64,000 bases of DNA, from assembly GCA_020637435.1 (NCBI GenBank), contig JACJVW010000001.1, positions 433,060-497,059 of the forward strand, given 5' to 3'. A program made the translations under genes and the position numbers. This document shows, in pieces, positions 1 to 64,000 of the stretch. The notes beneath the pieces were generated by a model. It was given only the letters and a program-made list of their open reading frames with translations, was not told where the DNA came from and searched no databases. The DNA comes from Candidatus Woesearchaeota archaeon (GTDB lineage: Archaea > Nanobdellota > Nanobdellia > Woesearchaeales > JACJVW01). Each line of letters opens with the position of its first letter. Positions within the stretch are counted from its first letter, which is position 1.

Positions 1-995
1 AGCCAGTTTCTATTGTAATGGTCCAAAGGCGGGTTGATCTCACCGGCAATCAGCATATTCGCGTCAAAGTATTGTCGTACTCGCCCGACGTCCATCCAGA
101 AACCTGCTTCGATGAGCTGAGCACCCTCGACTCGATGGTCACTGAAATCCCAGGCATAGACATCCATACCATCTCTGATTGCTTGAGGGATGATATCAAA
201 TCCAAAATCCCGTAGACTGTACAAAGCAGGATTGTCAATGACCTGTTCCTTTGAACCCATAGTCTTCGAAGCATCTCGCTCAAGCGCCGTTTTCAAAGCG
301 GCAGTCTTGAATGCATAGTTGCCCATCGATGCGAGGCACTTCCCCTCAAGATTAGGGTCATTATGAGGATTGGGAATAGGCGTGGGTCGCTCTGGTTTTT
401 CTTCAAAACCAATAATCCGGTTGTCTTCATTGACTACCAGTACACCATATGCACCGGCTGCCTCTTCTATAGATACTAATTTTGCGCAGACAGTAAGGTC
501 AGCTTGCTTGTGGACATGAGCCCGCTTAAGCTCACGTACATCCATAAAATAGACATGGTCACCTGCAAGTACATAGACATTTTCAGGCGCCCACTCATCT
601 ATAAACTCAATATTCTGCTCGACAGCGTTGGCGGTTCCGACATAACCTATCTTCTCTAGGCCAGGTTTCTCCTCGCTTTGAAGGATCTCGAATGTTCTTA
701 CTCCTTTAATTTCTGGAATCAGCCTAGACCAAGTTTCATTGAGGTAATTTCTGATTGACCTGGCTTTGTACTGAGTCATAACACCGATCTTATCGATACC
801 AGAATTGAATACATTATTTAGAGCATAATCGATTATGCGAAACTTTCCTGCAAAGGGTACAACTGGTTTGCCCCTCCAGTCCGTAAGTTCATAGAGGCGG
901 GAACCCCGCCCTCCTGCAAGGATTAATCCTACATCTTTACTCGTGTCTTTGTAGTCGCAATGACATGCATTCACAGTCGTTTCTAATGATACCAT
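1..995 (-). CDS. glgC: Glucose-1-phosphate adenylyltransferase (ADP-glucose pyrophosphorylase), C-terminus runs off the window start
   Basis: Reverse-complement translation from the ATG at 993-995 gives MVSLETTVNACHCDYKDTSKDVGLILAGGRGSRLYELTDWRGKPVVPFAGKFRIIDYALNNVFNSGIDKIGVMTQYKARSI..., the classic GlgC N-terminal nucleotide-binding signature (GGxGxRL, KPAVPF, RIIDF-like). The frame stays open to position 1, so the gene is truncated. A TATA-like tttatata at 1026-1033 sits about 30 nt upstream. Confidence 0.8.
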   Translation of the reverse strand, partial: MVSLETTVNACHCDYKDTSKDVGLILAGGRGSRLYELTDWRGKPVVPFAGKFRIIDYALNNVFNSGIDKIGVMTQYKARSIRNYLNETWSRLIPEIKGVRTFEILQSEEKPGLEKIGYVGTANAVEQNIEFIDEWAPENVYVLAGDHVYFMDVRELKRAHVHKQADLTVCAKLVSIEEAAGAYGVLVVNEDNRIIGFEEKPERPTPIPNPHNDPNLEGKCLASMGNYAFKTAALKTALERDASKTMGSKEQVIDNPALYSLRDFGFDIIPQAIRDGMDVYAWDFSDHRVEGAQLIEAGFWMDVGRVRQYFDANMLIAGEINPPLDHYNRNW

Positions 996-1086
996 TATTA
1001 TCAATCCCATGCAGTTTAAGGGTCATTTATATACTTTGTCGGAGAAATGCAGAATTTTAGAAGTAATCTTGACGCAACACCAGTTT

Positions 1087-3003
1087 TTAATGTCGGATCG
1101 TAACATTGATGACTTCAGGCTGTGCCCGAAGATTCTTGACGACAGTGTCCAGGATAGTGATGTCTGGTTCCTCAACCTCAAGGAAGATATTGAACAGATG
1201 CTCCTTGCCATGCCTGGTGTTTACGTTCCTGATCACCAGACGATTGTGCACAAAATAATCCAATACTTTAGTCAGGATACCTTCCTTATCCTCAAGCGTT
1301 ATGATAACCAGCATGCGCCGCCGGGGGATCTTCTTCCATTTGATAGGGATCTCCTTACCACCTTGGATGGAAAAGACATTGGCGCAATCTTTCCTGTGCA
1401 CAGTCACCTTCTTATCCTTGGTCTGGTATGCGACGATTGCGTCACCAGCCTCAGGCGAGCAGCATTTTGAGACCTTAAGCTGACCAAGGCGCTTATCATA
1501 GTCCAAAAGGTCAGGAACATGAGGCTCACCGAACAATGACTCTGCATCATGTTTAGTATCAGCCTCTATCGATATGCCAAGCTCACCGCGAATCTTGCTC
1601 TTGGCTTTTGTACTGACGACAAAGTTCAGCCACTGCCTTGATGGTTTGGCATTCTTTGAAGTGATGATCTCAACAACCTCTCCAGGCTTAAGCACGGTAT
1701 TAAGCGCGACCGCTTTACCGTTCACAAGAGCTTTAGAACAATGATTGCCTACCGCAGTATGTACCTCATACGCAAAATCGATAGGTGTTGCACCCTCTCG
1801 AAGCGTTATCGGATCCCCTTTAGGAGTGAAGACTACGATCTCATCCTCAAAAAGGTCAAGTTTCAGCGTCTCGATAAAATCTTGGGCATTCTCACTGTGC
1901 CGCCCCCATTCCAGGATCTGCTTCAACCACGAAATCTTCTGGTCAAACTTCTTGTCCCTATCTGTACCATGGTAACGCCAGTGCGCAGCGACTCCATCCT
2001 CTGCGAAATGATGCTGCTCCTCCGTTCTGATCTGCACCTCGATTATCTTGTTCAACGGTCCTTCAAGGCCAGTGTGCAAACTCTGATACCCGTTACCCTT
2101 AGGATTAGCAATGTAATCCTTGAATCGTCGAGGTATCGGCTTCCAAAGCTCATGAACGATACCAAGTGCCGTGTAGCAATCCTTGATATTCTTCACAAGT
2201 ATTCTGATTGCGATAAGGTCATAGATCTCATCGATGTCAAGATTCTTCTTGATCATCTTCTTGTAGATGCTCATAAAATATTTTGCACGCCCGGTGACCA
2301 GGGCATTCACCCCTTTCTTCTCAAGAGCCCCTTTGATTCGGTTGATGATCTCCTCCGTCGTCTGTTCCCGTTCAGCACGTTTCTGGTTGATCCGTTTTTT
2401 AAGATACTGGTACACTTCAGGTTGCAGATACCTAAGGGAAAGATCTTCAAGCTCACCCTGTATCCAACCCATGCCAAGCTTGTGCGCTATAGGAGCGTAT
2501 ATATCAAGTGTCTCCTGAGCGATACGTTGTCGTTTCTCAGGCCTAAATGTGCTGAGCGTCTGCATATTGTTCAGCCGGTCAGCAAGCTTCACAAGCATAA
2601 TCCTGATATCTTTGGTCGTTGCAAGCAATACCTTGCGCAAGTTCTCAGCGGTGTAATCTTCCTTCGTCTCAAAATGCACTTTATCGATCTTAGTAAGACC
2701 ATCGACGATGCCTGCAACATCAGCTCCAAATTCCTTCTCGATATCCTTGATAGTCCAGGACGTCTCTTCAACCACATCATGCAGCAATGCCGCGCTAAGT
2801 GTAGCGCTCCCCGCTTTAAGTTTCATAAGAATTTCAGCGACCCCAAGAGGATGGATAAAATACGGGTCACCCGTAGAACGTTTCTGGTCTTTGTGCGCCT
2901 CTTTGCTAACCTCGTAAGCCCTGCGAAGCATCTTAAGGTCAGGGCTCGGATTGTACTCCTTGACCCTCCCCAAAAACTCCTCACACGTCATCATCTGCGC
3001 CAT
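1087..3003 (-). CDS. Bifunctional (p)ppGpp synthetase/hydrolase, long RelA/SpoT homologue (HD, synthetase, TGS and ACT-like regions), 638 aa
   Basis: The N-terminus MAQMMTCEEFLGRVKEYNPSPDLKMLRRAYEVSKEAHKDQKRSTGDPYFIHPLGVAEIL matches the HD hydrolase domain. Downstream RelA/SpoT synthetase-like and TGS-like (GDVVEIIT-like) segments follow. A TATA-like atttttaaaa lies at 3032-3041, about 30 nt upstream. Confidence 0.85.
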   Translation of the reverse strand: MAQMMTCEEFLGRVKEYNPSPDLKMLRRAYEVSKEAHKDQKRSTGDPYFIHPLGVAEILMKLKAGSATLSAALLHDVVEETSWTIKDIEKEFGADVAGIVDGLTKIDKVHFETKEDYTAENLRKVLLATTKDIRIMLVKLADRLNNMQTLSTFRPEKRQRIAQETLDIYAPIAHKLGMGWIQGELEDLSLRYLQPEVYQYLKKRINQKRAEREQTTEEIINRIKGALEKKGVNALVTGRAKYFMSIYKKMIKKNLDIDEIYDLIAIRILVKNIKDCYTALGIVHELWKPIPRRFKDYIANPKGNGYQSLHTGLEGPLNKIIEVQIRTEEQHHFAEDGVAAHWRYHGTDRDKKFDQKISWLKQILEWGRHSENAQDFIETLKLDLFEDEIVVFTPKGDPITLREGATPIDFAYEVHTAVGNHCSKALVNGKAVALNTVLKPGEVVEIITSKNAKPSRQWLNFVVSTKAKSKIRGELGISIEADTKHDAESLFGEPHVPDLLDYDKRLGQLKVSKCCSPEAGDAIVAYQTKDKKVTVHRKDCANVFSIQGGKEIPIKWKKIPRRRMLVIITLEDKEGILTKVLDYFVHNRLVIRNVNTRHGKEHLFNIFLEVEEPDITILDTVVKNLRAQPEVINVTIRH

Positions 3004-3146
3004 ACAGACTACTAATATCCCGATATTTTTAAAACTCTCCTTTATAAGGCATATTGGGTGCAGTACAATGGAGCTATGTGTCTAAAGGATAGGGAACCAA
3101 TTAATGCTTTGTTCAGGCGAACAATTTGCCCACAGGGCTCATACTT

Positions 3147-3230
3147 CCGTACTATTGCTTCTTTCTCTTTCAAAACATCATACCTGAGAAACAATCTAAT
3201 TAACGTACACTAAAAGAGAAAGAAGTACGG
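3147..3230. repeat. Long imperfect inverted repeat (hairpin) immediately 3' of the tRNA on the minus strand
   Basis: Arm 3147-3170 ccgtactattgcttctttctcttt is the reverse complement of arm 3213-3230 aaagagaaagaagtacgg apart from a 6-nt bulge. That gives a 6 bp plus 12 bp stem with a 42-nt loop. Confidence 0.6.
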
Positions 3231-3359
3231 GCCTGATGGGATTCGAACCCACGGTCTACAGCTCTCTTTCACCCGGCAGAGTGTAAATGCCCTGCATATG
3301 GTATAGAAGGCTGTCGCCCTATATGCCCAATTTGGATTTCCAGGCTAGGCTACAGGCCC
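3228..3359 (-). tRNA. tRNA-Arg(TCT), about 132 nt, with a predicted anticodon-loop intron (~40 nt after position 37) and a second insertion or intron in the D-loop
   Basis: Minus-strand sequence GGGCCTG TA GCCT AGCCTGG...GGGC G ACAGC CTTCTA [TACCATATGCAGGGCATTTACACTCTGCCGGGTGAAAGAG] A GCTGT AGACC GTGGG TTCGAAT CCCAT CAGGCCC. The acceptor stem GGGCCTG/CAGGCCC, the T-arm GTGGG-TTCGAAT-CCCAT and the anticodon stem ACAGC/GCTGT with loop C-U-UCU-A are all present. The anticodon TCT gives Arg. The overlength D region implies a second intron. Confidence 0.7.
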
Positions 3360-3386
3360 ATATAAGCAATCTGTGTTCCAAAGCGG

Positions 3387-3394
3387 TTTATAAA
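3387..3394 (-). promoter_or_regulatory. TATA box (tttataaa) about 28 nt upstream of the tRNA 5' end
   Basis: The palindromic TTTATAAA lies at the position expected for an archaeal TBP/TFB promoter relative to the tRNA start at 3359. Confidence 0.55.
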
Positions 3395-3476
3395 TATTTC
3401 TGGCAGAGTAGTATGTCCATAGGTGAAGCACAGATTCAGCCCTAGAGATTACACAGAGAGTCAACATGTTGTTGGA

Positions 3477-4124
3477 TCAAATTTGATTTCTATTTCGGTG
3501 TGACAGGTAAAGAATAAGCAAACCCGGTATGATACTTGTCCAAATATGACCAAAGACAACCAGTAGAAAAAAGACAAAAGGATCATATATAGTCTGTTCA
3601 GCCTTCACCCAGAAAAAACCATGTACAAAATTGATATTCTTCTCCGGTGGCGAAACAAGATAAGTAATCGTAAAAACTAAAACCGATTCAAAAAATGCCC
3701 AAATCCCAACGTCCCACGAAAATTTTCGTATCCGTAGTATACAGTAGAGTGTCAAAGGCACAAAAAAAACATGACTAAGTGAGAGGAGATTTCTGATAAA
3801 CGGCCTCCCCTCTTCAAATAAGTATAGTGAATTCCCTGATAAACCAAATCCAAAAGCAAGATAGAGCAGCAGATCAAGCATCCACCACAATTGATACGTT
3901 GCGACCAGAACAAACTGCATACTCACCAGTTTCCAGTTCCTCCGCAGCAGCCCGATACCTGTTAGCAAGAGTACAATCCTGCAAAGGTACATAAGATTGA
4001 CCGCATCTGTATACAACAGTGTAACTACAACGTCAACAGCCCAAAAGAGGATGAAAAAATAACCTATCCACGCTAAGGCATCCCATTTCTTTGGAATGAA
4101 AATATTGAGCAATCTATGTAGCAT
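3477..4124 (-). CDS. Polytopic membrane protein of unknown function (215 aa, about 6 predicted TM helices)
   Basis: Long ORF with several hydrophobic 20-residue stretches (FFILFWAVDVVVTLLY, IVLLLTGIGLL, FVLVATYQLWWMLDLLLYLAFGF and others). No recognisable catalytic motif. Confidence 0.55.
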   Translation of the reverse strand: MLHRLLNIFIPKKWDALAWIGYFFILFWAVDVVVTLLYTDAVNLMYLCRIVLLLTGIGLLRRNWKLVSMQFVLVATYQLWWMLDLLLYLAFGFGLSGNSLYLFEEGRPFIRNLLSLSHVFFVPLTLYCILRIRKFSWDVGIWAFFESVLVFTITYLVSPPEKNINFVHGFFWVKAEQTIYDPFVFFLLVVFGHIWTSIIPGLLILYLSHRNRNQI

Positions 4125-4233
4125 ATACAGACTACCTGCTCCTGAGGTTTATTATACTTTTCTTGAACAGTATCAAGATAAAAAAGGATTACCGTTCAAA
4201 ACCAATAAATAATCCGCCAAAAACCATCAACCA

Positions 4234-5022
4234 ATGGCAAGCCTGCAAACAGAGCATTTCGACCTCGCCCTCACCCTTCGGTCAGGACAGTTCTTCCACT
4301 TCATCGAAGAAGACGGCTGGTTCTATGTCCACCACAAAGACCGAATAATCAAGATTCGTCAGGACCGCAACAAGCTCATGTACCATGGTGCAACGAACAA
4401 AACAATCACTCACTTCCTCTCACTTGACAAAGACCTGACCAACATCAAAAGGAAGTGCAAAACAGGAATTGAAAAAAAGGCCTTCGAGCGCTTCGGCAAA
4501 CTTCGATTGCTCCGCCAGGATCCTTGGCACGCGAGCATCACCTTCATCTGTTCATCCTGCGCCAACATGGCAAAGATTAGAAAGAATATTTTCCTCATCT
4601 CAGAAAAATTCGGCGCTCAGACCAAGCAGCACAGCAAATCATTCTACCTATTCCCAGAAAAAGGCGACCTGACTTGCGAATCAACTCTGCGTTCATGCGC
4701 CACTGGCTACCGCGCCCCGTTCATTGCAGCATTTAACACCAGCTCAACCACATCCCTACAAAACCTAGACTATAGCACCGCAAAAGAACAGCTCATGCAG
4801 TACCCCGGCATCGGCTCAAAAGTAGCTGACTGCATTCTCCTCTTCGGCTATGGTTTTGGCGAAAGCTTTCCACTCGACATCTGGATGCGCCGCATCATGC
4901 AGCGCAAGCTCGGCAACATATCCGATAAAGAAATTCTCAACTACGCAGCACACACCTACAGAAAGGACGCAGGCTACATCCAGCAGTACCTCTACATGTA
5001 TGCCATAGAAAACCATAAATAA
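4234..5022 (+). CDS. ogg: 8-oxoguanine DNA glycosylase / HhH-GPD family N-glycosylase-DNA lyase (262 aa)
   Basis: The N-terminus LALTLRSGQFFHF is the Ogg-type motif. A C-terminal helix-hairpin-helix and Gly/Pro-rich loop with catalytic Asp is present (QLMQYPGIGSKVADCILLFGYGFGESFPLDIWMRR). Confidence 0.75.
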   Translation: MASLQTEHFDLALTLRSGQFFHFIEEDGWFYVHHKDRIIKIRQDRNKLMYHGATNKTITHFLSLDKDLTNIKRKCKTGIEKKAFERFGKLRLLRQDPWHASITFICSSCANMAKIRKNIFLISEKFGAQTKQHSKSFYLFPEKGDLTCESTLRSCATGYRAPFIAAFNTSSTTSLQNLDYSTAKEQLMQYPGIGSKVADCILLFGYGFGESFPLDIWMRRIMQRKLGNISDKEILNYAAHTYRKDAGYIQQYLYMYAIENHK

Positions 5023-5044
5023 AGCAGGGCTCCCATGCACCGTC

Positions 5045-5665
5045 ATGAAAGCACTAGTAGTACTCAGCGGAGGCATCACTCAGGACGGCCTTTTGGAGTG
5101 GACAAAAAATCGATGTGATAAAGCAGTAGAACTCTACACCGGAAACGAGCTCATCATCACATCAAGTGCATACACACCGCACAAACCCCCGTTCCTAAAT
5201 GATGGCAACCCCATCACAGAAGCGCGCCAGATGGCTGACTACATCTTAAGCAAAGGCGTGAAACCTGAACACATGCGCATCGAAGCATTTTCATTAGACA
5301 CCCTTGGCAACGCCATCTTCACCAGACAGCTCATCACCGAACCAGAACAGGTGCATGACCTGACCATCATCACCTCAAGCTTTCACATGCCCCGCTCAAA
5401 ACTCATCTTCGACTACGTCTTCAGCCTCCAACCAGTAGGTAAGTACAATCTCCAATATGTAGAAGTCAGTGACGGCGAACAAAACCAAAAAGCCATAAAA
5501 GCAAGAAGCGTAAAAGAACAGGAACGCATCGAACGCTTCAAAAAAACCATGGCAATAAACCAGGATTTAAAATCACTCATAACCTGGCTCTTCACCATCC
5601 ATAACGCATACAACTACGACCTCATCTATGAGAAATACGACAAGATTCTCGAAGACAGCTATTAG
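5045..5665 (+). CDS. DUF218 (YdcF/SanA/ElyC-like) domain protein, 206 aa
   Basis: MKALVVLSGGITQDG...ITEARQMADYIL...LDTLGNAIFTRQL...IITSSFHMPRSKLIF matches the conserved DUF218 pattern (VVLGGG..., E...S.nT.eNa, VTs.fHm.Ra). Confidence 0.7.
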   Translation: MKALVVLSGGITQDGLLEWTKNRCDKAVELYTGNELIITSSAYTPHKPPFLNDGNPITEARQMADYILSKGVKPEHMRIEAFSLDTLGNAIFTRQLITEPEQVHDLTIITSSFHMPRSKLIFDYVFSLQPVGKYNLQYVEVSDGEQNQKAIKARSVKEQERIERFKKTMAINQDLKSLITWLFTIHNAYNYDLIYEKYDKILEDSY

Positions 5666-6024
5666 GTAAGCGTCTTCACTAGCTCTTCCAGCCGAGGTTC
5701 TAGTGCGCTATTGTAGCAGACGATAGGTATTTCATAAGCAAGCGCCAGTTTGATCTCCTGCTCCATACCTTTTGAGATCACCGGACCGCAGAGCCAGACC
5801 TCATCCATCGTCCTGCGCTCAAAATGCTCCCGATTGGCAAGCATCCCAAGCTCCCGTTCCTCAACCAGATGGTCATCCAGATATTGCAGAGCGACAAGAT
5901 AAGGCGCGAACGGAATGATATCATCATTGTCCATATGCACATCCCGACATATCTCAAGGATATGTCGGACATTTCGTTCAACATTGCCGCTCACCTGATG
6001 AGCGATATATACAAGCTTACCCAT
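5662..6024 (-). CDS. Hypothetical protein, 120 aa, possibly a nucleoside-2-deoxyribosyltransferase-like Rossmann fold
   Basis: The ORF overlaps the upstream stop by 4 nt. A KLVYIAHQVSG N-terminal strand-loop suggests a flavodoxin-like fold, with no strong motif. Confidence 0.4.
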   Translation of the reverse strand: MGKLVYIAHQVSGNVERNVRHILEICRDVHMDNDDIIPFAPYLVALQYLDDHLVEERELGMLANREHFERRTMDEVWLCGPVISKGMEQEIKLALAYEIPIVCYNSALEPRLEELVKTLT

Positions 6025-6132
6025 AAGAAAAGAAAGAGTTCACAGATTTATATGCCTAACCGATGTCCAATGTAAAAGAGACAAAAAGGATATGGGTATC
6101 ATAGTCGACTCTGTGTTTGAAAAAAGAGAGAA

Positions 6133-6882
6133 TCAATAATAATATTCAGCCTTGATGACCTTTTCAGTCAGCTTCATGTAATCCTTAGCGCCGTTGCAGC
6201 TCTTTGCATACTCAAAGATAGTCGTACCTTTTCCAGGCGCCTCCTTAAGTTTACTGTTCACACGGATAGGTTGGCTGACCAGGTCTGAGAATCCTTTCTT
6301 GATCTCTCCAAGAACCTGGATACTGGACTTGATGCGTTTATCATACATCGTCGGGATAACCATAGTTATCTGCAGATTATGACCAAACAATTCATTAATC
6401 TCATCGATGGTCGATTGCATCTTCTTAAGCGCATCTAGTGCAAGATACTCAGTTGCGACAGGGATGAATGCTTCGTGAGCATACAAAAGTGCGTTCTGGT
6501 TCAGTAGACTTATGCTTGGAGGACAATCGACGATAACATAGTCATACCGGGTTATGCTTTGCAGAGCGCGCTTTAGCACAGTCTCTCTGCTTGACACGCC
6601 AGCAAGGATCATCTCTGCCTCAGAAAGCTTGCTGTTGCTGGGGATAATATGCAGAAACTCAGTCACATGCTGAATCGCGTCTTCCGGATCCTCCCCGTTG
6701 ACAAGCACATCATACATCGTCTTATCAGCAGGTAAGCAGAAATGAGTATTGATATTACCTTGAGGATCAAGGTCGATGACCAAAACCTTCTTATTCTTCT
6801 TCGCAAGGCCAGCGGCCAGGCTTATCGTCGTCGTGGTCTTGCCCACTCCACCTTTTTGATTAATGACACAAATCTTCCTCAT
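6133..6882 (-). CDS. parA: ParA/MinD-family P-loop ATPase (Soj-like), 249 aa
   Basis: The deviant Walker A MRKICVINQKGGVGKTTTTISLAAGLAKKNKKVLVIDLDPQGN is diagnostic. No parB or other partner is adjacent. Confidence 0.85.
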   Translation of the reverse strand: MRKICVINQKGGVGKTTTTISLAAGLAKKNKKVLVIDLDPQGNINTHFCLPADKTMYDVLVNGEDPEDAIQHVTEFLHIIPSNSKLSEAEMILAGVSSRETVLKRALQSITRYDYVIVDCPPSISLLNQNALLYAHEAFIPVATEYLALDALKKMQSTIDEINELFGHNLQITMVIPTMYDKRIKSSIQVLGEIKKGFSDLVSQPIRVNSKLKEAPGKGTTIFEYAKSCNGAKDYMKLTEKVIKAEYYY

Positions 6883-7118
6883 CGTTCACCCCTGTCAGCA
6901 AAGTGAGCGAATGCACAATATGAAGATTATTATACAAGGAAGTTTGTTATGGACTTCGGTAAGAGCCAAGAAGTGTCCAACCACTGTATAATAATGGAGC
7001 ATTCGCGAGCTTTGCTGGTGATGTGCACGTAAAAGCACGTACATTCCGTAGAAAGTAACTTAAATATAAAGATATTGGTTTCGTATCACTCACGAGTAAG
7101 AATAAACTATCGAAAATA

Positions 7119-7826
7119 ATGGCAAGAAAAACCAAAGAGAAATGGAAGACCTACGGCAATGTATTCGATGAGTTCACGCTCCGCAATTTGTTCCAGCTAT
7201 CGTCTAGAGGGTTTTTCGAAGAGCTACAAAGCCCGATCAAGATTGGCAAGGAAGCCAACATCTTCACCGCTGTCACCAAAGACAGCACGACAGTCATCGT
7301 CAAGATCTACCGTCTCGAGACCTGCGACTTCAACCGCATGCTGGATTACATCAAGACTGACCAGCGCTACGTCAACATAAGAAGATCGCGAAGGAAAATT
7401 ATCTTTGCTTGGACGCAAAGGGAGTTTCGAAACATCATCAAAGCCCGGGAGGCAGGCGTCAAAGTCCCTACCCCTTACATCTTTAAGGACAATATCCTCG
7501 TCATGGAGCAGATAGGCAGTCCAAAACCAGCACCTCAACTAAAGGAAGCATATCCCGAAGAGCCAGAAGCGTTCTATCAGACGACTATCGACTACATGCG
7601 CATGATGTACCTGCACGGACTCATCCATGGTGACCTTTCACAATTCAACATCTTAAACGACAACGACAATCCGGTATTCATAGATTTCTCTCAAGGCCTT
7701 ACTACCGAAAGCCATGGATGGCAGGACTATCTTAGGCGTGACATCAAAAACGTCGCCAACTTCTTCAAAAAACTCGGCATCGACTCCGATCAGGATGACC
7801 TCTACACCCAGATTACCCATAAGTGA
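7119..7826 (+). CDS. rio1: RIO-type serine/threonine protein kinase (Rio1-like), 235 aa
   Basis: GKEANIFTAV matches the RIO ATP-binding loop. LIHGDLSQFNIL matches the catalytic loop and IDFSQGL the metal-binding loop. Confidence 0.8.
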   Translation: MARKTKEKWKTYGNVFDEFTLRNLFQLSSRGFFEELQSPIKIGKEANIFTAVTKDSTTVIVKIYRLETCDFNRMLDYIKTDQRYVNIRRSRRKIIFAWTQREFRNIIKAREAGVKVPTPYIFKDNILVMEQIGSPKPAPQLKEAYPEEPEAFYQTTIDYMRMMYLHGLIHGDLSQFNILNDNDNPVFIDFSQGLTTESHGWQDYLRRDIKNVANFFKKLGIDSDQDDLYTQITHK

Positions 7827-7859
7827 ACATTATTATACCCACATAATTTCTCCTTCATC

Positions 7860-8109
7860 TATGAGCAATAAATTTACAACAGGCAAAAAAATAGGCTCTG
7901 AGATGCTTGAAGATATACTCAATGATTTCAATCTTCGGCCCTTAAAACTTCCAAAAGAGATTCATGCGCAAAGATATTTCACTATGCTCGATAATTTTTA
8001 CATACCTGAATTTATGGGATTTGTCTACGGACTTTCCTATACCTCAGCTTGCCACCCTGTTGAAACATACAAATTTCTGACAAGAGACAAGAGTACCTCT
8101 CATATATAG
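7860..8109 (+). CDS. Small hypothetical protein (83 aa)
   Basis: Internal Met of track ORF 7714..8109 immediately after the rio1 stop. No recognisable motif. Confidence 0.25.
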
Positions 8110-8239
8110 CCAAACTCAATCAAAAAATCCAGAGACATTCTATGAGTACCCATCAATATTGATTTGTCCTTAAACGGGACCATCTTTTTTCTAAGACCAA
8201 ACCAAAAACTTTTTAAACATCTGAACCCCCAAATCAATC

Positions 8240-8465
8240 TGATTTTCAGAAATATATGTTAAAATTTAGAAGATCAATCAGAAATCAGAAATTTGGGCCC
8301 ATCAATGAAAAAGAATCTTCAGATTTACGAAAATACAATCTTAATTTCTAAAGAAATATCTGAGATTTATAGAAATAATCTGATTTTCAGAAATTTTAAC
8401 GATGATTCAGAATTTTGCGCAGATTACTCCTTAAATTCAGAGCAAAATTCTGAAATTCAGAAACA
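8240..8465. promoter_or_regulatory. Cluster of at least 5 exact TCAGAAAT octamers plus degenerate and inverted copies, upstream of the abrB-like and giant-gene operon
   Basis: TCAGAAAT occurs at 8246-8253, 8278-8285, 8285-8292 (tandem) and 8387-8394. Variants ttcagaatttt at 8406-8416, ttcagag from about 8447, inverted ttctgaa at 8449-8455 and ttcagaaac at 8456-8464 end at the ATG of the AbrB-like gene. Confidence 0.6.
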
Positions 8466-8755
8466 TGAAGAAGTATCCAAAAATAGTGCAATGTGACAAG
8501 CGAGGTCAGATAGTCATACCTAAAGACCTCCGAAATGAGCTCGGCATAGAAGAAGGCACTGGTTTTTGGATGTATGCAATCACCGATGAAGGTATTCTGC
8601 TCAAGAAGGTCGAAAACCCTGAGCTTGGGGAACACACCGACATGCTCCATGAGCTCAATGACAAAGCAGACAAGATAGATCTCTCACGTGAGAATCTTGG
8701 ACAGTCCATCGAGGAATACAAGAAGAAGAGGCAGGGCAACCTGGATGTAATATGA
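8465..8755 (+). CDS. AbrB/SpoVT/MazE-family swapped-hairpin DNA-binding protein (96 aa)
   Basis: KRGQIVIPKDLRNELGIEEGTGFWMY is the AbrB-type N-terminal beta-barrel motif, followed by an acidic C-terminal tail. Its stop overlaps the giant ORF start by 4 nt (ATGA at 8752-8755). Confidence 0.75.
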   Translation: MKKYPKIVQCDKRGQIVIPKDLRNELGIEEGTGFWMYAITDEGILLKKVENPELGEHTDMLHELNDKADKIDLSRENLGQSIEEYKKKRQGNLDVI

Positions 8756-11700
8756 GGGGGCGCACGATACTTGGTTGGTGTATGATACTTTTCGTGCTAG
8801 CTTTAAGCCTCAGCGCTTCTGCCCAGGAGCTTACTCACACCCAAGTCGAGATCGGCAAACCGGTCACCTGGAAGAAAGTCGTTTCAGACGTACCTGCAGA
8901 CGGCACGCTCAATGTCTATGTTGACAAAGATGCCCGGGACGTCAGAGTGGATGGAAGATCTGACATCACTATCAAAGAAGCTTCGATATGGGACACCTTC
9001 GTCCAAAGCTTTGGCTCAGTGACAGGTTTTGCAGTAAGCGAAGCAGGTACTGAGATCGAGTTTGAAGCGAAAGAAGGTGACGCATACACTATTGTCTACG
9101 AAACAGAAGCACCTAAAGTCTACGAATCACAAAAACAAAAGGACGATAAGCTCATCAAAGAGGTAACCATCTCCTCAGACTATCATTATACTGACATCCT
9201 TAGTTACACAGACATTCCGGAAGTGGAAGCAGAGCAAATCAAACTCTACCATAAACAGGGTGGCATCTTCTTCAAAAATAAAATAGACATCACTTCCGAT
9301 GAATCTTACCGGGTAGAATTCATGGATACCAACGGCAATGGACTTATTGACCGTGTAAAATGGGTAACGCCCCACCTTTCCACCCAGGAATTCGAAGTGG
9401 AAATCACAGTCCTTAACGTTCAGAGCTATCCGCTCATAGGTGGCAACTGGACTATCCGGTTTACTACCGCAGGTACCGCAGACCTCGCTATAAGTGCCTA
9501 CATGGGTACAACCTATGGTGAGACGCTGCCGGATGACCTGTGGCCTATTGAACTTCGTTGCGATGATACTCCGTTGGCCCCTATCTTCAACGGAACTCAT
9601 GTCGTCTATGAGGACTTCTCCTGTGATGGTGTCGCCTACCACACAGTGAAGGTCCTCACAGGCGGTAAACATTACCAGGAATTGACCTTCGGCGATGCGA
9701 CAGCGCATGCACAAAACGATGCGGGCACCGTCACGCTCTCATTCCACCATGCGGCAGGATGTAGTGGCCCCTCCACGATAACATCCTCCTCACGGGCGAA
9801 TGAGAGTGATAGTATTTACATCCTGGTTTCTTATTCGAATGATGAGAACGGCGCTGAGAATACGATAGTGGACATTACAGGCTATGTATCTGGCTGTTCT
9901 CTGGCTTCACCCGGTAATTGCTTCGGCGATGACACGCCTGCTGCGAGCACATCATCCTGCTTCCTAAGCAATTTCCCCATTCCAACAGGCCTGAGTGATT
10001 CTGAATCTGTTACAGTATCTGTCCAGAATAGCACTGGTTCCGTTGCAACAACATCCTCTACGCTCTATATCAATCATGCCCCAGGTGTCGCGGTCGCAAT
10101 CACCCCTGCAAGTCCCCTCATAGGTGAGCAGATCACTTGCACCGGAACCGTAACAGACACGGATGCAGGAGACTCTTTTACAGCAAGCTATCTCTTCGAT
10201 GTGATGGGTTCAATTGTCGACAGCGGCAGTGTGGTCTGTTCAGGAACAACCTGTACCGCCACCTGGACTTCCTCAGGGGTCAATGATGGCGACACCATAA
10301 CCTGCAATATGACGGCAATGGACAGTAATGGACTTACTAGTCCTCAGGTCGCGTCATCTGCTGCCACATTCACCACAATAAGCATCAGTCCAACTTCAGC
10401 AAGTATAGAACGTATGGGTACGCAGACCTTCACGGTCTCTGGTAGTACAGCAACTCCTTTTACCTGGAACCTTTCGGGAACTCCCGTGAATGGTTCAGCA
10501 TTCAATCCCGCAAACCCTACTACCTCGTCTGCGACAGTACAGGGACTGGAAGTGGGTTCCTATGTAGTTAATGTAACTGACAACAACGGTGCATGGACCA
10601 CAGCCACATTGACTGTCACTGACACGAACGCTCCAGCGCCTGCAACGAATGTTGTCGCGGCCGACACTCCTGGCGACCAGGGGGATAATATCACGATAAC
10701 CTGGAGCATCTCTACCGATGACGGCCAGGGAGACAATGATGTAGCCAACTATTCTGTCCTAAGGTCGACCAGCCCTACATCAGGATTTGCTGCCGTTTCT
10801 GGAGCGCTTCCCCCAGGCACAGAGATTTTTGTCGACACAACAGTCCTCCCTGATGTCAGCTATTATTACCGGGTCAGGACCATGGACATCAGTGGCAATT
10901 TTGTCGATTCTGATATCTCCGGACCTGTCAATCTCAACGGCCAGCCCATCATGCAGGAGATAATCTATTACCCGTTAAGTCCGTCTGCCCAGGATAATAT
11001 AACCTTTGTAGCATTCGCGACAGATACCGACAACGAGACGGTGACGATGAACTACACGGTAGAAGTCACTGCCTTTGACGGAGGTACTAACTATCAGGAA
11101 AGCGGAGAGGCCTGGTGCTTCTTCCTTGGTCACGGCATGAGTCAATATGGTACGACATATGCAGAGCCGACAACTGAATGTACGGTAACACTAGCATCCA
11201 GCCACTTCACCAAAGCGGACAAAGTGACTATCACTTTCACCCCTCATGACGGACAGGAGGCAGGAGACCCGCTCTCGCTAAATGGATTCATCGTTATCAA
11301 CAACAGCAGGCCAAACGCATCCAATGTATTTGTCTCGCCGATAAATCCTAACCAGTCCTCTGTGCTCAGCTGTAATTATACGTTCACCGACTTCGATGGA
11401 GACATGGAGAATACGTCCCAGGCTCGTTTCAGATGGTACATCAATAATGAAGGACTCAACGACTTTGTACTTGTGCCTGGCTACACCAGCCGGACAATTT
11501 CAGGAATCTTCGACAAAGACGACATTATCAAATGTGCAGTACAGGTCAAAGACATTGATTCCAGTTGGTTAAAACAACCTCTATACGCATCCGCATATGC
11601 TACATCAACAGAGATCACAATAAAAGACAATGCGATCCCTCAGATCATAGATTACTGGATCTCTGCAAATAACACTAACCCTGCGGCACCAGGAGATGAC

Positions 11701-14700
11701 ATCTACTTCAATGTAAGCTGGGTCGACTACGAAGACCCAAGCGACCAGGCTAGGATGTACGTCTGTGACGCATGGGAAGATATTGAGAATCAGTACGATG
11801 GTGGAACCTCTGAGATCTTCTTTGGTGATGATACAGCAAATGCTGATCAAGAAGTAAGACTCTATACGAACGAGACTGGCCAGTACGTCTACACCCTGGC
11901 AATCAAACCTACAAAATTCATCGAAAACTCCTTTACTACATACAGTCCAGGCTCCACCGTCACCGCAGGAGATGTCTTCGTAGGCTCAGCACTCCTCGAC
12001 TTCCCTCCTTATTACACTTATTATGATGCTGACCACAGCGACACATATACCCTCGGTGAGTCCATTATATGGGATAATCAGTCCATGGGAACGAACAAGA
12101 CATACAACGCGCAATACGACGTAGTCATCTACGGTGATGAAGTGGTTGATGGCAGTTCTCTAGTCAGGTTCAACGAGAGCAATATCCACACCTTTTATGA
12201 CTCAGACAGCAGCGGGACTTACACTACAGGAGATGACATCTACCTTGACAGCGGTGCAACCCCTAATCAGGTTGATGCAGGCGATGTAAGGGTAAGTATA
12301 GTCTCCAACCGGCCCTCTGCGGAGACACTTTCAACCTCCTTCATTTACGACATCATCGTCCGTGAAGTGGACAATATCGGTGATACGACCGGTCTAGTCA
12401 TAGCAAGGGACAATGACAATACCTTCACCCTTGGAAAATACAACTATTTTGTCCCGCAGTATAATGCTCAACCACTTCCTGGAAAATATCTCATGTTCAC
12501 CATCTGCATAGATGTTGATAACGACGATACTTGCGACTCAGATTCGGACAATTTCAATGATATGGTCTTTTTCAAAGCAGATCCCGCACCAGGAGCAGGT
12601 TATCAGGCGTACAATGGAACGGGCTCAGTGCACTACAACCCGGATATCAGGTTCAACTATGGTGCAAGCGAAAGCCCAGGTTGTGCGGGAGCAACCTACT
12701 GCAGCACTCCCAATTCTCCTCTCAACGATATTTCCTGCACCTATGAAGCGGTCTTCGAAAATTCGTGGAACAACACAGTCAATCTCAAGGTCTGTGATGA
12801 GCACGATGCTTGCTCTGTCAACAGAGTAGCAAACTTCTTTGTGAATCACATCCCTATAATTTCAGATCTTACCATAAACAGCAGTATAGACGGTGTCAAT
12901 ATTGACGCAGTCAATAATTTCAGCACTAGCAGGAACCTTATATGTAATTACACTGCTTCAGACAGTGACCCGCAAGGCAATACTATCGGCTTAAGCAGCG
13001 TCATCTGGTTTAAGAAAAGCCAGAGCGCAAGTGTCTTCCAGCGTGCGATAGTCCCAAACAGCACTTTACTCGCGAACAGTAATACCGAACCAGGAGACCA
13101 GTGGATCTGCCAGATCACGGTGCATGATGATTTTGATAATTCGCTAGGGACCAACTCATCTCCTGTAACGATCCTAAGTGCGCAGGGTGACGAACTGACC
13201 ATCCTATCAGTTTTTGATGATTCCTCCTTGACCGCACCTGTACTGTTGGATGAAGACGTTACCATCGAGGTCTCCTTCCTCTACACGGGAACCGATGATG
13301 TCAAAGTCTATGTCTGCAACTCTTCGTCCATAACCTCGGGTGGCTGCCTTGATCACACCTACGCAGCCACGGATTTCGTCTCGGACAACCCGATCAATGT
13401 AAGCTGGGAGGCAGATGCTCCTGGAACACACAGATACTACGTCAAGGTCTGTGATGAGTCATTCAGATGTTCAGCGGTGGTAGGGACGTCTACTGAATAC
13501 AATTACACCGTCAATCAGCGTCCTATTGTCAACTCAACGCTCCTTACGACGTATACTGGTTCGACCAACTACACAGACGCTGACCCCCTCAACTGTACCT
13601 ACATAGGCAACGACCAGGATAGCATAGGTACGGGACTAAACGCGACCTACACCTGGTTCCTCAGAAGATCAGGAGGGGCGTTCCAAAAGATTGCATTACC
13701 TCCGACAACCGCAACGATCGCAGAATCACAGACTATTCTCGGCGATGTATGGATCTGCCAGGTTGACCTTTCAGATGGTTACCATAGCGCGGATGCGCTC
13801 AACAGCAGCCCCGCATTCATTCAGAGCCTAAGTACGGGAATTATCGGCATAACTGATGTGAACGATACAGTAGGCAGTGTCGTTGAGCTCGGAGATTCCA
13901 TCGACATCGACGTCTACTGGCAGTCTGCTACCGGCGATAACGCAAAGGCATTTATCTGCAATTCCACGAGAGTGCTCGCAAGCGGTTGTCTTGATGGTAC
14001 CATTATGGAGACGAGTTATACCTCAGCAAATCCTATCTCTGCATCCATCACTCCGACAATAGGGGGGTTGCAGTATTATTATGCCATGGTCTGTGATACC
14101 TCCTGGAACTGCTCATATGTCCAAAGCTTTGACAGCAAAGGCAATAGGTTGAATTACACGGCAAACACCCCCCCTGTCATCGGATATGTTACCGTCAACA
14201 CGACTACTGACGGACTTACCCCGGACGGTCTGCAGAATTACACGGTGGACACACACCTGATCTGCAATTTCTCCATCTCGGACCCGGACATGCTTTCTGA
14301 ACCAAGTTTTGAGATTGCATGGTACAAAAATGGCCAGAAAGTAAATTTCCCTTCAGTCACTGCGATTTCAAAATGGAATACGCAGGGAGGCGAACTATGG
14401 AGTTGTGGGGTCACTCCTATAGACGAATACGGAACTTATCCGGAAATGATTTCACAAAGTGTATTCATCACGGGCATCTCTAATGAAATTGTAGTAGTTG
14501 AGAATATCACTGCTAACTACAATGAGAGCAACCCTCTACTCAATGGACAAGCTGTAACCTTCAACCTAAAGGCGATGAGCCTCAACAGCGTCTCCTGGTT
14601 CGCATACATATGTAATACCTCAAACATAGACGTCACAGGCTGCTGGGATGACCAATTCGCAACAATATCGACTGCAACAGAGGAATCCACAGCATCCTAC

Positions 14701-17700
14701 ACCACAGTCTACGAAGATCACGGAGTGATACCTTATTATGTACTGATCTGTGATACCACGTTCAACTGTTCACAGGTACAGGGAGTTGACACTGCCCTTA
14801 ATTTCACGGTTAACCATCGCCCAGTCCTTACTTATGTGCGGTTGAACACGACAGATCTTACATCAAACTTCACCAGTGACCGCAATCTGATCTGTCAGTT
14901 ATCTTACAATGACCCTTACAGCTACAACAATGGCTACAACATTTCATACACATGGTACAGGAATGGCATCCTGCAGGCATACCCTAGTAGCATGGATGTG
15001 CTCTCCAACACACAGACACAGACGGACGATGAGTGGTACTGTGAAGCTCAGGTCAGCGACGGCTATCATTCAAGTGATGTGGTTGCCGCGGCATTTGTCA
15101 ATATCAGTGACTACGCGCCAGGTTCCGTCTGGATAACGAACTTGACGACAAACAGTAATTCCAGCTCTTACCTCAGGTACCCTTCCAATGTTACCTTTAA
15201 TATTACCTGGAACTCGACAGAGATTCTTGATGTGCGGGCATTTATCTGCAGCAATAGCAGTATCGGCCCTTCTGGATGTCTCCAGACTACTATCGCCCAA
15301 AGCGGATACACCCGCAGTAATCCGATAGAATTGACCTACCTAACAACCAATAATGAATCAGGACCTACTGACTACTATGTGAAGCTCTGTGACACCTCCT
15401 TCAATTGTTCAGGAGTCGCAGGCATTAGTATACCTCAATACTACTACATCAATCAACCCCCTATTGAGACCGCTGTCTGGATGAACACGACAGACGGAAC
15501 AGACAATTTCACCAGTGACAGGAACATCATCTGTAGATATACTGCTATGGACCGGGACGATGTAAATGCGAGCGACCCACTTATACCTGAATATTATTGG
15601 TGGGTGGGATCTACCGATGACAATATGGAGTTGGTGGAAACAAGCACAAGCACACAAGTACTGACAAACAACAACTATGAACCTGGTTACTATGTACAAT
15701 GCGGCGTTCGCACTTCCGATGGGATGCACTTTGGAGACGGAACTTTCAGCCAGGCACAACAGATAAGCACCGAAGTAGTAGAAGGGATAGTTATCTCAAA
15801 TGTCACCCACAACTCGCCAACAGAGACGCCGGTGACCGAAGGCAACGTTATCCTATTCTCCATCGACTGGTACAGCAGCTACGGCCTTCCTGTAAGAGCA
15901 CACATCTGCAGCTCACCAGACTTCAACTACAGTGGCTGCTATAACACTACTCTTGCTGCATCAGGTGGTTTCTCAAGCACAAACCCGCTCATAGTAAGCA
16001 TGGCCACTAATGGATCGGAGCCGACCATACAGAACTACTGGGCAAGGATCTGTGACAACAGTTACAACTGTTCAGAGCCGTTCCCTGAAGCAGGAATAAA
16101 TCTGAATGTATCCGTCAACCACCGACCTAATGCGGTGAATGTGACTGTCAGACAATTTGATCAGTACAGTACTACGGGATTGCTCATCTGCAACTACTCT
16201 TTTAATGACACGGATATGGACCCGGAGAACGCAACTTTAGCTACATTCCTCTGGTACACAGTAACCAACAGCGTCAAATCCCTTATACCAGGACAGAACG
16301 AAAGGTTCCTCGAGGACGCGTTCAGTTATGGAGATGAGATAACCTGTAGCGCAAGAGTCGCAGACAACCATTCAGTCAGCGACAATCAGTTCAGAGATGC
16401 CAATAATACCATAAGATTCAGCGCGATACCACCTAAACCCGTCCTTTGGAATATGCCCTTTGCAGTATCTGCAGCAACAGGTAATAGGATGATAGGGTAT
16501 TTCGGTATACCTAACGTCAATTACTCAGTCCACCTGCGGCAGGAATTCAATGTGACAACGCCCGTCACCAACACAACCTCTACGGATAGCAGGTACTTCG
16601 GTTTCGCTTTCCCGGTCTACAAGGCTGCCAATAAATCTGCGTTCGTCATAGTTCACCGCGACGATCTTGACCTGTTCCAGACTGGAAGATACATCTCCTA
16701 CGACAACCATAACCGGACATACTTTGCACGATACAGGATAACAGGCAACGAAGATCTCTTCGACGATACTTACAAGGTATTTACTTCGCCTGCACTGGAG
16801 CACAATATTACCTCCTCGACCGCGATTTTCGTCTACAACAGTACCTATCCTTCAGGATGGTTCAATATGTCATTGCCATCCTTATTCGTAGGTGAAAATA
16901 CCATCAGGATCAGGGGACTGTCATCCTATGGCAATGGACCTTACCTGAATCAGACCCTCTACCTTGATCTGGAGAACCCGACCATAAACATATCCAAAAT
17001 AGGCAACTACAGTTTCAGCCACATGTCGACCATCTACTGGTCCGTCTATGACAATATCTCCCTTAAAGACATGCTCCTCCAGGTTTCTAACAGTTCAGAA
17101 ATAGTCAACTACACACTCTACGATTACAACTTCAATGACACTGACACTCAGATAGTCTGCGATGGCAATCTGACAGACCAGGACTGCCGGGTGGAGATCT
17201 ACCTCAATAATAATACCCTGCACAACCTCACATTCACAGTCACTGACAGTTCAGGAAGAAGCACGACTGAAGTACGCTATGACTACGTCGTCAATACCTC
17301 AGTGCTCCCGGTCATACTTGTCTACCAGGGTTTCATAGATGATGCTCTTGACGAGCACATCCCCGCGACCATCGCTACCAATACAACATTCACCGCAAAC
17401 TGGACCTCTGATGCACATGCCATAACACGTTACTACGAAGTCAAGATAGTAGAATATGAAGGAGACCTTCTTGTCAAAGACATGACCAACTGGACTGAAG
17501 TTGGCAAAGAGAGAAATTGGACTGCGACCGTGCCTGCACGAAACCAGTATATCTACAAATTCCATGTAAGGTCTCTATACCAGGATCTAAGCTACAGCGA
17601 AGAATTTGTCAGTGAGGGCATGTTTTATTTCGTGGATGAAGCTCCGGTCTGCATTGATTGTGTCAGATTTGTAGGCACAGATAACGGCGGGCAGACATTC

Positions 17701-20700
17701 ACAAATTCACCAGACACCATGAAAGTGGCTTGGAACTTCACAAGCGAAGCTCCTATAACTCGCTACAGGTACGCGATAGGAAAAGTAAAGTACCCTTCGC
17801 CTGGCTACAACTCTCATGCGTACAGCAACGACTATCTCAATGATGAGATAACGATAATTAAGACCATGACCGAAGGTGATCAGTATTACGCCGCTGTCAG
17901 AGCGATGAACGAGAATGGCATCTGGAGCCCCTGGTCAATAACCTTGGGCAATCTTACCGTTGACTTGACAGCTCCACAGGGTGGTTCAATAACATACCCA
18001 ACAGGATTGGTCTCTACAAACTTCTCGGTATCCTACAACGACGGGTATGACGACATCAGCGGAATTAAGTCAAGAGTACTCTATCGTGCTACCGCTCAGT
18101 TGATCAATGGGCAGTGCCAGGGATTGTATGTCTACTACCCTGTCAACAGTACCATCATACCGGGGTCAGGAAGCTACACACAGGTCATAGGCAATGGTCT
18201 TTGTTATCGGTACAAGTACATGGTCACAGACTATGTGAACAACACAGCATCATACTTCAAGGGAGAACCGTACGATGTGAAGACAGACACTACCCCTCCC
18301 AATAGTTTCAGTGTCGTCCTGAACAATGGATATTACATCACCTCATCATCAACCTTCACCGTTGACTGGACAGACAGCGCAGATGCACAGTCAGGACTCT
18401 CTCATTACAGCTACATCATCACTGAGGATGACAAGCAGATAGGCAACTGGACTAACATTACAGTTGGCAACACAACAGTGACATTTGCTCAGGTAACCCT
18501 GCCAGATCCGAGGCACCAGGCAAGCTACAGAGTTATCGTAGTTGCTCACAGCAGGAACGGTCTGACGACCCAAGTCACAAGCAATGCTGTCGCATACATA
18601 GATATTGCACCTCCATCCCCTCTTGAGCTGCTGCAGTTTGAGAATCAGACAAATATCACTACTGATAATCTTGTTGATCAGGTGAACAACAATATGACCA
18701 ATATCACCTTCCGGGGTGAGAATGGTATCAGTTGTGTCGCTTCCGTCTACCCCATAGACTATGAGATGTACGATGTATCAAAAACATACCTGACTAACTG
18801 CTCAACGGCAAACGACAATGTAACATGCAGATTCAATACGACAGAGACAGCATACTACACAAGATACATCGTCTGCAGTGACTACGCAGGCAATATGCAA
18901 TTTGTAGATGATGCTCTCAATATTACTTGGAAAGTCGATTTCATAGGTCCTGACATCAATATGACGACCAGTATACAGGGCGAAGTGCTTGGCGAGATGA
19001 TTCTGTTCAACCTTAGTATTACAGACCTCACCGCTGTCGACACAGTCATCTATGAGATAGTAAACGCGACCAGCATGTCGCAGATATTTGACTCAGGTAA
19101 ACTGACCGGTGATGAGATTTACAGCCTACTGTGGAACAGCACTGAATACTTCGCAGGTCAGACCGAACTGCTTACTATCATAATTACAGCAAATGACACA
19201 AATGGTTTCATCCAGAAATTGTTCACAAACTTCACAGTCGATAACACAAGACCTGTCATCAATATTGTCAGTCCTAATCTCAACAACAGATTCTTCAACC
19301 AGAATTTCACGCTTGATGTGCGGGTAAGAAATCCCTTCTACAACACCTCGCTTGGGATCTACAGTATGAATGGCACAAAGATGCATAGCCTGTATAATGT
19401 AAGCAATGTGCTCAGATCAAGCTATGATTATGCAGGACTTGTCGCAACAGACAGCTGGCCTGATGGAAACTACACCATAAGGGTTAATGCTTCAGGAGTA
19501 AGCAATTCCATGAATAAGAGTCTGACCATATATCTTGACAGGACCGCACCATCTCACCTCCCTATTGTCAATCCAAAAGGTCCCGTCTACAATGATGCCT
19601 CAGTGCTCCTTTGGTCGTATTGGCCTATAGAATACAACTTTGTGGCTAACACCTGCGACATAGAAGAAGTACTTATCCAGCACAATGCTACCGGCACCAT
19701 GACCAACTATACAGTAGGGGCTACAGGCTACAATTTCAGTGTAATCATACCGCCTAGCCAGTTAGACAATCACGAGCAGATAGCATGGCTTGTGCATGCA
19801 AAAGATTTCAGCGGAAACTGGAACACAACTGAGCTAAAGACATTCACAGTATCCAACAGGGCTCCCTATCTGTCTCTGGTAATACCTGACCAGGACTGGC
19901 CCGTCAACATCAACAATTCTCCTGTTGAAGCAGCAATACATCTTATCGACCCCGACCAGGACACTCTTACTTTCAGCATCATCCAGCTTCCCGAGAAATC
20001 AAAGATATATGATGAATTGAACAATCCTTCGACCATAAGTGCGAATGACGGTGAATATGATGCGGTAACCTTCCTTGTGGCAAAGAACGCCAACGGAACT
20101 GCGCTTGAAAAGGCGACGACCAACATGCTTGGCAACCCTACATTTGAAGAGGGCAATATGACCTATTTGAATTCCTGGCAGGTCGTAGGTGAACCGCAGA
20201 AGAACTGGACGCTCAATATTGAAGGTAACTACAGTGTTATTGTCAATAGGAATCACTACTACATGCAGACTGTGCCGGTAACCCCTAACACAGAATACAC
20301 CTTGAGCGCGACCATGAGGTCAGTCAGTGGTACTACTCACGGCAGATTGCATGTTGATTGGCTCGATAGCACCCAGCAATACCTCGGTACCTGCCTCATC
20401 TGTGGGCTAGGTAATACTTGTGCCTTTACGCCTGAATTAACCGTGACACCGGAAAGAAAGTCTGCAAATATGACCAGTCCTTCCGGTGCGGTGTACGCTA
20501 GGATCTATGTTGACGCACAGAACAGCAGTTATACTGTAGTAGATGATATGCAATTCGAGAAAAGTAGCTTCGCTACATCCTTCGTCAATGGATCCAGAGC
20601 TGCAACATATATCGAGTATGATATTAGTTCGCACTACAATGATTCAGCGGGAACGATAGGATTCTGGTTCAGACCTTTCTGGAATACCTCATCAGATGAA

Positions 20701-23700
20701 GACCATCTGCTGCTGCAGATGTCAGCGGATTTCGCATTGTATGCTACCAAAGAAGAGAATGACTACATGCTCAGGCTAGGCGATTCCTCTACGTATACAG
20801 AAATGAATATTACTGGCTGGAATACTGATGACTGGCACTACCTGACTATAACTTATGCATCGACCATATCATGGCTCTATGTTGACGGAAATCTTATAGG
20901 AAGTTCATACAGCGATCCGAACAGTGTTACTACGTTGTATCTTGGTAAAGCCGCATCAGATTCCATCTACGCTAACGGAATATTCGACGATCTCATCTTC
21001 ATAGGAAAGACCTATAACGCGACACAGGTCCTACAGCTCAACACGAGCGGACCTGTGCTTTCATCTCCTAACATCAATTATACGATGAACTCCAGTAACG
21101 CAGTCATTTTCTATTCCTTCGACTACAACTGGTCCGGCAGTGAAGCCGCGTACATAACTGCAGATGATGGTTACGCTATTGCGGGAAGCAACGTCTTTGG
21201 ACTGACCGTCAATCCGCTCAATATAGCACCCGTCATAGCCCCTATTCCAAACCAGACTACTTGGGACAATCAGACGTGGTCCTATACGATAAACGCGACA
21301 GACGCAGACAACCATCCTCTCACCTACGTGGTAAATGCGAGCTGGATCGAGATCAACGAGAGCGGATACATGACATTCAATCAGTCACCTCTACTTAGAG
21401 GCCACTATGGTTTGAAGCTGACGGTCTGCGATAACCAGGATGAGATCAATAGCTGTGTCAATCAGACTTTTAATCTCACGATACTCTATACAGACATGGA
21501 CAGCGATGGAATCTCAGACACCTTTGATTTCATCACAGGCAATGAGACAGGAATAGTCACAAATATACCGATCACGATGATAATCGTGAACTCCAGCTAT
21601 TTCGACAATTCGACTAACACCACTTTCTTCCTTCCTGGTTCGACCAATATTAGCCAGTATTACGGAGGACTGGTGCACATTACTCTCAAGAACAGTAGCC
21701 ATGACTTTGTGGACTTTGATTTCATACTCAATGCAACATCCATCCTTGATCTCGGCAGCATAGTTATTGAAGTGAATAATGCGAACATGAGCGCGATAAG
21801 CGTAAGTGGCCTGATACTTCCAGTAAATATGACCAAGGCAGTACATCTGCAGAAGTATAACACTACCATCATGTCTGTATGCATCAAAGATAATGCGACC
21901 ACCAATATATCAGCAATATCAGTCAACTGCACCGCAGCCGATGAGATTCTCGTGCCTTGCGACAACCAGAACTATTCAGGTTACTTCTGCGAAGACAGGA
22001 ATACCACCTACAGAGTCTCTGGTCTCAACCATTCCGCAGTAAAAGAGCAGGCTGGCTGCACAGACAAAGACGGAGACGGCTACTTCTTTGGAAGTCTGTG
22101 CATAAGTTCGCCGTTGGATTGTCAGGATACTGATCAGAACAGATACCCTGGAGCTACTGATATCTGTGGAAACGGAATCGATGAAGATTGTTCAGGCGCT
22201 GACAAGAAGTGCTCAAGTAGCAGTTCAGGCGGAGGAGGGGGCGGAAGCCGGGGCGGAAGCTCAGGTTTCATCTCAAATAAGAAACAGTGCGAAGATGGCA
22301 AAGACAATGATGGAGACGGTCTTATCGACTTGCAGGACAACGGTTGCACAAAAGAGACAGATGACGATGAGAGCGACGAATGTGTCGAGAACTGGGTCTG
22401 TGGAAACTGGAATCTTTGTGTCGACGGAAAACAGACCAGATCCTGCTATGACACAAGTGAATGCAATACCTACTATGTCAGGCCGCACATGCTGCAGAGC
22501 TGTGAATACACGCCAAAAGTGATTGAGAAAGAGGTCACCTCATGTACTGATTATTCACAGAACTATGGAGAGACAGACGTAGACTGTGGCGGAGACTGCA
22601 AAGCATGCGGACTAGGCAAGAAATGCCTCTCAAATATTGACTGCGACTCTGGTTATTGTGATAGCCTGACCAAAATATGTTCAGAGCTGCTTACGGAACC
22701 TGTCCTGCCTACCTGTTCAGACATGATACAAAACCAAGGGGAAGAAGATGTTGATTGTGGTGGACCATGTGATTCCTGCAAGACTGAAAGTGCATTCTTC
22801 CAGTGGATACTCATGTTCGTCGTAGTGCTCGGTCTTCTCGGTATAGTCGCGGGAATCGCTCTGGCCGGACTGGAAAGCCGCCCAAGAAAAGAAGAACCCT
22901 TCACTGCTGAATCCCTCAAAGCGGCAGCTGAGGATACGGAAGGAAGGATATTCCTTGAATACTACAAAGGCACAGACAAAGAAAAGATCCTTCGCATAGG
23001 CAAAGCCCTTGGCATACCGAAGAAGAGAGTTGAAGACATACTGCACCTCTCCGAGTATGCCCTGCTCATGCTCAAAAGAGGTATAAGTAAAGATGTTATT
23101 GAGAGCAAACTGCTTTCAAGAGGCTGGCCAAAAGAACTCATCGAGCTCTTCTTCATCCACAACTTCATATTCAATGACCTTATGAAGAATAAGTCTATCA
23201 TCTACAAGAAGATAGAAGACAAACGTGCTGAAGGAAAGAGTGATGAGCTGATCGCCATCGAACTTAAAGAGGAAGGGTGGCCGGAAGACGTGGTCACCAT
23301 GGCTTTACTCTTTGAAGAGCATAAAGACACTCCAAAGGAACAGCCTGCGGAAGACCTGGTAGCGGATGAAATGAGCATCCTGCTGGAATTGCATAAGGGA
23401 GCTACACCGGCATCGATCAAATCGATGCTTGCTGAAAAGGGCTGGAAACCCGAAATCATCGACTCTCTTGCAAAACTTGAAGAATCCATAAGGTTGCCGC
23501 TCTCCCGCGGTACAGAACCGGATGAGATAATCAGACAGTTCACCTCCCAGGGTTGGCCTATGGAACTCATCGAGTTTGAGATACTCCTGCAGGATATCGA
23601 AATACGTGTACTTCATGCGATGAAGAACAATATTCCTGTTGAGCAGCTCATCCAGAGTCTGAAAAAAGAAGGTTATCCGGAGAATATGGTCAGGGAAGTC

Positions 23701-23988
23701 CTACAAGCCCATAGAGACACGGACCTGCAGCAGCCAAAACAGGACGAACATATTGTCGCGCTCGAACAGATCTTCCGACTCCTTAAGGAAGGGAAGACCG
23801 CTCAGGAGATTTCTGACTACGCCCAGAAGAAACGATGGCCGAAGAACATTATGTACCAGGCAATAAACACTGAGAAGTATATCAAAGAGATGCGATCGAA
23901 GGGAAATTCAGACGAGAGCATCAGGTTTGAGCTAAAGAAGATGGGTTGGCCCGAAGACCTCAGCGAAAAACTTCTAAGACAGGTCTGA
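8752..23988 (+). CDS. Giant secreted surface protein (5078 aa). It has a signal peptide, an N-terminal module shared with giant 2, Ig-like domains, about 7 tandem ~215-aa Cys-containing repeats, a CBM-like domain, a LamG/ConA-like domain, a cadherin-like domain, MopE-type Cys-rich metal-binding motifs, a Gly/Ser linker, one TM helix, and a cytoplasmic tail of 7 GWP repeats
   Basis: Single uninterrupted ORF. The signal peptide is MRGRTILGWCMILFVLALSLSASA. Repeated ICNYTASDSDP...GDQWICQITVHDD units alternate with YYVKVCDESFRCSAV units between roughly 11.3 and 16.2 kb. GNPTFEEGNMTYLNSWQVVG is CBM-like. WHYLTITYASTISWLYVDGNLIG...FDDLIFIG is LamG-like. IAPVIAPIPNQTTWDNQTWSYTINATDADNHPLTYVV is a cadherin/dystroglycan-type domain. 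CQDTDQNRYPGATDICGNGIDEDCSG is MopE-like. A SSSSGGGGGGSRGGSSG linker precedes the TM helix FFQWILMFVVVLGLLGIVAGIALAGL and a 380-aa cytoplasmic repeat tail. N-x-S/T sequons are extremely frequent. Confidence 0.9.
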   Translation: MRGRTILGWCMILFVLALSLSASAQELTHTQVEIGKPVTWKKVVSDVPADGTLNVYVDKDARDVRVDGRSDITIKEASIWDTFVQSFGSVTGFAVSEAGTEIEFEAKEGDAYTIVYETEAPKVYESQKQKDDKLIKEVTISSDYHYTDILSYTDIPEVEAEQIKLYHKQGGIFFKNKIDITSDESYRVEFMDTNGNGLIDRVKWVTPHLSTQEFEVEITVLNVQSYPLIGGNWTIRFTTAGTADLAISAYMGTTYGETLPDDLWPIELRCDDTPLAPIFNGTHVVYEDFSCDGVAYHTVKVLTGGKHYQELTFGDATAHAQNDAGTVTLSFHHAAGCSGPSTITSSSRANESDSIYILVSYSNDENGAENTIVDITGYVSGCSLASPGNCFGDDTPAASTSSCFLSNFPIPTGLSDSESVTVSVQNSTGSVATTSSTLYINHAPGVAVAITPASPLIGEQITCTGTVTDTDAGDSFTASYLFDVMGSIVDSGSVVCSGTTCTATWTSSGVNDGDTITCNMTAMDSNGLTSPQVASSAATFTTISISPTSASIERMGTQTFTVSGSTATPFTWNLSGTPVNGSAFNPANPTTSSATVQGLEVGSYVVNVTDNNGAWTTATLTVTDTNAPAPATNVVAADTPGDQGDNITITWSISTDDGQGDNDVANYSVLRSTSPTSGFAAVSGALPPGTEIFVDTTVLPDVSYYYRVRTMDISGNFVDSDISGPVNLNGQPIMQEIIYYPLSPSAQDNITFVAFATDTDNETVTMNYTVEVTAFDGGTNYQESGEAWCFFLGHGMSQYGTTYAEPTTECTVTLASSHFTKADKVTITFTPHDGQEAGDPLSLNGFIVINNSRPNASNVFVSPINPNQSSVLSCNYTFTDFDGDMENTSQARFRWYINNEGLNDFVLVPGYTSRTISGIFDKDDIIKCAVQVKDIDSSWLKQPLYASAYATSTEITIKDNAIPQIIDYWISANNTNPAAPGDDIYFNVSWVDYEDPSDQARMYVCDAWEDIENQYDGGTSEIFFGDDTANADQEVRLYTNETGQYVYTLAIKPTKFIENSFTTYSPGSTVTAGDVFVGSALLDFPPYYTYYDADHSDTYTLGESIIWDNQSMGTNKTYNAQYDVVIYGDEVVDGSSLVRFNESNIHTFYDSDSSGTYTTGDDIYLDSGATPNQVDAGDVRVSIVSNRPSAETLSTSFIYDIIVREVDNIGDTTGLVIARDNDNTFTLGKYNYFVPQYNAQPLPGKYLMFTICIDVDNDDTCDSDSDNFNDMVFFKADPAPGAGYQAYNGTGSVHYNPDIRFNYGASESPGCAGATYCSTPNSPLNDISCTYEAVFENSWNNTVNLKVCDEHDACSVNRVANFFVNHIPIISDLTINSSIDGVNIDAVNNFSTSRNLICNYTASDSDPQGNTIGLSSVIWFKKSQSASVFQRAIVPNSTLLANSNTEPGDQWICQITVHDDFDNSLGTNSSPVTILSAQGDELTILSVFDDSSLTAPVLLDEDVTIEVSFLYTGTDDVKVYVCNSSSITSGGCLDHTYAATDFVSDNPINVSWEADAPGTHRYYVKVCDESFRCSAVVGTSTEYNYTVNQRPIVNSTLLTTYTGSTNYTDADPLNCTYIGNDQDSIGTGLNATYTWFLRRSGGAFQKIALPPTTATIAESQTILGDVWICQVDLSDGYHSADALNSSPAFIQSLSTGIIGITDVNDTVGSVVELGDSIDIDVYWQSATGDNAKAFICNSTRVLASGCLDGTIMETSYTSANPISASITPTIGGLQYYYAMVCDTSWNCSYVQSFDSKGNRLNYTANTPPVIGYVTVNTTTDGLTPDGLQNYTVDTHLICNFSISDPDMLSEPSFEIAWYKNGQKVNFPSVTAISKWNTQGGELWSCGVTPIDEYGTYPEMISQSVFITGISNEIVVVENITANYNESNPLLNGQAVTFNLKAMSLNSVSWFAYICNTSNIDVTGCWDDQFATISTATEESTASYTTVYEDHGVIPYYVLICDTTFNCSQVQGVDTALNFTVNHRPVLTYVRLNTTDLTSNFTSDRNLICQLSYNDPYSYNNGYNISYTWYRNGILQAYPSSMDVLSNTQTQTDDEWYCEAQVSDGYHSSDVVAAAFVNISDYAPGSVWITNLTTNSNSSSYLRYPSNVTFNITWNSTEILDVRAFICSNSSIGPSGCLQTTIAQSGYTRSNPIELTYLTTNNESGPTDYYVKLCDTSFNCSGVAGISIPQYYYINQPPIETAVWMNTTDGTDNFTSDRNIICRYTAMDRDDVNASDPLIPEYYWWVGSTDDNMELVETSTSTQVLTNNNYEPGYYVQCGVRTSDGMHFGDGTFSQAQQISTEVVEGIVISNVTHNSPTETPVTEGNVILFSIDWYSSYGLPVRAHICSSPDFNYSGCYNTTLAASGGFSSTNPLIVSMATNGSEPTIQNYWARICDNSYNCSEPFPEAGINLNVSVNHRPNAVNVTVRQFDQYSTTGLLICNYSFNDTDMDPENATLATFLWYTVTNSVKSLIPGQNERFLEDAFSYGDEITCSARVADNHSVSDNQFRDANNTIRFSAIPPKPVLWNMPFAVSAATGNRMIGYFGIPNVNYSVHLRQEFNVTTPVTNTTSTDSRYFGFAFPVYKAANKSAFVIVHRDDLDLFQTGRYISYDNHNRTYFARYRITGNEDLFDDTYKVFTSPALEHNITSSTAIFVYNSTYPSGWFNMSLPSLFVGENTIRIRGLSSYGNGPYLNQTLYLDLENPTINISKIGNYSFSHMSTIYWSVYDNISLKDMLLQVSNSSEIVNYTLYDYNFNDTDTQIVCDGNLTDQDCRVEIYLNNNTLHNLTFTVTDSSGRSTTEVRYDYVVNTSVLPVILVYQGFIDDALDEHIPATIATNTTFTANWTSDAHAITRYYEVKIVEYEGDLLVKDMTNWTEVGKERNWTATVPARNQYIYKFHVRSLYQDLSYSEEFVSEGMFYFVDEAPVCIDCVRFVGTDNGGQTFTNSPDTMKVAWNFTSEAPITRYRYAIGKVKYPSPGYNSHAYSNDYLNDEITIIKTMTEGDQYYAAVRAMNENGIWSPWSITLGNLTVDLTAPQGGSITYPTGLVSTNFSVSYNDGYDDISGIKSRVLYRATAQLINGQCQGLYVYYPVNSTIIPGSGSYTQVIGNGLCYRYKYMVTDYVNNTASYFKGEPYDVKTDTTPPNSFSVVLNNGYYITSSSTFTVDWTDSADAQSGLSHYSYIITEDDKQIGNWTNITVGNTTVTFAQVTLPDPRHQASYRVIVVAHSRNGLTTQVTSNAVAYIDIAPPSPLELLQFENQTNITTDNLVDQVNNNMTNITFRGENGISCVASVYPIDYEMYDVSKTYLTNCSTANDNVTCRFNTTETAYYTRYIVCSDYAGNMQFVDDALNITWKVDFIGPDINMTTSIQGEVLGEMILFNLSITDLTAVDTVIYEIVNATSMSQIFDSGKLTGDEIYSLLWNSTEYFAGQTELLTIIITANDTNGFIQKLFTNFTVDNTRPVINIVSPNLNNRFFNQNFTLDVRVRNPFYNTSLGIYSMNGTKMHSLYNVSNVLRSSYDYAGLVATDSWPDGNYTIRVNASGVSNSMNKSLTIYLDRTAPSHLPIVNPKGPVYNDASVLLWSYWPIEYNFVANTCDIEEVLIQHNATGTMTNYTVGATGYNFSVIIPPSQLDNHEQIAWLVHAKDFSGNWNTTELKTFTVSNRAPYLSLVIPDQDWPVNINNSPVEAAIHLIDPDQDTLTFSIIQLPEKSKIYDELNNPSTISANDGEYDAVTFLVAKNANGTALEKATTNMLGNPTFEEGNMTYLNSWQVVGEPQKNWTLNIEGNYSVIVNRNHYYMQTVPVTPNTEYTLSATMRSVSGTTHGRLHVDWLDSTQQYLGTCLICGLGNTCAFTPELTVTPERKSANMTSPSGAVYARIYVDAQNSSYTVVDDMQFEKSSFATSFVNGSRAATYIEYDISSHYNDSAGTIGFWFRPFWNTSSDEDHLLLQMSADFALYATKEENDYMLRLGDSSTYTEMNITGWNTDDWHYLTITYASTISWLYVDGNLIGSSYSDPNSVTTLYLGKAASDSIYANGIFDDLIFIGKTYNATQVLQLNTSGPVLSSPNINYTMNSSNAVIFYSFDYNWSGSEAAYITADDGYAIAGSNVFGLTVNPLNIAPVIAPIPNQTTWDNQTWSYTINATDADNHPLTYVVNASWIEINESGYMTFNQSPLLRGHYGLKLTVCDNQDEINSCVNQTFNLTILYTDMDSDGISDTFDFITGNETGIVTNIPITMIIVNSSYFDNSTNTTFFLPGSTNISQYYGGLVHITLKNSSHDFVDFDFILNATSILDLGSIVIEVNNANMSAISVSGLILPVNMTKAVHLQKYNTTIMSVCIKDNATTNISAISVNCTAADEILVPCDNQNYSGYFCEDRNTTYRVSGLNHSAVKEQAGCTDKDGDGYFFGSLCISSPLDCQDTDQNRYPGATDICGNGIDEDCSGADKKCSSSSSGGGGGGSRGGSSGFISNKKQCEDGKDNDGDGLIDLQDNGCTKETDDDESDECVENWVCGNWNLCVDGKQTRSCYDTSECNTYYVRPHMLQSCEYTPKVIEKEVTSCTDYSQNYGETDVDCGGDCKACGLGKKCLSNIDCDSGYCDSLTKICSELLTEPVLPTCSDMIQNQGEEDVDCGGPCDSCKTESAFFQWILMFVVVLGLLGIVAGIALAGLESRPRKEEPFTAESLKAAAEDTEGRIFLEYYKGTDKEKILRIGKALGIPKKRVEDILHLSEYALLMLKRGISKDVIESKLLSRGWPKELIELFFIHNFIFNDLMKNKSIIYKKIEDKRAEGKSDELIAIELKEEGWPEDVVTMALLFEEHKDTPKEQPAEDLVADEMSILLELHKGATPASIKSMLAEKGWKPEIIDSLAKLEESIRLPLSRGTEPDEIIRQFTSQGWPMELIEFEILLQDIEIRVLHAMKNNIPVEQLIQSLKKEGYPENMVREVLQAHRDTDLQQPKQDEHIVALEQIFRLLKEGKTAQEISDYAQKKRWPKNIMYQAINTEKYIKEMRSKGNSDESIRFELKKMGWPEDLSEKLLRQV

Positions 23989-24015
23989 TTCTAATCAATT
24001 ATTTTTATTAACAGT

Positions 24016-24321
24016 CTAATCAAACTTTCTAGCGGTATATAGACCAAGGTATAAGACTAGAAGCAGTGCGAAACCGTACACAGCCGTTTGTGATCTGTAT
24101 TCTTCTGGTTTCTCTGTCGTTTTGACCTTCTCCAGACAAAGTTCGACAGGTTCACATGCGTGCCCGTCATCCATAGAGCAGCACACTGCACCATACGCAC
24201 AGTCAGCATCAGATGTGCAGACACAGTCCTCACAACCGACAACTAGCCCGGTTATCGAACCGCTCAGCAAGTACGCAACAACCATAAGCGCACCAAACCA
24301 TCCTATCCAGAATGCCTTCAT
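24016..24321 (-). CDS. Small Cys-rich membrane protein (101 aa) with an N-terminal TM or signal helix, a CxxC/CC-rich ectodomain and a C-terminal TM helix
   Basis: MKAFWIGWFGALMVVAYLLSGSI... CEDCVCTSDADCAYGAVCCSMDDGHACEPVELC ...AVYGFALLLVLYLGLY. The gene is convergent with the giant gene and a TATA-like taatattatta lies upstream. Confidence 0.5.
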   Translation of the reverse strand: MKAFWIGWFGALMVVAYLLSGSITGLVVGCEDCVCTSDADCAYGAVCCSMDDGHACEPVELCLEKVKTTEKPEEYRSQTAVYGFALLLVLYLGLYTARKFD

Positions 24322-24562
24322 ACAAGCATACTACTCACTTACCCTATAATAATATTATGGATTCACTGCCCGACAAAGCCATATCGTTCAGAGAACTTCA
24401 AAACCAGTGGCAGTGACACCTGCCTCCTCTGAAGAAGACTTAGGCAGCATTGGAGAAGGAAGTTAACGTAGTCTAAGAGGGTACATTGTGTACGCACTTT
24501 GCAGTACCCTCCATTTCAGCCCATAGTAAGCTTTTTAAAATACACCAGAACCTTGTAGAAGC

Positions 24563-25183
24563 ATGGCTGAGTACTCCCATGAACTAAAAATACCAAAAGA
24601 ACGCATTGCTGTCCTTATTGGGAAATCTGGAGAAGAGAAGAAAAAGCTTGAAGAAGTGACCAAGACCAAGCTTAATGTCGACTCTACTGAAGGGGATGTC
24701 ACCATATCTGGAGATGATCCTATCACCTTATTCTCAGCCAGAGAGATGATCAAAGCTATAGGACGCGGCTTCAACCCAGAAATAGCTATACTTTTGCTTA
24801 AACAGGACTATGCTTTCGAGCTTATCAATATCCAGGATTATGCCAAGACCAAGAACGATGCTATACGGCTCAAAGGACGAGTTATCGGAAGTGAAGGAAA
24901 ATCCCGCAGAGTTATCGAGAGTCTCTGTGAAGTCTATATTTCTGTATATGGTAAGACTATAGGGATCGTAGGTGAGCTCGGCATGGTATCCATCGCCCGG
25001 CGTGCGATAGAATCATTGCTTTCAGGTAGCCCCCACGCCAATGTATATAGATGGCTGGAAAGGCAGAGACGAGAGGTCAGGCGGACCGAACTTGAAGGCC
25101 CGATAGAACTAAAAGAGGAAGTTAGAGATGGTGCAGACGACATTGGGGAAGAAGACCCCGGAGACACAGACAAAAGCTCATGA
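24563..25183 (+). CDS. KH-domain RNA-binding protein, archaeal Dim2/Pno1 homologue (two type-I KH domains)
   Basis: [22 protein letters not shown] carries the first KH GXXG loop and [17 protein letters not shown] the second. A TATA-like ttttaaaa at 24533-24540 sits about 27 nt upstream. Confidence 0.75.
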
Positions 25184-26825
25184 ACTTGCTGGTAAGCAGC
25201 GTGAGATTGGAGTCGCAGAATTCTTTTCGCGAAACAGACATCTGTTAGGTTTCGATAACAAAAGAAAAGCATTGATGACGACCGTCAAAGAGGCGGTCGA
25301 TAACTCACTGGACGCCTGTGAAGAGGCTAACGTCCTTCCTGAGATAATAGTCGATATCATCGAGATGAATAAAGATCGTTACCGGGTCATCATCGAAGAC
25401 AACGGTCCAGGCATCGTCAAGGCACAAGTAGGTAATATTTTCGCAAAACTACTCTATGGTTCTAAATTCCATAGACTAAAACAGTCCCGCGGACAGCAGG
25501 GTATCGGTATCTCCGCATCTGTCATGTATGCACAGCTGACCACAGGAAGACCTGCGAAGATCACCACAAAGATTGGAAAGGATCACGAAGCACAATTCTA
25601 CAAATTACGCATAGACACCAAGACAAACAAACCTGACATTGAAGAAGAGAAGACAGTCGAGTGGGATAAAGACCAGGGCACTCGTATCGAAGTCGACCTT
25701 GAAGCATCCTACATAGGCGGAGGTCAGTCTGTCGATGAATATCTGCGTGAGACCGCTATCACAAATCCGCACGCGACCATCATCTATACCAACCCAAAAG
25801 CGGAACAGATTATCTTCCCAAGGGTCATAGACCACATACCACATGAGGCGCAAGAGATCCAACCGCACCCGTATGGTGTGGAGCTTGGCATTCTTATCGA
25901 GATGCTCGGCAAATCAGAATGCAAGACTCTGCAGCAATTCCTGACCACTGAATTCTCAAAGGTGTCTGCGACCATCGCAAAACAGATCTGCGAGAACGGA
26001 GCGGTCCTGCCGACCACAAGACCGAAAGATCTCTCAAGAGAGAGCGTTGAGCAACTCCTTGAAGGCATCAAGAAGACAAAGATCCAGGCACCATCTACCG
26101 ATTGCCTCTCACCTATCGGCCAAGAAGCTTTTGAGAAAGGTCTAAAGAAAGAGATCAATGCTGAATTCTACGCCTCTTCGACCAGACCCCCCCAGGTGTA
26201 TAGGGGAAATCCCTTCATCATCGAAGTAGGCCTAGCGTACGGAGGGCAGCAGCCAGGTGATGCACCTATCAGGCTGATGCGTTACGCTAACCGGGTCCCT
26301 CTGCTCTATCAGCAGGGTGCATGCGGCGTCACCAAAGCGATCACCGGATTGACTTGGAGAACCTACGGGCTTAATCAGAGCAAGGGCAATCTTCCTGTAG
26401 GTCCGCTCACTCTTGCGGTCCATATCGCGAGCGTCTGGGTCCCTTTCACTTCAGAATCCAAAGAGGCAGTGGCCCATTATCCTGAGATCATCAAGGAGAT
26501 CAAGCTCGGTATCCAGGAAGTGGGAAGAAAGCTTGCTATGTATGTACGTAAAAAAAAGCGTATCCTTGATGAGGGTAAGAAACGGGGCTATATCGAAAAA
26601 TACATACCCCATGTCCAGGACGCGCTTGTTCAGTTGCTGGATCTCAAAGATACTGATAAAGAGATCATCGCTGAGAACCTCACAGTGATTCTCGAAGAAT
26701 CCAGAGGAAAACTTGAAGACATGAAGTTCGATCCGACGAAGAACGAAGATTACGACGAAGATTTTGCCAAGATAGGCAGGGATGAACCTGAAGAAGACGA
26801 AGAGTCTGAGGAGGATGAAGAATGA
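25128..26825 (+). CDS. top6B: DNA topoisomerase VI subunit B (GHKL ATPase), with an acidic C-terminal tail
   Basis: [36 protein letters not shown] and IEDNGPGI form the Bergerat ATP-binding fold, followed by H2TH and transducer regions. The C-terminal [12 protein letters not shown] stop overlaps the top6A start (ATGA). The 5' end overlaps the aDim2 gene in another frame, so the true start may be an internal Met. Confidence 0.85.
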
Positions 26826-27928
26826 AACCTAAAGACGATCAATCCACAAAAGTGGTCCTGGACAAGATCCACGATATCTCCGAAGACGTTTTTAAGTCAA
26901 TCGAAAAGAAGAAGCAACCTTCAGTCGAATCACCGCTGCGTTCATTGGCTAATGTCGATTACAATCAGGATCAGGGGTATTTCGCGATAAAAGGGAAGAT
27001 GAAGAAGCGTACGCTGACGGCATCAACGATCAAGAGTTTCGCCCAAACTCTACTTATGATGGGCGAGTCCAAAAAGATTGTAGAATCCGATGATATCGCG
27101 ACAAAAAGGGAGATGTACTACATCTCCAAGAATTGGGGAGACGCCCGATTTAAAGAACAGCCAGAATCGGATGCGGTCATGGACGACATGGAAGCCATGA
27201 TGATGCTCAATAGAGAACAACTTGGTTTCATCCCCGAAGAAAAAGGCGGACACGTCGCAGGAGAACTGACAGTAATCGACCATGACAGTGAGACCGGACA
27301 GCAGATAGAGATTGACTGTACAAAATTCGGTTCAGGTGCGTATTCAATCCCTAGTTCAGTTGAGCACCTCCAGTTCAAGACCAAAGCAAAATTCATCCTC
27401 GCTATAGAGACATCGGGTATGTTCGAGCGTCTCAACAAGCACAAATACTGGAAATCTTCAAGTTCAGTCCTCATCGCGATGGGAGGGGTTCCGACCCGGG
27501 CGTGCAGAAGATTTATCAGGAAGCTTAGCGATGACATGAAGATCCCGGTCTACGTCTTTACGGATGGTGACCCGTATGGATTCCTTAACATCTACAGAAC
27601 TCTTAAAGTGGGTTCAGGAAACGCTGCGCACATCAACGAATTCTTCTGCGTGCCGCAGGCAAAGTTCATAGGGATAACTCCAGACGATATCATCAATTAC
27701 AAACTGCCTACGCATCCTCTAAAAGAGGTCGACGTCAAACGTATAAAAGACGGTATCAAGAATGACCCCTTCGTCATCCATTATAAAGAATGGCAAAAAG
27801 CATTGCAGGAAATGACTAAGATGAAGAAGAGGGCGGAGCAGCAGGCCCTTGCCAAGCACGGACTCAACTTCGTCATCAGCGACTACCTTCCGCAGAAGAT
27901 AAAAGATCCTTCAACCTGGCTACCGTAG
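26822..27928 (+). CDS. top6A: DNA topoisomerase VI subunit A (Spo11 family; winged-helix plus Toprim)
   Basis: Toprim motifs [14 protein letters not shown] (E) and [12 protein letters not shown] (DxD) are present. The size (368 aa) and the position directly after top6B fit. Confidence 0.85.
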
Positions 27929-28483
27929 ATCCTTGTACATGCTATGCGGCTGGAATCCGATACCTAGCTTGTTGCCCAGATACATCTGTCGTATCCGGCC
28001 AAGCTTTTCATAGCCCATGTACCTCCAAAAATCAGGATTCCGATTCTTGTTGATGAGCACAGTAAGTCCAAGTTCTCCTGCAAGCTCCTCTCTGGCCTCG
28101 ACCAAAGCTCTGCCGTAGCCTTGACCGCGCAATCTAGGATGGACAAAAATAGTCTCATTAAAAGAGTACCCGTGCTGCACGTCTAATTCAAGATGCATGT
28201 CTAATGATGCATTGCAGTAGTCCACGATGATGATGCGTTCTCCTTGTACCTGTAAAGTTGGACCTTCAGGTAGTCTTGAAAGGATAATACGCCTGATAAG
28301 ATTATGCATAAAAGCAAAGAGATACTTCTGTCTATGTAAACATTTATGAAAACCAAAGTATTCATGTACACTTCCCACTGGACAATCTGCCAGAAAAGTT
28401 ATTTTATCCAATCCAGGAACTACCAATAGGTGAAACGCAATGATACAGCATTTTGACGTAGGAGAGGCGATGGTCAATGGCAT
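27920..28483 (-). CDS. GNAT-family N-acetyltransferase (acetyl-CoA-binding C-terminal half recognisable; true start may be an internal Met)
   Basis: IFVHPRLRGQGYGRALVEAREELAGELGLTVLI matches GNAT motif A (Q/RxxGxG/A). The N-terminal 60 aa of the ORF look non-protein-like. Confidence 0.55.
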   Translation of the reverse strand: MPLTIASPTSKCCIIAFHLLVVPGLDKITFLADCPVGSVHEYFGFHKCLHRQKYLFAFMHNLIRRIILSRLPEGPTLQVQGERIIIVDYCNASLDMHLELDVQHGYSFNETIFVHPRLRGQGYGRALVEAREELAGELGLTVLINKNRNPDFWRYMGYEKLGRIRQMYLGNKLGIGFQPHSMYKDLR

Positions 28484-28781
28484 CGTCTACAATGAAGATA
28501 TCATCATCGATGATGAACAGGTCACGGAATGGATACGGGATGAGACTAACATCATCAAAGAACAAGACATCTCCGAGATACTCGAGAAAAAGCCTGATAC
28601 TATCATCTTCGGTACCGGCACAGAAGAATCCTTGATTCTCCCTGAGAACGGACGTGATGAGATAGAAGCTATGGGGATCGATGTCATCACCGCAGCGACG
28701 GACAAAGCAGTCGACCTTTACAACGAGCTTTCACGAAACAAGCGAAAAAAAATCGTCGCTTGCCTCTACCTGGGTTGCTGA
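28440..28781 (+). CDS. Mth938-like domain protein (DUF498), 113 aa
   Basis: PDTIIFGTGTEESLILPENGRDEIEAMGIDVITAATDKAVDLYNELSRNKRKKIVACLYLGC follows the Mth938-domain pattern (GtG..., T..A...yN.L..EgR...A.lHlTC). Confidence 0.55.
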   Translation: MIQHFDVGEAMVNGIVYNEDIIIDDEQVTEWIRDETNIIKEQDISEILEKKPDTIIFGTGTEESLILPENGRDEIEAMGIDVITAATDKAVDLYNELSRNKRKKIVACLYLGC

Positions 28782-29053
28782 TGGAAGACGACGAGCTCAT
28801 CAAGAAGTCTGCAAAAAAATATCTCGCAATCCTTCATCAGATCCTCCCAAATGCAAAAGTCAACTTGATAGGAGAAGATGAATTCCAGTTCGCCCCGACA
28901 GTTCAGATTCTGGTCGAGACTGACAATGTCAAAAACGCATACGCCAGACTCAAGTCCTTCGGTTTCACCATGAGCTCCGAAGTCACTGACGAATGCTACG
29001 CGACTTCTGAACAGTACAAAGTAAAATGTGAGCTCCATATAATCAAAAAATGA
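28760..29053 (+). CDS. Hypothetical protein (97 aa)
   Basis: ORF overlapping both neighbours (22 nt upstream, 4 nt downstream). No motif recognised. Confidence 0.3.
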   Translation: MPLPGLLMEDDELIKKSAKKYLAILHQILPNAKVNLIGEDEFQFAPTVQILVETDNVKNAYARLKSFGFTMSSEVTDECYATSEQYKVKCELHIIKK

Positions 29054-29802
29054 AGACAATCACAAAAAAAGAGATTCGACTTCCAAGAAAAAAAACCGAT
29101 GCAAAAAAAGGCGATGCAGGCAGAGTGCTCATCATAAGTGGTTCCGAATACTACGTAGGTGCCCCCTTTCTAGCGGCCATGGCAGCACTTCGCACCGGTT
29201 GCGATTGGGTAACTGTTGCCGCCCCTGAAAAAGTGGCATGGGCCATCAATACCATGTCCCCTGACATCATTACCATAAAACTCAAGGGCACCCACATCAC
29301 GAACGCTCACAGAACAACCCTTCAGGATCTCATCAAAAAACACGATGCTATTCTCATAGGCCCCGGCATCGGAACCAAAAACACCACCTCATACCTCATA
29401 AAAAACCTACTGAAATATGGAAAAGCCCCTTTTGTTCTTGACGCAGATGCTATAAAACTCATACAAGGCACAACACTCAAAGACACAGTACTAACACCGA
29501 ACCAAAACGAATTCAAACTCCTCACTGCGGACCCGATAAAAAACAACATTATTATCCAAAAAGGCCCGATCGACATCATCCACACCCCTCTAACACTGTA
29601 CAAGAATACAACAGGTGTGCCACGCATGGCCATAGCCGGAACAGGAGACGTGTTAGCAGGTTGCGTTGCCTCCTGGGTAGCACAAGGCCTTAACCAGGAA
29701 CAGGCAGCGATCAATGCTGTATATCTTGTTGGGAAAGCCGGAGAGGAAGCAGCTAAAGACGATAGCAGATTCATAGCAAGCGACATCCTTTACTACCTCT
29801 AG
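29050..29802 (+). CDS. ADP-dependent NAD(P)H-hydrate dehydratase (YjeF C-terminal / Nnr2 carbohydrate-kinase fold)
   Basis: KKGDAGRVLIISGSEYYVGAPFLAAMAALRTGCDWVTVAAP, GPGIGT, LDADAI and AIAGTGDVLAG are the conserved YjeF-C motifs. Confidence 0.75.
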   Translation: MKTITKKEIRLPRKKTDAKKGDAGRVLIISGSEYYVGAPFLAAMAALRTGCDWVTVAAPEKVAWAINTMSPDIITIKLKGTHITNAHRTTLQDLIKKHDAILIGPGIGTKNTTSYLIKNLLKYGKAPFVLDADAIKLIQGTTLKDTVLTPNQNEFKLLTADPIKNNIIIQKGPIDIIHTPLTLYKNTTGVPRMAIAGTGDVLAGCVASWVAQGLNQEQAAINAVYLVGKAGEEAAKDDSRFIASDILYYL

Positions 29803-29905
29803 AAAGAAGATTTGTAGCTACAGCCCCTATGAAGGGAAAATTATGCACCCAAACCTTTATAAAATAATCCCGTTTCTACCAGAAATGTTCTATAGGTGAG
29901 CATGA

Positions 29906-30307
29906 ATGAGTGGAGAAAAGACATTAAAATCCATCGGAACCCTCAACAAGGGCAATTACGTTATCATTGATGGTGTTGCGAGCATCGTCGGAGACACATC
30001 AACATCACGACCAGGAAAGCATGGTCACGCTAAAGTAAGGATGGAAGCTACAGGCATCCTCGACGGCAAGAAGCGGGTCATCGTCATGCCCGGTCACGAC
30101 AACATCGAAGTCCCTATCATCGAGAAGAAGACCGCACAGGTCCTCTCCATCTCCGGTGAAACGGCGAATGTCATGGATGCTGATAGCTATGAGACATTCG
30201 ATCTGCAGATCCCGGAAGACCTCAAAGACAAATGTGTCGAAGGATGCAATGTACTTTACTGGATCATCCTTGAAGACAAAGTCATGAAACAGGTCAAATC
30301 AGAATAA
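29906..30307 (+). CDS. eif5a: Translation initiation factor 5A (aIF5A)
   Basis: STSRPGKHGHAKVRMEATGI contains the hypusine loop (GKHGHAK). The size (133 aa) is correct. Confidence 0.9.
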   Translation: MSGEKTLKSIGTLNKGNYVIIDGVASIVGDTSTSRPGKHGHAKVRMEATGILDGKKRVIVMPGHDNIEVPIIEKKTAQVLSISGETANVMDADSYETFDLQIPEDLKDKCVEGCNVLYWIILEDKVMKQVKSE

Positions 30308-30318
30308 AGTGATATAGT

Positions 30319-30480
30319 ATGGCTAAATTTCCAGAAGCTGAAGCAAGACTCCTAAAGAGGAAGTTCGTCTGCAGAAAATGCAAGAGCTCTATTAGCACAT
30401 CCAATATGTTGGTGCTGCAAAAGAAAGTGAAATGCAGAAAATGCGGATCCCCTGAACTTCGTCCGGTCAGAAAGAAATGA
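30319..30480 (+). CDS. rpl40e: Ribosomal protein L40e (53 aa, C4 zinc ribbon), not in the ORF track because it is under 60 aa
   Basis: MAKFPEAEARLLKRKFVCRKCKSSISTSNMLVLQKKVKCRKCGSPELRPVRKK closely matches the archaeal L40e consensus. The stop overlaps the GlyRS start (ATGA). Confidence 0.8.
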   Translation: MAKFPEAEARLLKRKFVCRKCKSSISTSNMLVLQKKVKCRKCGSPELRPVRKK

Positions 30481-31976
30481 TTCCCATCGATGAGATGGCC
30501 ACCTTCTGTAAGAAGAAGGGCTTCGTGTATCCCAGTGCGGAGATATACAACGGCATCTCCGGTTTCTTTGATTTTGGCGCGCTTGGTGTTGAACTGAAGA
30601 ACAATATCAAGCAGGCATGGTGGCAGTTCACCGTCAGGTCTAGAGACAATGTCGTAGGCCAGGACGGCAGCATCATCACCAATCCAAAAGTGTGGAAAGC
30701 CTCAGGGCATGTCGACAATTTCGCGGACTTGATCCTGACAACAAAAAAATCGCGCACGAAATTAAGGGCTGACCATTTCATTGAGGACGAACTTAAGATT
30801 CCTGCCGACGGACTGAGCGCAAAAGATATCCAGGAACTTATCGACACGAACAAGCTCACCTACAAAGGAGAGGAGTTCGAAGAGATAAGAGATTTCAACC
30901 TTATGTTCCAGACAAACGTAGGCGCCTCGAACGACAAAGAGGCTACAGCCTACCTCAGGCCGGAGACCTGCCAGAGTATCTTCCCCAATTTCCGTTTGAT
31001 CCAGGAACACAACCGGCTCAAAGTACCATTCGGTATCGCGCAGATTGGTAAAGCCTTCAGAAACGAGATATCTCCAAGGGATTTTCTTTTCCGTTCACGT
31101 GAATTTGAACAGATGGAGCTTGAATTCTTTACTGACCCGCAAGAGAAGACTTGTCCGGCTCTCACAGATGTGCACAAGAACACAACGTTTCAGTTCCTTT
31201 CAGCTCAAGAGCAGGACGCTGGCACAAACAAGATGGAAACAGTATCCATCCAGAAGCTTCTGGACAAAGAGAAGCTCACCGAATGGCATGCCTACTGGCT
31301 AAGCGAGTACTACAACTGGTATACCAAAACCCTCAGTATAAAATCGGAAAATCTACGGATACGTGAACATGTCAAGACTGAGCTTTCACATTACTCCTCA
31401 GCAACATTCGACATAGACTATAATTTCCCCTTTGGTTTCAAAGAAGTGCATGGCTCAGCCAACCGGGGAAGCTTTGATCTTTCCCAGCACGAGAAAGAAT
31501 CCAAGACTAACATGACCTATTTTGATGAAGCCGAACAGAGGAAATACATCCCCTCGGTAATTGAACCTTCACAGGGTCTTGACCGACTGTTCCTGCTTAT
31601 GCTCTATGACGCGTACGATGATGATAATGAACGCGGAAACATTGTGCTCAAACTGACAAAGTCCGTAGTGCCGATCCAGTGCGCAGTCTTCCCCTTGCTT
31701 GGAAAAGAACATCTCATGGCCAAAGCCACCGAAATCTACAAGGACTTACAGCAAGAATTCACCTGCACTTTCGACAAATCAGGATCAATCGGAAGAAGGT
31801 ACGCCAGACAGGACGAACTAGGCACGCCATTCTGTATCACCGTCGATTTTGATACTCTGGAGAACGACGACGTTACCATCCGTGATCGGGACTCCACGAA
31901 ACAGGTACGCGTACCTGTAGCAGAGCTTAAAGAACGTCTCAGAAATCTCCTTAAAGAAAACATCGAGTTCTCATAA
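30477..31976 (+). CDS. glyS: Glycyl-tRNA synthetase, archaeal/eukaryotic alpha2 type (class II)
   Basis: FVYPSAEIYNGISGFFDFGALGVELKNNIKQAWW at the N-terminus, class II motifs (FRNEISPRDFLFRSREFEQMELEFF) and a C-terminal anticodon-binding domain. Confidence 0.85.
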   Translation: MIPIDEMATFCKKKGFVYPSAEIYNGISGFFDFGALGVELKNNIKQAWWQFTVRSRDNVVGQDGSIITNPKVWKASGHVDNFADLILTTKKSRTKLRADHFIEDELKIPADGLSAKDIQELIDTNKLTYKGEEFEEIRDFNLMFQTNVGASNDKEATAYLRPETCQSIFPNFRLIQEHNRLKVPFGIAQIGKAFRNEISPRDFLFRSREFEQMELEFFTDPQEKTCPALTDVHKNTTFQFLSAQEQDAGTNKMETVSIQKLLDKEKLTEWHAYWLSEYYNWYTKTLSIKSENLRIREHVKTELSHYSSATFDIDYNFPFGFKEVHGSANRGSFDLSQHEKESKTNMTYFDEAEQRKYIPSVIEPSQGLDRLFLLMLYDAYDDDNERGNIVLKLTKSVVPIQCAVFPLLGKEHLMAKATEIYKDLQQEFTCTFDKSGSIGRRYARQDELGTPFCITVDFDTLENDDVTIRDRDSTKQVRVPVAELKERLRNLLKENIEFS

Positions 31977-32900
31977 TCGTACATAAGTGCCAGTGATAGT
32001 TTGACAATACATATCCCGAAGAATATGGGGAGTGTTGCCATTGGCTATAAGCAGAGGAATATTCGATGCGATTCTTGCTGCTCCTGCTTTTGAAGCCATC
32101 CCACCCTTACCATTAGGTGTCTGTTCGTTGACAACTTGCGCATTGAAATAGTCCAGGTTATCGATATGTTCAATGACCTGCTTGGTACCTGCTTCATATT
32201 TGGCCCTGTCATAGACACCATCGACTGATGTGAGAATGACCAAAAGATCTGCTAAGAACGCGTTGGCTGCGTATGCAGCAAGCGCATCGTTATCCCCGAA
32301 ACTTATCTCTTCTATCGCAAGCGTATCATTTTCGTTCATGATAGGAATAACATTGTGTTCCTTGTGAAGCAATGCTTCCATAGTCTGTTTTAGACGGTAA
32401 TGACGCTCAAGTTTTCCGTTAAGCAATTGGATGAACGGCTGCATAAGTTCCCTATCCGCTTCATCAAGGTCCGTAGTACTCACCGGTCGATCAGGGGTAT
32501 ACGTAGCGATATATTCTGAGATAGGAAAAAGCTGATGGACACGTTTAGGTATCTGCTTCGCATAGGAAAGCACATCTAGATCCCCTCTGGTCACAAGGAT
32601 AGGGGCGGCATGCAGATTATACGACGCAAGCGCAGACTCATACATCTGTGCAAGCGGTATCTGACCGACAGCCGCAAGCGCCTGATTTCGTGCCATACCT
32701 TCTGCCATATGCAGCGATGTCACCATCTTACCGTTCTTGATAGCGCCGCTGGAGACCACCACAATATCCTTTCCGTCCGCCTTCAGTCCTGCGATATCTT
32801 CGGCATAGCACTGGATGTTCGTCTGATTCACAAGATCAGAACCTATTTTGACGATGATCCTTTCAGCATCTCTTGCAATCTCTTCAAGCATGAACCTCAA
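31971..32900 (-). CDS. proB: Amino-acid-kinase family protein, most like glutamate 5-kinase (ProB) without a PUA domain
   Basis: Ordered motifs IIVKIGS, VVVSSGAI, AAVGQ, GDNDALAAYAA, LLVILTSVDGVYD and GKGGMASKAGAA match the ProB-type carbamate/amino-acid kinase fold. No proA is adjacent. Confidence 0.6.
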   Translation of the reverse strand: MRFMLEEIARDAERIIVKIGSDLVNQTNIQCYAEDIAGLKADGKDIVVVSSGAIKNGKMVTSLHMAEGMARNQALAAVGQIPLAQMYESALASYNLHAAPILVTRGDLDVLSYAKQIPKRVHQLFPISEYIATYTPDRPVSTTDLDEADRELMQPFIQLLNGKLERHYRLKQTMEALLHKEHNVIPIMNENDTLAIEEISFGDNDALAAYAANAFLADLLVILTSVDGVYDRAKYEAGTKQVIEHIDNLDYFNAQVVNEQTPNGKGGMASKAGAARIASNIPLLIANGNTPHILRDMYCQTITGTYVRL

Positions 32901-33081
32901 GAAACATAATAAGGTTTTTAATCCTTATTCATCGATTCATCCATATCAAGAGGTGTGCTTCATTATGTGCAACCAGAACAAAGAACTCCCTAAGGGAATG
33001 TGAACACAAGTGAGACGGTTTAATAATCTTTTGTTTGCTTCGAACACCATGTTCCTATCTATACATTTCTGACAAAAAACT

Positions 33082-33089
33082 TTTATAAA
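33082..33089 (+). promoter_or_regulatory. TATA box (tttataaa) preceded by an A-rich BRE-like stretch, about 30 nt upstream of the pyrG ATG
   Basis: gacaaaaaacTTTTATAAAcacc, with the ATG at 33115. The spacing implies a leaderless or very short-leader mRNA. Confidence 0.55.
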
Positions 33090-33114
33090 CACCTGGAGCA
33101 AGGAGAATCCTTGG

Positions 33115-34737
33115 ATGTCCTACGCAAAATTCATCATAGTCACCGGCGGTGTCCTTTCCGGCCTTGGAAAGGGGATCATATCTGCTTCTATCGCAAGACT
33201 GCTCTCATCCAGCAACAGAATAGTCACAATAAAGTGTGACGGGTATCTAAACGTCGATCCTGGAACCATGAACCCTATCGAGCACGGAGAAGTTTTTGTG
33301 CTTGACGACGGCGGCGAAGTGGACCTTGATTTCGGACACTATGAGCGTTTCCTTAATATCGACGCAAAATTCACCTGGAATCTGACTTCAGGAAAGATTT
33401 TCAAAGAAATAATCGACAAAGAACGCAAAGGAGATTACCTAGGCAAGACCGTCCAGATGATTCCCCACGTCACGGACCTCATCAAGAGCAAATTCTTTCA
33501 GATAGCAAAATCTGAAGATGCGGACATTGTGCTTATCGAGATGGGAGGTACCATAGGGGATATGGAGATGATGCTCTTCAATGAAGCTGCACGACAGCTC
33601 AAGATGGACGTTGGCGCAGACAATATCCTCTACGTGCACCTGACTTATGTCCCAGAACTGGAATGCGTAGGCGAACAAAAGTCAAAACCCACGCAGCAGA
33701 GCACAGAACTGCTTAGAAAGATAGGCATACAGCCGAACATAATCATCGGCAGATCAAGAAGGATGCTAGACGATGACATAAAAGAAAAGATTGCGCTCTT
33801 CTCAAACATCGACAAAGCTCATGTCGTCTCTGACCCGGACATTCAGACAGTCTATGAATTGCCGCTCATCTTCCAAAAAGAAGGCTTGCCCTATCTGCTT
33901 CGAAATATGCTCAAAGTCAAGGACAAGGCAAACCTCACAAAGTGGTCCAGACTCGTCTCCGCGATAAAGAATCCAAAACATGAAGTGACGATAGCTATCT
34001 GCGGAAAGTATACAAAATTGCATGATTCTTATCTTAGCATAAGTGAAGCGCTCGTGCATGCAGGCGCGCACTATGAGACCAAAGTCCACCTCAAATGGTT
34101 GGAGACAACAGACATTGAGAACGGCAGACGTACTGTCGAGGAGTCCCTCAAAGGCATCGACGGAGTCATCGTACCGGGAGGCTTTGGCAGCAGAGGTACA
34201 GAAGGAAAGATAGAGGTCATCCGCTACGCACGAGAGAATAAGATTCCTTTCCTCGGGATCTGTCTGGGTTTCCAGTTGGCAGTCATAGAGTTCGCAAGAA
34301 ACGTCTGTGGACTCAAGAAGGCGAATAGTACAGAGATTGCGGACACACCAGAACCCGTCATATGCCTCCTGCCCGAACAGATGAAGGTGGAGACAAAAGG
34401 CGGGACCATGCGTCTTGGCGGAAGGGATATAAGGATATCAAAAGATTCTCAGGCATACAAGATCTACAATGCAGAATCCATCAGAGAACGATTTAGGCAT
34501 AGATACGAAGTGAATCCTGAGTATGTTGAGACACTCGAAAAGAAAGGTATAGTCTTTAGCGGAACAACCCCTGATAAAAGCATCATGCAGATAATGGAAC
34601 TGCCGGACCACCCTTGCTACGTATCCGGCCAGTATCATCCTGAACTTTCTTCAAGACTTGAACGGCCGGCACCGCTCTTCCTTAATCTGGTGAAAGCTGC
34701 AAGATCATTTGCCGAACACCGTTCGCGCACGAACTGA
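33115..34737 (+). CDS. pyrG: CTP synthase (amidoligase plus class I glutamine amidotransferase)
   Basis: MSYAKFIIVTGGVLSGLGKGIISASIARLL is the canonical PyrG N-terminus. The GATase triad region GICLGFQ is present. Confidence 0.9.
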   Translation: MSYAKFIIVTGGVLSGLGKGIISASIARLLSSSNRIVTIKCDGYLNVDPGTMNPIEHGEVFVLDDGGEVDLDFGHYERFLNIDAKFTWNLTSGKIFKEIIDKERKGDYLGKTVQMIPHVTDLIKSKFFQIAKSEDADIVLIEMGGTIGDMEMMLFNEAARQLKMDVGADNILYVHLTYVPELECVGEQKSKPTQQSTELLRKIGIQPNIIIGRSRRMLDDDIKEKIALFSNIDKAHVVSDPDIQTVYELPLIFQKEGLPYLLRNMLKVKDKANLTKWSRLVSAIKNPKHEVTIAICGKYTKLHDSYLSISEALVHAGAHYETKVHLKWLETTDIENGRRTVEESLKGIDGVIVPGGFGSRGTEGKIEVIRYARENKIPFLGICLGFQLAVIEFARNVCGLKKANSTEIADTPEPVICLLPEQMKVETKGGTMRLGGRDIRISKDSQAYKIYNAESIRERFRHRYEVNPEYVETLEKKGIVFSGTTPDKSIMQIMELPDHPCYVSGQYHPELSSRLERPAPLFLNLVKAARSFAEHRSRTN

Positions 34738-35605
34738 ACTGCTCTTTCTCTAGATCAGTCATGCTTAGCTCGATGATCGCATCAACCCCTTTTTTGCCAA
34801 GCCTTACCGGAACCCCTACAAACACGCCTTCTTCACCATACTCACCTTCAAGTAGGACACTGCACGGAAGTACCTCTTTAGAATCCTTGATGATGGCGCG
34901 AACCATATCGAGAACAGCGACAGCAGGTGCATAGTACGCACTGCCTGTCTTAAGAAGCCCTACTATCTCGGCACCTCCTTGTTGCGTCCGTTCAACAAGA
35001 GCTGCGATCTGTTTCGTTGAGAGCACTTGACTAAGAGGTTGATTTCTAATCGTGCAGTGAGAGATGAGCGGCACCATCAGGTCACCGTGACTGCCAAGTA
35101 CCATGGCATCTACATCGCTAAAACTGCAACAGGCTTCCTTCGCCAGGAAAGTCTTGAATCTTAGTGTATCTAGGACACCAGCCATACCGATGACCCTTTC
35201 CTTCGGTAGACGGCTGACCTGATGTGCGATATGCACCATCACATCAAGAGGATTGGACACGATGATTAGGATGGGATTCTCGGTGTGATGCATCACTTGA
35301 GGAACTATGCTTTTCATGATACCTGCATTTGTAAAGACCAGGTCATCTCTGCTCATGCCGGGCTTCCGCGGCACACCTGCGGTGATGACGACAATATCCG
35401 CTCCCCTAAGCGCTGCATAATCATCCCCGCCCTTCACGATAACTTCGGTCCCTAAACTTGGTACGGCCTGCTGGATATCGAGTGCTTTACCCGCTGCCAT
35501 GTCGCCCGAGATATCGACTAGAGCGATATCTCCAAGTCCCTGTAATGCTGCGTAGAACGCCACCGTACTACCTACATTACCTGCTCCCACCACACCTATC
35601 TTCAT
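34682..35605 (-). CDS. mdh: Malate/L-lactate dehydrogenase (LDH/MDH family), 307 aa
   Basis: MKIGVVGAGNVGSTVAFYAA Rossmann motif, ITAGVPRKPGMSRDDL substrate loop and catalytic His region. The 3' end overlaps pyrG convergently by 56 nt. Confidence 0.85.
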   Translation of the reverse strand: MKIGVVGAGNVGSTVAFYAALQGLGDIALVDISGDMAAGKALDIQQAVPSLGTEVIVKGGDDYAALRGADIVVITAGVPRKPGMSRDDLVFTNAGIMKSIVPQVMHHTENPILIIVSNPLDVMVHIAHQVSRLPKERVIGMAGVLDTLRFKTFLAKEACCSFSDVDAMVLGSHGDLMVPLISHCTIRNQPLSQVLSTKQIAALVERTQQGGAEIVGLLKTGSAYYAPAVAVLDMVRAIIKDSKEVLPCSVLLEGEYGEEGVFVGVPVRLGKKGVDAIIELSMTDLEKEQFSSCANGVRQMILQLSPD

Positions 35606-36798
35606 GAAAGATCACCTATCGCTTTTGCAATATTCCCGAATAATCGGGGAAGTTTTTTTTTACTTGCACCTGAGAATGCGACCCTTATCTGATCACCTAA
35701 CCGCACCACTCCCGTGTCATAAGCTTCGAGCAGGCGTAGGCGCACCTTCTCCGCATCCACAGGAGGGCTTACGCACATAAAATATCCTGAGTTAAAAGGA
35801 AGTGTTGTTAGCCCATACTGATTGACAAGTTGCCTTACAAGCACATAGCGTTCCCGCATCGTATCGAACGCCTTTTGTTTGTCCGCTGCATAGCTGCCGT
35901 CCTTGTACGCTTCGACAAGGAGGCTCTGGCTAAGTTGACTCGCGTTGGACACTGTCCCGCGCACCACTGCTGCTGCCTTATCCTCAAGCGCAGCATAATC
36001 AATATTCTGGCCACCAAAACTTATGAAGCCGACTCGAAGTCCCCAGGCAAGATCCTCTTTGGTAGCTCCATCTATCTTGACCGCAAGAAGGTTTACATGC
36101 GCATCCGCAAGGATACTGAACATGCTCTGCGTAAACGTGTCTTCGAAAAACAATTCAAAATAAGCATCATCACAGAGCACCACCACATCATTGCCTCGTT
36201 CTGCCGACGCCACGAGCACATCTTTGATGGCATATGCAATCTCTCTTGAGGGCGAATAGCCTGTTGGATTATGAGGAAAATTGAGAAGTACTATCTGTTT
36301 ACCCGTTTGCTTCTGTAGAACAGCAGCAAGTCCGGCGACATTGAATGCGCTATCATCAAAAAGAGGGTAAGTCTTGATCTTAGCTCCATACACATCTCCA
36401 AGTGCCAGATCATAATTATCCCAGTAATGGTCCGGAAGGATGACCTGGTCGCCCTCATCGCAGAACAGATAACCGGCGATGCTCACCCCATGCGTCAAGC
36501 CTGCAGTGACTACAGGATTGCTAAAGTCTCCAAGACTTGGATTCTTCAAGCGGATGTGCTCCTTCCAAAGCTTTCGAAGTTCAGGGTTGCCGTAACTTGA
36601 TGCGTACGAGAATACATCCTTTGCGGCCATATCAATCTTATTGCCTATGGCTCCAAGGTGCATCGGTGCGCCGTCATCTGTGAGGGCGATACCTGCGGTT
36701 GCGTTGATAGTCATATCCTTCGCCTCTGCGATCTGAGATATCAGACCCTTCTTTGGAAATTGAATATCCTTGCCTCGTCTTGAAAGAAATCGTTCCAT
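35602..36798 (-). CDS. Class I/II PLP-dependent aminotransferase (about 398 aa from Met at 36798)
   Basis: NFPHNPTGYSPS and the KxxxxxGxRVGF PLP-lysine region. The start is placed at MERFLSRRG because a TATA-like ttttaaata (about 36820-36828) sits about 25 nt upstream, which the longer track ORF would engulf. Confidence 0.7.
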   Translation of the reverse strand: MERFLSRRGKDIQFPKKGLISQIAEAKDMTINATAGIALTDDGAPMHLGAIGNKIDMAAKDVFSYASSYGNPELRKLWKEHIRLKNPSLGDFSNPVVTAGLTHGVSIAGYLFCDEGDQVILPDHYWDNYDLALGDVYGAKIKTYPLFDDSAFNVAGLAAVLQKQTGKQIVLLNFPHNPTGYSPSREIAYAIKDVLVASAERGNDVVVLCDDAYFELFFEDTFTQSMFSILADAHVNLLAVKIDGATKEDLAWGLRVGFISFGGQNIDYAALEDKAAAVVRGTVSNASQLSQSLLVEAYKDGSYAADKQKAFDTMRERYVLVRQLVNQYGLTTLPFNSGYFMCVSPPVDAEKVRLRLLEAYDTGVVRLGDQIRVAFSGASKKKLPRLFGNIAKAIGDLS

Positions 36799-37028
36799 GC
36801 TACAAACATAACATATAATTCTATTTAAAATGCACCTACGGTTGCACAAACTAAAAAAGACGCAACTCAATGAATTGAGCTGCACTAAGTATGTACAGCA
36901 GCACCTAGAGGGGAATGATGAAAAACTAGCATACCTTAATCCGGCAGAATTGTCCCTACAGGCCTCAGAGCGTAAAAATCCAAGGAGAAAGCTTTATAAA
37001 CCAACTTGGGTTTCTCCGCAGTACAGGT

Positions 37029-37347
37029 GTTAGAGAGCATGAAAATACCTAAACTAATGAACAGATACTGCCCGAAGTGCAAAAAGCACACGGAGCACAA
37101 AGTCGAACAGGCGAAGAAAAGGACTGCTAGTTCACTCTCCTATGGTTCTAAGTACAGAGCTCGAGACAGAGGCTCAGCACGAGGTACAGGTAACCTCGGA
37201 CGTTACTCAAAACCAGCCATCAGTAAATTCAAGATGACCGGTGCCAAGGTCTCCAAGAAGACTGATCTCAGATACGTCTGCAAAGAGTGCAAGAAGACGC
37301 ATATGCAGAATAAAGGTATCCGAGCTAAACGAGTAGAGTTTATCTAA
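37029..37347 (+). CDS. rpl44e: Ribosomal protein L44e (eL42), C4 zinc-binding
   Basis: MKIPKLMNRYCPKCKKHTEHKV...KTDLRYVCKECKKTHMQNKGIRAKRVEF matches L44e. TATA tttataaa at 36992-36999 lies about 33 nt upstream of this Met rather than the upstream in-frame Met. Confidence 0.8.
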
Positions 37348-37381
37348 GCATTTTTTATACTTATTAATCCCTTTCTGACGT

Positions 37382-38149
37382 ATGCGAATACACATACTCA
37401 ATAGTCTAGTCGCCATAGTTGTGTTATGCTATATTTTTTTCGGCCTCTTCATAACGCTCAACCAGTCGGGTATGATCTACTACCCGGACAGAACAGACTT
37501 TCGAACATGTCCAGGATTCTTCGACTATGAAAAACATGCATACAACACGACCAGATATTACCAAAAGTCGGGCGATGAAAACTATGTAGTGTTTTTCCAT
37601 GGAAACGCAGGTTCCGCATGTGACAGAGCTGAGTTGCGGCCCATCCTGGAAAAAGAAAACAACACCGTCATCTTCGTCGAATATGCCGGCTATTCAGCAG
37701 ATGAGGCCAGACCTTCAGCAGCAGCTATACTCCAAAACGCAAGAGACATAGTACAGGTCATTCCTGACCACGCTGACATAACAGTCATAGGAGAAAGCAT
37801 TGGTACCGGACCTGCATCCTACTTTGCCAGTATCAGGAGTACTCAAAAGATCATCCTTCGCTCTCCTTTCCACGATCTGCGAGAACTTGTGCAGAAAAAA
37901 TTCCCCCTCTACCCCGTATCATTGCTACTTAAAGAACATTACCCCAATACCGAGTGGTTGGCATCCTCAGATGCGGATATCCTCATAATACATGGTTCAG
38001 CAGACATCGTCATCCCGATGACCTCTTCACAAAAGATAAAAGATCTGCTACCTACCAAGAATATCACCTATGTGACTATTGTGGGAGCCGGACACAACGA
38101 CATATATCTCTTCTCAAAAACAAGAGAATCCATACACAGATTCATCTGA
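37382..38149 (+). CDS. Membrane-anchored alpha/beta-hydrolase fold protein (255 aa)
   Basis: N-terminal TM helix (LNSLVAIVVLCYIFFGLFITL), then VVFFHGNAGSA, a nucleophile-elbow-like GESIGTG and a C-terminal GAGHND. Confidence 0.65.
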   Translation: MRIHILNSLVAIVVLCYIFFGLFITLNQSGMIYYPDRTDFRTCPGFFDYEKHAYNTTRYYQKSGDENYVVFFHGNAGSACDRAELRPILEKENNTVIFVEYAGYSADEARPSAAAILQNARDIVQVIPDHADITVIGESIGTGPASYFASIRSTQKIILRSPFHDLRELVQKKFPLYPVSLLLKEHYPNTEWLASSDADILIIHGSADIVIPMTSSQKIKDLLPTKNITYVTIVGAGHNDIYLFSKTRESIHRFI

Positions 38150-38177
38150 ATGATACGGTGATGACAGAACCATACGC

Positions 38178-38714
38178 TCAATCCGAAGAGAAATATCCTG
38201 CCAGGACTTCTCCAAAGTGCACACAGTTACGCAGCGGGATACTATAATGATCACGCTCCACCAGTGTAGGTGGAAGATCCTTAAGCGATGAACGAAGGAC
38301 CATAGGATCATACACATCAGGCAGCATAAAACTATACCGTTCAGCAGTTTTCTTGACATCAACAGTCCGTTGAGGAGTTATGCTGCATATTTCATCGATA
38401 AATCCTACCGTGATCTCATCCCCTTTTCTAAACGCATAATCTGCGTGAACTCCCAAACCCTCCGAGTAGGAAAAGCGCCCGAACACAGCAAGATCATCAG
38501 TCCATGCAAGATCGCCAAAATAGGGATTCACCAATCGGTCAAGCATACTAAGCCTCAGATAGGAAAATTCTCCGTCTGTTTGCGGCAGATCAAGATGTGA
38601 CAGTATACTGCCCACTTCAGGTTGAGTTGCGGTGATAGTGAATACATGGTTTTCCCCTGGTAAAAAACGTGTCTGAATAGCAGAAATTACTTTGTCTAAA
38701 GGTTGTTTCTTCAT
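38178..38714 (-). CDS. Hypothetical protein (178 aa)
   Basis: Clean ORF between flanking genes. No motif recognised. Confidence 0.4.
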   Translation of the reverse strand: MKKQPLDKVISAIQTRFLPGENHVFTITATQPEVGSILSHLDLPQTDGEFSYLRLSMLDRLVNPYFGDLAWTDDLAVFGRFSYSEGLGVHADYAFRKGDEITVGFIDEICSITPQRTVDVKKTAERYSFMLPDVYDPMVLRSSLKDLPPTLVERDHYSIPLRNCVHFGEVLAGYFSSD

Positions 38715-38758
38715 ATTGCCAAGAAAGAACTAAGTTGTACTTATAAAAATAAATGAAT

Positions 38759-39022
38759 TTAGATAATATCTTCTTCGCTAATTACCATGAAGTCGCCCAT
38801 AGCGATAACAGCACTGAATGGGATCAGTACATTTCCTTCCTTATCCTTCTCCAGTTCAAGCTTGTCCGCATACTGAGTCGGATTTGTAAGTACGATATGG
38901 ATCAGTTCACCAGAGCGAGTCTCGAAGATAACATCTCCTACCTCACCGAACCGTTTACCTGCCTTGCTGACCACCGTTTTTCCGATGATCTGCTTCGAGA
39001 ATTTCTTATCATCATCAGCCAT
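38759..39022 (-). CDS. PRC-barrel domain protein (about 87 aa from Met at 39022; the track ORF extends to 39145)
   Basis: KQIIGKTVVSKAGKRFGEVGDVIFETRSGELIHIVL...GNVLIPFSAVIAMGDFMVISEE is a typical PRC-barrel. The N-terminal 40 aa of the longer ORF are Cys/Ser-rich and unlikely to be coding. Confidence 0.5.
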   Translation of the reverse strand: MADDDKKFSKQIIGKTVVSKAGKRFGEVGDVIFETRSGELIHIVLTNPTQYADKLELEKDKEGNVLIPFSAVIAMGDFMVISEEDII

Positions 39023-39304
39023 AAATATCCTCTCCGGAGATATACCCCTACTGAAACAGGACAAGCCTATCCCGTATTTAAAGGTTACGTTTGCCCCATA
39101 AGAAAGAAATCCAGCCAGGAGGCAGGATGTACGACAATAAGACAATATTCATTCGTTCGCTAATGGGATCCACAGCGAGACTTTCGGACACTGTTAAACG
39201 ACTGAAGATTGTGAGCATCCTGCCGCCAAAAACCAGATGAACCAATATCTCAACCCTGCCACCCTTTGACAACAATTATAACCCCTCCCCACTTTTTCCA
39301 AACT

Positions 39305-39847
39305 ATGAAAATCGCAATTATCTCAGACATCCATGATAACCGTCATAATCTCTTCAAGGCCTTCGGCATCATGAAGAAGGAACGATGCGACGAACTCATC
39401 TGCCTCGGAGACATGGGTTCAGGCTACATTCCAAAATGCTTTGCAGAACTCACCATCCCGGTCTTCGGAATATGGGGTAACAACGACGGCGAGAAATTTA
39501 AGACCATGCAGGCCACCTGCAACACCCGATTCGACATGGCTGAAGCGACATACGGGGACATCACCAGAGACAGCCGAAGGCTCTTCCTCACCCACTATCC
39601 TGACCTCATAGAACCCACTGCAAAGAGTGGCCTCTATGATGCCGTCTTCTATGGCCACACCCACCTCTTCAAAGAAGAGCAGGTGGGCAACACCCTCGTT
39701 GTCAACCCAGGAGAGCTTGCAGCAGCAAGAACAGGTAAAGCCACCTTCGTCATCTACAACACCTCAACAAACACCATAGAAAAAAAAGAGATTCACGATG
39801 CACTCAGCATGCGCACTGAGTACATTGAACAGGTTAAAAAAAATTGA
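39305..39847 (+). CDS. Calcineurin-like metallophosphoesterase (YfcE/MJ0936 family), about 180 aa
   Basis: MKIAIISDIHDN, CLGDMGS, GNNDGE and YGHTH are the four metal-ligand motifs. The start is taken at Met 39305 rather than the upstream in-frame Met. Confidence 0.75.
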   Translation: MKIAIISDIHDNRHNLFKAFGIMKKERCDELICLGDMGSGYIPKCFAELTIPVFGIWGNNDGEKFKTMQATCNTRFDMAEATYGDITRDSRRLFLTHYPDLIEPTAKSGLYDAVFYGHTHLFKEEQVGNTLVVNPGELAAARTGKATFVIYNTSTNTIEKKEIHDALSMRTEYIEQVKKN

Positions 39848-42523
39848 TCAACGAAGCTCGGCAATGATGTCGCCTAACTTCTCGAAGCCTTGGCCAAATG
39901 CGGTCCAGTTACCGCTTCGCATTGCTGCAAGCACCTCGTCATAGTATGCGTTCGCAAGCTCACCAAGGTTCTCGCTGCCGTCAAGCACAACTTTGCTTTC
40001 CGTCTTTCTCTGAGTACCAAACAGCACAGACAACGCCTCATCAAGCGTCTCTTCCATGACTACCTGCTCACCATCAGACACAATGACCCGTTTCAATTGC
40101 GGAAGTTCACCTGTTACAGCTTCTATATACAAAGGCTCAATATAGATTAGACTATTGCCTATAGGTATGACCAACAGATTACCACGTGTGACCGAAGAAC
40201 CCTGCTGTGACCAGAGTGTGAGCTGCTGGCTTATCTCAGAATCCTGGTCGATCATCGCTTCGATCTGCAAAGGACCATACACCAGCGTATCCTTGGGGAA
40301 TTGATATAGGATAAGCTCACCGTACGCATCTCCATCATTCCTTCCAGCGAACCATGCGACCATATTGTCCTTGCGGATAGGCGTAAACGTGGACATGATG
40401 ACGAACTCTTCTGCATCCTCACCAGGAAGTTGCATGATGACATAGTACGGGTCTACACGGACTTCTTTACCTGTGCCGTAGATCTCAGTAGGGATCTCCC
40501 ATGCATCCTCTTTATTGTAGAAAACTTTGGGATCCTCCATATGATAGATGGTGTACACTGACCTTTGGATATTGAAGAGGTCTTCAGGATATCGCAGATG
40601 TGCTCGAAGCCCCTCATCCATCTGGCTCATAGGTTTAAACAAGCCGGGGAAGATGCTCTTATACGTCTGCAGGATTGGGTCAGATTCGTCGATGACATAA
40701 TAATCAACAGTACCGTCATAGGCATTGATCACTACCTTGACAGGATTTCGGATATAATTTATCGTGTTGATCTTCTCAGAGTAAGGGAACGCTCCGCTTG
40801 TCGTAAATCCGTCAAGTACCCAGTAGAGATGGCCGTCTTCCAGGACCATATAGGGGTCGCTGTCAAACTCAAGGAACGGTGTGAGTTTCTGTACCCGGTC
40901 TGTGATGCTTCGGAAATACATGATCTTGCTCTCATCCGTCACATCAGAGGTGAGCAGCACTTTAAGGTCTCTGAAATAGATGGCATAGATGAGTTTCTTG
41001 CCAAAGCTATCCAGAGTTACACCGCCTTTTCCGTCATACTGCACATACTCATTCGAGTTTCCTTTTGGAAAGTCAAATTCAGGTGTTCCTGTGTTCACCA
41101 GCACGTATGAATCCTGCCGTTCACCATAGTAGATACGTGGCTGTTCGACTGCAAGTTCCTCGTGCTTTGAGATAGGCGGAATATCCTTGATCAGATAATT
41201 AGGTAAACCTTCTTTCGTAACTTCGTTAACAGGGCTCATCACGATACCAAAACCATGCGTATACACCATATGCAAGTTAACCCACGTCTGCGCGTTGGAG
41301 GTTATCTGAGCCTGGTCAAGTTCACGCGGAGCGATCATGACCTGTGTGTACTTCTCATCGATAGTATACCGATCGATATCGATACCGCTCAGGTCGTAGT
41401 ATAGTCGTATCTCCTGCGTCTGCTTATAAGTCTGCGTCAGGGGACGCCAGTCAAGAAGGCGGACATTGTCTATAGTATTTTTTGCGCCATCGATGTCATC
41501 CTTAAGCGCAAGATCAAGTGAAGGGATCTCCTCAACCTTCACATCATCAAGTCCATAAGCCTCTTTTGTGAACTCAATATTGTGCTTCAAGTAGGGCTCC
41601 TCAAGATTAATCTCGTTCGGACTCACCCGCACCGCCTGGAACACGCCTTTGATAAGTGTAGGTCCGATAAGTCCAACGAGTAAATAAGCGATAAGCACGA
41701 AAGCGAAAACATGTCGTTTCTGGATCTTCTGCTTTTTCACAAAAGTCCAGAAGAAGACCATTATTCCTGATGCGACAGCCAGTCCGATAAGCACCTTGAG
41801 CAAAGGGAAGAGGACGACGATATCACTGTAACCTGGACCGACAAAAAGCCCCTCATCCAAGTACATGACAGTAAATATGGAAAGGTAGTGCTTAAACCCA
41901 AGCAGGCCAAAAAGGAATAGCGCAAGAACACCCATATGGTGAAGTGCGCTGCTCTTAAGCAAAGACACCATATACGCGAAACTAAGATTTGGCCCCTCTT
42001 CGCCGTACTGCTGCTGCATCACTGACGTGATGAAAGATTGAAGATATTCGAAAAGCACGACGATTGCAGTCACGATGATCGCTGCCACTGCGAATTCCCA
42101 GATGAATTGCAGATAAGGCAACGTGAAGAAGTAAAATGAGATATCTTTGTTGAAGATTGGATCATTCATACCATAAGGTACCTGATGGACAAACTCCTGG
42201 ACCGTTAGCCAGTTGCCAAACGCGAGCATGCCAAACGCCAAACCGAACAGTGCCACGATGCCGAACTTGACTGCAAGAGGTATGCGCGAACGACGTACCC
42301 CTCCAATCCTGTGGGCTATGTACAGATTGATCGCCGCAAAGACGAAGAACACCGCAAAACCTTGGAGGAACAGCGATACCTTTGTTGTCAGTAACGTCAT
42401 GAAAACGCTCTCATAACCAAGAGCGGTAAACCAATGATAGTGGACCAGTACGGGCACTACGACGAACAATGCTATAAGTAGCGTTCCAAGTATGATGTAG
42501 TTCAATATTCTGCCGGCATTCAT
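39848..42523 (-). CDS. UPF0182-family large membrane protein (891 aa; N-terminal multi-TM region plus a large extracytoplasmic domain)
   Basis: The size, 7 or more N-terminal TM helices, and the FTALGYESVF motif near the first helices are typical of COG1615/UPF0182. Confidence 0.6.
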   Translation of the reverse strand: MNAGRILNYIILGTLLIALFVVVPVLVHYHWFTALGYESVFMTLLTTKVSLFLQGFAVFFVFAAINLYIAHRIGGVRRSRIPLAVKFGIVALFGLAFGMLAFGNWLTVQEFVHQVPYGMNDPIFNKDISFYFFTLPYLQFIWEFAVAAIIVTAIVVLFEYLQSFITSVMQQQYGEEGPNLSFAYMVSLLKSSALHHMGVLALFLFGLLGFKHYLSIFTVMYLDEGLFVGPGYSDIVVLFPLLKVLIGLAVASGIMVFFWTFVKKQKIQKRHVFAFVLIAYLLVGLIGPTLIKGVFQAVRVSPNEINLEEPYLKHNIEFTKEAYGLDDVKVEEIPSLDLALKDDIDGAKNTIDNVRLLDWRPLTQTYKQTQEIRLYYDLSGIDIDRYTIDEKYTQVMIAPRELDQAQITSNAQTWVNLHMVYTHGFGIVMSPVNEVTKEGLPNYLIKDIPPISKHEELAVEQPRIYYGERQDSYVLVNTGTPEFDFPKGNSNEYVQYDGKGGVTLDSFGKKLIYAIYFRDLKVLLTSDVTDESKIMYFRSITDRVQKLTPFLEFDSDPYMVLEDGHLYWVLDGFTTSGAFPYSEKINTINYIRNPVKVVINAYDGTVDYYVIDESDPILQTYKSIFPGLFKPMSQMDEGLRAHLRYPEDLFNIQRSVYTIYHMEDPKVFYNKEDAWEIPTEIYGTGKEVRVDPYYVIMQLPGEDAEEFVIMSTFTPIRKDNMVAWFAGRNDGDAYGELILYQFPKDTLVYGPLQIEAMIDQDSEISQQLTLWSQQGSSVTRGNLLVIPIGNSLIYIEPLYIEAVTGELPQLKRVIVSDGEQVVMEETLDEALSVLFGTQRKTESKVVLDGSENLGELANAYYDEVLAAMRSGNWTAFGQGFEKLGDIIAELR

Positions 42524-42622
42524 AGAAATATGTGAAATCCAGACCAGCTATAAATCTTATTAAAAATGACAGCTGCACATGTTAACAGTTCCAGAAATAA
42601 TAGGATAATCGCTCAGTAACCT

Positions 42623-42630
42623 TTAAATAA
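42623..42630 (+). promoter_or_regulatory. TATA box (tttaaata) about 27 nt upstream of the PAN ATG
   Basis: ccTTTAAATAactcc, with the ATG at 42653. Confidence 0.5.
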
Positions 42631-42652
42631 CTCCAAGATTTTTCACAAGGCC

Positions 42653-43798
42653 ATGACCACCAAAGATTCTGAGAAAGTCGATAACATCATCTACAGTTAT
42701 GCGACTGACATCTCACAGCTGGAAGAAGAGAATCGCATCCTAAAAGAGACCCTTGAAAGTATGAAGAGTGAACTCTCCAGGCTAAAAAGGACACCGCTTA
42801 TGGTATGCGAGGTTAAAGAGCTTCTTGGCCAGCAGGCGATCATCAGGATCCCGAACGGTAATTCATTCTTCGTGGAGGTTTCTGAAGAGTGTGATAATCT
42901 TACAGTGGGAGACACCGTCCTTACTGAACAGAAAAATCTCACCATCCTAAAGAAGATCAATGCGACAAAGAATTTCGATGTCGACAAATTTGTTATCATC
43001 GACAAACCCGACATTGACTGGAAAGATATAGGTGGTCTTTCAGACAAAGTCGATCAGATAAAAGAAGTCATCGAGCTTCCACTTAAGAAACCGAAACTAC
43101 TCGAAAAAGTAGGTATCAAACCACCAAAAGGTATCCTTCTTTATGGACCTCCCGGAACAGGTAAGACATTACTTGCTAAAGCAGTTGCAAAAAGCACAAA
43201 CGCAACCTTCATCCAGATTGTAGGTTCAGAGCTTGTGCAGAAATTCATAGGAGAAGGAGCTAAGCTCGTCAAAGAGATTTTCCAGCTAGCAAAAGAGAAT
43301 GCGCCATCCATCATCTTCATCGATGAGATAGACGCGCTTGCAGCTACTCGTATGGACATCGGCACATCTGGTGAACGTGAAGTCCAGCGAACCTTCATGC
43401 AGCTCCTTGCCGAGATAGACGGCTTCAAGAGTTTAAGCAACGTCAAGATAATTGGTTGCACCAACCGAAAAGACATCCTGGATCCAGCCATAACCAGGCC
43501 AGGAAGACTTGATCGACTTATCCATGTACCAAATCCTGATTTAGGCGGTGTAAGGGAGATTTTCAAGATCCATACCAAATCCATGAATACTGACATCAAA
43601 AACCTCGACAAGATAGTCAAGAACATGGAGGGATTCTCTGGCGCCGAGATCCACGCAGTCTGCACTGAAGCAGGTTACTGTGCCATCCGCGACAATCGTA
43701 CCAAAGTCAGCAACAAAGACTTCCTTGATGCCATCCAAAAGATAAAAGACATGGAAGCTACTGAGGACTCCCAAGACTATCTGTCTATCTTTGGATAA
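42653..43798 (+). CDS. pan: Proteasome-activating nucleotidase (AAA+ ATPase, Rpt-like)
   Basis: N-terminal coiled coil, OB-fold segment, Walker A GILLYGPPGTGKTLLAKAVA, Walker B IIFIDEIDA and second region of homology. Total 381 aa. Confidence 0.85.
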   Translation: MTTKDSEKVDNIIYSYATDISQLEEENRILKETLESMKSELSRLKRTPLMVCEVKELLGQQAIIRIPNGNSFFVEVSEECDNLTVGDTVLTEQKNLTILKKINATKNFDVDKFVIIDKPDIDWKDIGGLSDKVDQIKEVIELPLKKPKLLEKVGIKPPKGILLYGPPGTGKTLLAKAVAKSTNATFIQIVGSELVQKFIGEGAKLVKEIFQLAKENAPSIIFIDEIDALAATRMDIGTSGEREVQRTFMQLLAEIDGFKSLSNVKIIGCTNRKDILDPAITRPGRLDRLIHVPNPDLGGVREIFKIHTKSMNTDIKNLDKIVKNMEGFSGAEIHAVCTEAGYCAIRDNRTKVSNKDFLDAIQKIKDMEATEDSQDYLSIFG

Positions 43799-44006
43799 AC
43801 CTTAGGAATACATTAAAATTCTTTCAAAAGAAGTGCACTCGGCAGTTACTTCCGTTTATCATCTCCAGTTGTCGTGGATCAGCGGGTGTTCACTTCCTCA
43901 TCGTGCATAACCCGATAAGTTATACGTATTTATAATTGTATTCTTCCAGGCAGTTTCCAAAAAAACATCATCCTAAGACCTTCTCACCCAGAATCCAATA
44001 GCAAAG

Positions 44007-44014
44007 TTTATAAA
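44007..44014 (+). promoter_or_regulatory. TATA box (tttataaa) upstream of the archaellin gene
   Basis: aaagTTTATAAActagg. A gagaggtga Shine-Dalgarno-like element lies at 44056-44064. Confidence 0.5.
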
Positions 44015-44015
44015 C

Positions 44016-44027
44016 TAGGAATTCCGA
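44016..44027 (+). repeat. 12-nt direct repeat TAGGAATTCCGA, copy 1 (copy 2 at 44991-45002), flanking the archaellin and small-membrane-protein cassette
   Basis: Exact 12-mer with a GAATTC palindromic core found twice, 975 bp apart. The chance expectation in 64 kb is about 0.004. Confidence 0.6.
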
Positions 44028-44052
44028 ATCAGTAACGGGGAATTTCACGAGT

Positions 44053-44676
44053 GTGAGAGGTGAATCTATTTTGAATAAAAAAGCAGAAATGGGTATAGGT
44101 ACCTTGATTATATTTATCGCATTACTTCTGGTAGCAGCAGTCGCCGCTGGCGTCCTTATACAGACAACAGGATCTATGCAGGAAAAAGCATTGACGACCG
44201 GTGATCAGGCCAAAGCGCAGATAGCTACCAACGCATTGACAATAGAAGTCTCCGCGACTGATGGACAATCCGGTGAACTAAGTTATTTCACCCAAATCAT
44301 GAAACTTGCGCCCGGTTCAGACGAGATCAAACTTGACCAGGCTATCCTGACCGTAAGTACATACACAAGATCAGCAACGCTAACCTATGCAGGAGCTGGT
44401 GCTTTGTTGGAGAGAAACACAAGTGACGGTTTCTACACAAATGGTACTGCAGGAAAAGGTAATTATTCTGTAGAATACCTGCAACAAGGCAACAACTGGA
44501 TTGAAGGCAACCTCCAAAGAGGAGATGTTATCAAGATATACTTCGAAGCCCCAGTCAATGTTAGTGAAGACGAAAAGGTAAGGATAAACTTCATTCCAAA
44601 AATCGGAACACCTACACTTACTGAGTTCATAACCCCAGAGGTTATCTCAACTGAAAGAGTGTATCTGTACCCGTAA
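44053..44676 (+). CDS. flaB: Archaellin (archaeal flagellin FlaB-like) with a class III (type IV pilin-like) signal peptide; alternative TTG start at 44071
   Basis: KAEMGIGTLIIFIALLLVAAVAAGVLIQT matches the archaellin N-terminal consensus ([26 protein letters not shown]). The track start at 44053 is GTG. The TTG at 44071 follows the RBS more closely. Confidence 0.8.
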   Translation: MRGESILNKKAEMGIGTLIIFIALLLVAAVAAGVLIQTTGSMQEKALTTGDQAKAQIATNALTIEVSATDGQSGELSYFTQIMKLAPGSDEIKLDQAILTVSTYTRSATLTYAGAGALLERNTSDGFYTNGTAGKGNYSVEYLQQGNNWIEGNLQRGDVIKIYFEAPVNVSEDEKVRINFIPKIGTPTLTEFITPEVISTERVYLYP

Positions 44677-44691
44677 AAAGAGGTGTAATAC

Positions 44692-44907
44692 ATGGCAACA
44701 AGGGTAAAATCTCACGTGCTTGAGAAGATTATTTCAGCCATGATGATTGTCTTTGGTATTTCAGCCATAGTCATTTTTGGAGTAAACTTCGGTAGTCCGA
44801 ACGTGAACCCTGGAGAACTGGCTATCATCGAGATACTGCTCATCATCGTGCTCGCAATTCTCGCACAGACCGTAATCCTCATCAGGATCTACGACAAACA
44901 GGCATAA
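44692..44907 (+). CDS. Small two-TM membrane protein (71 aa)
   Basis: Two hydrophobic helices (IISAMMIVFGISAIVIFGV and LAIIEILLIIVLAILAQTVILI). The ORF follows archaellin after 15 nt. Confidence 0.45.
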   Translation: MATRVKSHVLEKIISAMMIVFGISAIVIFGVNFGSPNVNPGELAIIEILLIIVLAILAQTVILIRIYDKQA

Positions 44908-44990
44908 GCCTTTATTTTTTCATATACTTCTTATTTGGTTCACTAGACTACACATCAAGAAGCGAACCCATCAACAGAATCATGTAGATG

Positions 44991-45002
44991 TAGGAATTCC
45001 GA
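44991..45002 (+). repeat. 12-nt direct repeat TAGGAATTCCGA, copy 2
   Basis: See copy 1 at 44016-44027. Confidence 0.6.
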
Positions 45003-45380
45003 CAATGTGCGGACCCACAAACACAACATAAAGACCACCAGTACAATTCAAGAACCACACCCTAATGACCTCCACCTTTCCAAAAAAGATATCTTTCTGT
45101 CAAAGGCATAGATCTATAGAATAATCAGAATTAAAGCGAGACGACAAAGTCCTATTGCCAGCTTGAACCGACCATTGATCTTGATTAAAAAAAGCATACA
45201 TTTGGGGTAATTAATAGTGCAAGGACACACTGATTTTAGTAAGCAATAGAGATACAATAGAAAAAGCTCCTTAAAGGTAATTTGTGCTGAAGAAATAATT
45301 TATGATGAGTACGTTCAGGCAATGAGATACTGAAGACATCTTATGTCAAAAAGAAGTAGAAAAAAAGGGTTTAAAAAAAT

Positions 45381-46100
45381 TTATTCAATAGCTAGGAAAA
45401 CCCAGTACTGCCTGACTCCGCCATTAGAGGTAGGAACCATGACCTGATAGTCGACGGTTTCACCATTGAAGGAAGTCTTTCCAGACTGATTGATGAACCC
45501 TACATACACAACTGCGCTTGCAGTATAGGTAAGTGCTGTGTCCCAGTCAGCCTGAGCGGATTCATTGTTAGTCTGTACAGCCCAGGTTGCGCCTGAAGCG
45601 ATTCCAGCTGCGTGACCTGTGAAGTTGATCACTGGGTGAGCAGGAGCTGCGGAGAAAGTCTCAGTGATATTATCACTTGCAGCGCCAAGTCCAAGCTGGT
45701 TGTTTTCCTGCTGTAGCTGTGCTACGTTGGAATCTAGACCGTCTAGTGTTGGCCATGCCACAGTCGACTCATTAGAGAAGAATATGTGACCGGTCACAGT
45801 ATTGTCTGGGCTCCAGGTATAAGCTGCATTTGATGATGCATCCTGAAGGACTAGATTTCCTGACACGCTTCCGTAGAAGATCTGCCAGTTGTCTGTCTGT
45901 AGCGGAGCAGTAGCGTTTAGGTAAGTAAAGTTACCGCCGCTTGCGTTCACTCCTGTAGCTGCTGTTGCACCGCCTGTATAAGTTTCACCTGGACCTATGG
46001 TCAGAGTAGCTCCGTCAGGTGTTCCGGGCGCAGCAAATACACTCATAGCTGCAACCAGAAGTGCGACGGCCACCAAAGTTAATTCTTTTGCAAATCTCAT
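45381..46100 (-). CDS. Secreted or cell-surface protein (about 240 aa) with a signal peptide and many N-glycosylation sequons
   Basis: From Met 46100: MRFAKELTLVAVALLVAAMSVFAAPG signal peptide, then a Thr/Gly/Asn-rich domain with 8 or more N-x-S/T sites. The 25 codons upstream in the track ORF are unlikely to be coding. Confidence 0.55.
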   Translation of the reverse strand: MRFAKELTLVAVALLVAAMSVFAAPGTPDGATLTIGPGETYTGGATAATGVNASGGNFTYLNATAPLQTDNWQIFYGSVSGNLVLQDASSNAAYTWSPDNTVTGHIFFSNESTVAWPTLDGLDSNVAQLQQENNQLGLGAASDNITETFSAAPAHPVINFTGHAAGIASGATWAVQTNNESAQADWDTALTYTASAVVYVGFINQSGKTSFNGETVDYQVMVPTSNGGVRQYWVFLAIE

Positions 46101-46189
46101 GATGTTACACCTCTTCATATACGATTTTATTAATATCACCATAAAGGTATTTAGTATCCTTTTATGTATACTCATATATAAATGTTTCC

Positions 46190-46440
46190 CATCCCCCCTC
46201 TTATTACCGGTTATACTAAATTTTTAGTAATTATAGTTAATTTCATGTGTTAATCATTATTTATTTACTTTTTTAGTAAATATAATACAATATAATTTTT
46301 TCTTCCTTTTATTTTATATTTATAGTATAATTAATTATAGAGAATTTCAAAACAATCTAGAAAACCAATAACATAACTTTATAAAGTAACAAATCAAAAT
46401 TTTCCATAGTTTATTTCATTTTTTTTAGTAATTTACGAAG
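46190..46440. promoter_or_regulatory. Extremely AT-rich ~250-bp intergenic region with 3 copies of TTTTTAGTAA, upstream of the recombinase-like gene and giant gene 2
   Basis: aaaTTTTTAGTAAtta, ctTTTTTAGTAAata and tttTTTTTAGTAAttta lie in a region estimated by eye at over 80% A+T. Confidence 0.5.
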
Positions 46441-46450
46441 AGCTGTACGG

Positions 46451-47008
46451 ATGGGAGAAATCAGCTACCTGGAAGAAGCTACAATAAAGAGAGTCATAAC
46501 TAGTGTCCAGAACTCCCGCGACCAGCTGATGATACTCCTTCTCTACGAACTTGGATGCAGCCTCAAGGAATTGCTCAACATCAGGCTCAGAGACATTGAT
46601 CTTGAAAAAGAACAGATTTCTATCACTTCCACATCCGGTACGAGCAGACAAGTCAGAGACAGCCTGATTAGCGCTCCCACAAAGGAACGTATAAGAAACT
46701 ATATAAACGCCAATAACCTTGAAAATCGTAAGACCGCATACCTGTTTACATCCTCCCACAACAGGCAGATGACCTTGCGAAGAGCGACCCAGATTCTCTC
46801 TTCTTCATTGGAATCACAGGGCTTAGGAGACCTTAGTCCGCAAGTGATAAAATATTCACATATTGTGAACGCCTACCGGAGAAATGTACCCATCAGTCTT
46901 ATAAGAGAACAGGTAGGTCTGACCAAAGAAAGACTCATTTCGATCCTATTGAGTATTGATGAGCCGAACGTCGGTTCGTACAAAGAGTTCCTGGAGGGGG
47001 TGCTCTGA
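46451..47008 (+). CDS. Tyrosine-recombinase (phage-integrase family) catalytic-domain-only protein, 185 aa, without a core-binding N-domain. The canonical C-terminal Tyr is not at the expected spacing
   Basis: Colinear with the XerC/D catalytic domain: RDQLMILLLYELGCSLKELLNIRLRDIDLEKEQISI (Arg-I region), KTAYLFTSSHNRQMTLRRATQIL, and LSPQVIKYSHIVNAYRR (HxxR region, with K in place of the first R). In LGHxxxxTTxxYTH the Tyr is replaced by LISILLSI. The stop overlaps the ATG of giant gene 2 by 1 nt. Confidence 0.55.
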   Translation: MGEISYLEEATIKRVITSVQNSRDQLMILLLYELGCSLKELLNIRLRDIDLEKEQISITSTSGTSRQVRDSLISAPTKERIRNYINANNLENRKTAYLFTSSHNRQMTLRRATQILSSSLESQGLGDLSPQVIKYSHIVNAYRRNVPISLIREQVGLTKERLISILLSIDEPNVGSYKEFLEGVL

Positions 47009-50000
47009 TGCGAAAAAGAGGTAACAATAAGACCCTCACGGTCATTTTGTTAGCTTTGCTTCTGACGATATTCACTATTTCTGCAGCTCCAAACATTGAC
47101 ATCAGGATCGACATGGCCACGGAGAACCGAAGCGTCGGCGATACTGTCCAGATAGGCATCTCCACCTACATCAATAATGTCATTGTACTTTCTTTGCCCG
47201 CCAAGGTATTCATCTCAGGCCCGGAAGGCTCATCCGAACTGGCGACCAGCGATACATTCAGAGGATTGCGCATAGGAAACTTCACTCCAACCCGTGCAGG
47301 AACATATACCATCACGGCCCAGGTCATCATCAATGGCCAACCGTATGAACAGTCAGACGAGGTCGAAGTGGCACAGCCACCTTATGCGTTCACCACAGAA
47401 TACCTGGTGAACGGTACTCTGCTACAGGCTCATATCACACAACCTGCAGACCGCACAGTAAGGATAAATCTGATCAGGGAATCGCAGATAATACCTTTAT
47501 GTGAAGCCGAGTGTGCCGCTGACTGCACATTTTCCTGCCCGCTCCCAGAACTAGACAGTGCCATCATACACCTGCAGACGCAGATTGACGCAGAACCGTA
47601 CCTCTACAGCACAACAGATATCGTAACTGCAGCTATGAAGAGTATCGAATGTGAATTCGTCGCCCCGAAATACGGACTCTACACAACAATACAACTCCCA
47701 CAAGAAGACCTTCTCGAAGCCTACATCACTGGCGACCGAACAGAGCAGATAACTGATGGAACGTTTACGACAGACGCACCCGGTGCATACACCCTAATGA
47801 TGCTGTATCTACAGGACAACACAACTGTTTCCTGCAGCAAGGACTTCACGGTCAGCGCTGACGGTGACGAAGCTCGTCTAAACTTGATCGATGACTATTT
47901 TGATCCTATCTACGCAAAGACCTATACCCTCTATAATATCGAAAAAGAAGGACATGCAAACATCTGCGATGAAGCATGGTATATTGATGATACAACGGTA
48001 CAGACCATCTCGTTTCCGGCCAACCTCTCCAGAGGTCAGCTCCTCTGCAAATCAGCTCCTGCCAATATGAGCAAGGCCGATGCTGAAACGTATGTAACCT
48101 TCCTTCGAAGCGGAGCCGCGACATTCTTCAACGTAGGCTTCAGCTCATTTGAATCGTACGCCTACATCCTCAAAGACTCAGTTGCGAAGGAGATACTTGG
48201 CCCCTACAACAAGACCATACATACGCAGAACTTCACCACCATAATCGGTCCGCCTGCTCTGTATGCGGTAGTGCACAAGAATATGGCAGAGTCGGAAACT
48301 GACTTAAGCGTGGGACCGGTACTGGTCATCCCAATGGAAGAGAATGCTTCCATAAGCTACATCAATGGCACTACCCTATTCATCCGGGAAAAGACAGCCC
48401 TGCAAAGAGAAGACATCTTCCAAAGCCAGGGAGTAAGATTTGTCCAAGAGTTGCAGCTAAAACCAAGGGAAGACACCATCACAGAGACAGACAAGCAGAT
48501 ACTCAGTGATGCGCAGACGATCGAACTCATCAGTCCAGAACTAAAGAAGATACATCTGCCCGCAGGCATCATACCCAAGGAGACTCCTCATGGCATGTAC
48601 ATGCTTCACGAGATCTTCTATGGCAACGCAAGCAGAGTAAGCAGGATAACTATCATAGGGACTGAAGCCAATCTGAGCATCAGCGAAGGCAAACAGAAGA
48701 ACGCGACAAAAGGCGATACAGTAAGATTCGTACATACGATCGTCAACTCGATAAGGGACGGTTCAGCCATCATTGAGGTGCAGATAGGAGACACTGCTGC
48801 GCAGGTAAGCGTAAACGTCATCGAAGGATCCATCGAAGTCCCCATCACTGATACGAACAACAACGGCATACCTGACTTAGGCATCATGTTGCCAGGAGAG
48901 GATAAAGAGATCCTGATTACAGCCATCGTCCCTAAGAATGCAAGCGCAGGAAATCACACTATCCCTATCACTGTGCAAGACCTGCAGCGAAGCATTGGAA
49001 ACACGGTCTATGATCTCATCCACGTAGAAGCTGACCTCTTCGAACCAGTCTACAGCAACGACCTTGACCTCTACGCTATCGAAGAGCATGAAGGACAATT
49101 GCAGATCCTTATTCAGAATAATTTCATGGATGAAAAAGAGGCTCAATTGACGTTGCACATAGGCAACAATAGCATTGTCGAGAATATAATCGTCCCAAAA
49201 GACAGCACATTCATGTTCACTTATCCTGTCGAGGATCTCTCCTCCAATGAGAAGATCGAAGCGGTGCTGACTGCATTTGGCGAATCGAACAAGAACAACA
49301 ACCAAAGAACATTCCTGCGTGCTCAGAGATGGACAGAAGACAGAAGTTATAGGAAGACATTGTACCTCACTGAGAAAGAGCATCAGGACCATGAACAGTA
49401 CAGATTCCGTGCATCTGCAGCTCGTGACGGCATGGATCTCTCATCCATCCGCCTTACCTACGCAACAGACACAACAGAAGGTATAGGTTATGCGTATCCA
49501 CTATTTTCTATCACCGCATACGATGAGAAGCAGGTCGACCTCATCATAGAGTTGAGTATGCTACCCAAGAACACGGTAGTTCCGTTATACATCTATTACG
49601 ATAAATCCGAAGCATCAATCCCCCCAAATACAAGCGCTCACCTGCCAGAGATCATCATCGACAACACCAATCGTACGGTGCAGATGAATGGGAGATGGGG
49701 TTCCGACTACGTCTCAAGAGAATACTATGGTTCAGGTTATCTTCATGATTTCGCAAGAGGCAAAGGAGAAAAATCTGTCATCTATGGCTTACAGGTACCT
49801 AAGTCCGACTATGAAGTCTACATGACGTATCCGACAGACCCTACGTTCTCAAAGCATGTACCTGTCTCAATAACAGGCACAGAGGGTACCCAGACTATCT
49901 ATATTGATCAAGACAGACGTCCACAGGATTGGACTTACCTTGGAGTATATGCCCTTGACAGCAACAGTCAGATTACTATCTCAAACGCAAAGACAGAAGG

Positions 50001-53000
50001 CCTCGTCGTAGCTGACGCATTCCGTCTTGTCCAAGTAGGGAGCTATGAACGATTCTCTGACGAAGAGAAATGGTTCATACCTGTACAAAAAAAGACCGAA
50101 TATATCTCTATCTTCGAAAACTCAACCCTCAAAATCAATACAACAGATATGACCAATATTACGGTGACCACCTCGATGCAGACAAACTACACCCTGGAGG
50201 AGAATAGCGTACTACTTGCTCCAATCTCAGATTTGACGGTGATGGTGCGAGGCAAAGTATGCAAAGTAAGTTGTTCATACAAAGAAAATACTTATGTCAT
50301 AGAAGTCATCAGGAAACAGTCACTTCTGCTCAAACCCTTCCCTTCGGTAAAGAAAGGCCAGGACGAGACAGAGGTACTCAATCTCTCTGCCTATCTGAGA
50401 CCCACAACACGCTTGCAGATAACAAATTCGACCATCAATGCATCCCTAAAAGAAAAAGTACTACACCTTGGACCCTCACCCGCCGGAGTCCATCGGATAA
50501 TTTTAATCGCGACAGATACCAATGTCACAGAACAGCTGCCGGCTTTGCTGGTGCAAGTCGCCCCTAAAGACACAGAGCAGACCATACAGGGCCACGCAGA
50601 GATAGGTCACCCGGTGCAATGGAAGAAGATAGTCATCAACGACACCACACAATTGCCTGTAGACGCAGCCAATATACGGGTAAACAACGGTAGCTCTTAC
50701 AGCTTTAGAGTGGACGAAAGGATCATAGATGCTCAGGAGATGGAGAAAGCAAAGGAAGATCGTGAGATTCTCAAAAAACTTAAAGCTTTCGAAGAGGAGA
50801 AACAGAACAGTAATTTCATAAGAGCGATGAGCATCAGCGTACAGAGTCTTGCTGCGCAGACACAAGTCCAGACAGACATAGACCTTACAAAAGTGCAGAA
50901 TACCACACTAGTGATGGAAGAGAATGCTACCTCATACATCATCGAATACACCACCCCCGCTCCAGACATTGCGATAAGGAGTGAAAGTGAAAAAGACTTC
51001 ACAAAGAAAAAAGATATTGTCGTCTTCAGTAATGTCACTTTCCACTACTACAATGTCACCTCCTACACTGATGTGGATGAATCCCTACCGGAACAGCTCC
51101 ACCTCTATTGGCATCGCCAGGAAGGTTCAGTCGATATCATCCATGACCCTCGATTGAAGGAACTTTTGGATGTGCAGCTCATCGACACAAATGCCAACGG
51201 ACTCATCGACAAAGTCCAGTGGCTCACCCCTCAACTTTCAGAACAGAATTTCTCGCTTGAGATAGACCTCACCATCCTCAATCTCCAGAGTTATCCGACC
51301 CTCTACAAGAATTGGACCGTCCTCTTCAACACTACTGGAACTGCCAACCTGACTATTTACACCCTCAACACCAGCTGGTCTGAATTCTACAACGACCTCT
51401 CCTCAACGCATGATGACCTCACCTTCCTCGATGTCAGATGTGGTGCCACCAGTAGATACGATGAGATCATCCTTCTGTTGGAGAATGGAAGTCAAAAATC
51501 TATTACAACAGTTGCTCCTACCGACCAGTTCGTAGTTGATGGCCTAAGAGTAGCTGATTGGAACTGCTCACAGACGGCAAGATGGGACAACCAGATTATC
51601 ACCACCGGTGTGCACATCCAGCGGTTTGAGTTCGGTAACGACATCCTGTATGCACGCAACTATGGTTTCCTTCTCTTTGAAACATTTGAATCCTATGCGA
51701 ACAACACAAATGCAACCGACTGGATAGACTATACTGACGACAGCCCGGTTACGCAGGGTGAGACCGCATTGACCTACGACAACGGCACGACGACCTCCAT
51801 AGTCATAGCCGCGGCCGCTGAAGAGTTCACAGAATACAACGGAACAGGAGCTCTGGCTTGGCATAGTTACGAAGTGAAAGGTGAACTTTGGATAGAGGGT
51901 AATACAAGTGGTAACTACGAGATCAATATCTATGCGTACAGCGATTTCAACGCGCCAGTTTCAAGAGACTATTATTCCCTGGAATTTATTCCATCCTACA
52001 CAGGAGGATTCAGGCTAAATGGCGACTCCAACACTTTCGTCATCAACAATCCAACCATCAACACCAGTGTCACCCCTCAATTTAACGTAACCTACTCTTT
52101 CAGATTCCTGGTCATGAACAATGGTGCGAACCGTGATCTTTACGCGATGATGTGGAAATCTAACGAGACAGAACCTTCATCATGGCAAGCACAGGCAAGA
52201 GATGTCCTGGCAGCAAACTCAGCGGGCACCATAGCATTCTCAGTCGCAAACGCCAAAGTGCACTTCGACAATATCATCGTGCAGAATGCGACCAGCATCC
52301 CGCAGATAACGATCATATCGCCACCTTACGGACCGCATGATGTCATAGACAATCTCTATTTCAACGTCAGCGTCGATAAGGACGCTGCAAACTGTAATGT
52401 CACTATCAATACGACATCCTACAATATGTCCCAGTGGAACACGACCCATTGGTATATGAACGTCACGCTCGGTGTCTATGGTACGCTTCCTGTTACCTTT
52501 TACTGTGAAGATGACTTTGGCAACAGCGGAAACAAATCGACTACCATCAGGCTCGGAACAAGTGCAATAACCATCCTTGCGCCGCTCAATGAGACGACAA
52601 CCGACTATACTCCATTGCTCAATGTCACCCTCAACGACACTTATGATGTATGGTACAGTCTTGACTATGGTGCGAACAGTTCCATAATACCTTCAGTGGA
52701 CAATTTCACCACCATCCTTGGCCCACTCAATCAGAGCCAGCACCTCATCTATGTTTACATTAATGACTCTGGTGTTATCGACTACACCTATGTGTACTTC
52801 TCCATAGATGTCCCGGTACCCAACGCCACCATGACGCTCTATGATGAAGGGATCAACCCCAGCGCCGCTGATGACCCTCTTGTAGACATTAAACTGCAAT
52901 CAATCTATGCGTACACCTACAGATATTCCTGCAACACAACAGCATGGACAGAATGGAGAACATGGACAGGTAATGGTTGTAGCGGTACCTGTGATTGGTA

Positions 53001-56000
53001 TGTCAATTTCAACCTCACCAACGCAAGCCTTGGCTGCAATGTGTCCGACGGTCCTAAATGGGTATACGCAGAGGTCCGTAACTACTTCAATGAGACAGGA
53101 TATGCCAATGACTCCATCAACATAGACCTAAGTCCGCCAAGGATAAACTTGACAACACCGCTGAATTATTCTCTTGCAACAACGCAAAAAGTAACCTTCG
53201 GTGTTAATGCATCAGACCACTACAGCAGCGTGCAGTACTGTCAGCTCTATGTTAATGGGTCTATCTGCGGAGGACTCATCTCCCCAATAGTAGATGATGT
53301 GATAAAAAATGTTACCAAGAACATCACGACCGACTGCAACTTTGTCGGAACAGGAGAGTATGTATGGAGAATGTACTGTAGGGATGACACCAACAGTCAC
53401 TGGTCAAACTACAGCGAGTACAGGACCTTGTTCGTGGATGTGGATGGCCCGGTCATCAACGCATCGTTAAGTACAAATAAGATAGGTTTCAATCAAAGCA
53501 TCCTCATCAACGCGACCATCACCGAACAATACAGCAATATCAGCAATGTCAGTGCTAATATCACCTATCCAAACGGAACTTCAAGACTATTTGCGATGAG
53601 CAATACTTCCTCCACAGATTATTACTACTACTTCACAGACACCTGGGGCGGAGGTTTATACCAGGTCCGCGTCCGCGCGAATGACACCGCCGGATGGAAA
53701 ACCACCTCGTCAGTGAAGCGATTCAATGTCAGCGTAAACGCATCAGTCTACATACGCACAGAACTCGGCATCTATGCACCGGGCATGCAGGTCAACCTGA
53801 CACAAAGGATGCCCGGTTGGATAGATGAGAATTGGTTATACCGATTACCCTTGGCAGTAACAGAAGAAAGCGGCACCGACCTGATACAGCACCAGATCAG
53901 GATAACATTGAACACTTCCGCGCTCATCACTGAAGGCAAAATGAATGCAGACTGTTCAGACATACGGTTCGGTACAGACAATGCATCATCCCTCTACTTC
54001 TGGCTGGAATCAGGATGTAACACCGACTACACCACTTATTGGGTGAAGATGGATGAGCTCGATGCGCTTGACACCAAAGCATTATACATGTACTATGGCA
54101 ATCCAACTGCGACGAACGCATCTAACGGTACAAGGGTATTCCAATGGTTCGATGACATGGAAACCTTCACCGGTTGGGTAGCAGAAGGCACAGGTAGCGT
54201 AGCCCAAAGCACGGCAAATGTCTACGAAAGGGCATACGCTCAGATTAAACAGACCAATTGCGATCCTGCAGGAGGTTCCAAGAATCTGGGTTTCACCCTC
54301 AACAGGACCAACTGGCTAGTGGAGTTCCATAGATACAGGGGTAGTGGTGACATCGCCTCATGTACAGTAGATAGGACTGGCGTTGAGACCGCAGCAGACA
54401 ACGGGTACAGCGGCGCCTTCCAGCACGGCGGTGGCTCGGACATATGGGTCGACCGAAGGACAGGCGGCGGTGCAACTGTTCTGGACAGTTCAAGCATCAT
54501 AGATATACTCGACACCTGGCATATTTCCCAGCTGCTGCTCACAGATGACGAGATAAGGCATGTCATTCTTGATACCAACTACACCATCGTGGAACAGACA
54601 CAGGCGATTGATACAACCTATACAACATTCGACCAGGTAGCTATCCGCGGTGGACGCCCATACTATATCGACATGATTAAGATTAGGAAATATGCAAGCG
54701 CAGAACCTACATTTACTATAGGAAGCGAACAGGGCGTCTTCGAAAACAGATCCCAGGTAAGTGGATCCGACAATTTCACCGCCTATTACTACCTCAGTGT
54801 CTATAATGAATCAGGAGGAAGCTTCCTCCTGGACAAGCACGTAGTAGAGTTCCTGGCAAACACGACTGAGCCGCTCCTGTTGCTTAACCCTATGTGGCTT
54901 GGTTACGGAGCATGGAATACCGGAGCATACTATGACGGCGTCTATCAGGCAAGAGCTACGCTTACCGACCCGAACAACAATACCCTTATCAACGAAGACG
55001 GAGAACTCCTTGAATCAAGATTCAACTTCACCATAGACAGGTATCCCGATATACTTGGCGCAGGCATCACTCCTACGTTCAACGGATGGGGAGAGTCCTT
55101 TACCTTGCAGGCAAATGTAACGTATCCGCTTCCTATAAATAGGGTCTGGGCCAACATCACCTGGGCTAACGGATCAGTACAGGTAGTCAATCTTCCTTTA
55201 GCAGAAGACATAACCTACGAAGCCACATTGACAGATATCTGGGATACCGGCCTGCACAGCATCCTCTTCGCATCAAACAATTCTGCAGGATATACTTCCA
55301 CTGAGGGTCCGTATGGATTCTCTATAAACGGCAACTCATCCATCACGCTTGCGACCGTCAAAGACCTGTACTACCCAAACAAAGTCATCGAGATTACTTC
55401 CCCCTACCAGTGGTGGAACACGTCATGGAGATACAGAGTCATCATCAACCTTGACCAAAAAGGCTATGACAGAGATGATATCTGGATGCGCCACAACATC
55501 AACATATCTGACATACTTGCTTCCTCGGGTGTAAGTGGAACACTCGATTACAATTCTCTTAGATTGGTCGAGTACACTGCCCAGGGTGGTGCAGCCACCT
55601 ACAATGGTACGCTGACCGATGATACGAAGTATCTCGTCCCCTTCGAAGTTGACCAACTCAAGGATTATGACAGTCTATACAACGCCAAGATCCATCTTGA
55701 ATGGATAGCGAACGGCACTACCGAATCTGCGATTTCCAGACAGTGGGCATTGTACTTCGAGATAGACGAGTCCAACACCGGTGTATTTTACAGTATTGAA
55801 CGACCGACTGAGTTCATAGGCTATCCTGGAACGACAAGTGAACACCTCTTCGCAGAAGTCTATGGTGATGGTACCTTTGGTGCTGAGACACTGATAGTGG
55901 ACCTCTTGGGTGATAACCAGATGTATGGAAGTGACCCTGTAGCAGATTTCGACAATGACGGAGATTTTGACATCCTTGTAGGTTACAGCGAAGATACAGG

Positions 56001-59000
56001 TCCCATTTTTGACTACCGTCTCTACGAGCAGATATTTGACAGTCCGCTTACCTTCATCAGCCAAGGTGTCATCTTCGACGGCCTAAACAATCAGTACTTT
56101 GAGGACTCGGTGACGGGTGACTGGAACGATGACGGATGGATGGATACTATCCTCGCTACAGACACTAACCGTCTATATGTCCTCCTCAATAACAAGACAG
56201 GCGGTTTCGAGCTTGGACCAGCCCTTTTTGGAGACCCCAACACCCGTGGCAAAGACGTGGGAGATTTCAACGAAGACGGATTGCAGGACTTCGCCTACAT
56301 GGAATCAGCAGGTATCCTCTATATTTACTTCTCAAATGGAGACGGAACATTCAGGATATACCAGGAAGGGTTCAGCAAATCTGCCCAGGCATGGTCCAAT
56401 TGCCTCGCCGTAGCTGACTTCGATAATGATGGTCATGATGACATAGTAGCAGGCGACAACAATGAGATATATTTCCTACAAGGTAATGGTCTGGGCAACT
56501 TCACAAGCCTGGGCAATGTGCTTAATATGGGGGCCACAAACTATGTTTCGTGCGACAATATTGATGCGGACAGAGACGGTAACCAGGACCTGGTCTTCTC
56601 CCTCTATGGTGAACAGCAACAAGACTACTACAAAGGTTACGGAAATGAGACTTTCACCTATTTCTCAACTTTCGGTAATCAGCAATCGATGGGTATAGAA
56701 GCCCCCGCATATCTTCCTACTGTAATATCACACTCGTCAAGAGCAGAAAAATATGCAAATTCCACAACACAGTCAAGGATCCTAAATACAGGAGCGGCCC
56801 CATTCAAAGGCTATCTCTTCACGCAGATAAGATTCTGGAATAGTTCAGATGTAGTCTGGGAACCTATCGCAACCATAATCAACGAATCAAATGCCTCTAC
56901 TGCAAGAGAGGTAGGCCGTGCATCTGCACTGAACATCAAAGATGCGTTCGACTCGTACAGTCGTTGGAATGTATCGAGTAATAAACTAGGTCAGTACCAA
57001 GTCGTCGTAGAATTCAGGCACCTTAATGGCAGCATTCATGTTATGGACGACGGAACTATGCTCAATATGACCTACAATTTCTCCGTAGAGCTTGATACCC
57101 TGGGACCCGACATACAGGAACTAAGGAAGAATCCATCTACAACGGGCTTTGGCCAGGAAGTTATCATTGAAGCCGTTCTTGAAGATGAAGGCAATGGAGT
57201 AGATAGTGCATGGATGAACATAACACGTCCGGACAATGTGTCTGCAATGTTCAACCTGACACAGATATCGACCAGCTTGTGGAGATACACCTACAATGAC
57301 ACCTGGATTTGGGGCAATTACAGCATCCAGTTCTACACCAACGACACTGGCGGTTACAATTCATCACTAAACTCATCCTTCTTTGTAAGAGGTTCAGTAC
57401 TCATGAACGCTACTACCGAGCAGCTTATCTACAATCCAAATCAGACGGTAAGGCTTACCAGCTCATTCAGCTGGTGGAACCAGACCTGGCACTACCGGGT
57501 ACCACTCATCATGGAATCAGCTGATTTCAACAGGTACAAATCGATCGTAGGTGGATACCTCAACTTTACGGAAAAACTTGCAGAATTGGATTGCGGCGCG
57601 ACCGCATGCTCAGGAGAGTTCATCAACAGCAGCTTGCGTGTCATAGAATATGGCACGGATGGTCAACCCATCATATATAACAGCAGCAAGACTGGGCAGG
57701 AAGCGTATACGATACCCTTCCTCTTTGACTATGAAGCCGGATACCAACGCATAACAAATGCATATGCAGACATCAGATTCAATGCTCCAGGCTTGACTGA
57801 CAGAGACGAAGAAAGGTACTTCATGATCTATTTCGATATCCTTGAGTTTGGCAGTAAGGCCATCTCCCAAAGGACAGATACGCTCATGCCCTCAGATGGA
57901 AGCATATTCTCCTTCATAGCGGTAAGTGATGATGATAATGATGTGTATGTCATAGAGAATTATCAGAATGGCACATGGGGTATCATCGATGACATAGGAG
58001 AGCCTTCAGGCACCAACAACCGCCGAGCCATCATCCAGGGAGATTTCGACAACGATGGTGATGAGGATATCATACTGGGAGTGCCGCAGAATGGTTTCGA
58101 AGTGTATTTCTACAATCATACGACTCCGGGAACCTTCGTAAATGAAGGGGTTATCGCAAACATAACTGATGGAAGCAGCGCAATCTCCATGGGTGGTGCA
58201 GTCGGTGACTTCAACGGCGACGGAAACCTGGACTTCGCCATGTCACCCAATGATATCTATTTTGATGTCTTCTTCGGCGACGGAAAAGCACAATTCATAC
58301 TTGACGCAACATACAATATCTGTGGAGCTAACGACGCCCGTGGGCAGGATGCAGCTGACGTGGATCTTGACGGTGACATAGACATAATTGCAGCTTGTAC
58401 GGGAAACCCTGATCTCTACATTTTGACCAACGATGGAACAGGAACATTCCTTGCTACCAGCCTTACCGTGACAAATGTGCTCAACGACCCTTACGGTCTT
58501 GCGGTTGCGGACTTCGACAACGACACCCTGCCAGACATAGTCGCATCCTACGGCGATACCGACACCATGTATTTTTACAAAGGTAACGGCGATGGAACAT
58601 TTAACAATGGCGGTGCGCTATCGATAACGACACAGGGTTCGTTCTATCCGGGGCTCGATGCATTCGATTTCGACAATGACGGCCTACAGGACCTTGTTGC
58701 TGCTGGCCGATTCCCAAACAATATCTACTACTTCAAAGGTGACGGCGATGGAACATTCACCTACATCAAGAGCATTGGCACAACAAGCGATGATACCTAT
58801 ACCGTGTCCGCGCCTATGGGTACAATCCCTTCATCCTTCAGAACATTGACTACAGAAGAGACGACCAACGTCACGACGCTCTCAAGTATCGTCAACGAGG
58901 GATCAACAGACCTCGGCGGATACCTCTGGGTAGGCATAGACTATCATAATGGCAGTGAATGGTCGCTCAATGACACCATCATTAATGACTTATCCATGTA

Positions 59001-62000
59001 CAATATGACGACCATAGCTCCAGGTGGACTACTTCTGATAAAAGACAGAGTGGAAAAAGCAGGCAATTGGTTCACAAACAGTAGCACCTATGGGTGGTAC
59101 AGATACAGGATCGAGCTCAGGGATATCTACGATAATCTCATCATCGGTGACAATGGTTCCGTTTGGTCAACCACAGCCCAGATCGCATTGAACACGACAG
59201 CGAACTTCTCGCTTGAACCCGATCTTGACGGACCGGATATCCTCTCCTTCGCTGTCAGTCCAAATACCACAGGTTATGGTGATACAGTCACCATTTCAGC
59301 ATTCCTAAGCGACCCCTCAGGTGTCAACAATGCGACAGTAAACTTGACATATCCCAATGGTACAGTGAAAACGCTGCAGCTCATAAATATTTCCAGCTAT
59401 CAGTGGCAGTATGTCTTTAATGATACCTGGAAACGTGGAACGCACAACTTCTCCCTAATCGCTGAAGATATCTACACCAATATCAATACTCAAAACACGA
59501 GCCTCGATATCCTCTCCAACCTTAGCATAGAGATTGCTACCTTGCAAGATACCTATCTGCCCGATCAGCTCGTTACGCTGACCAGTCCATTCTCGTGGTG
59601 GAACAGCACATGGACCTATCGTAAACAGGTTACTATGACTGCACAATCGTACCCTCGGCATAACGCTTACATTAAGCAGATCGTCAACCTGACCTATGAG
59701 CTTGAACAATTGGGCGTTACAGGAACCTTCGAGAACCAGAGCATACGGATAGTTGAATATAATGCCGTCACGGGTGAACCTAAGATATTCAACGGTTCAG
59801 CAAGTGAAAAGTACATAGTGCCGTACAAGCTTACTCTCAACAGCACGCACGATAGCATCAGTAATGCGGTGGTAGCCCTTGAATGGAATGCAAATGCGAC
59901 CACAGAAGCCAATCAGCAAAGAACATACTTCATCTACTATGACATACAGGAAAATTCTCAGAAGCCTGCAACAACATACCTAAGCACCGTCTACAACAGT
60001 CCATGCACAGAAGACTACGTCATCACCGGCGATGTGAACGGAGACCTTTACTATTTAAGATCCTACAGGAATGGGACCTTTGGTCCGCAATCATGGGTAG
60101 GCGATGATGACAGCAACAACTGGGGTATCGGAATCGCTGACTTCGACAACGATGGTGACTGTGACTTCGTCACCGGCGGCAATGATGGTTTCATTGACTA
60201 CTATGAAAAGACCGGTTCAGGAAATTCCTTCTCCGCTACAACGAACCTGCACTTTTTCAACGATGGGGGATACGGTATGGACATAGCCGTCGCTGACTAC
60301 GATAACGATGGTAACTATGACTTTGTAATCTCAGGCAACAACAATGTATTCACTGTTTTCCTTGGTGATGGGGACGGTACATTCACCTCATCTACCTTCA
60401 CAGGCTACGTCGAAGAAGGACGCGGTAAAGATGCCGGTGACATGAACAGAGACGGGTTCATGGACTTTGTCGCAGGCTATGACCTCGGTATGATTTTTGT
60501 CTACTACGGCAATGGAGACGGCACCTTCAATGAATCGGACATCAACTGGGACATAGGTAATACGGCATACGGAATCTCGGTAGCTGACCTTGACAAAGAT
60601 GGCAATCTTGATATCTGTGCTGCACAGAGCAACGGACAGATAAGATGCAGGTTCGGTGATGGTCAGGGTAACTTTGGAAATGAGATCATCACCGGCGCAG
60701 ATCCCGGAGACTACGCTCCGATGGATGCATGGGACATCAACCTTGACGGCTACATCGATATAGTTGCAAATTTCTATAGTAGTGAACAAGTCTTCGTCTA
60801 CTTCGGCAACGGAACAGGCTATCTTACCGCATCGGCATACAACCCGGTAGGTACAGCCATCGGCACGAACAGGATGGGTATCGCTGGCCCACTCATCAAA
60901 GACCCTGAATCTACAGTAACGTACCAAAGCGAGCTCAATGCAGAGAGTCCACTAAAGTCACGAGTACTCAATACTGGTTCCACATCATCAGGTTCATACA
61001 CTTTCATCACCATAGAATACTTCAACACTACAACCGGAACGTGGAACCACACGGCACACATAGTCAATGATCTTCAGAGCTACAGCATGAATAACCCTCT
61101 CGGCATCGGCGGATTGCTAAATTTGCAGGCAGAGTTCGCGACAGCTGGAGCCTGGAATACTTCTAGTTATACCAATGGTACATATCGCGTCCATGCTGAG
61201 CTTCGAAACTTGTACAATGAGACCCTCCATAACGACGATGGTTCAGCTGTCAATATAACCTACAACTTTACGCTTAAATATGACACAGACCCACCTGCAG
61301 TAGAATATCTAAACATCAATCCAGCAGAGACTGGATTCGGAAGCGACGTCATCGTGACCATAGACCTTGATGACGAAACAGGTGTCCACAATGTCTCTGC
61401 GAACATCACGTATCCAAACGGCACTCAATTCAGAGGGGATTTCGCTAAAAGGACGACAAAAAGATGGTCTTTCACCGCATCAGACCATTGGATTGTAGGC
61501 ACCTACAATGTCAGCATAAATTATAATGATACGCTTGGCTTTGCCAATCAGACCAACACCAGTTATCTCATCAATACGAGTATCAATCTGACCATCGCTA
61601 CAGAGCGCAACACGTACTTCGGAAATGAATCAGTTACATTGACCAGTCCATTTGTGTGGTGGAATACGTCCTGGAACTACAGGAACACCTTTACGGTCGA
61701 TCCAAGCCCTGCAGTCAGGCATGATGTCTATGTGCAGAAAATGTTCAACTTTACCGACCTGCTTACCCAGCTTGGCGGCAACGGTATCTTCGACCTAAAT
61801 TCCATACGCATAGTCCAGTACAACAGCGATGGCACGCCCAAAGTATTCAACGCATCCAGAAGCGGCGATGACAGATATAACATACCAGTCTCGTTTGCAC
61901 AGGCTTCCGGGTTCCACACCCAGACCAATGCGTATGGCAAGGTTGAGTTCATAATCAATGGTACGCTGACAGCGAACACGCAAAAGACCTATGCGATCTA

Positions 62001-64000
62001 CTTCGACCGCGAAGAGAACGGTATTAAACCGGTCACATATCTTAGCTACAATGAACCTGAAGAGTTCTACATAGTGTCCAACGACAATGGAAATGTCTAC
62101 CAGCTCCTTCACAACGGAGGTACGAGCTTCGATAGTCCGGTCATCGTCATCGACCTTCCGGGAACTGCAGATGAATCTGCACGAGGTGTAGGCGTTGCCG
62201 ACTTTGATCATGACGGAGACTATGACATAGTTATAGGTGGAGACAATGCGGGAAGTTACGCTCAATTTTATCTCTACAGGAACAATGGAGATGGTTCTTT
62301 CACGCCAATCTGGACTTCAGCCCCAGAGTTCGTCAATGCATTGATAACTCCTATAGGCGTAGGTGACTTCGATGGAGATGGTTACTTCGATTTCTCCGTG
62401 GGAGGAAATAATGATAATCTCCTCGTCTATTTCAACGAGAATGGTACAACCTTCACAAGGACGAAAATTGGAACATCCAACGTGGACCCCAACACTAGAG
62501 GCAAAGACGCTGGCGACATTGATGGTGACGGATTCGACGACCTTATATATGTGGAAAACTCTGACAATGTCTATATCTACTTCTCCAATCAGGACAGAAC
62601 TTTCAGCAGGTCTGCCCTTGACGCTGACGCGATACCGGCCGACCCCTACTGCATAGCGGTAGCGGATTACGACAACGATAACCTTCTCGATATTCTCATC
62701 TCAGGAAACAATGGTGACATATACTGGTACAGAGGTAACCTTACAGGGTCGCTTGGCTACTTTGACAATGATGTGTACACCGGTACTGATGTCAATAATT
62801 ACCAGGGTTGCGACAACTATGACTTCGATGATGATGGCAATATGGACTTCATCATGTCCAGATGGAACAGCGATGAAACATGGTACTATAGGGGAGACGG
62901 AAACGGCGGATTTACAGGTACAATGCTTGGTGACAGTTCTGATGGCATAAATGACGCTATGGGTGCGGCAGCTCCGGACAGGCACGAAGGAAGCATGACC
63001 CTTGCGTCACCAGAAGAGAAGTTCTCATCTACTACTGCATCAAAAGCGCAAGATATCATAGACACACGGTCTAATCTGTATGTCTACATGAGCGTCCAGA
63101 GATGGAATTCATCAGATTCGATATGGGAGAATACGACCTCCATCGTCAACAGCACCTACAACACGATATTCGCAGGAAGCCTTCTCGACCTCAGTTCACT
63201 CTGGCAGGCAGCAGGAGCATGGAATACAACGAGCAGTCCGGAAGGATGGTACCGAGCCTATGTAGCGCTACGTGATCCAGGAAACAAGACCCTTCTCAAC
63301 TATGATGGTAAAGCTCTAAACGCTTCTTACAACTTCAGCATCTCTACTGATAACGTAGGTCCTTCGTACACGAACTTCCTGGCATTCCCCGACCCTGCAG
63401 GTTATACAAACAATATCACAGTCCGGATAGACGCTCAGGATGAGACAGGTATCGGTTCTCTATGGGCAAACATAACCTTCCCCAATGGCACCGTATTGAC
63501 CAAAAATATGACACCGGTAACTGCCGCAAGGTACACAACCTGGTTCAACCAGACCTGGCGATATGGAAGCTACAAGATAGAAGTGTTCGGAAATGATTCC
63601 AATGGCTTCCAGAGCAACACATCCAAGATTATTGTTGTAGCAGCAAATGCGACTTTCTCCACCTTGCTCAACAAACAGCTCTTCTATCCCAACGAGTCCG
63701 TAGTCTTAAGCGGCACCTTGAACAATGGTCAGTATGCTAACTTCACCTATTATCTCAAGATGGGTATTGAGTACTACAATACGACCGACTGGGTCTTGAT
63801 TGATATGGTTGTCAATGAGACCACACCAAGGAAATTAAACGTCACCAAGACCCTGAATCTGGGAGCCGTCTGGAACGCGGCCGGAGCATGGAACACTTCC
63901 CTCAATAAATCGGGCACCTACAGACTTTTCACCAGATTGACAGATGGTGCACAGTATAATGGTACCGAACTTTACCTCCAGCAGATAAACACAACTCAGA
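47008..64000 (+). CDS. Second giant secreted surface protein, more than 5660 aa, open at the window end. It has a signal peptide, an internal module homologous to the giant-1 N-terminus, Ig-like domains, and 5 or more mega-repeats of about 690 aa each (Ig-like 'NITYPNGT', DUF2341 'WWNxSWxYR', ConA-like, FG-GAP beta-propeller)
   Basis: Read through by hand in frame 1 from the ATG at 47008 to position 63999 without a stop, and absent from the ORF track, which lists only closed ORFs. The signal peptide is MRKRGNNKTLTVILLALLLTIFTISAAP. DUF2341-like motifs include WLYRLPLAV...DIRFGTDN...YMYYGNP, ITSPYQWWNTSWRYR, LTSSFSWWNQTWHYR, LTSPFSWWNSTWTYR and LTSPFVWWNTSWNYR. Many FG-GAP repeats are present (VADFDNDGDFDILVG, VGDFNEDGLQDFAY, VADFDNDGHDDIVAG and others). 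Confidence 0.85.
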   Translation, partial: MRKRGNNKTLTVILLALLLTIFTISAAPNIDIRIDMATENRSVGDTVQIGISTYINNVIVLSLPAKVFISGPEGSSELATSDTFRGLRIGNFTPTRAGTYTITAQVIINGQPYEQSDEVEVAQPPYAFTTEYLVNGTLLQAHITQPADRTVRINLIRESQIIPLCEAECAADCTFSCPLPELDSAIIHLQTQIDAEPYLYSTTDIVTAAMKSIECEFVAPKYGLYTTIQLPQEDLLEAYITGDRTEQITDGTFTTDAPGAYTLMMLYLQDNTTVSCSKDFTVSADGDEARLNLIDDYFDPIYAKTYTLYNIEKEGHANICDEAWYIDDTTVQTISFPANLSRGQLLCKSAPANMSKADAETYVTFLRSGAATFFNVGFSSFESYAYILKDSVAKEILGPYNKTIHTQNFTTIIGPPALYAVVHKNMAESETDLSVGPVLVIPMEENASISYINGTTLFIREKTALQREDIFQSQGVRFVQELQLKPREDTITETDKQILSDAQTIELISPELKKIHLPAGIIPKETPHGMYMLHEIFYGNASRVSRITIIGTEANLSISEGKQKNATKGDTVRFVHTIVNSIRDGSAIIEVQIGDTAAQVSVNVIEGSIEVPITDTNNNGIPDLGIMLPGEDKEILITAIVPKNASAGNHTIPITVQDLQRSIGNTVYDLIHVEADLFEPVYSNDLDLYAIEEHEGQLQILIQNNFMDEKEAQLTLHIGNNSIVENIIVPKDSTFMFTYPVEDLSSNEKIEAVLTAFGESNKNNNQRTFLRAQRWTEDRSYRKTLYLTEKEHQDHEQYRFRASAARDGMDLSSIRLTYATDTTEGIGYAYPLFSITAYDEKQVDLIIELSMLPKNTVVPLYIYYDKSEASIPPNTSAHLPEIIIDNTNRTVQMNGRWGSDYVSREYYGSGYLHDFARGKGEKSVIYGLQVPKSDYEVYMTYPTDPTFSKHVPVSITGTEGTQTIYIDQDRRPQDWTYLGVYALDSNSQITISNAKTEGLVVADAFRLVQVGSYERFSDEEKWFIPVQKKTEYISIFENSTLKINTTDMTNITVTTSMQTNYTLEENSVLLAPISDLTVMVRGKVCKVSCSYKENTYVIEVIRKQSLLLKPFPSVKKGQDETEVLNLSAYLRPTTRLQITNSTINASLKEKVLHLGPSPAGVHRIILIATDTNVTEQLPALLVQVAPKDTEQTIQGHAEIGHPVQWKKIVINDTTQLPVDAANIRVNNGSSYSFRVDERIIDAQEMEKAKEDREILKKLKAFEEEKQNSNFIRAMSISVQSLAAQTQVQTDIDLTKVQNTTLVMEENATSYIIEYTTPAPDIAIRSESEKDFTKKKDIVVFSNVTFHYYNVTSYTDVDESLPEQLHLYWHRQEGSVDIIHDPRLKELLDVQLIDTNANGLIDKVQWLTPQLSEQNFSLEIDLTILNLQSYPTLYKNWTVLFNTTGTANLTIYTLNTSWSEFYNDLSSTHDDLTFLDVRCGATSRYDEIILLLENGSQKSITTVAPTDQFVVDGLRVADWNCSQTARWDNQIITTGVHIQRFEFGNDILYARNYGFLLFETFESYANNTNATDWIDYTDDSPVTQGETALTYDNGTTTSIVIAAAAEEFTEYNGTGALAWHSYEVKGELWIEGNTSGNYEINIYAYSDFNAPVSRDYYSLEFIPSYTGGFRLNGDSNTFVINNPTINTSVTPQFNVTYSFRFLVMNNGANRDLYAMMWKSNETEPSSWQAQARDVLAANSAGTIAFSVANAKVHFDNIIVQNATSIPQITIISPPYGPHDVIDNLYFNVSVDKDAANCNVTINTTSYNMSQWNTTHWYMNVTLGVYGTLPVTFYCEDDFGNSGNKSTTIRLGTSAITILAPLNETTTDYTPLLNVTLNDTYDVWYSLDYGANSSIIPSVDNFTTILGPLNQSQHLIYVYINDSGVIDYTYVYFSIDVPVPNATMTLYDEGINPSAADDPLVDIKLQSIYAYTYRYSCNTTAWTEWRTWTGNGCSGTCDWYVNFNLTNASLGCNVSDGPKWVYAEVRNYFNETGYANDSINIDLSPPRINLTTPLNYSLATTQKVTFGVNASDHYSSVQYCQLYVNGSICGGLISPIVDDVIKNVTKNITTDCNFVGTGEYVWRMYCRDDTNSHWSNYSEYRTLFVDVDGPVINASLSTNKIGFNQSILINATITEQYSNISNVSANITYPNGTSRLFAMSNTSSTDYYYYFTDTWGGGLYQVRVRANDTAGWKTTSSVKRFNVSVNASVYIRTELGIYAPGMQVNLTQRMPGWIDENWLYRLPLAVTEESGTDLIQHQIRITLNTSALITEGKMNADCSDIRFGTDNASSLYFWLESGCNTDYTTYWVKMDELDALDTKALYMYYGNPTATNASNGTRVFQWFDDMETFTGWVAEGTGSVAQSTANVYERAYAQIKQTNCDPAGGSKNLGFTLNRTNWLVEFHRYRGSGDIASCTVDRTGVETAADNGYSGAFQHGGGSDIWVDRRTGGGATVLDSSSIIDILDTWHISQLLLTDDEIRHVILDTNYTIVEQTQAIDTTYTTFDQVAIRGGRPYYIDMIKIRKYASAEPTFTIGSEQGVFENRSQVSGSDNFTAYYYLSVYNESGGSFLLDKHVVEFLANTTEPLLLLNPMWLGYGAWNTGAYYDGVYQARATLTDPNNNTLINEDGELLESRFNFTIDRYPDILGAGITPTFNGWGESFTLQANVTYPLPINRVWANITWANGSVQVVNLPLAEDITYEATLTDIWDTGLHSILFASNNSAGYTSTEGPYGFSINGNSSITLATVKDLYYPNKVIEITSPYQWWNTSWRYRVIINLDQKGYDRDDIWMRHNINISDILASSGVSGTLDYNSLRLVEYTAQGGAATYNGTLTDDTKYLVPFEVDQLKDYDSLYNAKIHLEWIANGTTESAISRQWALYFEIDESNTGVFYSIERPTEFIGYPGTTSEHLFAEVYGDGTFGAETLIVDLLGDNQMYGSDPVADFDNDGDFDILVGYSEDTGPIFDYRLYEQIFDSPLTFISQGVIFDGLNNQYFEDSVTGDWNDDGWMDTILATDTNRLYVLLNNKTGGFELGPALFGDPNTRGKDVGDFNEDGLQDFAYMESAGILYIYFSNGDGTFRIYQEGFSKSAQAWSNCLAVADFDNDGHDDIVAGDNNEIYFLQGNGLGNFTSLGNVLNMGATNYVSCDNIDADRDGNQDLVFSLYGEQQQDYYKGYGNETFTYFSTFGNQQSMGIEAPAYLPTVISHSSRAEKYANSTTQSRILNTGAAPFKGYLFTQIRFWNSSDVVWEPIATIINESNASTAREVGRASALNIKDAFDSYSRWNVSSNKLGQYQVVVEFRHLNGSIHVMDDGTMLNMTYNFSVELDTLGPDIQELRKNPSTTGFGQEVIIEAVLEDEGNGVDSAWMNITRPDNVSAMFNLTQISTSLWRYTYNDTWIWGNYSIQFYTNDTGGYNSSLNSSFFVRGSVLMNATTEQLIYNPNQTVRLTSSFSWWNQTWHYRVPLIMESADFNRYKSIVGGYLNFTEKLAELDCGATACSGEFINSSLRVIEYGTDGQPIIYNSSKTGQEAYTIPFLFDYEAGYQRITNAYADIRFNAPGLTDRDEERYFMIYFDILEFGSKAISQRTDTLMPSDGSIFSFIAVSDDDNDVYVIENYQNGTWGIIDDIGEPSGTNNRRAIIQGDFDNDGDEDIILGVPQNGFEVYFYNHTTPGTFVNEGVIANITDGSSAISMGGAVGDFNGDGNLDFAMSPNDIYFDVFFGDGKAQFILDATYNICGANDARGQDAADVDLDGDIDIIAACTGNPDLYILTNDGTGTFLATSLTVTNVLNDPYGLAVADFDNDTLPDIVASYGDTDTMYFYKGNGDGTFNNGGALSITTQGSFYPGLDAFDFDNDGLQDLVAAGRFPNNIYYFKGDGDGTFTYIKSIGTTSDDTYTVSAPMGTIPSSFRTLTTEETTNVTTLSSIVNEGSTDLGGYLWVGIDYHNGSEWSLNDTIINDLSMYNMTTIAPGGLLLIKDRVEKAGNWFTNSSTYGWYRYRIELRDIYDNLIIGDNGSVWSTTAQIALNTTANFSLEPDLDGPDILSFAVSPNTTGYGDTVTISAFLSDPSGVNNATVNLTYPNGTVKTLQLINISSYQWQYVFNDTWKRGTHNFSLIAEDIYTNINTQNTSLDILSNLSIEIATLQDTYLPDQLVTLTSPFSWWNSTWTYRKQVTMTAQSYPRHNAYIKQIVNLTYELEQLGVTGTFENQSIRIVEYNAVTGEPKIFNGSASEKYIVPYKLTLNSTHDSISNAVVALEWNANATTEANQQRTYFIYYDIQENSQKPATTYLSTVYNSPCTEDYVITGDVNGDLYYLRSYRNGTFGPQSWVGDDDSNNWGIGIADFDNDGDCDFVTGGNDGFIDYYEKTGSGNSFSATTNLHFFNDGGYGMDIAVADYDNDGNYDFVISGNNNVFTVFLGDGDGTFTSSTFTGYVEEGRGKDAGDMNRDGFMDFVAGYDLGMIFVYYGNGDGTFNESDINWDIGNTAYGISVADLDKDGNLDICAAQSNGQIRCRFGDGQGNFGNEIITGADPGDYAPMDAWDINLDGYIDIVANFYSSEQVFVYFGNGTGYLTASAYNPVGTAIGTNRMGIAGPLIKDPESTVTYQSELNAESPLKSRVLNTGSTSSGSYTFITIEYFNTTTGTWNHTAHIVNDLQSYSMNNPLGIGGLLNLQAEFATAGAWNTSSYTNGTYRVHAELRNLYNETLHNDDGSAVNITYNFTLKYDTDPPAVEYLNINPAETGFGSDVIVTIDLDDETGVHNVSANITYPNGTQFRGDFAKRTTKRWSFTASDHWIVGTYNVSINYNDTLGFANQTNTSYLINTSINLTIATERNTYFGNESVTLTSPFVWWNTSWNYRNTFTVDPSPAVRHDVYVQKMFNFTDLLTQLGGNGIFDLNSIRIVQYNSDGTPKVFNASRSGDDRYNIPVSFAQASGFHTQTNAYGKVEFIINGTLTANTQKTYAIYFDREENGIKPVTYLSYNEPEEFYIVSNDNGNVYQLLHNGGTSFDSPVIVIDLPGTADESARGVGVADFDHDGDYDIVIGGDNAGSYAQFYLYRNNGDGSFTPIWTSAPEFVNALITPIGVGDFDGDGYFDFSVGGNNDNLLVYFNENGTTFTRTKIGTSNVDPNTRGKDAGDIDGDGFDDLIYVENSDNVYIYFSNQDRTFSRSALDADAIPADPYCIAVADYDNDNLLDILISGNNGDIYWYRGNLTGSLGYFDNDVYTGTDVNNYQGCDNYDFDDDGNMDFIMSRWNSDETWYYRGDGNGGFTGTMLGDSSDGINDAMGAAAPDRHEGSMTLASPEEKFSSTTASKAQDIIDTRSNLYVYMSVQRWNSSDSIWENTTSIVNSTYNTIFAGSLLDLSSLWQAAGAWNTTSSPEGWYRAYVALRDPGNKTLLNYDGKALNASYNFSISTDNVGPSYTNFLAFPDPAGYTNNITVRIDAQDETGIGSLWANITFPNGTVLTKNMTPVTAARYTTWFNQTWRYGSYKIEVFGNDSNGFQSNTSKIIVVAANATFSTLLNKQLFYPNESVVLSGTLNNGQYANFTYYLKMGIEYYNTTDWVLIDMVVNETTPRKLNVTKTLNLGAVWNAAGAWNTSLNKSGTYRLFTRLTDGAQYNGTELYLQQINTTQ

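Follow-up and report, generated by a model that had tools for sequence, protein, structure and literature searches.

A small gene in the genome of a Candidatus Woesearchaeota archaeon encodes a protein with the fold of a tyrosine recombinase and none of the catalytic residues. The gene heads an operon with a gene for a giant secreted protein. We favour, with modest confidence, the reading that the protein is a recombinase that was domesticated to regulate the giant-gene operon by binding an operator; it would resemble the phage repressor MrpR by analogy and would have arisen independently. This reading builds on the fold, the residue loss, the conservation and the operon linkage that we observe, and on a cis motif that is present and enriched in relatives. 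Throughout, 'the window' is the whole 64-kb stretch of DNA that was analysed.

The recombinase-like protein and its family

The gene has the following coordinates.

46451..47008, + strand: recombinase-like gene, 185 aa, ATG start (ORF call)

In the HMMER comparison suggested beforehand, the protein gave an above-threshold match to Pfam family PF00589 across residues 7-156 (E=1.1e-13; 51.8 bits against a cutoff of 27.1). The counterpart region of P. abyssi XerA is chain residues 105-254 only, which is the catalytic domain, and the N-terminus of the small protein corresponds to XerA position ~105. Hence, the N-terminal core-binding (SAM-like) domain is absent. This domain is typical of the tyrosine recombinase superfamily but not universal. 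The stop-to-stop frame of the gene opens at 46385, 66 nt 5' of the ATG, and the DNA upstream is non-coding, with 21% GC. Thus, no core-binding domain could be encoded. The profile match, the XerA alignment and the lack of an upstream coding frame all agree with the original prediction of a catalytic-domain-only protein. An AF2 model of the protein had a pLDDT of 94.4, and its best Foldseek matches were XerA, XerH, Cre and IntI (TMq 0.72-0.78, probability 1.00). The closest solved relative, both by sequence and by fold, is XerA (TMq 0.78). Neither a paralogue of the small protein nor an active recombinase was found in the window. Databases annotate the small protein as a 'site-specific integrase'.

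All six catalytic positions are substituted, also by comparison with canonical short relatives. In alignments to XerA and to the family, Arg-I (R135 of XerA) is replaced by S37, and the position of the β-hairpin Lys falls within S62-S65, the Lys being lost. His-II is replaced by Q131, Arg-II by K134 and the His after Arg-II by Y135. Finally, L157 occupies the His-III position and L166 that of the Tyr nucleophile. With all catalytic residues lost, the small protein cannot cut and rejoin DNA. On the evidence of these alignments, it is a homologue of the tyrosine recombinases and not an enzyme of that class. Degeneracy is more complete than had been proposed. Arg-I was thought to be retained, and the HxxR motif had been placed at KYSHI...YRR; the true equivalent is Q131-V-I-K134. 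The distance to the next Tyr had been read correctly (Y177 is 21 residues beyond G156), and the alignment contains no intact RKHRH-Y hexad.

A word-indexed protein search returned the protein itself and one homologue only, and an exhaustive profile search was used to define the family. This retrieved 2,950 representatives at E<=1e-3 and 157 at E<=1e-10. The short homologues with dead active sites form one clade in Woesearchaeota/Nanobdellota, which are DPANN archaea, apart from short canonical proteins with an R-H-R-H-Y signature. The subclade of the window protein, with S/T-Q-K-L-L at these positions, is nested within the dead clade. It had been considered that the ORF might be absent from relatives; instead, it is intact and many genomes conserve it, with identities of 24-49%. 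Neither the dead, catalytic-domain-only family nor its link to giant genes is described in the literature searched, which included a 2021 review of archaeal tyrosine recombinases.

The nucleophile column of the family alignment is free to vary (L/I/F/S/C/V/A/Y). Elsewhere there is little or no variation, namely at R23, C36, R69, R111, Q114, Y135, H137, G156, R161 and Y177. Taken together, the two patterns indicate selection for a function other than catalysis. Arg-I and the nucleophile are missing from every member of the dead clade. Arg-II is retained by most of the clade and replaced by Lys in the window's subclade, so specificity, and even activity, may differ there.

The invariant residues could in principle belong to a rewired enzyme (a recombinase, a nickase or a topoisomerase-like protein) using Y135 or Y177 with R69, R111 and R161. 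Retention of Arg-II in most of the clade would also suit such an enzyme. Conversely, Arg-I, His-II, His-III and the helix-M tyrosine have been lost together, the nucleophile column varies and, in the window's subclade, Arg-II has gone too. Furthermore, Y177 lies in the terminal helix, after a linker modelled with lower confidence. In Cre/Xer enzymes the terminal-helix region makes protomer contacts. We know of no precedent for such rewiring of an active site and consider it very improbable.

A decaying integrase, left by a mobile element once inserted beside the giant gene, would be short, would lack catalytic residues and would carry the 'site-specific integrase' label. However, the ORF is intact, and non-catalytic motifs are kept at the level of identity given above in many genomes. 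The surrounding genes show core-genome synteny (PAN ATPase, archaellin-like, UPF0182). A tRNA scan found no tRNA gene in the 64 kb, so the signature of an integration site is absent; there is no att site, and no compositional island apart from the AT-rich promoter region. We give this explanation next to no weight, and conservation effectively refutes it.

Linkage to genes for giant secreted proteins

The features at the 3' end of the small gene, and those of a second giant-gene operon in the window, are listed here.

47006..47010, + strand: TGATG junction, small-gene stop and giant-gene start sharing 1 base (ORF calls)
46993..47002, + strand: Shine-Dalgarno-like GGAGGGGGTG, 5 nt 5' of the giant-gene ATG (read from sequence)
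47008..64000, + strand: giant gene 2, 5' 17 kb, leaving the window (open to the window end, more than 5,664 codons)
8465..8755, + strand: AbrB/MazE-fold protein gene, 96 aa, with a 4-nt overlap with giant gene 1 (PF04014, E=2.6e-7)
8752-23988: giant gene 1, 5,078 aa

The TGA stop codon of the small gene (47006-47008) and the ATG of giant gene 2 (47008-47010) share a base, as the original prediction of 1-nt coupling stated. The putative Shine-Dalgarno element GGAGGGGGTG sits within the 3' end of the small gene; it is not kept in loci L005 and L006. The full giant gene 2 product has ~9,370 aa (9,335 aa as called in a public contig). It contains a signal peptide, Golvesin_C, DUF2341 and Big_13 domains, and many FG-GAP_3 repeats. 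The start at 47008 is backed by the signal peptide, which orthologues share. The proposed parallel with giant gene 1 is real: the gene at 8465-8755 matches PF04014 and overlaps giant gene 1 by 4 nt. In L003, the giant-2 orthologue is headed by an HTH protein instead of a recombinase-like gene. The HTH protein at L003 and the AbrB-fold protein at giant gene 1 both have DNA-binding folds and, judged from sequence, would be cases of non-orthologous displacement.

Locus searches with the subclade alignment returned 2 genome loci, and none in metagenomes; the ETGCT-clade alignment returned 14. In ~20 of 25 sampled loci, which are those returned by the searches rather than a random set, a gene for a large or giant secreted protein comes after the dead gene, at -14 to +68 nt. 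The downstream gene is large or giant, is co-oriented and encodes a signal peptide in the window, L001, L002, L005, L006, L007 and the P0007 contig, and likewise in L008, L009, L010, L014, L017, L018 and L019. Further loci of this kind are L021, L023, L024 and L025. There are exceptions. The big gene of P0004 precedes instead of following, P0035 has a small CxxCxxCC protein downstream, and the downstream ORF is absent from L022.

Linkage of this kind to a single product class, large secreted proteins, and stop and start codons that overlap or nearly overlap across the family, also suit a protein with no role at DNA. Such a protein could be a partner of the giant protein (a cytoplasmic chaperone or a secretion-targeting factor) or an RNA-binding factor that aids translation of the 28-kb mRNA. 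Translational coupling would set its stoichiometry, and co-production by this route fits an assembly or secretion partner as well as it fits a regulator. However, such a partner leaves unexplained the conserved, gene-proximal palindromes that resemble recombinase core sites (see below), and the exchange, at homologous giant genes, for proteins of HTH or AbrB fold. Moreover, the giant proteins diverge fast (25-34% identity between orthologues), whereas the small protein appears, from the XerA alignment, to keep basic residues of the DNA-facing type. We therefore regard a role confined to the giant protein or its message as unlikely.

Upstream palindromes and the control region

Many loci have a ~30-nt asymmetric palindrome upstream of the dead gene. 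It consists of a weak arm, a spacer of N6-7 and the strong arm AAAAGGGAAACT, which is the architecture of a recombinase core site. Upstream of family genes, ~23 copies of this arrangement were found, on at least 10 independent contigs. The 7-mer GGGAAAC occurs at 2.69/kb upstream and at 0.074/kb elsewhere, a 36-fold enrichment. In L008 and L009 the 10-mer AAAGGGAAAC is confined to upstream regions of family genes, and P0014 and P0018 have an identical arm despite 45% protein identity. Promoter-proximal copies of the palindrome adjoin TTTTAAA[AT].

A similar palindrome accompanies the canonical short relatives (e.g. P0043, P0080-82 and P0101; 180-230 aa). These proteins also lack the core-binding domain, share the context of the 'TGC' motif and have a GTTTC...GAAAC palindrome beside the gene; in one case it is a perfect GTTTCGCATT-N9-AATGCGAAAC palindrome 124 nt upstream. 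Unlike the dead proteins, they keep R-K-H-R-H-Y, have plasmid-type neighbours (ParA, Rep, Fic) and show no link to giant genes.

The control region of the window contains the following features.

46101..46450, no strand: AT-rich divergent control region between the recombinase-like gene and a secreted-protein gene (sequence)
45381..46100, - strand: divergent gene for a secreted ~240-aa protein without a Pfam family (ORF; start 46100 by homology)
46184..46190, - strand: candidate operator core GGGAAAC (+ strand GTTTCCC; motif defined independently in other loci)
46158..46189, - strand: promoter-like element CCTTTTATGTATACTCATATATAAATGTTTCC of the divergent gene (by-eye comparison; putative archaeal TATA box)
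46182..46194, no strand: left arm ATGTTTCCCATCC of an imperfect 13-nt inverted repeat (repeat scan)
46449..46461, no strand: right arm GGATGGGAGAAAT of the repeat, over the start codon of the small gene (repeat scan)
46378..46385, + strand: TATA-like box TTTATAAA, 66 nt 5' of the ATG (candidate operon promoter)
46221..46433, + strand: TTTTTAGTAAWT, three copies (at 46221, 46270 and 46422), all intergenic (word count)

The segment 46176-46460 has ~21% GC. L001, L005 and L006 also have the divergent gene in synteny with the recombinase-like gene, and its promoter-like element is partly kept there, as compared by eye. Boxes resembling the candidate operon promoter TTTATAAA were found upstream in L001, L002, L005 and L006. 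GGGAAAC occurs once per strand in the 64 kb. Its context on the minus strand reads GGATGGGAAACATTTATATATGAG, so the core immediately precedes the divergent gene's TATA-like box. The lone core copy of the window is at the divergent gene and not at the operon's own promoter. The 7-mer is absent upstream in the window's closest relatives, L001, L005, L006 and L007. No convincing operator shared by the window's subclade emerged from a palindrome scan against shuffles, from shared 9-mers or from a start-anchored comparison by eye.

Other elements of the region were also considered. The three copies of TTTTTAGTAAWT compare with 0.52 expected window-wide, an excess that is weakened by the local AT-richness. 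The window, L001 and L009 are enriched in ATTTCA, a word chosen post hoc. A bacterial promoter and terminator scan, the wrong promoter type for an archaeon, performed at chance level. An Rfam scan of 44500-47500 gave nothing above threshold (sub-threshold sR42, E=0.32).

An inverted repeat, for which a search of the flanks had been suggested, does exist; it is weak. Its arms are complementary at 11/13 positions and bracket 254 nt of the control region (46195-46448). Repeats as good were obtained in 2% of block shuffles, with thresholds set post hoc, and L001, L005 and L006 have no conserved equivalent. Inverted repeats in L005 and L006 were rejected as recombination sites; they largely coincide with the TATA-like boxes of two divergent promoters and were therefore not counted.

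These repeats bear on the idea that the dead protein is a non-catalytic partner, or an architectural factor, in inversion of the giant-gene promoter (phase variation). Since no clade member has the nucleophile or Arg-I, inversion would need another enzyme. Cutting would fall to a separate active recombinase elsewhere in the genome, such as XerA, and the dead protein would occupy one arm of each site and steer or prevent the reaction. The sites are indeed built like recombinase core sites, a strong arm being paired with a weak one. At L008, 239 nt immediately 5' of the gene (7722-7960) lie between the arms of a perfect 15-nt inverted repeat, and two whole sites are in mutually inverted orientation. 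The window has its repeat around 254 nt of the control region. Additionally, FimB/FimE-type invertases are also proteins of ~200 aa, and the small protein weakly matches their NCBIfam models. Against this, the second orientation was not seen in the contigs at hand, the sites of L020 and L029 are direct tandem copies ~75 nt apart rather than inverted pairs, and the window encodes no active recombinase. The repeat scan and block shuffles identified no convincing invertible element at the window. Involvement in inversion is, in our view, decidedly unlikely. The further suggestion of a remnant invertase or shufflon-type switch finds no support, given the weak 11/13 repeat, the lack of a tRNA or att site, the core-genome synteny and the 24-49% identity.

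A proposed role in control of the giant-gene operon

Regulation by a domesticated recombinase had been among the original possibilities. The dead clade, the giant-gene operon, the palindromes of relatives and the MrpR precedent favour it; DNA binding by the window protein, an operator of its own and the regulatory outcome are what we infer. The ancestors would have been short recombinases without a core-binding domain, recognising a GTTTC...GAAAC core site beside their own gene. Sequence-specific DNA binding was most likely retained by the dead proteins, which would act as dimers or, in the tandem two-domain forms, as pseudo-dimers. Their targets would be the core-site-like palindromes in their own upstream regions, overlapping or adjoining promoter elements. 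The predicted outcome is transcriptional control of the operon comprising the small gene and the translationally coupled gene for the giant secreted protein. In the window, the divergent secreted-protein gene is probably controlled too, as its TATA-like box adjoins the only GGGAAAC core. Because of the placement of the sites, the direction of regulation that we predict is autorepression, by which expression of a gene of very high cost would be restrained through negative feedback.

The proposed regulator can be compared with known systems. XerA (P. abyssi 4A8E, Thermoplasma acidophilum 5HXY; NF040815) is likewise archaeal, and its catalytic domain aligns with the small protein over ~150-170 residues. 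The small protein lacks the core-binding domain and has all catalytic residues replaced. It scored 79.6 bits against NF040815, at model positions 94-243 of 263, and the equivalog cutoff is 220. The small gene is in a giant-gene operon and not at a dif-type housekeeping locus. FimB and FimE (NF007371/NF007370) are, like the small protein, ~200 aa and essentially catalytic domain only. They act on short inverted repeats flanking a promoter beside surface-structure genes, and are active enzymes in which every catalytic residue is present, whereas the active site of the small protein is lost. Its score against NF007371 was 25.6 bits (cutoff 222).

[quoted passage not shown] MrpR (PDB 8A0A; PF22823 for its catalytic-like domain) thus combines a recombinase fold with lack of recombinase function, the same shift that we propose for the small protein. 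It differs in keeping both the core-binding and catalytic domains and in being bacterial and phage-encoded; the small protein is archaeal and has no core-binding domain. PF22823 was not among the hmmscan results for the small protein at E<=10, a weak precomputed match being the only one, and the family profile did not retrieve 8A0A at E<=1. These results indicate independent inactivation, with MrpR as an analogue and not a family member.

A more specific scenario is offered tentatively. A plasmid-type recombinase without a core-binding domain and its GTTTC...GAAAC site may have been domesticated together, as repressor and operator, and may then have radiated in DPANN archaea to control giant-surface-protein operons, perhaps through synapse-like looping between distant sites. 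If so, looping would give on/off heterogeneity without DNA rearrangement.

In DPANN archaea, whose genomes are tiny, several per cent of the genome is devoted to giant surface proteins, and these are leading candidates for a role in attachment to the host. To our knowledge, nothing is known of how their genes are controlled. One practical consequence concerns annotation, since 'site-specific integrase/XerD' labels are a systematic error and could pass for markers of mobile elements. For the biology of these archaea, the small protein, the ~30-nt site and the fixed operon position would together make a testable module of giant-gene control in many uncultured lineages. The family would extend the single well-studied case of a recombinase turned repressor, MrpR, with a large and independent archaeal radiation whose operator still resembles the ancestral recombination site. 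As active short relatives with a similar site persist, conversion of an enzyme into a regulator may be traceable here step by step.

The recombinase-like gene and its active site

The recombinase-like gene (46451-47008, + strand) runs from an ATG to a TGA and encodes 185 aa. Its stop codon shares one base with the ATG of giant gene 2 at 47008, and the ORF from 47008 stays open up to the window end. An identical protein, from a 782-kb contig, is annotated in NCBI as 'site-specific integrase [Candidatus Woesearchaeota archaeon]'. Around it lie core genes, which encode UPF0182, an AAA ATPase of the PAN type and an archaellin-like protein. A tRNA scan of the 64-kb window detected none, and no second family copy was found in the window. 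A sub-threshold Rfam match to the C/D-box sRNA sR42 (44823-44886, - strand; 18.1 bits versus 38; E=0.32) falls within a small ORF and is probably due to chance.

Residues 7-156 score above threshold against Pfam PF00589. Archaeal XerA ranks top in NCBIfam, with a score far under the cutoff and a match to only the C-terminal half of the model. The closest solved structures are XerA of P. abyssi and T. acidophilum; again, the match is confined to the catalytic domain. An AlphaFold model, for which 41 family members were the input, has a pLDDT of 94.4 and superposes on the catalytic domains of XerA, XerH, Cre and IntI (TMq 0.72-0.78). The frame is closed 66 nt 5' of the ATG and the DNA upstream is 21% GC. 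Hence, the core-binding (CB) domain is truly missing and not lost to a mis-called start. Separately, residues 132-272 of PDB 9i5v chain 14 (401 aa) match the tyrosine-recombinase catalytic profile (E=4e-12). This chain belongs to a Porphyromonas gingivalis ribosome entry, where it is named 'ribosome-associated translation inhibitor RaiA'; by sequence, it looks like a Xer-type protein labelled RaiA, or a fusion.

Catalytic positions were placed by alignments to XerA and by a family alignment anchored on canonical relatives.

Residues of the window protein at tyrosine-recombinase catalytic positions
Arg-I (XerA R135): S37
Lys-beta (hairpin): within S62-S65
His-II: Q131
Arg-II: K134
His after Arg-II: Y135
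His-III: L157
Tyr nucleophile: L166

The original prediction of catalytic degeneracy is borne out, and the loss goes further than was thought. Arg-I had been taken as present, but both alignments place S37 there. Similarly, the motif read as HxxR-like (KYSHI...YRR) was misassigned; the His-II and Arg-II positions hold Q131 and K134. The next tyrosine is, as proposed, Y177.

A word-indexed search found a single homologue. At E<=1e-3, an exhaustive profile search returned 2,950 cluster representatives, of which 157 were also within E<=1e-10. The short members (<=235 aa, n=86) sort into two kinds. One has the complete R-K-H-R-H-Y set. The other, which is larger, carries the signature ETGC[TS]xxEL ... 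PQxxRY[ST]H ... QxG[LI]xxxRxxQ[IL] and lacks Arg-I, His-II, His-III and Tyr; the nucleophile column varies freely. In a neighbour-joining tree the dead proteins form one clade, apart from the canonical ones, and the window's subclade, with an extra Arg-II to Lys change, is nested within it. Residues C36, R111, Q114 and G156 are invariant in 41 dead members; R23, R69, Y135, H137, R161 and Y177 are nearly so. The R111/Q114 helix presumably matches the specificity helix of Cre. The nearly invariant C-terminal YxxFF helix may dock protomers like helix N of Cre/Xer enzymes.

Where members are named, they belong to genome bins of Woesearchaeota and Nanobdellota; databases label members integrase or XerD. 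Tandem forms of 290-390 aa contain two dead recombinase-like domains (P0021-P0023, P0027, P0029, P0030 and P0032; for example at 721-1890 of locus L010 and 353-1366 of L024). It is possible that these are covalent pseudo-dimers suited to two-armed sites. With near certainty, the window protein is a conserved recombinase homologue that is catalytically dead. Four catalytic positions are lost together and the nucleophile column is free, which makes an enzyme with a rewired active site unlikely. Conservation and core-genome synteny exclude a decaying remnant.

Linkage to genes for giant secreted proteins

In a public contig encoding the identical small protein, giant gene 2 is called from a later ATG, at 47113, and specifies 9,335 aa. 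That start would cut off a conserved signal peptide. Conversely, starting at 47008 yields a basic-then-hydrophobic signal peptide, kept in orthologues, and 47008 is for this reason the likelier start. The full protein would then be ~9,370 aa. The sequence GGAGGGGGTG (46993-47002) precedes this ATG. The product contains Golvesin_C, DUF2341 and Big_13 domains and many FG-GAP_3 repeats.

Orthologues of the dead protein, at 46-49% identity, occur in four related loci: L001, L002 and the GTDB genomes L005 and L006. Their junctions with the giant gene are, respectively, +3, -4, -8 and -4 nt. The layout of L001, L005 and L006 is that of the window: a divergent secreted-protein gene (40% identity to the window's in L001), then, across an AT-rich spacer, the dead gene, followed by a giant-2 homologue. 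In L002 the giant-2-like gene overlaps the dead gene, and the upstream DNA is too short to reach the divergent gene. Similar junctions were found for more distant family representatives (P) and metagenome loci (L).

Junctions between dead genes and downstream genes
P0009: 68-nt gap; downstream protein of 6,851 aa with Golvesin_C
P0014: 4-nt overlap; downstream protein of at least 2,619 aa, 34% identical to giant 2 residues 1186-2380
P0007, P0018, P0021 (tandem), P0048: tight junction; large signal-peptide proteins
L017, L018, L019, L021, L023, L024, L025 (seven of nine further metagenome loci whose 3' end could be read): -13 to +19 nt; signal-peptide/TM proteins, up to at least 1,999 aa

Genes for the tandem forms are also followed by overlapping genes for large secreted proteins. 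The exceptions are P0035, with a small CxxCxxCC protein gene downstream, L020, where the downstream product has no signal peptide, and P0004 (L003), which lies directly 3' of another big secreted-protein gene. L022 has no ORF downstream.

The giant-2 orthologue of L003 (3705-7472) is headed by a gene for a 328-aa protein (2738-3724; 20-nt overlap) with Sigma70_r4/HTH_23-type helix-turn-helix (HTH) repeats; P0004 lies 1.6 kb upstream of this unit. The arrangement looks like non-orthologous displacement in a regulator slot. In the window, a gene for a 96-aa AbrB/MazE-fold protein (8465-8755) overlaps giant gene 1 (8752-23988; 5,078 aa) by 4 nt (ATGA). At its N-terminus, giant 1 (residues 3-222) shares homology with a stretch inside giant 2 (1187-1419) and inside the giant-2 orthologues. 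Therefore, three unrelated DNA-binding folds share the slot before homologous giants. A role as protein-level partner of the giant protein agrees with translational coupling. We find it doubtful; it explains neither replacement by HTH and AbrB proteins nor the DNA motif found upstream of family genes.

Candidate operator sites

Locus L008 has three ~30-nt upstream sites of the form GTTTCC...-N6-7-...AAAAGGGAAAC, including a perfect 15-nt inverted repeat with copies 239 nt apart. Sites of this kind are present in L009 and L010. The 10-mer AAAGGGAAAC occurs three times in L008 and four times in L009, always <=300 nt upstream of the gene and nowhere else in about 20 kb of these loci. P0014 and P0018 have an identical 12-nt arm despite just 45% protein identity. 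With new metagenome loci added, 23 copies give an asymmetric consensus in which 6-7 nt separate the strong arm, AAAAGGGAAACT, from a weaker arm in inverted orientation (ttTCCcttt). Core sites of the Xer/dif type are built in this way. The 7-mer core GGGAAAC (GTTTCCC on the other strand), found in 12 of 21 loci, has a density of 2.69/kb in 400-nt upstream windows versus 0.074/kb in the other 162 kb. Promoter-proximal copies adjoin a TATA-like TTTTAAA[AT].

The canonical short member P0043, on a plasmid-like contig with ParA, Rep (Rep_O) and Fic as neighbours, has a perfect palindrome, GTTTCGCATT-N9-AATGCGAAAC, 124 nt upstream of its gene (L011 1658-1686 = L012 709-737). The ancestral active form may have used this palindrome as its recombination (resolution) site. 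Sites of the tandem dead protein of L010 have the same GTTTCGCAT arm, which links the operator-like sites to an ancestral recombination site.

Direct arrays of a ~30-nt site containing AAAAGGGAAACT lie upstream of the gene in L020 (1026-1258, with a copy near 800) and L029 (2324-2406, with copies at 371 and 653). They comprise at least four copies at 74-76-nt spacing, inside longer tandem repeats. Such even spacing would be suited to cooperative binding or to wrapping.

The window's own control region is as follows.

46101-46450: spacer between the divergent gene and the dead gene, with a promoter-like element of the divergent gene kept in orthologous loci
46184-46190: family core GTTTCCC, the sole copy on that strand in 64 kb
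46221-46232, 46270-46281 and 46422-46433, + strand: TTTTTAGTAAWT, in this intergenic region only
46378-46385: TATA-like box

On the minus strand the core reads GGATGGGAAACATTTATATATGAG, which places it immediately 5' of the TATA-like box of the divergent gene. An inverted partner, GGATGGGAGAAAT (11/13), lies over the dead-gene ATG, 254 nt away; only 2% of composition-preserving shuffles equal this match, with thresholds set post hoc. The sequence ATAGnnnATTTCA also occurs three times (46233, 46337 and 46406), and several of the related upstream regions are enriched in ATTTCA; for all three repeats, AT-rich surroundings make the statistics weaker. The 7-mer is absent upstream in the window's nearest relatives, and no operator specific to its subclade could be defined. 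Hence, the cis evidence is strong at the level of the family but no more than suggestive at the window locus.

For the divergent gene, the longest ORF (45381-46175) would give 264 aa, and the protein in the public call has 253 aa. Both starts fall upstream of the conserved promoter-like element; judged by homology to L001, translation more likely begins with the Met at 46100 (MRFAKEL..., ~239 aa). The product is secreted and matches no Pfam family; its gene is syntenic in L001, L005 and L006.

The resemblance to core sites, and the inverted repeats bracketing the region, could indicate a non-catalytic partner in true site-specific inversion. We consider this distinctly improbable: one orientation is known so far, many of the sites lie in direct tandem (L020, L029) and a further enzyme is required for the reaction.

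Proposed role and precedent

We think it somewhat probable that the protein is a domesticated recombinase regulating the giant-gene operon. On the most economical reading, site recognition would be retained and the chemistry gone. Dimers, or tandem two-domain forms as covalent pseudo-dimers, would bind core-site-like operators. The target would be the promoter of the operon that the dead gene heads and, in the window, perhaps also the divergent gene. Repression, as negative feedback on a ~28-kb gene, is favoured because sites lie over or beside TATA-like boxes and start regions.

An experimental precedent is MrpR of phage SPbeta, a repressor with a recombinase fold that acts at a repeated element (PMC10516654). 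MrpR retains the CB domain, whereas the window family has the catalytic domain only, and the family profile search does not retrieve MrpR; it is thus an analogue and no relative. Neither the family nor its giant-gene link was described in the literature searched, which included a 2021 review of archaeal tyrosine recombinases. An inactivated recombinase turned DNA-binding regulator is an already known kind of protein. What is new is the architecture of a catalytic domain alone, the occurrence in DPANN archaea, the retention of an operator that resembles a core site and the fixed linkage to genes for giant surface proteins.

Follow-up and report, generated by a model that had tools for sequence, protein, structure and literature searches.

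The window, a 64-kb stretch of archaeal DNA, ends within a gene for a giant protein that contains a block of four tandem units. Each unit is built, in order, of an Ig-like sandwich, a sandwich carrying a WWNxSWxYR motif (the WWN domain), an FG-GAP propeller, and a closing sandwich. Related genomes carry positional orthologues of all four units, and the array is ancient. We consider the block to be the central part of a surface protein of ~9,370 residues from a Candidatus Woesearchaeota (DPANN) archaeon, a protein that probably serves this symbiont in attachment or host recognition.

A single reading frame is open from position 46963 to the end of the window. We place the start codon at ATG 47008, which lies just 3′ of GGAGGGGG and overlaps the upstream stop codon as TGATG; the N-terminus of a homologue (P0121) also favors this start. 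On the source contig the gene was called from a later start, 47113, with a length of 9,335 residues, corresponding to ~9,370 residues from 47008. Its place on Logan contig SRR12358676_115595 is roughly 161,700–189,900. About 3,700 C-terminal residues fall beyond the window, and our statements on domains cover the first 5,664 residues. The N-terminus of the protein, MRKRGNNKTLTVILLALLLTIFTISA, resembles a Sec-type signal peptide or membrane anchor (residues 8–30), with zero further hydrophobic segments up to residue 5,664. N-x-S/T sequons number 212 over the 5,664 residues, or 3.74 per 100 residues compared to 1.36 expected from composition, and cytoplasmic neighbor proteins contain 0–1.3 per 100 residues. 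The giant protein is acidic as well as sequon-rich. It is reasonable to expect a secreted or anchored cell-surface protein that is heavily N-glycosylated.

Two other genes lie upstream: one archaellin/pilin-like (2.3 kb away) and one encoding a PAN-like AAA ATPase (3.2 kb away). No pilus-assembly genes were seen within the 64-kb window, and a tRNA search of the window found no tRNA genes. A second giant surface protein, of a different type and with a Laminin_G_3 region, is encoded by a 15-kb gene at 8752–23988.

Table 1. Features of the giant gene and its repeat array, in window coordinates
Feature	Position	Strand	Details
Giant gene	47008..64000	+	cut by window end; 5,664 of ~9,370 residues inside window
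Variant module	53428..55023	+	532 residues; Ig-like, true DUF2341, ~190-residue possibly ConA-like stretch, closing beta-sandwich; without propeller
Pfam DUF2341 (PF10102)	53950..54165	+	E 3.4e-19, 69.5 bits vs cutoff 23.4; sole match in windowed protein
Mega-repeat unit 1	55024..57093	+	690 residues; unit profile 1059 bits; FG-GAP_3 E 4.5e-23
Mega-repeat unit 2	57094..59211	+	706 residues; unit profile 1018 bits; FG-GAP_3 E 3.3e-31
Mega-repeat unit 3	59212..61272	+	687 residues; unit used for AlphaFold2 model
Unit 3 Ig-like beta-sandwich	59212..59532	+	NLTYPNGT motif; model residues 1–107, seven to eight strands, pLDDT ~85–93
Unit 3 WWN beta-sandwich (WWNSTWTYR...)	59593..59946	+	domain-only model, pLDDT 89.8
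Unit 3 FG-GAP beta-propeller	60016..60885	+	24 strands in model; six blades predicted
Unit 3 closing beta-sandwich	60886..61272	+	AGAWNT...Y.R motif; model residues 559–687
Mega-repeat unit 4	61273..63339	+	689 residues; unit profile 1080 bits; FG-GAP_3 E 4.8e-25
Short module	63340..63999	+	Ig-like + closing sandwich; without WWN domain, without propeller; interrupts array

The initial annotation described at least five tandem mega-repeats of ~2.1 kb and proposed self-alignment as a check. The periodicity is real, but the number of full units is four. Self-BLAST with 250-residue pieces gave 42 off-diagonal matches at offsets of ~688–704 residues (~2.07–2.1 kb), with E-values down to 1e-41, and a unit profile identified four complete tandem units across 55024–63339, with profile matches at 55027–57084, 57085–59211, 59212–61272, and 61273–63339, each scoring above 1000 bits. 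These units span 687–706 residues and share a pairwise identity of just 29–35%. At the DNA level no repeat was found, as the longest matches are motif-sized (≤52 nt at 60–84% identity). The landmark motifs listed in the annotation do recur: NITYPNGT-type motifs at 53554, 55150, ~57220, 59338, 61399, and 63466; WWNxSWxYR at 55411, ~57472, ~59596, and 61657, with WLYR at 53833; and AGAWN-type motifs at ~54900, 61144, 63211, and 63880. The first and last of the presumed units, which we term the variant and short modules, have only the Ig-like and closing domains in common with the true units. The unit profile aligns to the variant module at its Ig end and closing end only and covers the short module only at profile positions 3–124 and 592–674; neither module gives an FG-GAP match. 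Modules of the variant type also occur in other giant proteins, and among seven copies DUF2341 was matched in five and 3keto-disac_hyd in one.

An AlphaFold2 model of unit 3 (12-row alignment) has a mean pLDDT of 80.4 and a pTM of 0.74. The Ig-like assignment of the N-terminal domain holds, as weak Big_13 matches (28.4 bits for the multi-unit protein, where the cutoff is 27, and below the cutoff per unit) are accompanied by a beta-sandwich in the model. Across 26 copies of the closing sandwich, Pfam yielded nothing consistent and the PDB no match by sequence, and NCBIfam matched nothing in the units.

As annotated, FG-GAP is present: FG-GAP/VCBS models (PF13517, PF01839) score above the Pfam threshold, and FG-GAP_3 is matched in each of the four units (E 5e-23 to 3e-31; 82–108 bits against a cutoff of 26.9) and in units 1–4 only. 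The annotation had envisaged seven blades with six to seven Ca2+-binding loops per unit. We counted exactly five DxDxDGxxD loops in each unit (in unit 3 at 60139, 60295, 60439, 60586, and 60733), and the first, fifth, and ninth loop positions are Asp in 27–28 of 28 aligned units. The model shows 24 strands, and each unit contains six matches to a blade profile (five full repeats and one N-terminal partial repeat, with blades of ~48 residues). We therefore predict a propeller of six blades, not one of the seven-bladed integrin-alpha/PVL type, a count that rests on a predicted model from a 12-row alignment. Integrin and PVL propellers have seven blades, and the six-blade form, if borne out, would be unusual for the FG-GAP fold.

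Structure and profile comparisons point to several relatives of the propeller. Foldseek with the unit 3 model retrieved the six-bladed Sec13 and Seh1 at target-normalized TM-scores of 0.55–0.67 and also PDB 6xi3, an extender region of a large bacterial adhesion protein. With the unit profile, the top PDB match is annotated as a secreted esterase (8w20), and CRTAC1 (9etn, E 1.5e-17), the fungal GlcNAc-binding lectins PVL and AAL2 (2bwm, 4tqj; E 4e-13 to 1e-9, with PVL at 4e-13), and integrin alpha-4 (E 7e-6) were matched as well. Generic FG-GAP proteins dominated a word-indexed protein search with unit 3; the top match had 34% identity, no match spanned the unit, and among the matches listed all had ≤1,203 residues.

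The second domain was annotated as DUF2341 in every unit. A true DUF2341 is present only in the variant module (Table 1), and in the WWN domain of the units Pfam matched DUF2341 in none of 42 family members, even at E ≤ 1, and in none of 10 full-length homologues. A remote relationship is suggested by hhalign, which aligned the WWN and DUF2341-region alignments with 92% probability (E 6e-7, 109 columns) from the WxYR strand through the YYGN/YFD strand. This match became significant only with richer alignments; a four-sequence WWN alignment compared with the DUF2341 region of the window was not significant. Profile-profile comparison alone thus links the WWN domain to DUF2341, as a remote homologue without a Pfam model of its own. 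No solved structure matched it at E < 0.04, and WWN-domain alignments in two word-indexed searches gave no matches. Exhaustive HMMER with an Ig+WWN profile retrieved 1,199 cluster representatives, and in most top matches the domain is N-terminal in sequon-rich proteins of ~1,700–2,000 residues. The WWN domain therefore represents a sizable family absent from Pfam. To our knowledge, neither a DUF2341-related WWN family nor a six-bladed FG-GAP propeller has been described in print.

A ConA-like domain, also annotated for every unit, is not supported. No Laminin_G match was found in any unit at E ≤ 1, and the unit 3 model leaves no room for such a domain, as the WWN domain and the propeller are not separated by a jelly roll. 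The ~190-residue stretch of the variant module may be ConA-like, as one of seven homologues matches the ConA-clan family 3keto-disac_hyd (E 4.5e-4); hhalign of this stretch with the Laminin_G_3 region of the second giant protein was not significant.

We compared repeat number and order across related genomes. The same four-unit block is kept position by position in five of them, and downstream units also follow in four. Positional counterparts are 49–57% identical, compared to ~30% for other units. Relative to the same-numbered units of one such sequence (L001), identity is 49% for unit 1, 55% for unit 2, 57% for unit 3, and 55% for unit 4, and unit 1 shares ~30% identity with the other L001 units. 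In a complete Woesearchaeota genome, the orthologue is collinear with 44% identity over 5,017 residues. With no DNA-level repeat and with positional orthologues, recent repeat expansion or misassembly is ruled out. The annotation also held that the array continues past the window. The array is in fact interrupted at 63340 by the short module, and more units come later in the orthologue of a Woesearchaeota genome; the short module is 49% identical to residues 4669–4878 of the L001 ORF, after which further units follow. Additional repeat units beyond the window are in this way indirectly supported. A scan of metagenome contigs with the window-end part of the gene returned only one relative, 29% identical, and an exact 39-mer had no match in the viral_contigs set. 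Conservation between orthologues is highest in the propeller (53–67% identity, compared to 36–60% for the Ig-like and closing domains). This is not the pattern of a rapidly evolving determinant of specificity and counts against the attachment reading.

By analogy to proteins with related domains, the giant protein is likely a heavily N-glycosylated adhesin, and its propellers would most likely serve in adherence to a surface or to a host cell. In this proposal, the protein would project from the cell as a long beaded fiber. The propellers, rigidified by Ca2+ and adjoining the DUF2341-like domain, would be several heads that differ from one another and bind surface proteins or glycans of the host cell or substrate, and by virtue of these heads the protein would act in attachment or host recognition by the symbiont. 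More tentatively, the four units could be four different host-recognition heads, each a six-bladed FG-GAP propeller with its WWN domain, that together form an attachment module of DPANN type, and the host range of Woesearchaeota would then depend on the specificity of this module; we regard this extended version as doubtful. Woesearchaeota are abundant, uncultured, small-genome archaea thought to be host-dependent, and we know of no identified host. The 28-kb gene would occupy ~2% of a 1.1–1.8 Mb genome (the sizes of related genomes), and together with the nearby 15-kb giant gene it shows how much the cell spends on its surface. The domain map defines four propeller modules that are non-identical and stable in evolution, and these offer concrete targets for recombinant expression in a search for host ligands.

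Other functions deserve consideration. The protein could be a structural envelope component (S-layer-like or a sheath) or a passive spacer, in which the repeats provide length and rigidity and the Ca2+ sites stability only, with no specific ligand binding. Archaeal S-layer glycoproteins are likewise sequon-rich and acidic, and both the strong conservation of the propeller between orthologues and its invariant Ca2+ loops fit a structural role. However, known lattice-forming S-layer proteins do not resemble a single-copy protein of 9,370 residues whose units are ~30% identical and individually conserved. By sequence, the protein is closest to lectins and integrins, and the presence in the window of another giant surface protein, of a different kind, is a feature more typical of adhesin repertoires. 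We therefore judge the structural role unlikely. An enzymatic role, with the propellers or flanking domains of a carbohydrate-active scaffold degrading host or environmental polysaccharide, is less probable by a good measure. FG-GAP propellers are found in enzymes too, and the top PDB profile match carries the annotation of a secreted esterase. A 3-keto-disaccharide hydrolase is matched by one homologue of the first module, and a Golvesin_C domain lies at residues 882–1008 of the giant protein. Against this, neither Pfam nor NCBIfam finds a catalytic domain in any unit, and conservation within the units falls on the residues of the Ca2+ loops and on tryptophans and glycines with a structural role.

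Intermediate between these two in our estimation, and still improbable, is a SPEARE-like device for host manipulation or secretion, of the kind proposed for giant proteins of nanohaloarchaea, in which the repeats would bind the host and a C-terminal part with membrane segments and a VirB4/TraG-like ATPase would act. The size of the protein is near that of SVXNc_0300 (9,409 residues), in which a signal peptide likewise precedes Ig-like domains, and nanohaloarchaeal giant genes are also accompanied by a PAN-like AAA ATPase gene such as the one upstream here (PMC10266531). The ~3,700 residues beyond the window leave room for an ATPase part, but no ATPase or transmembrane segment is seen in the 5,664 windowed residues or in 6,900 residues of each orthologue, and no sequence similarity to SPEARE-type proteins was seen. 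That the repeats are an artefact of assembly or annotation (a mis-joined array or a pseudogene) is effectively refuted by the collinear architecture in five other genomes. Although the contig is metagenome-derived and the gene caller chose a different start, the ~30%-identical units offer no DNA repeats able to mislead an assembler, and the frame is uninterrupted for 17 kb. In addition, the upstream ORF adjoining the giant gene is present on two independent Logan contigs, and for further window proteins two or three contigs were found, as well as an NCBI MAG with a 782-kb contig. Proteins neighboring the giant gene correspond to NCBI entries MCB9362285-296 from a Candidatus Woesearchaeota archaeon. 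An attachment or host-recognition protein remains the reading we prefer.

Comparison to known systems places the protein among several families. With the PVL/AAL2 lectins, CRTAC1, and integrin alpha, it has in common the FG-GAP_3/FG-GAP match and DxDxDGxxD Ca2+-type loops between blades. It differs from integrins and PVL in having six predicted blades and five Ca2+ loops per propeller, and from integrin and lectin propellers in that each propeller sits in a four-domain module that is itself tandem-repeated. Giant surface proteins of DPANN nanohaloarchaea have been proposed as host-binding (PMC10266531). The SPEARE protein SVXNc_0300 shares with the present protein a DPANN organism, a length of ~9,400 residues, a signal peptide, and Ig-like domains, and an N-terminal putative signal peptide with a giant ectodomain is found here as well; no sequence relationship was seen, and FG-GAP propeller modules are not described for SPEARE proteins, which have a C-terminal TM and VirB4-like part (PMC10266531).

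Large proteins with DUF2341 (MJ1470-type) are proposed as pilus-tip adhesins in archaea, where they occur in type IV pilus loci of Methanococci (PMC4858521), and giant ones in ultrasmall Patescibacteria are proposed to function in adhesion or host interaction (PMC11809585). Like these, the present protein is giant and probably secreted, and it shares with them a true DUF2341 and a nearby pilin-like gene. In contrast, its four units bear a divergent domain unseen by Pfam, followed by a propeller instead of a ConA-like domain. With giant repeat adhesins of bacteria, such as SiiE, the 6xi3-type extender regions, and the LapA and MpIBP types, it would have in common a very long, Ca2+-dependent extracellular fiber rich in beta-sandwiches. 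In those adhesins the repeats are Ig-like, ~100 residues long, and strongly alike, whereas the repeat here is a 690-residue, four-domain module that is ~30% identical between copies and positionally conserved across species.

We compared 250-residue pieces of the giant protein all against all by self-BLAST. This gave 42 off-diagonal alignments (identities 24-43%, E-values to 1e-41), all falling from residue 2088 to the window end, with offsets clustered at 688-704 residues and multiples thereof. A unit profile recovered four complete copies, each at >1000 bits. Over 53428-55032 and 63340-63981 the match was confined to its Ig and closing ends, and no match was obtained upstream of residue 2141 or in the window's other giant ORF. 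This periodicity and the four profile copies indicate that the mega-repeat of the initial annotation is real; its landmark motifs lie where it placed them, and its general picture of the array holds. The count of at least five full units has to be lowered, as the window holds four, flanked by two shorter related modules. Self-matches at the DNA level are motif-sized only (≤52 nt, 60-84% identity), so the repeat is seen in the protein only, and we rejected an assembly artefact as its source.

Features of the window and domain boundaries in the unit 3 model
Feature	Position	Strand	Content or evidence
Second giant protein	8752-23988	+	5,078 residues
PAN-like AAA ATPase	42653-43798	+	proteasomal OB domain; close to giant gene
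Archaellin/pilin-like protein	44053-44676	+	Arch_flagellin, E 1.6e-27
Phage_integrase-family ORF	46451-47008	+	185 residues, catalytic domain only
First module	53428-55023	+	Ig, DUF2341, ~190 residues without assigned domain, closing sandwich
Unit 1	55027-57084	+	unit-profile match
Unit 2	57085-59211	+	unit-profile match
Unit 3	59212-61272	+	unit-profile match
Unit 4	61273-63339	+	unit-profile match
Last short module	final 220 window-encoded residues	+	Ig-like domain joined directly to closing sandwich
Ig-like sandwich	unit 3 residues 1-107		model
Short linker	unit 3 residues 108-127		model
Beta-sandwich with one helix	unit 3 residues 128-245		model; begins at WWNSTWTYR
Low-confidence linker	unit 3 residues 246-268		model
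Propeller	unit 3 residues 269-558		model
Closing sandwich	unit 3 residues 559-687		model; AGAWNT...Y.R motif

The structure of unit 3 was predicted (mean pLDDT 80.4, pTM 0.74) from an alignment of 12 rows, comprising units from the window together with homologues of them. A unit consists of an Ig domain, a DUF2341-like WWN domain, an FG-GAP propeller with six predicted blades and five Ca2+ loops, and a closing sandwich. The last of these has no consistent match in the Pfam search and no sequence relative in the PDB profile search. A ConA-like domain, earlier assigned to every unit, is excluded for units 1-4 and would plausibly be limited to the first module. One of seven copies of this module type matches the ConA-clan family 3keto-disac_hyd (E 4.5e-4); comparison with the second giant protein's Laminin_G_3 region is not significant. 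The module type recurs in other giant proteins, sometimes twice, and five of the seven copies match DUF2341.

In the unit 3 model the propeller has 24 strands, forming six four-stranded blades, with ring closure predicted through its last strand (554-558). Scanning units 1-4 with a 50-position blade profile derived from the repeats gave exactly six matches per unit: five are full, and one, at the N-terminal side, is partial, without the first strand and the loop. Exactly five DxDxDGxxD loops occur per unit; in an alignment of 28 units drawn from six genomes, 27-28 have Asp at loop positions 1, 5, and 9. Six blades are thus predicted and five loops found, which leaves the proposed seven blades and 6-7 loops unsupported. 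Pfam FG-GAP_3 matches each of units 1-4 significantly (E 5e-23 to 3e-31), with no match in either flanking module. Against the PDB, the propeller profile matched the secreted esterase 8w20 (E 5.5e-22), CRTAC1 (E 1.5e-17), the PVL/AAL2 GlcNAc lectin family (E 4e-13 to 1e-9), and also integrin alpha subunits. Foldseek with the whole unit ranked CRTAC1 first, followed by ROS1 and DDB1, with a NanB sialidase at rank 10; many chains of Sec13 and Seh1 were also returned, and for these the target-normalised TM-scores were 0.55-0.67. Several of these matches are six-bladed propellers, namely the ROS1 YWTD domains, NanB, Sec13, and Seh1.

The proposal that the units carry DUF2341 survives in part. Pfam DUF2341 matches the giant protein once, within the first module (53950-54165, E 3e-19), but leaves the WWNxSWxYR domain of units 1-4 unmatched; even at E ≤ 1, it gave no match to any of 42 WWN domains or 10 homologues of full length. 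Profile-profile comparison of a 42-member WWN alignment with a 7-member alignment of first-module-like modules aligns the WWN domain with the DUF2341 region over 109 columns (92% probability, E 6e-7). Searching solved structures with a model of the domain by itself (pLDDT 89.8) gave nothing significant (best E 0.047). We conclude that the WWN domain is remotely related to DUF2341 and makes up a separate family that no database model covers. When 1.84 billion cluster representatives were searched exhaustively with HMMER and an Ig+WWN profile, 1,199 proteins matched at E ≤ 1e-3, 41 of them at E ≤ 1e-30. Among the best 150 of the 1,199, 95 contain the full WWN domain, and 62 of the 95 have it inside their N-terminal 120 residues; these 62 proteins are mostly sequon-rich and ~1,700-2,000 residues long. 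FG-GAP loops follow only 15 of the 104 WWN domains in the same 150 matches.

The single reading frame of the giant protein is open from 46963 to the window end. Translation from the earliest in-frame ATG (47008), which has GGAGGGGG in front of it, gives the signal-peptide-like N-terminus MRKRGNNKTLTVILLALLLTIFTISA. An exact-sequence match to the upstream ORF identified the source as Logan contig SRR12358676_115595 (221,299 bp). The public gene call there starts at 47113 and yields a product of 9,335 residues; that start would drop the signal peptide. The 5,700-residue homologue P0121 also has an N-terminal signal peptide, and this, together with the Shine-Dalgarno-like GGAGGGGG, makes 47008 the better candidate start. 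The protein would therefore have ~9,370 residues, and the gene would end ~11 kb beyond the window.

A scan with one genome per species found five related loci, three in Woesearchaeota MAGs (including the complete 1.13-Mb CP060219.1) and two on contigs labelled Methanosarcinales. The latter (CAZPXC010000009.1, L004, and CAYXZQ010000001.1, L005) carry close relatives of the giant gene in "Methanosarcinales archaeon" MAGs; the label may reflect mis-binning or hint at physical association between the two organisms. In all five, exactly four units lie next to each other as a block. The frame is open over the entire 20.7-kb locus (>6,900 residues) in four of the five; also in four, one to three further units lie downstream of the block, beyond 230-1,540 residues of other sequence. 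In L004 (1-14485, encoding P0121), the frame stops 150 residues past unit 4, which may reflect truncation of the allele, a frameshift, or a break in the assembly.

Residues 759-5661 of the giant protein are collinear with the CP060219.1 ORF (44% identity over 5,017 residues), and the window's last 220 residues are 49% identical to the stretch after unit 4 there. Units 1-4 share 49, 55, 57, and 55% identity with their positional counterparts, as against ~30% with non-corresponding units and 29-35% among themselves. Positional counterparts being far more alike, the four-unit block is older than the divergence of these lineages, and the units have been retained one by one rather than homogenised. 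Between orthologues, conservation is highest in the propeller (53-67% identity); the Ig-like and closing domains (36-60%) fall below it in three of four units. Against the more distant loci L002-L005, unit 3 is 41-43% identical to their unit 1 and 39-40% to their unit 3, and unit 1 has no clear counterpart (30-33% to all their units). There are hints in these sequences of old unit replacement or shuffling inside the block.

The N-terminal segment is the only strongly hydrophobic one in the 5,664 window-encoded residues, with no further membrane segment. These contain 212 N-x-S/T sequons, or 3.74 per 100 residues, where composition predicts 1.36 and cytoplasmic neighbours have 0-1.3. The signal peptide, lack of other membrane segments, and sequon excess point to a heavily N-glycosylated extracellular protein.

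Proteins encoded nearby in the window correspond to NCBI MCB9362285-MCB9362296 (782-kb contig), whose annotation reads "Candidatus Woesearchaeota archaeon"; a UPF0182 protein is also encoded in the window. The TGA stop of the integrase-family ORF overlaps ATG 47008 (TGATG), an arrangement suggesting that this integrase-like gene and the 28-kb gene of the surface protein are translationally coupled. The distance from the archaellin/pilin-like gene, which is upstream, to the giant gene is 2.3 kb; type IV pilus loci of archaea have been linked with large DUF2341 proteins (PMC4858521). The PAN-like AAA ATPase is encoded close to the giant gene, and a proteasome activator adjoins nanohaloarchaeal giant-protein genes too (PMC10266531). 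The second giant protein has a signal peptide, 101 cysteines, a Laminin_G_3 domain, a MopE motif, and a TM segment at about residues 4680-4710, followed by a ~370-residue cytoplasmic tail with a recurring helical motif, "...GWPxEL(I/V)...", that lacks a Pfam match. Its residues 25-322 (8824-9717) are homologous to residues 1190-1551 (50575-51660) of the 47008 protein (29% identity, E 2e-33), so both giant proteins share one module outside the mega-repeat region.

Given the propeller's lectin and integrin relatives and published proposals, the giant protein would, by analogy, act in adhesion or host recognition. Large DUF2341 proteins have been proposed as pilus-tip adhesins in archaea (PMC4858521) and in adhesion or host interaction in Patescibacteria (PMC11809585), and giant surface proteins of DPANN nanohaloarchaea have been proposed to bind the host (PMC10266531). 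In the library searched, we found no paper naming both DPANN and FG-GAP. A purely structural role in the envelope is unlikely; we consider a SPEARE-like device, whose C-terminal ATPase would lie in the ~3,700 residues beyond the window, somewhat less probable still, and an enzymatic role the most doubtful of these. Adhesion or host recognition is the favored reading. Ultrasmall symbionts are known to have giant, modular proteins of a surface or adhesin-like type, and the ~9,370-residue Woesearchaeota surface protein is a variant of these.
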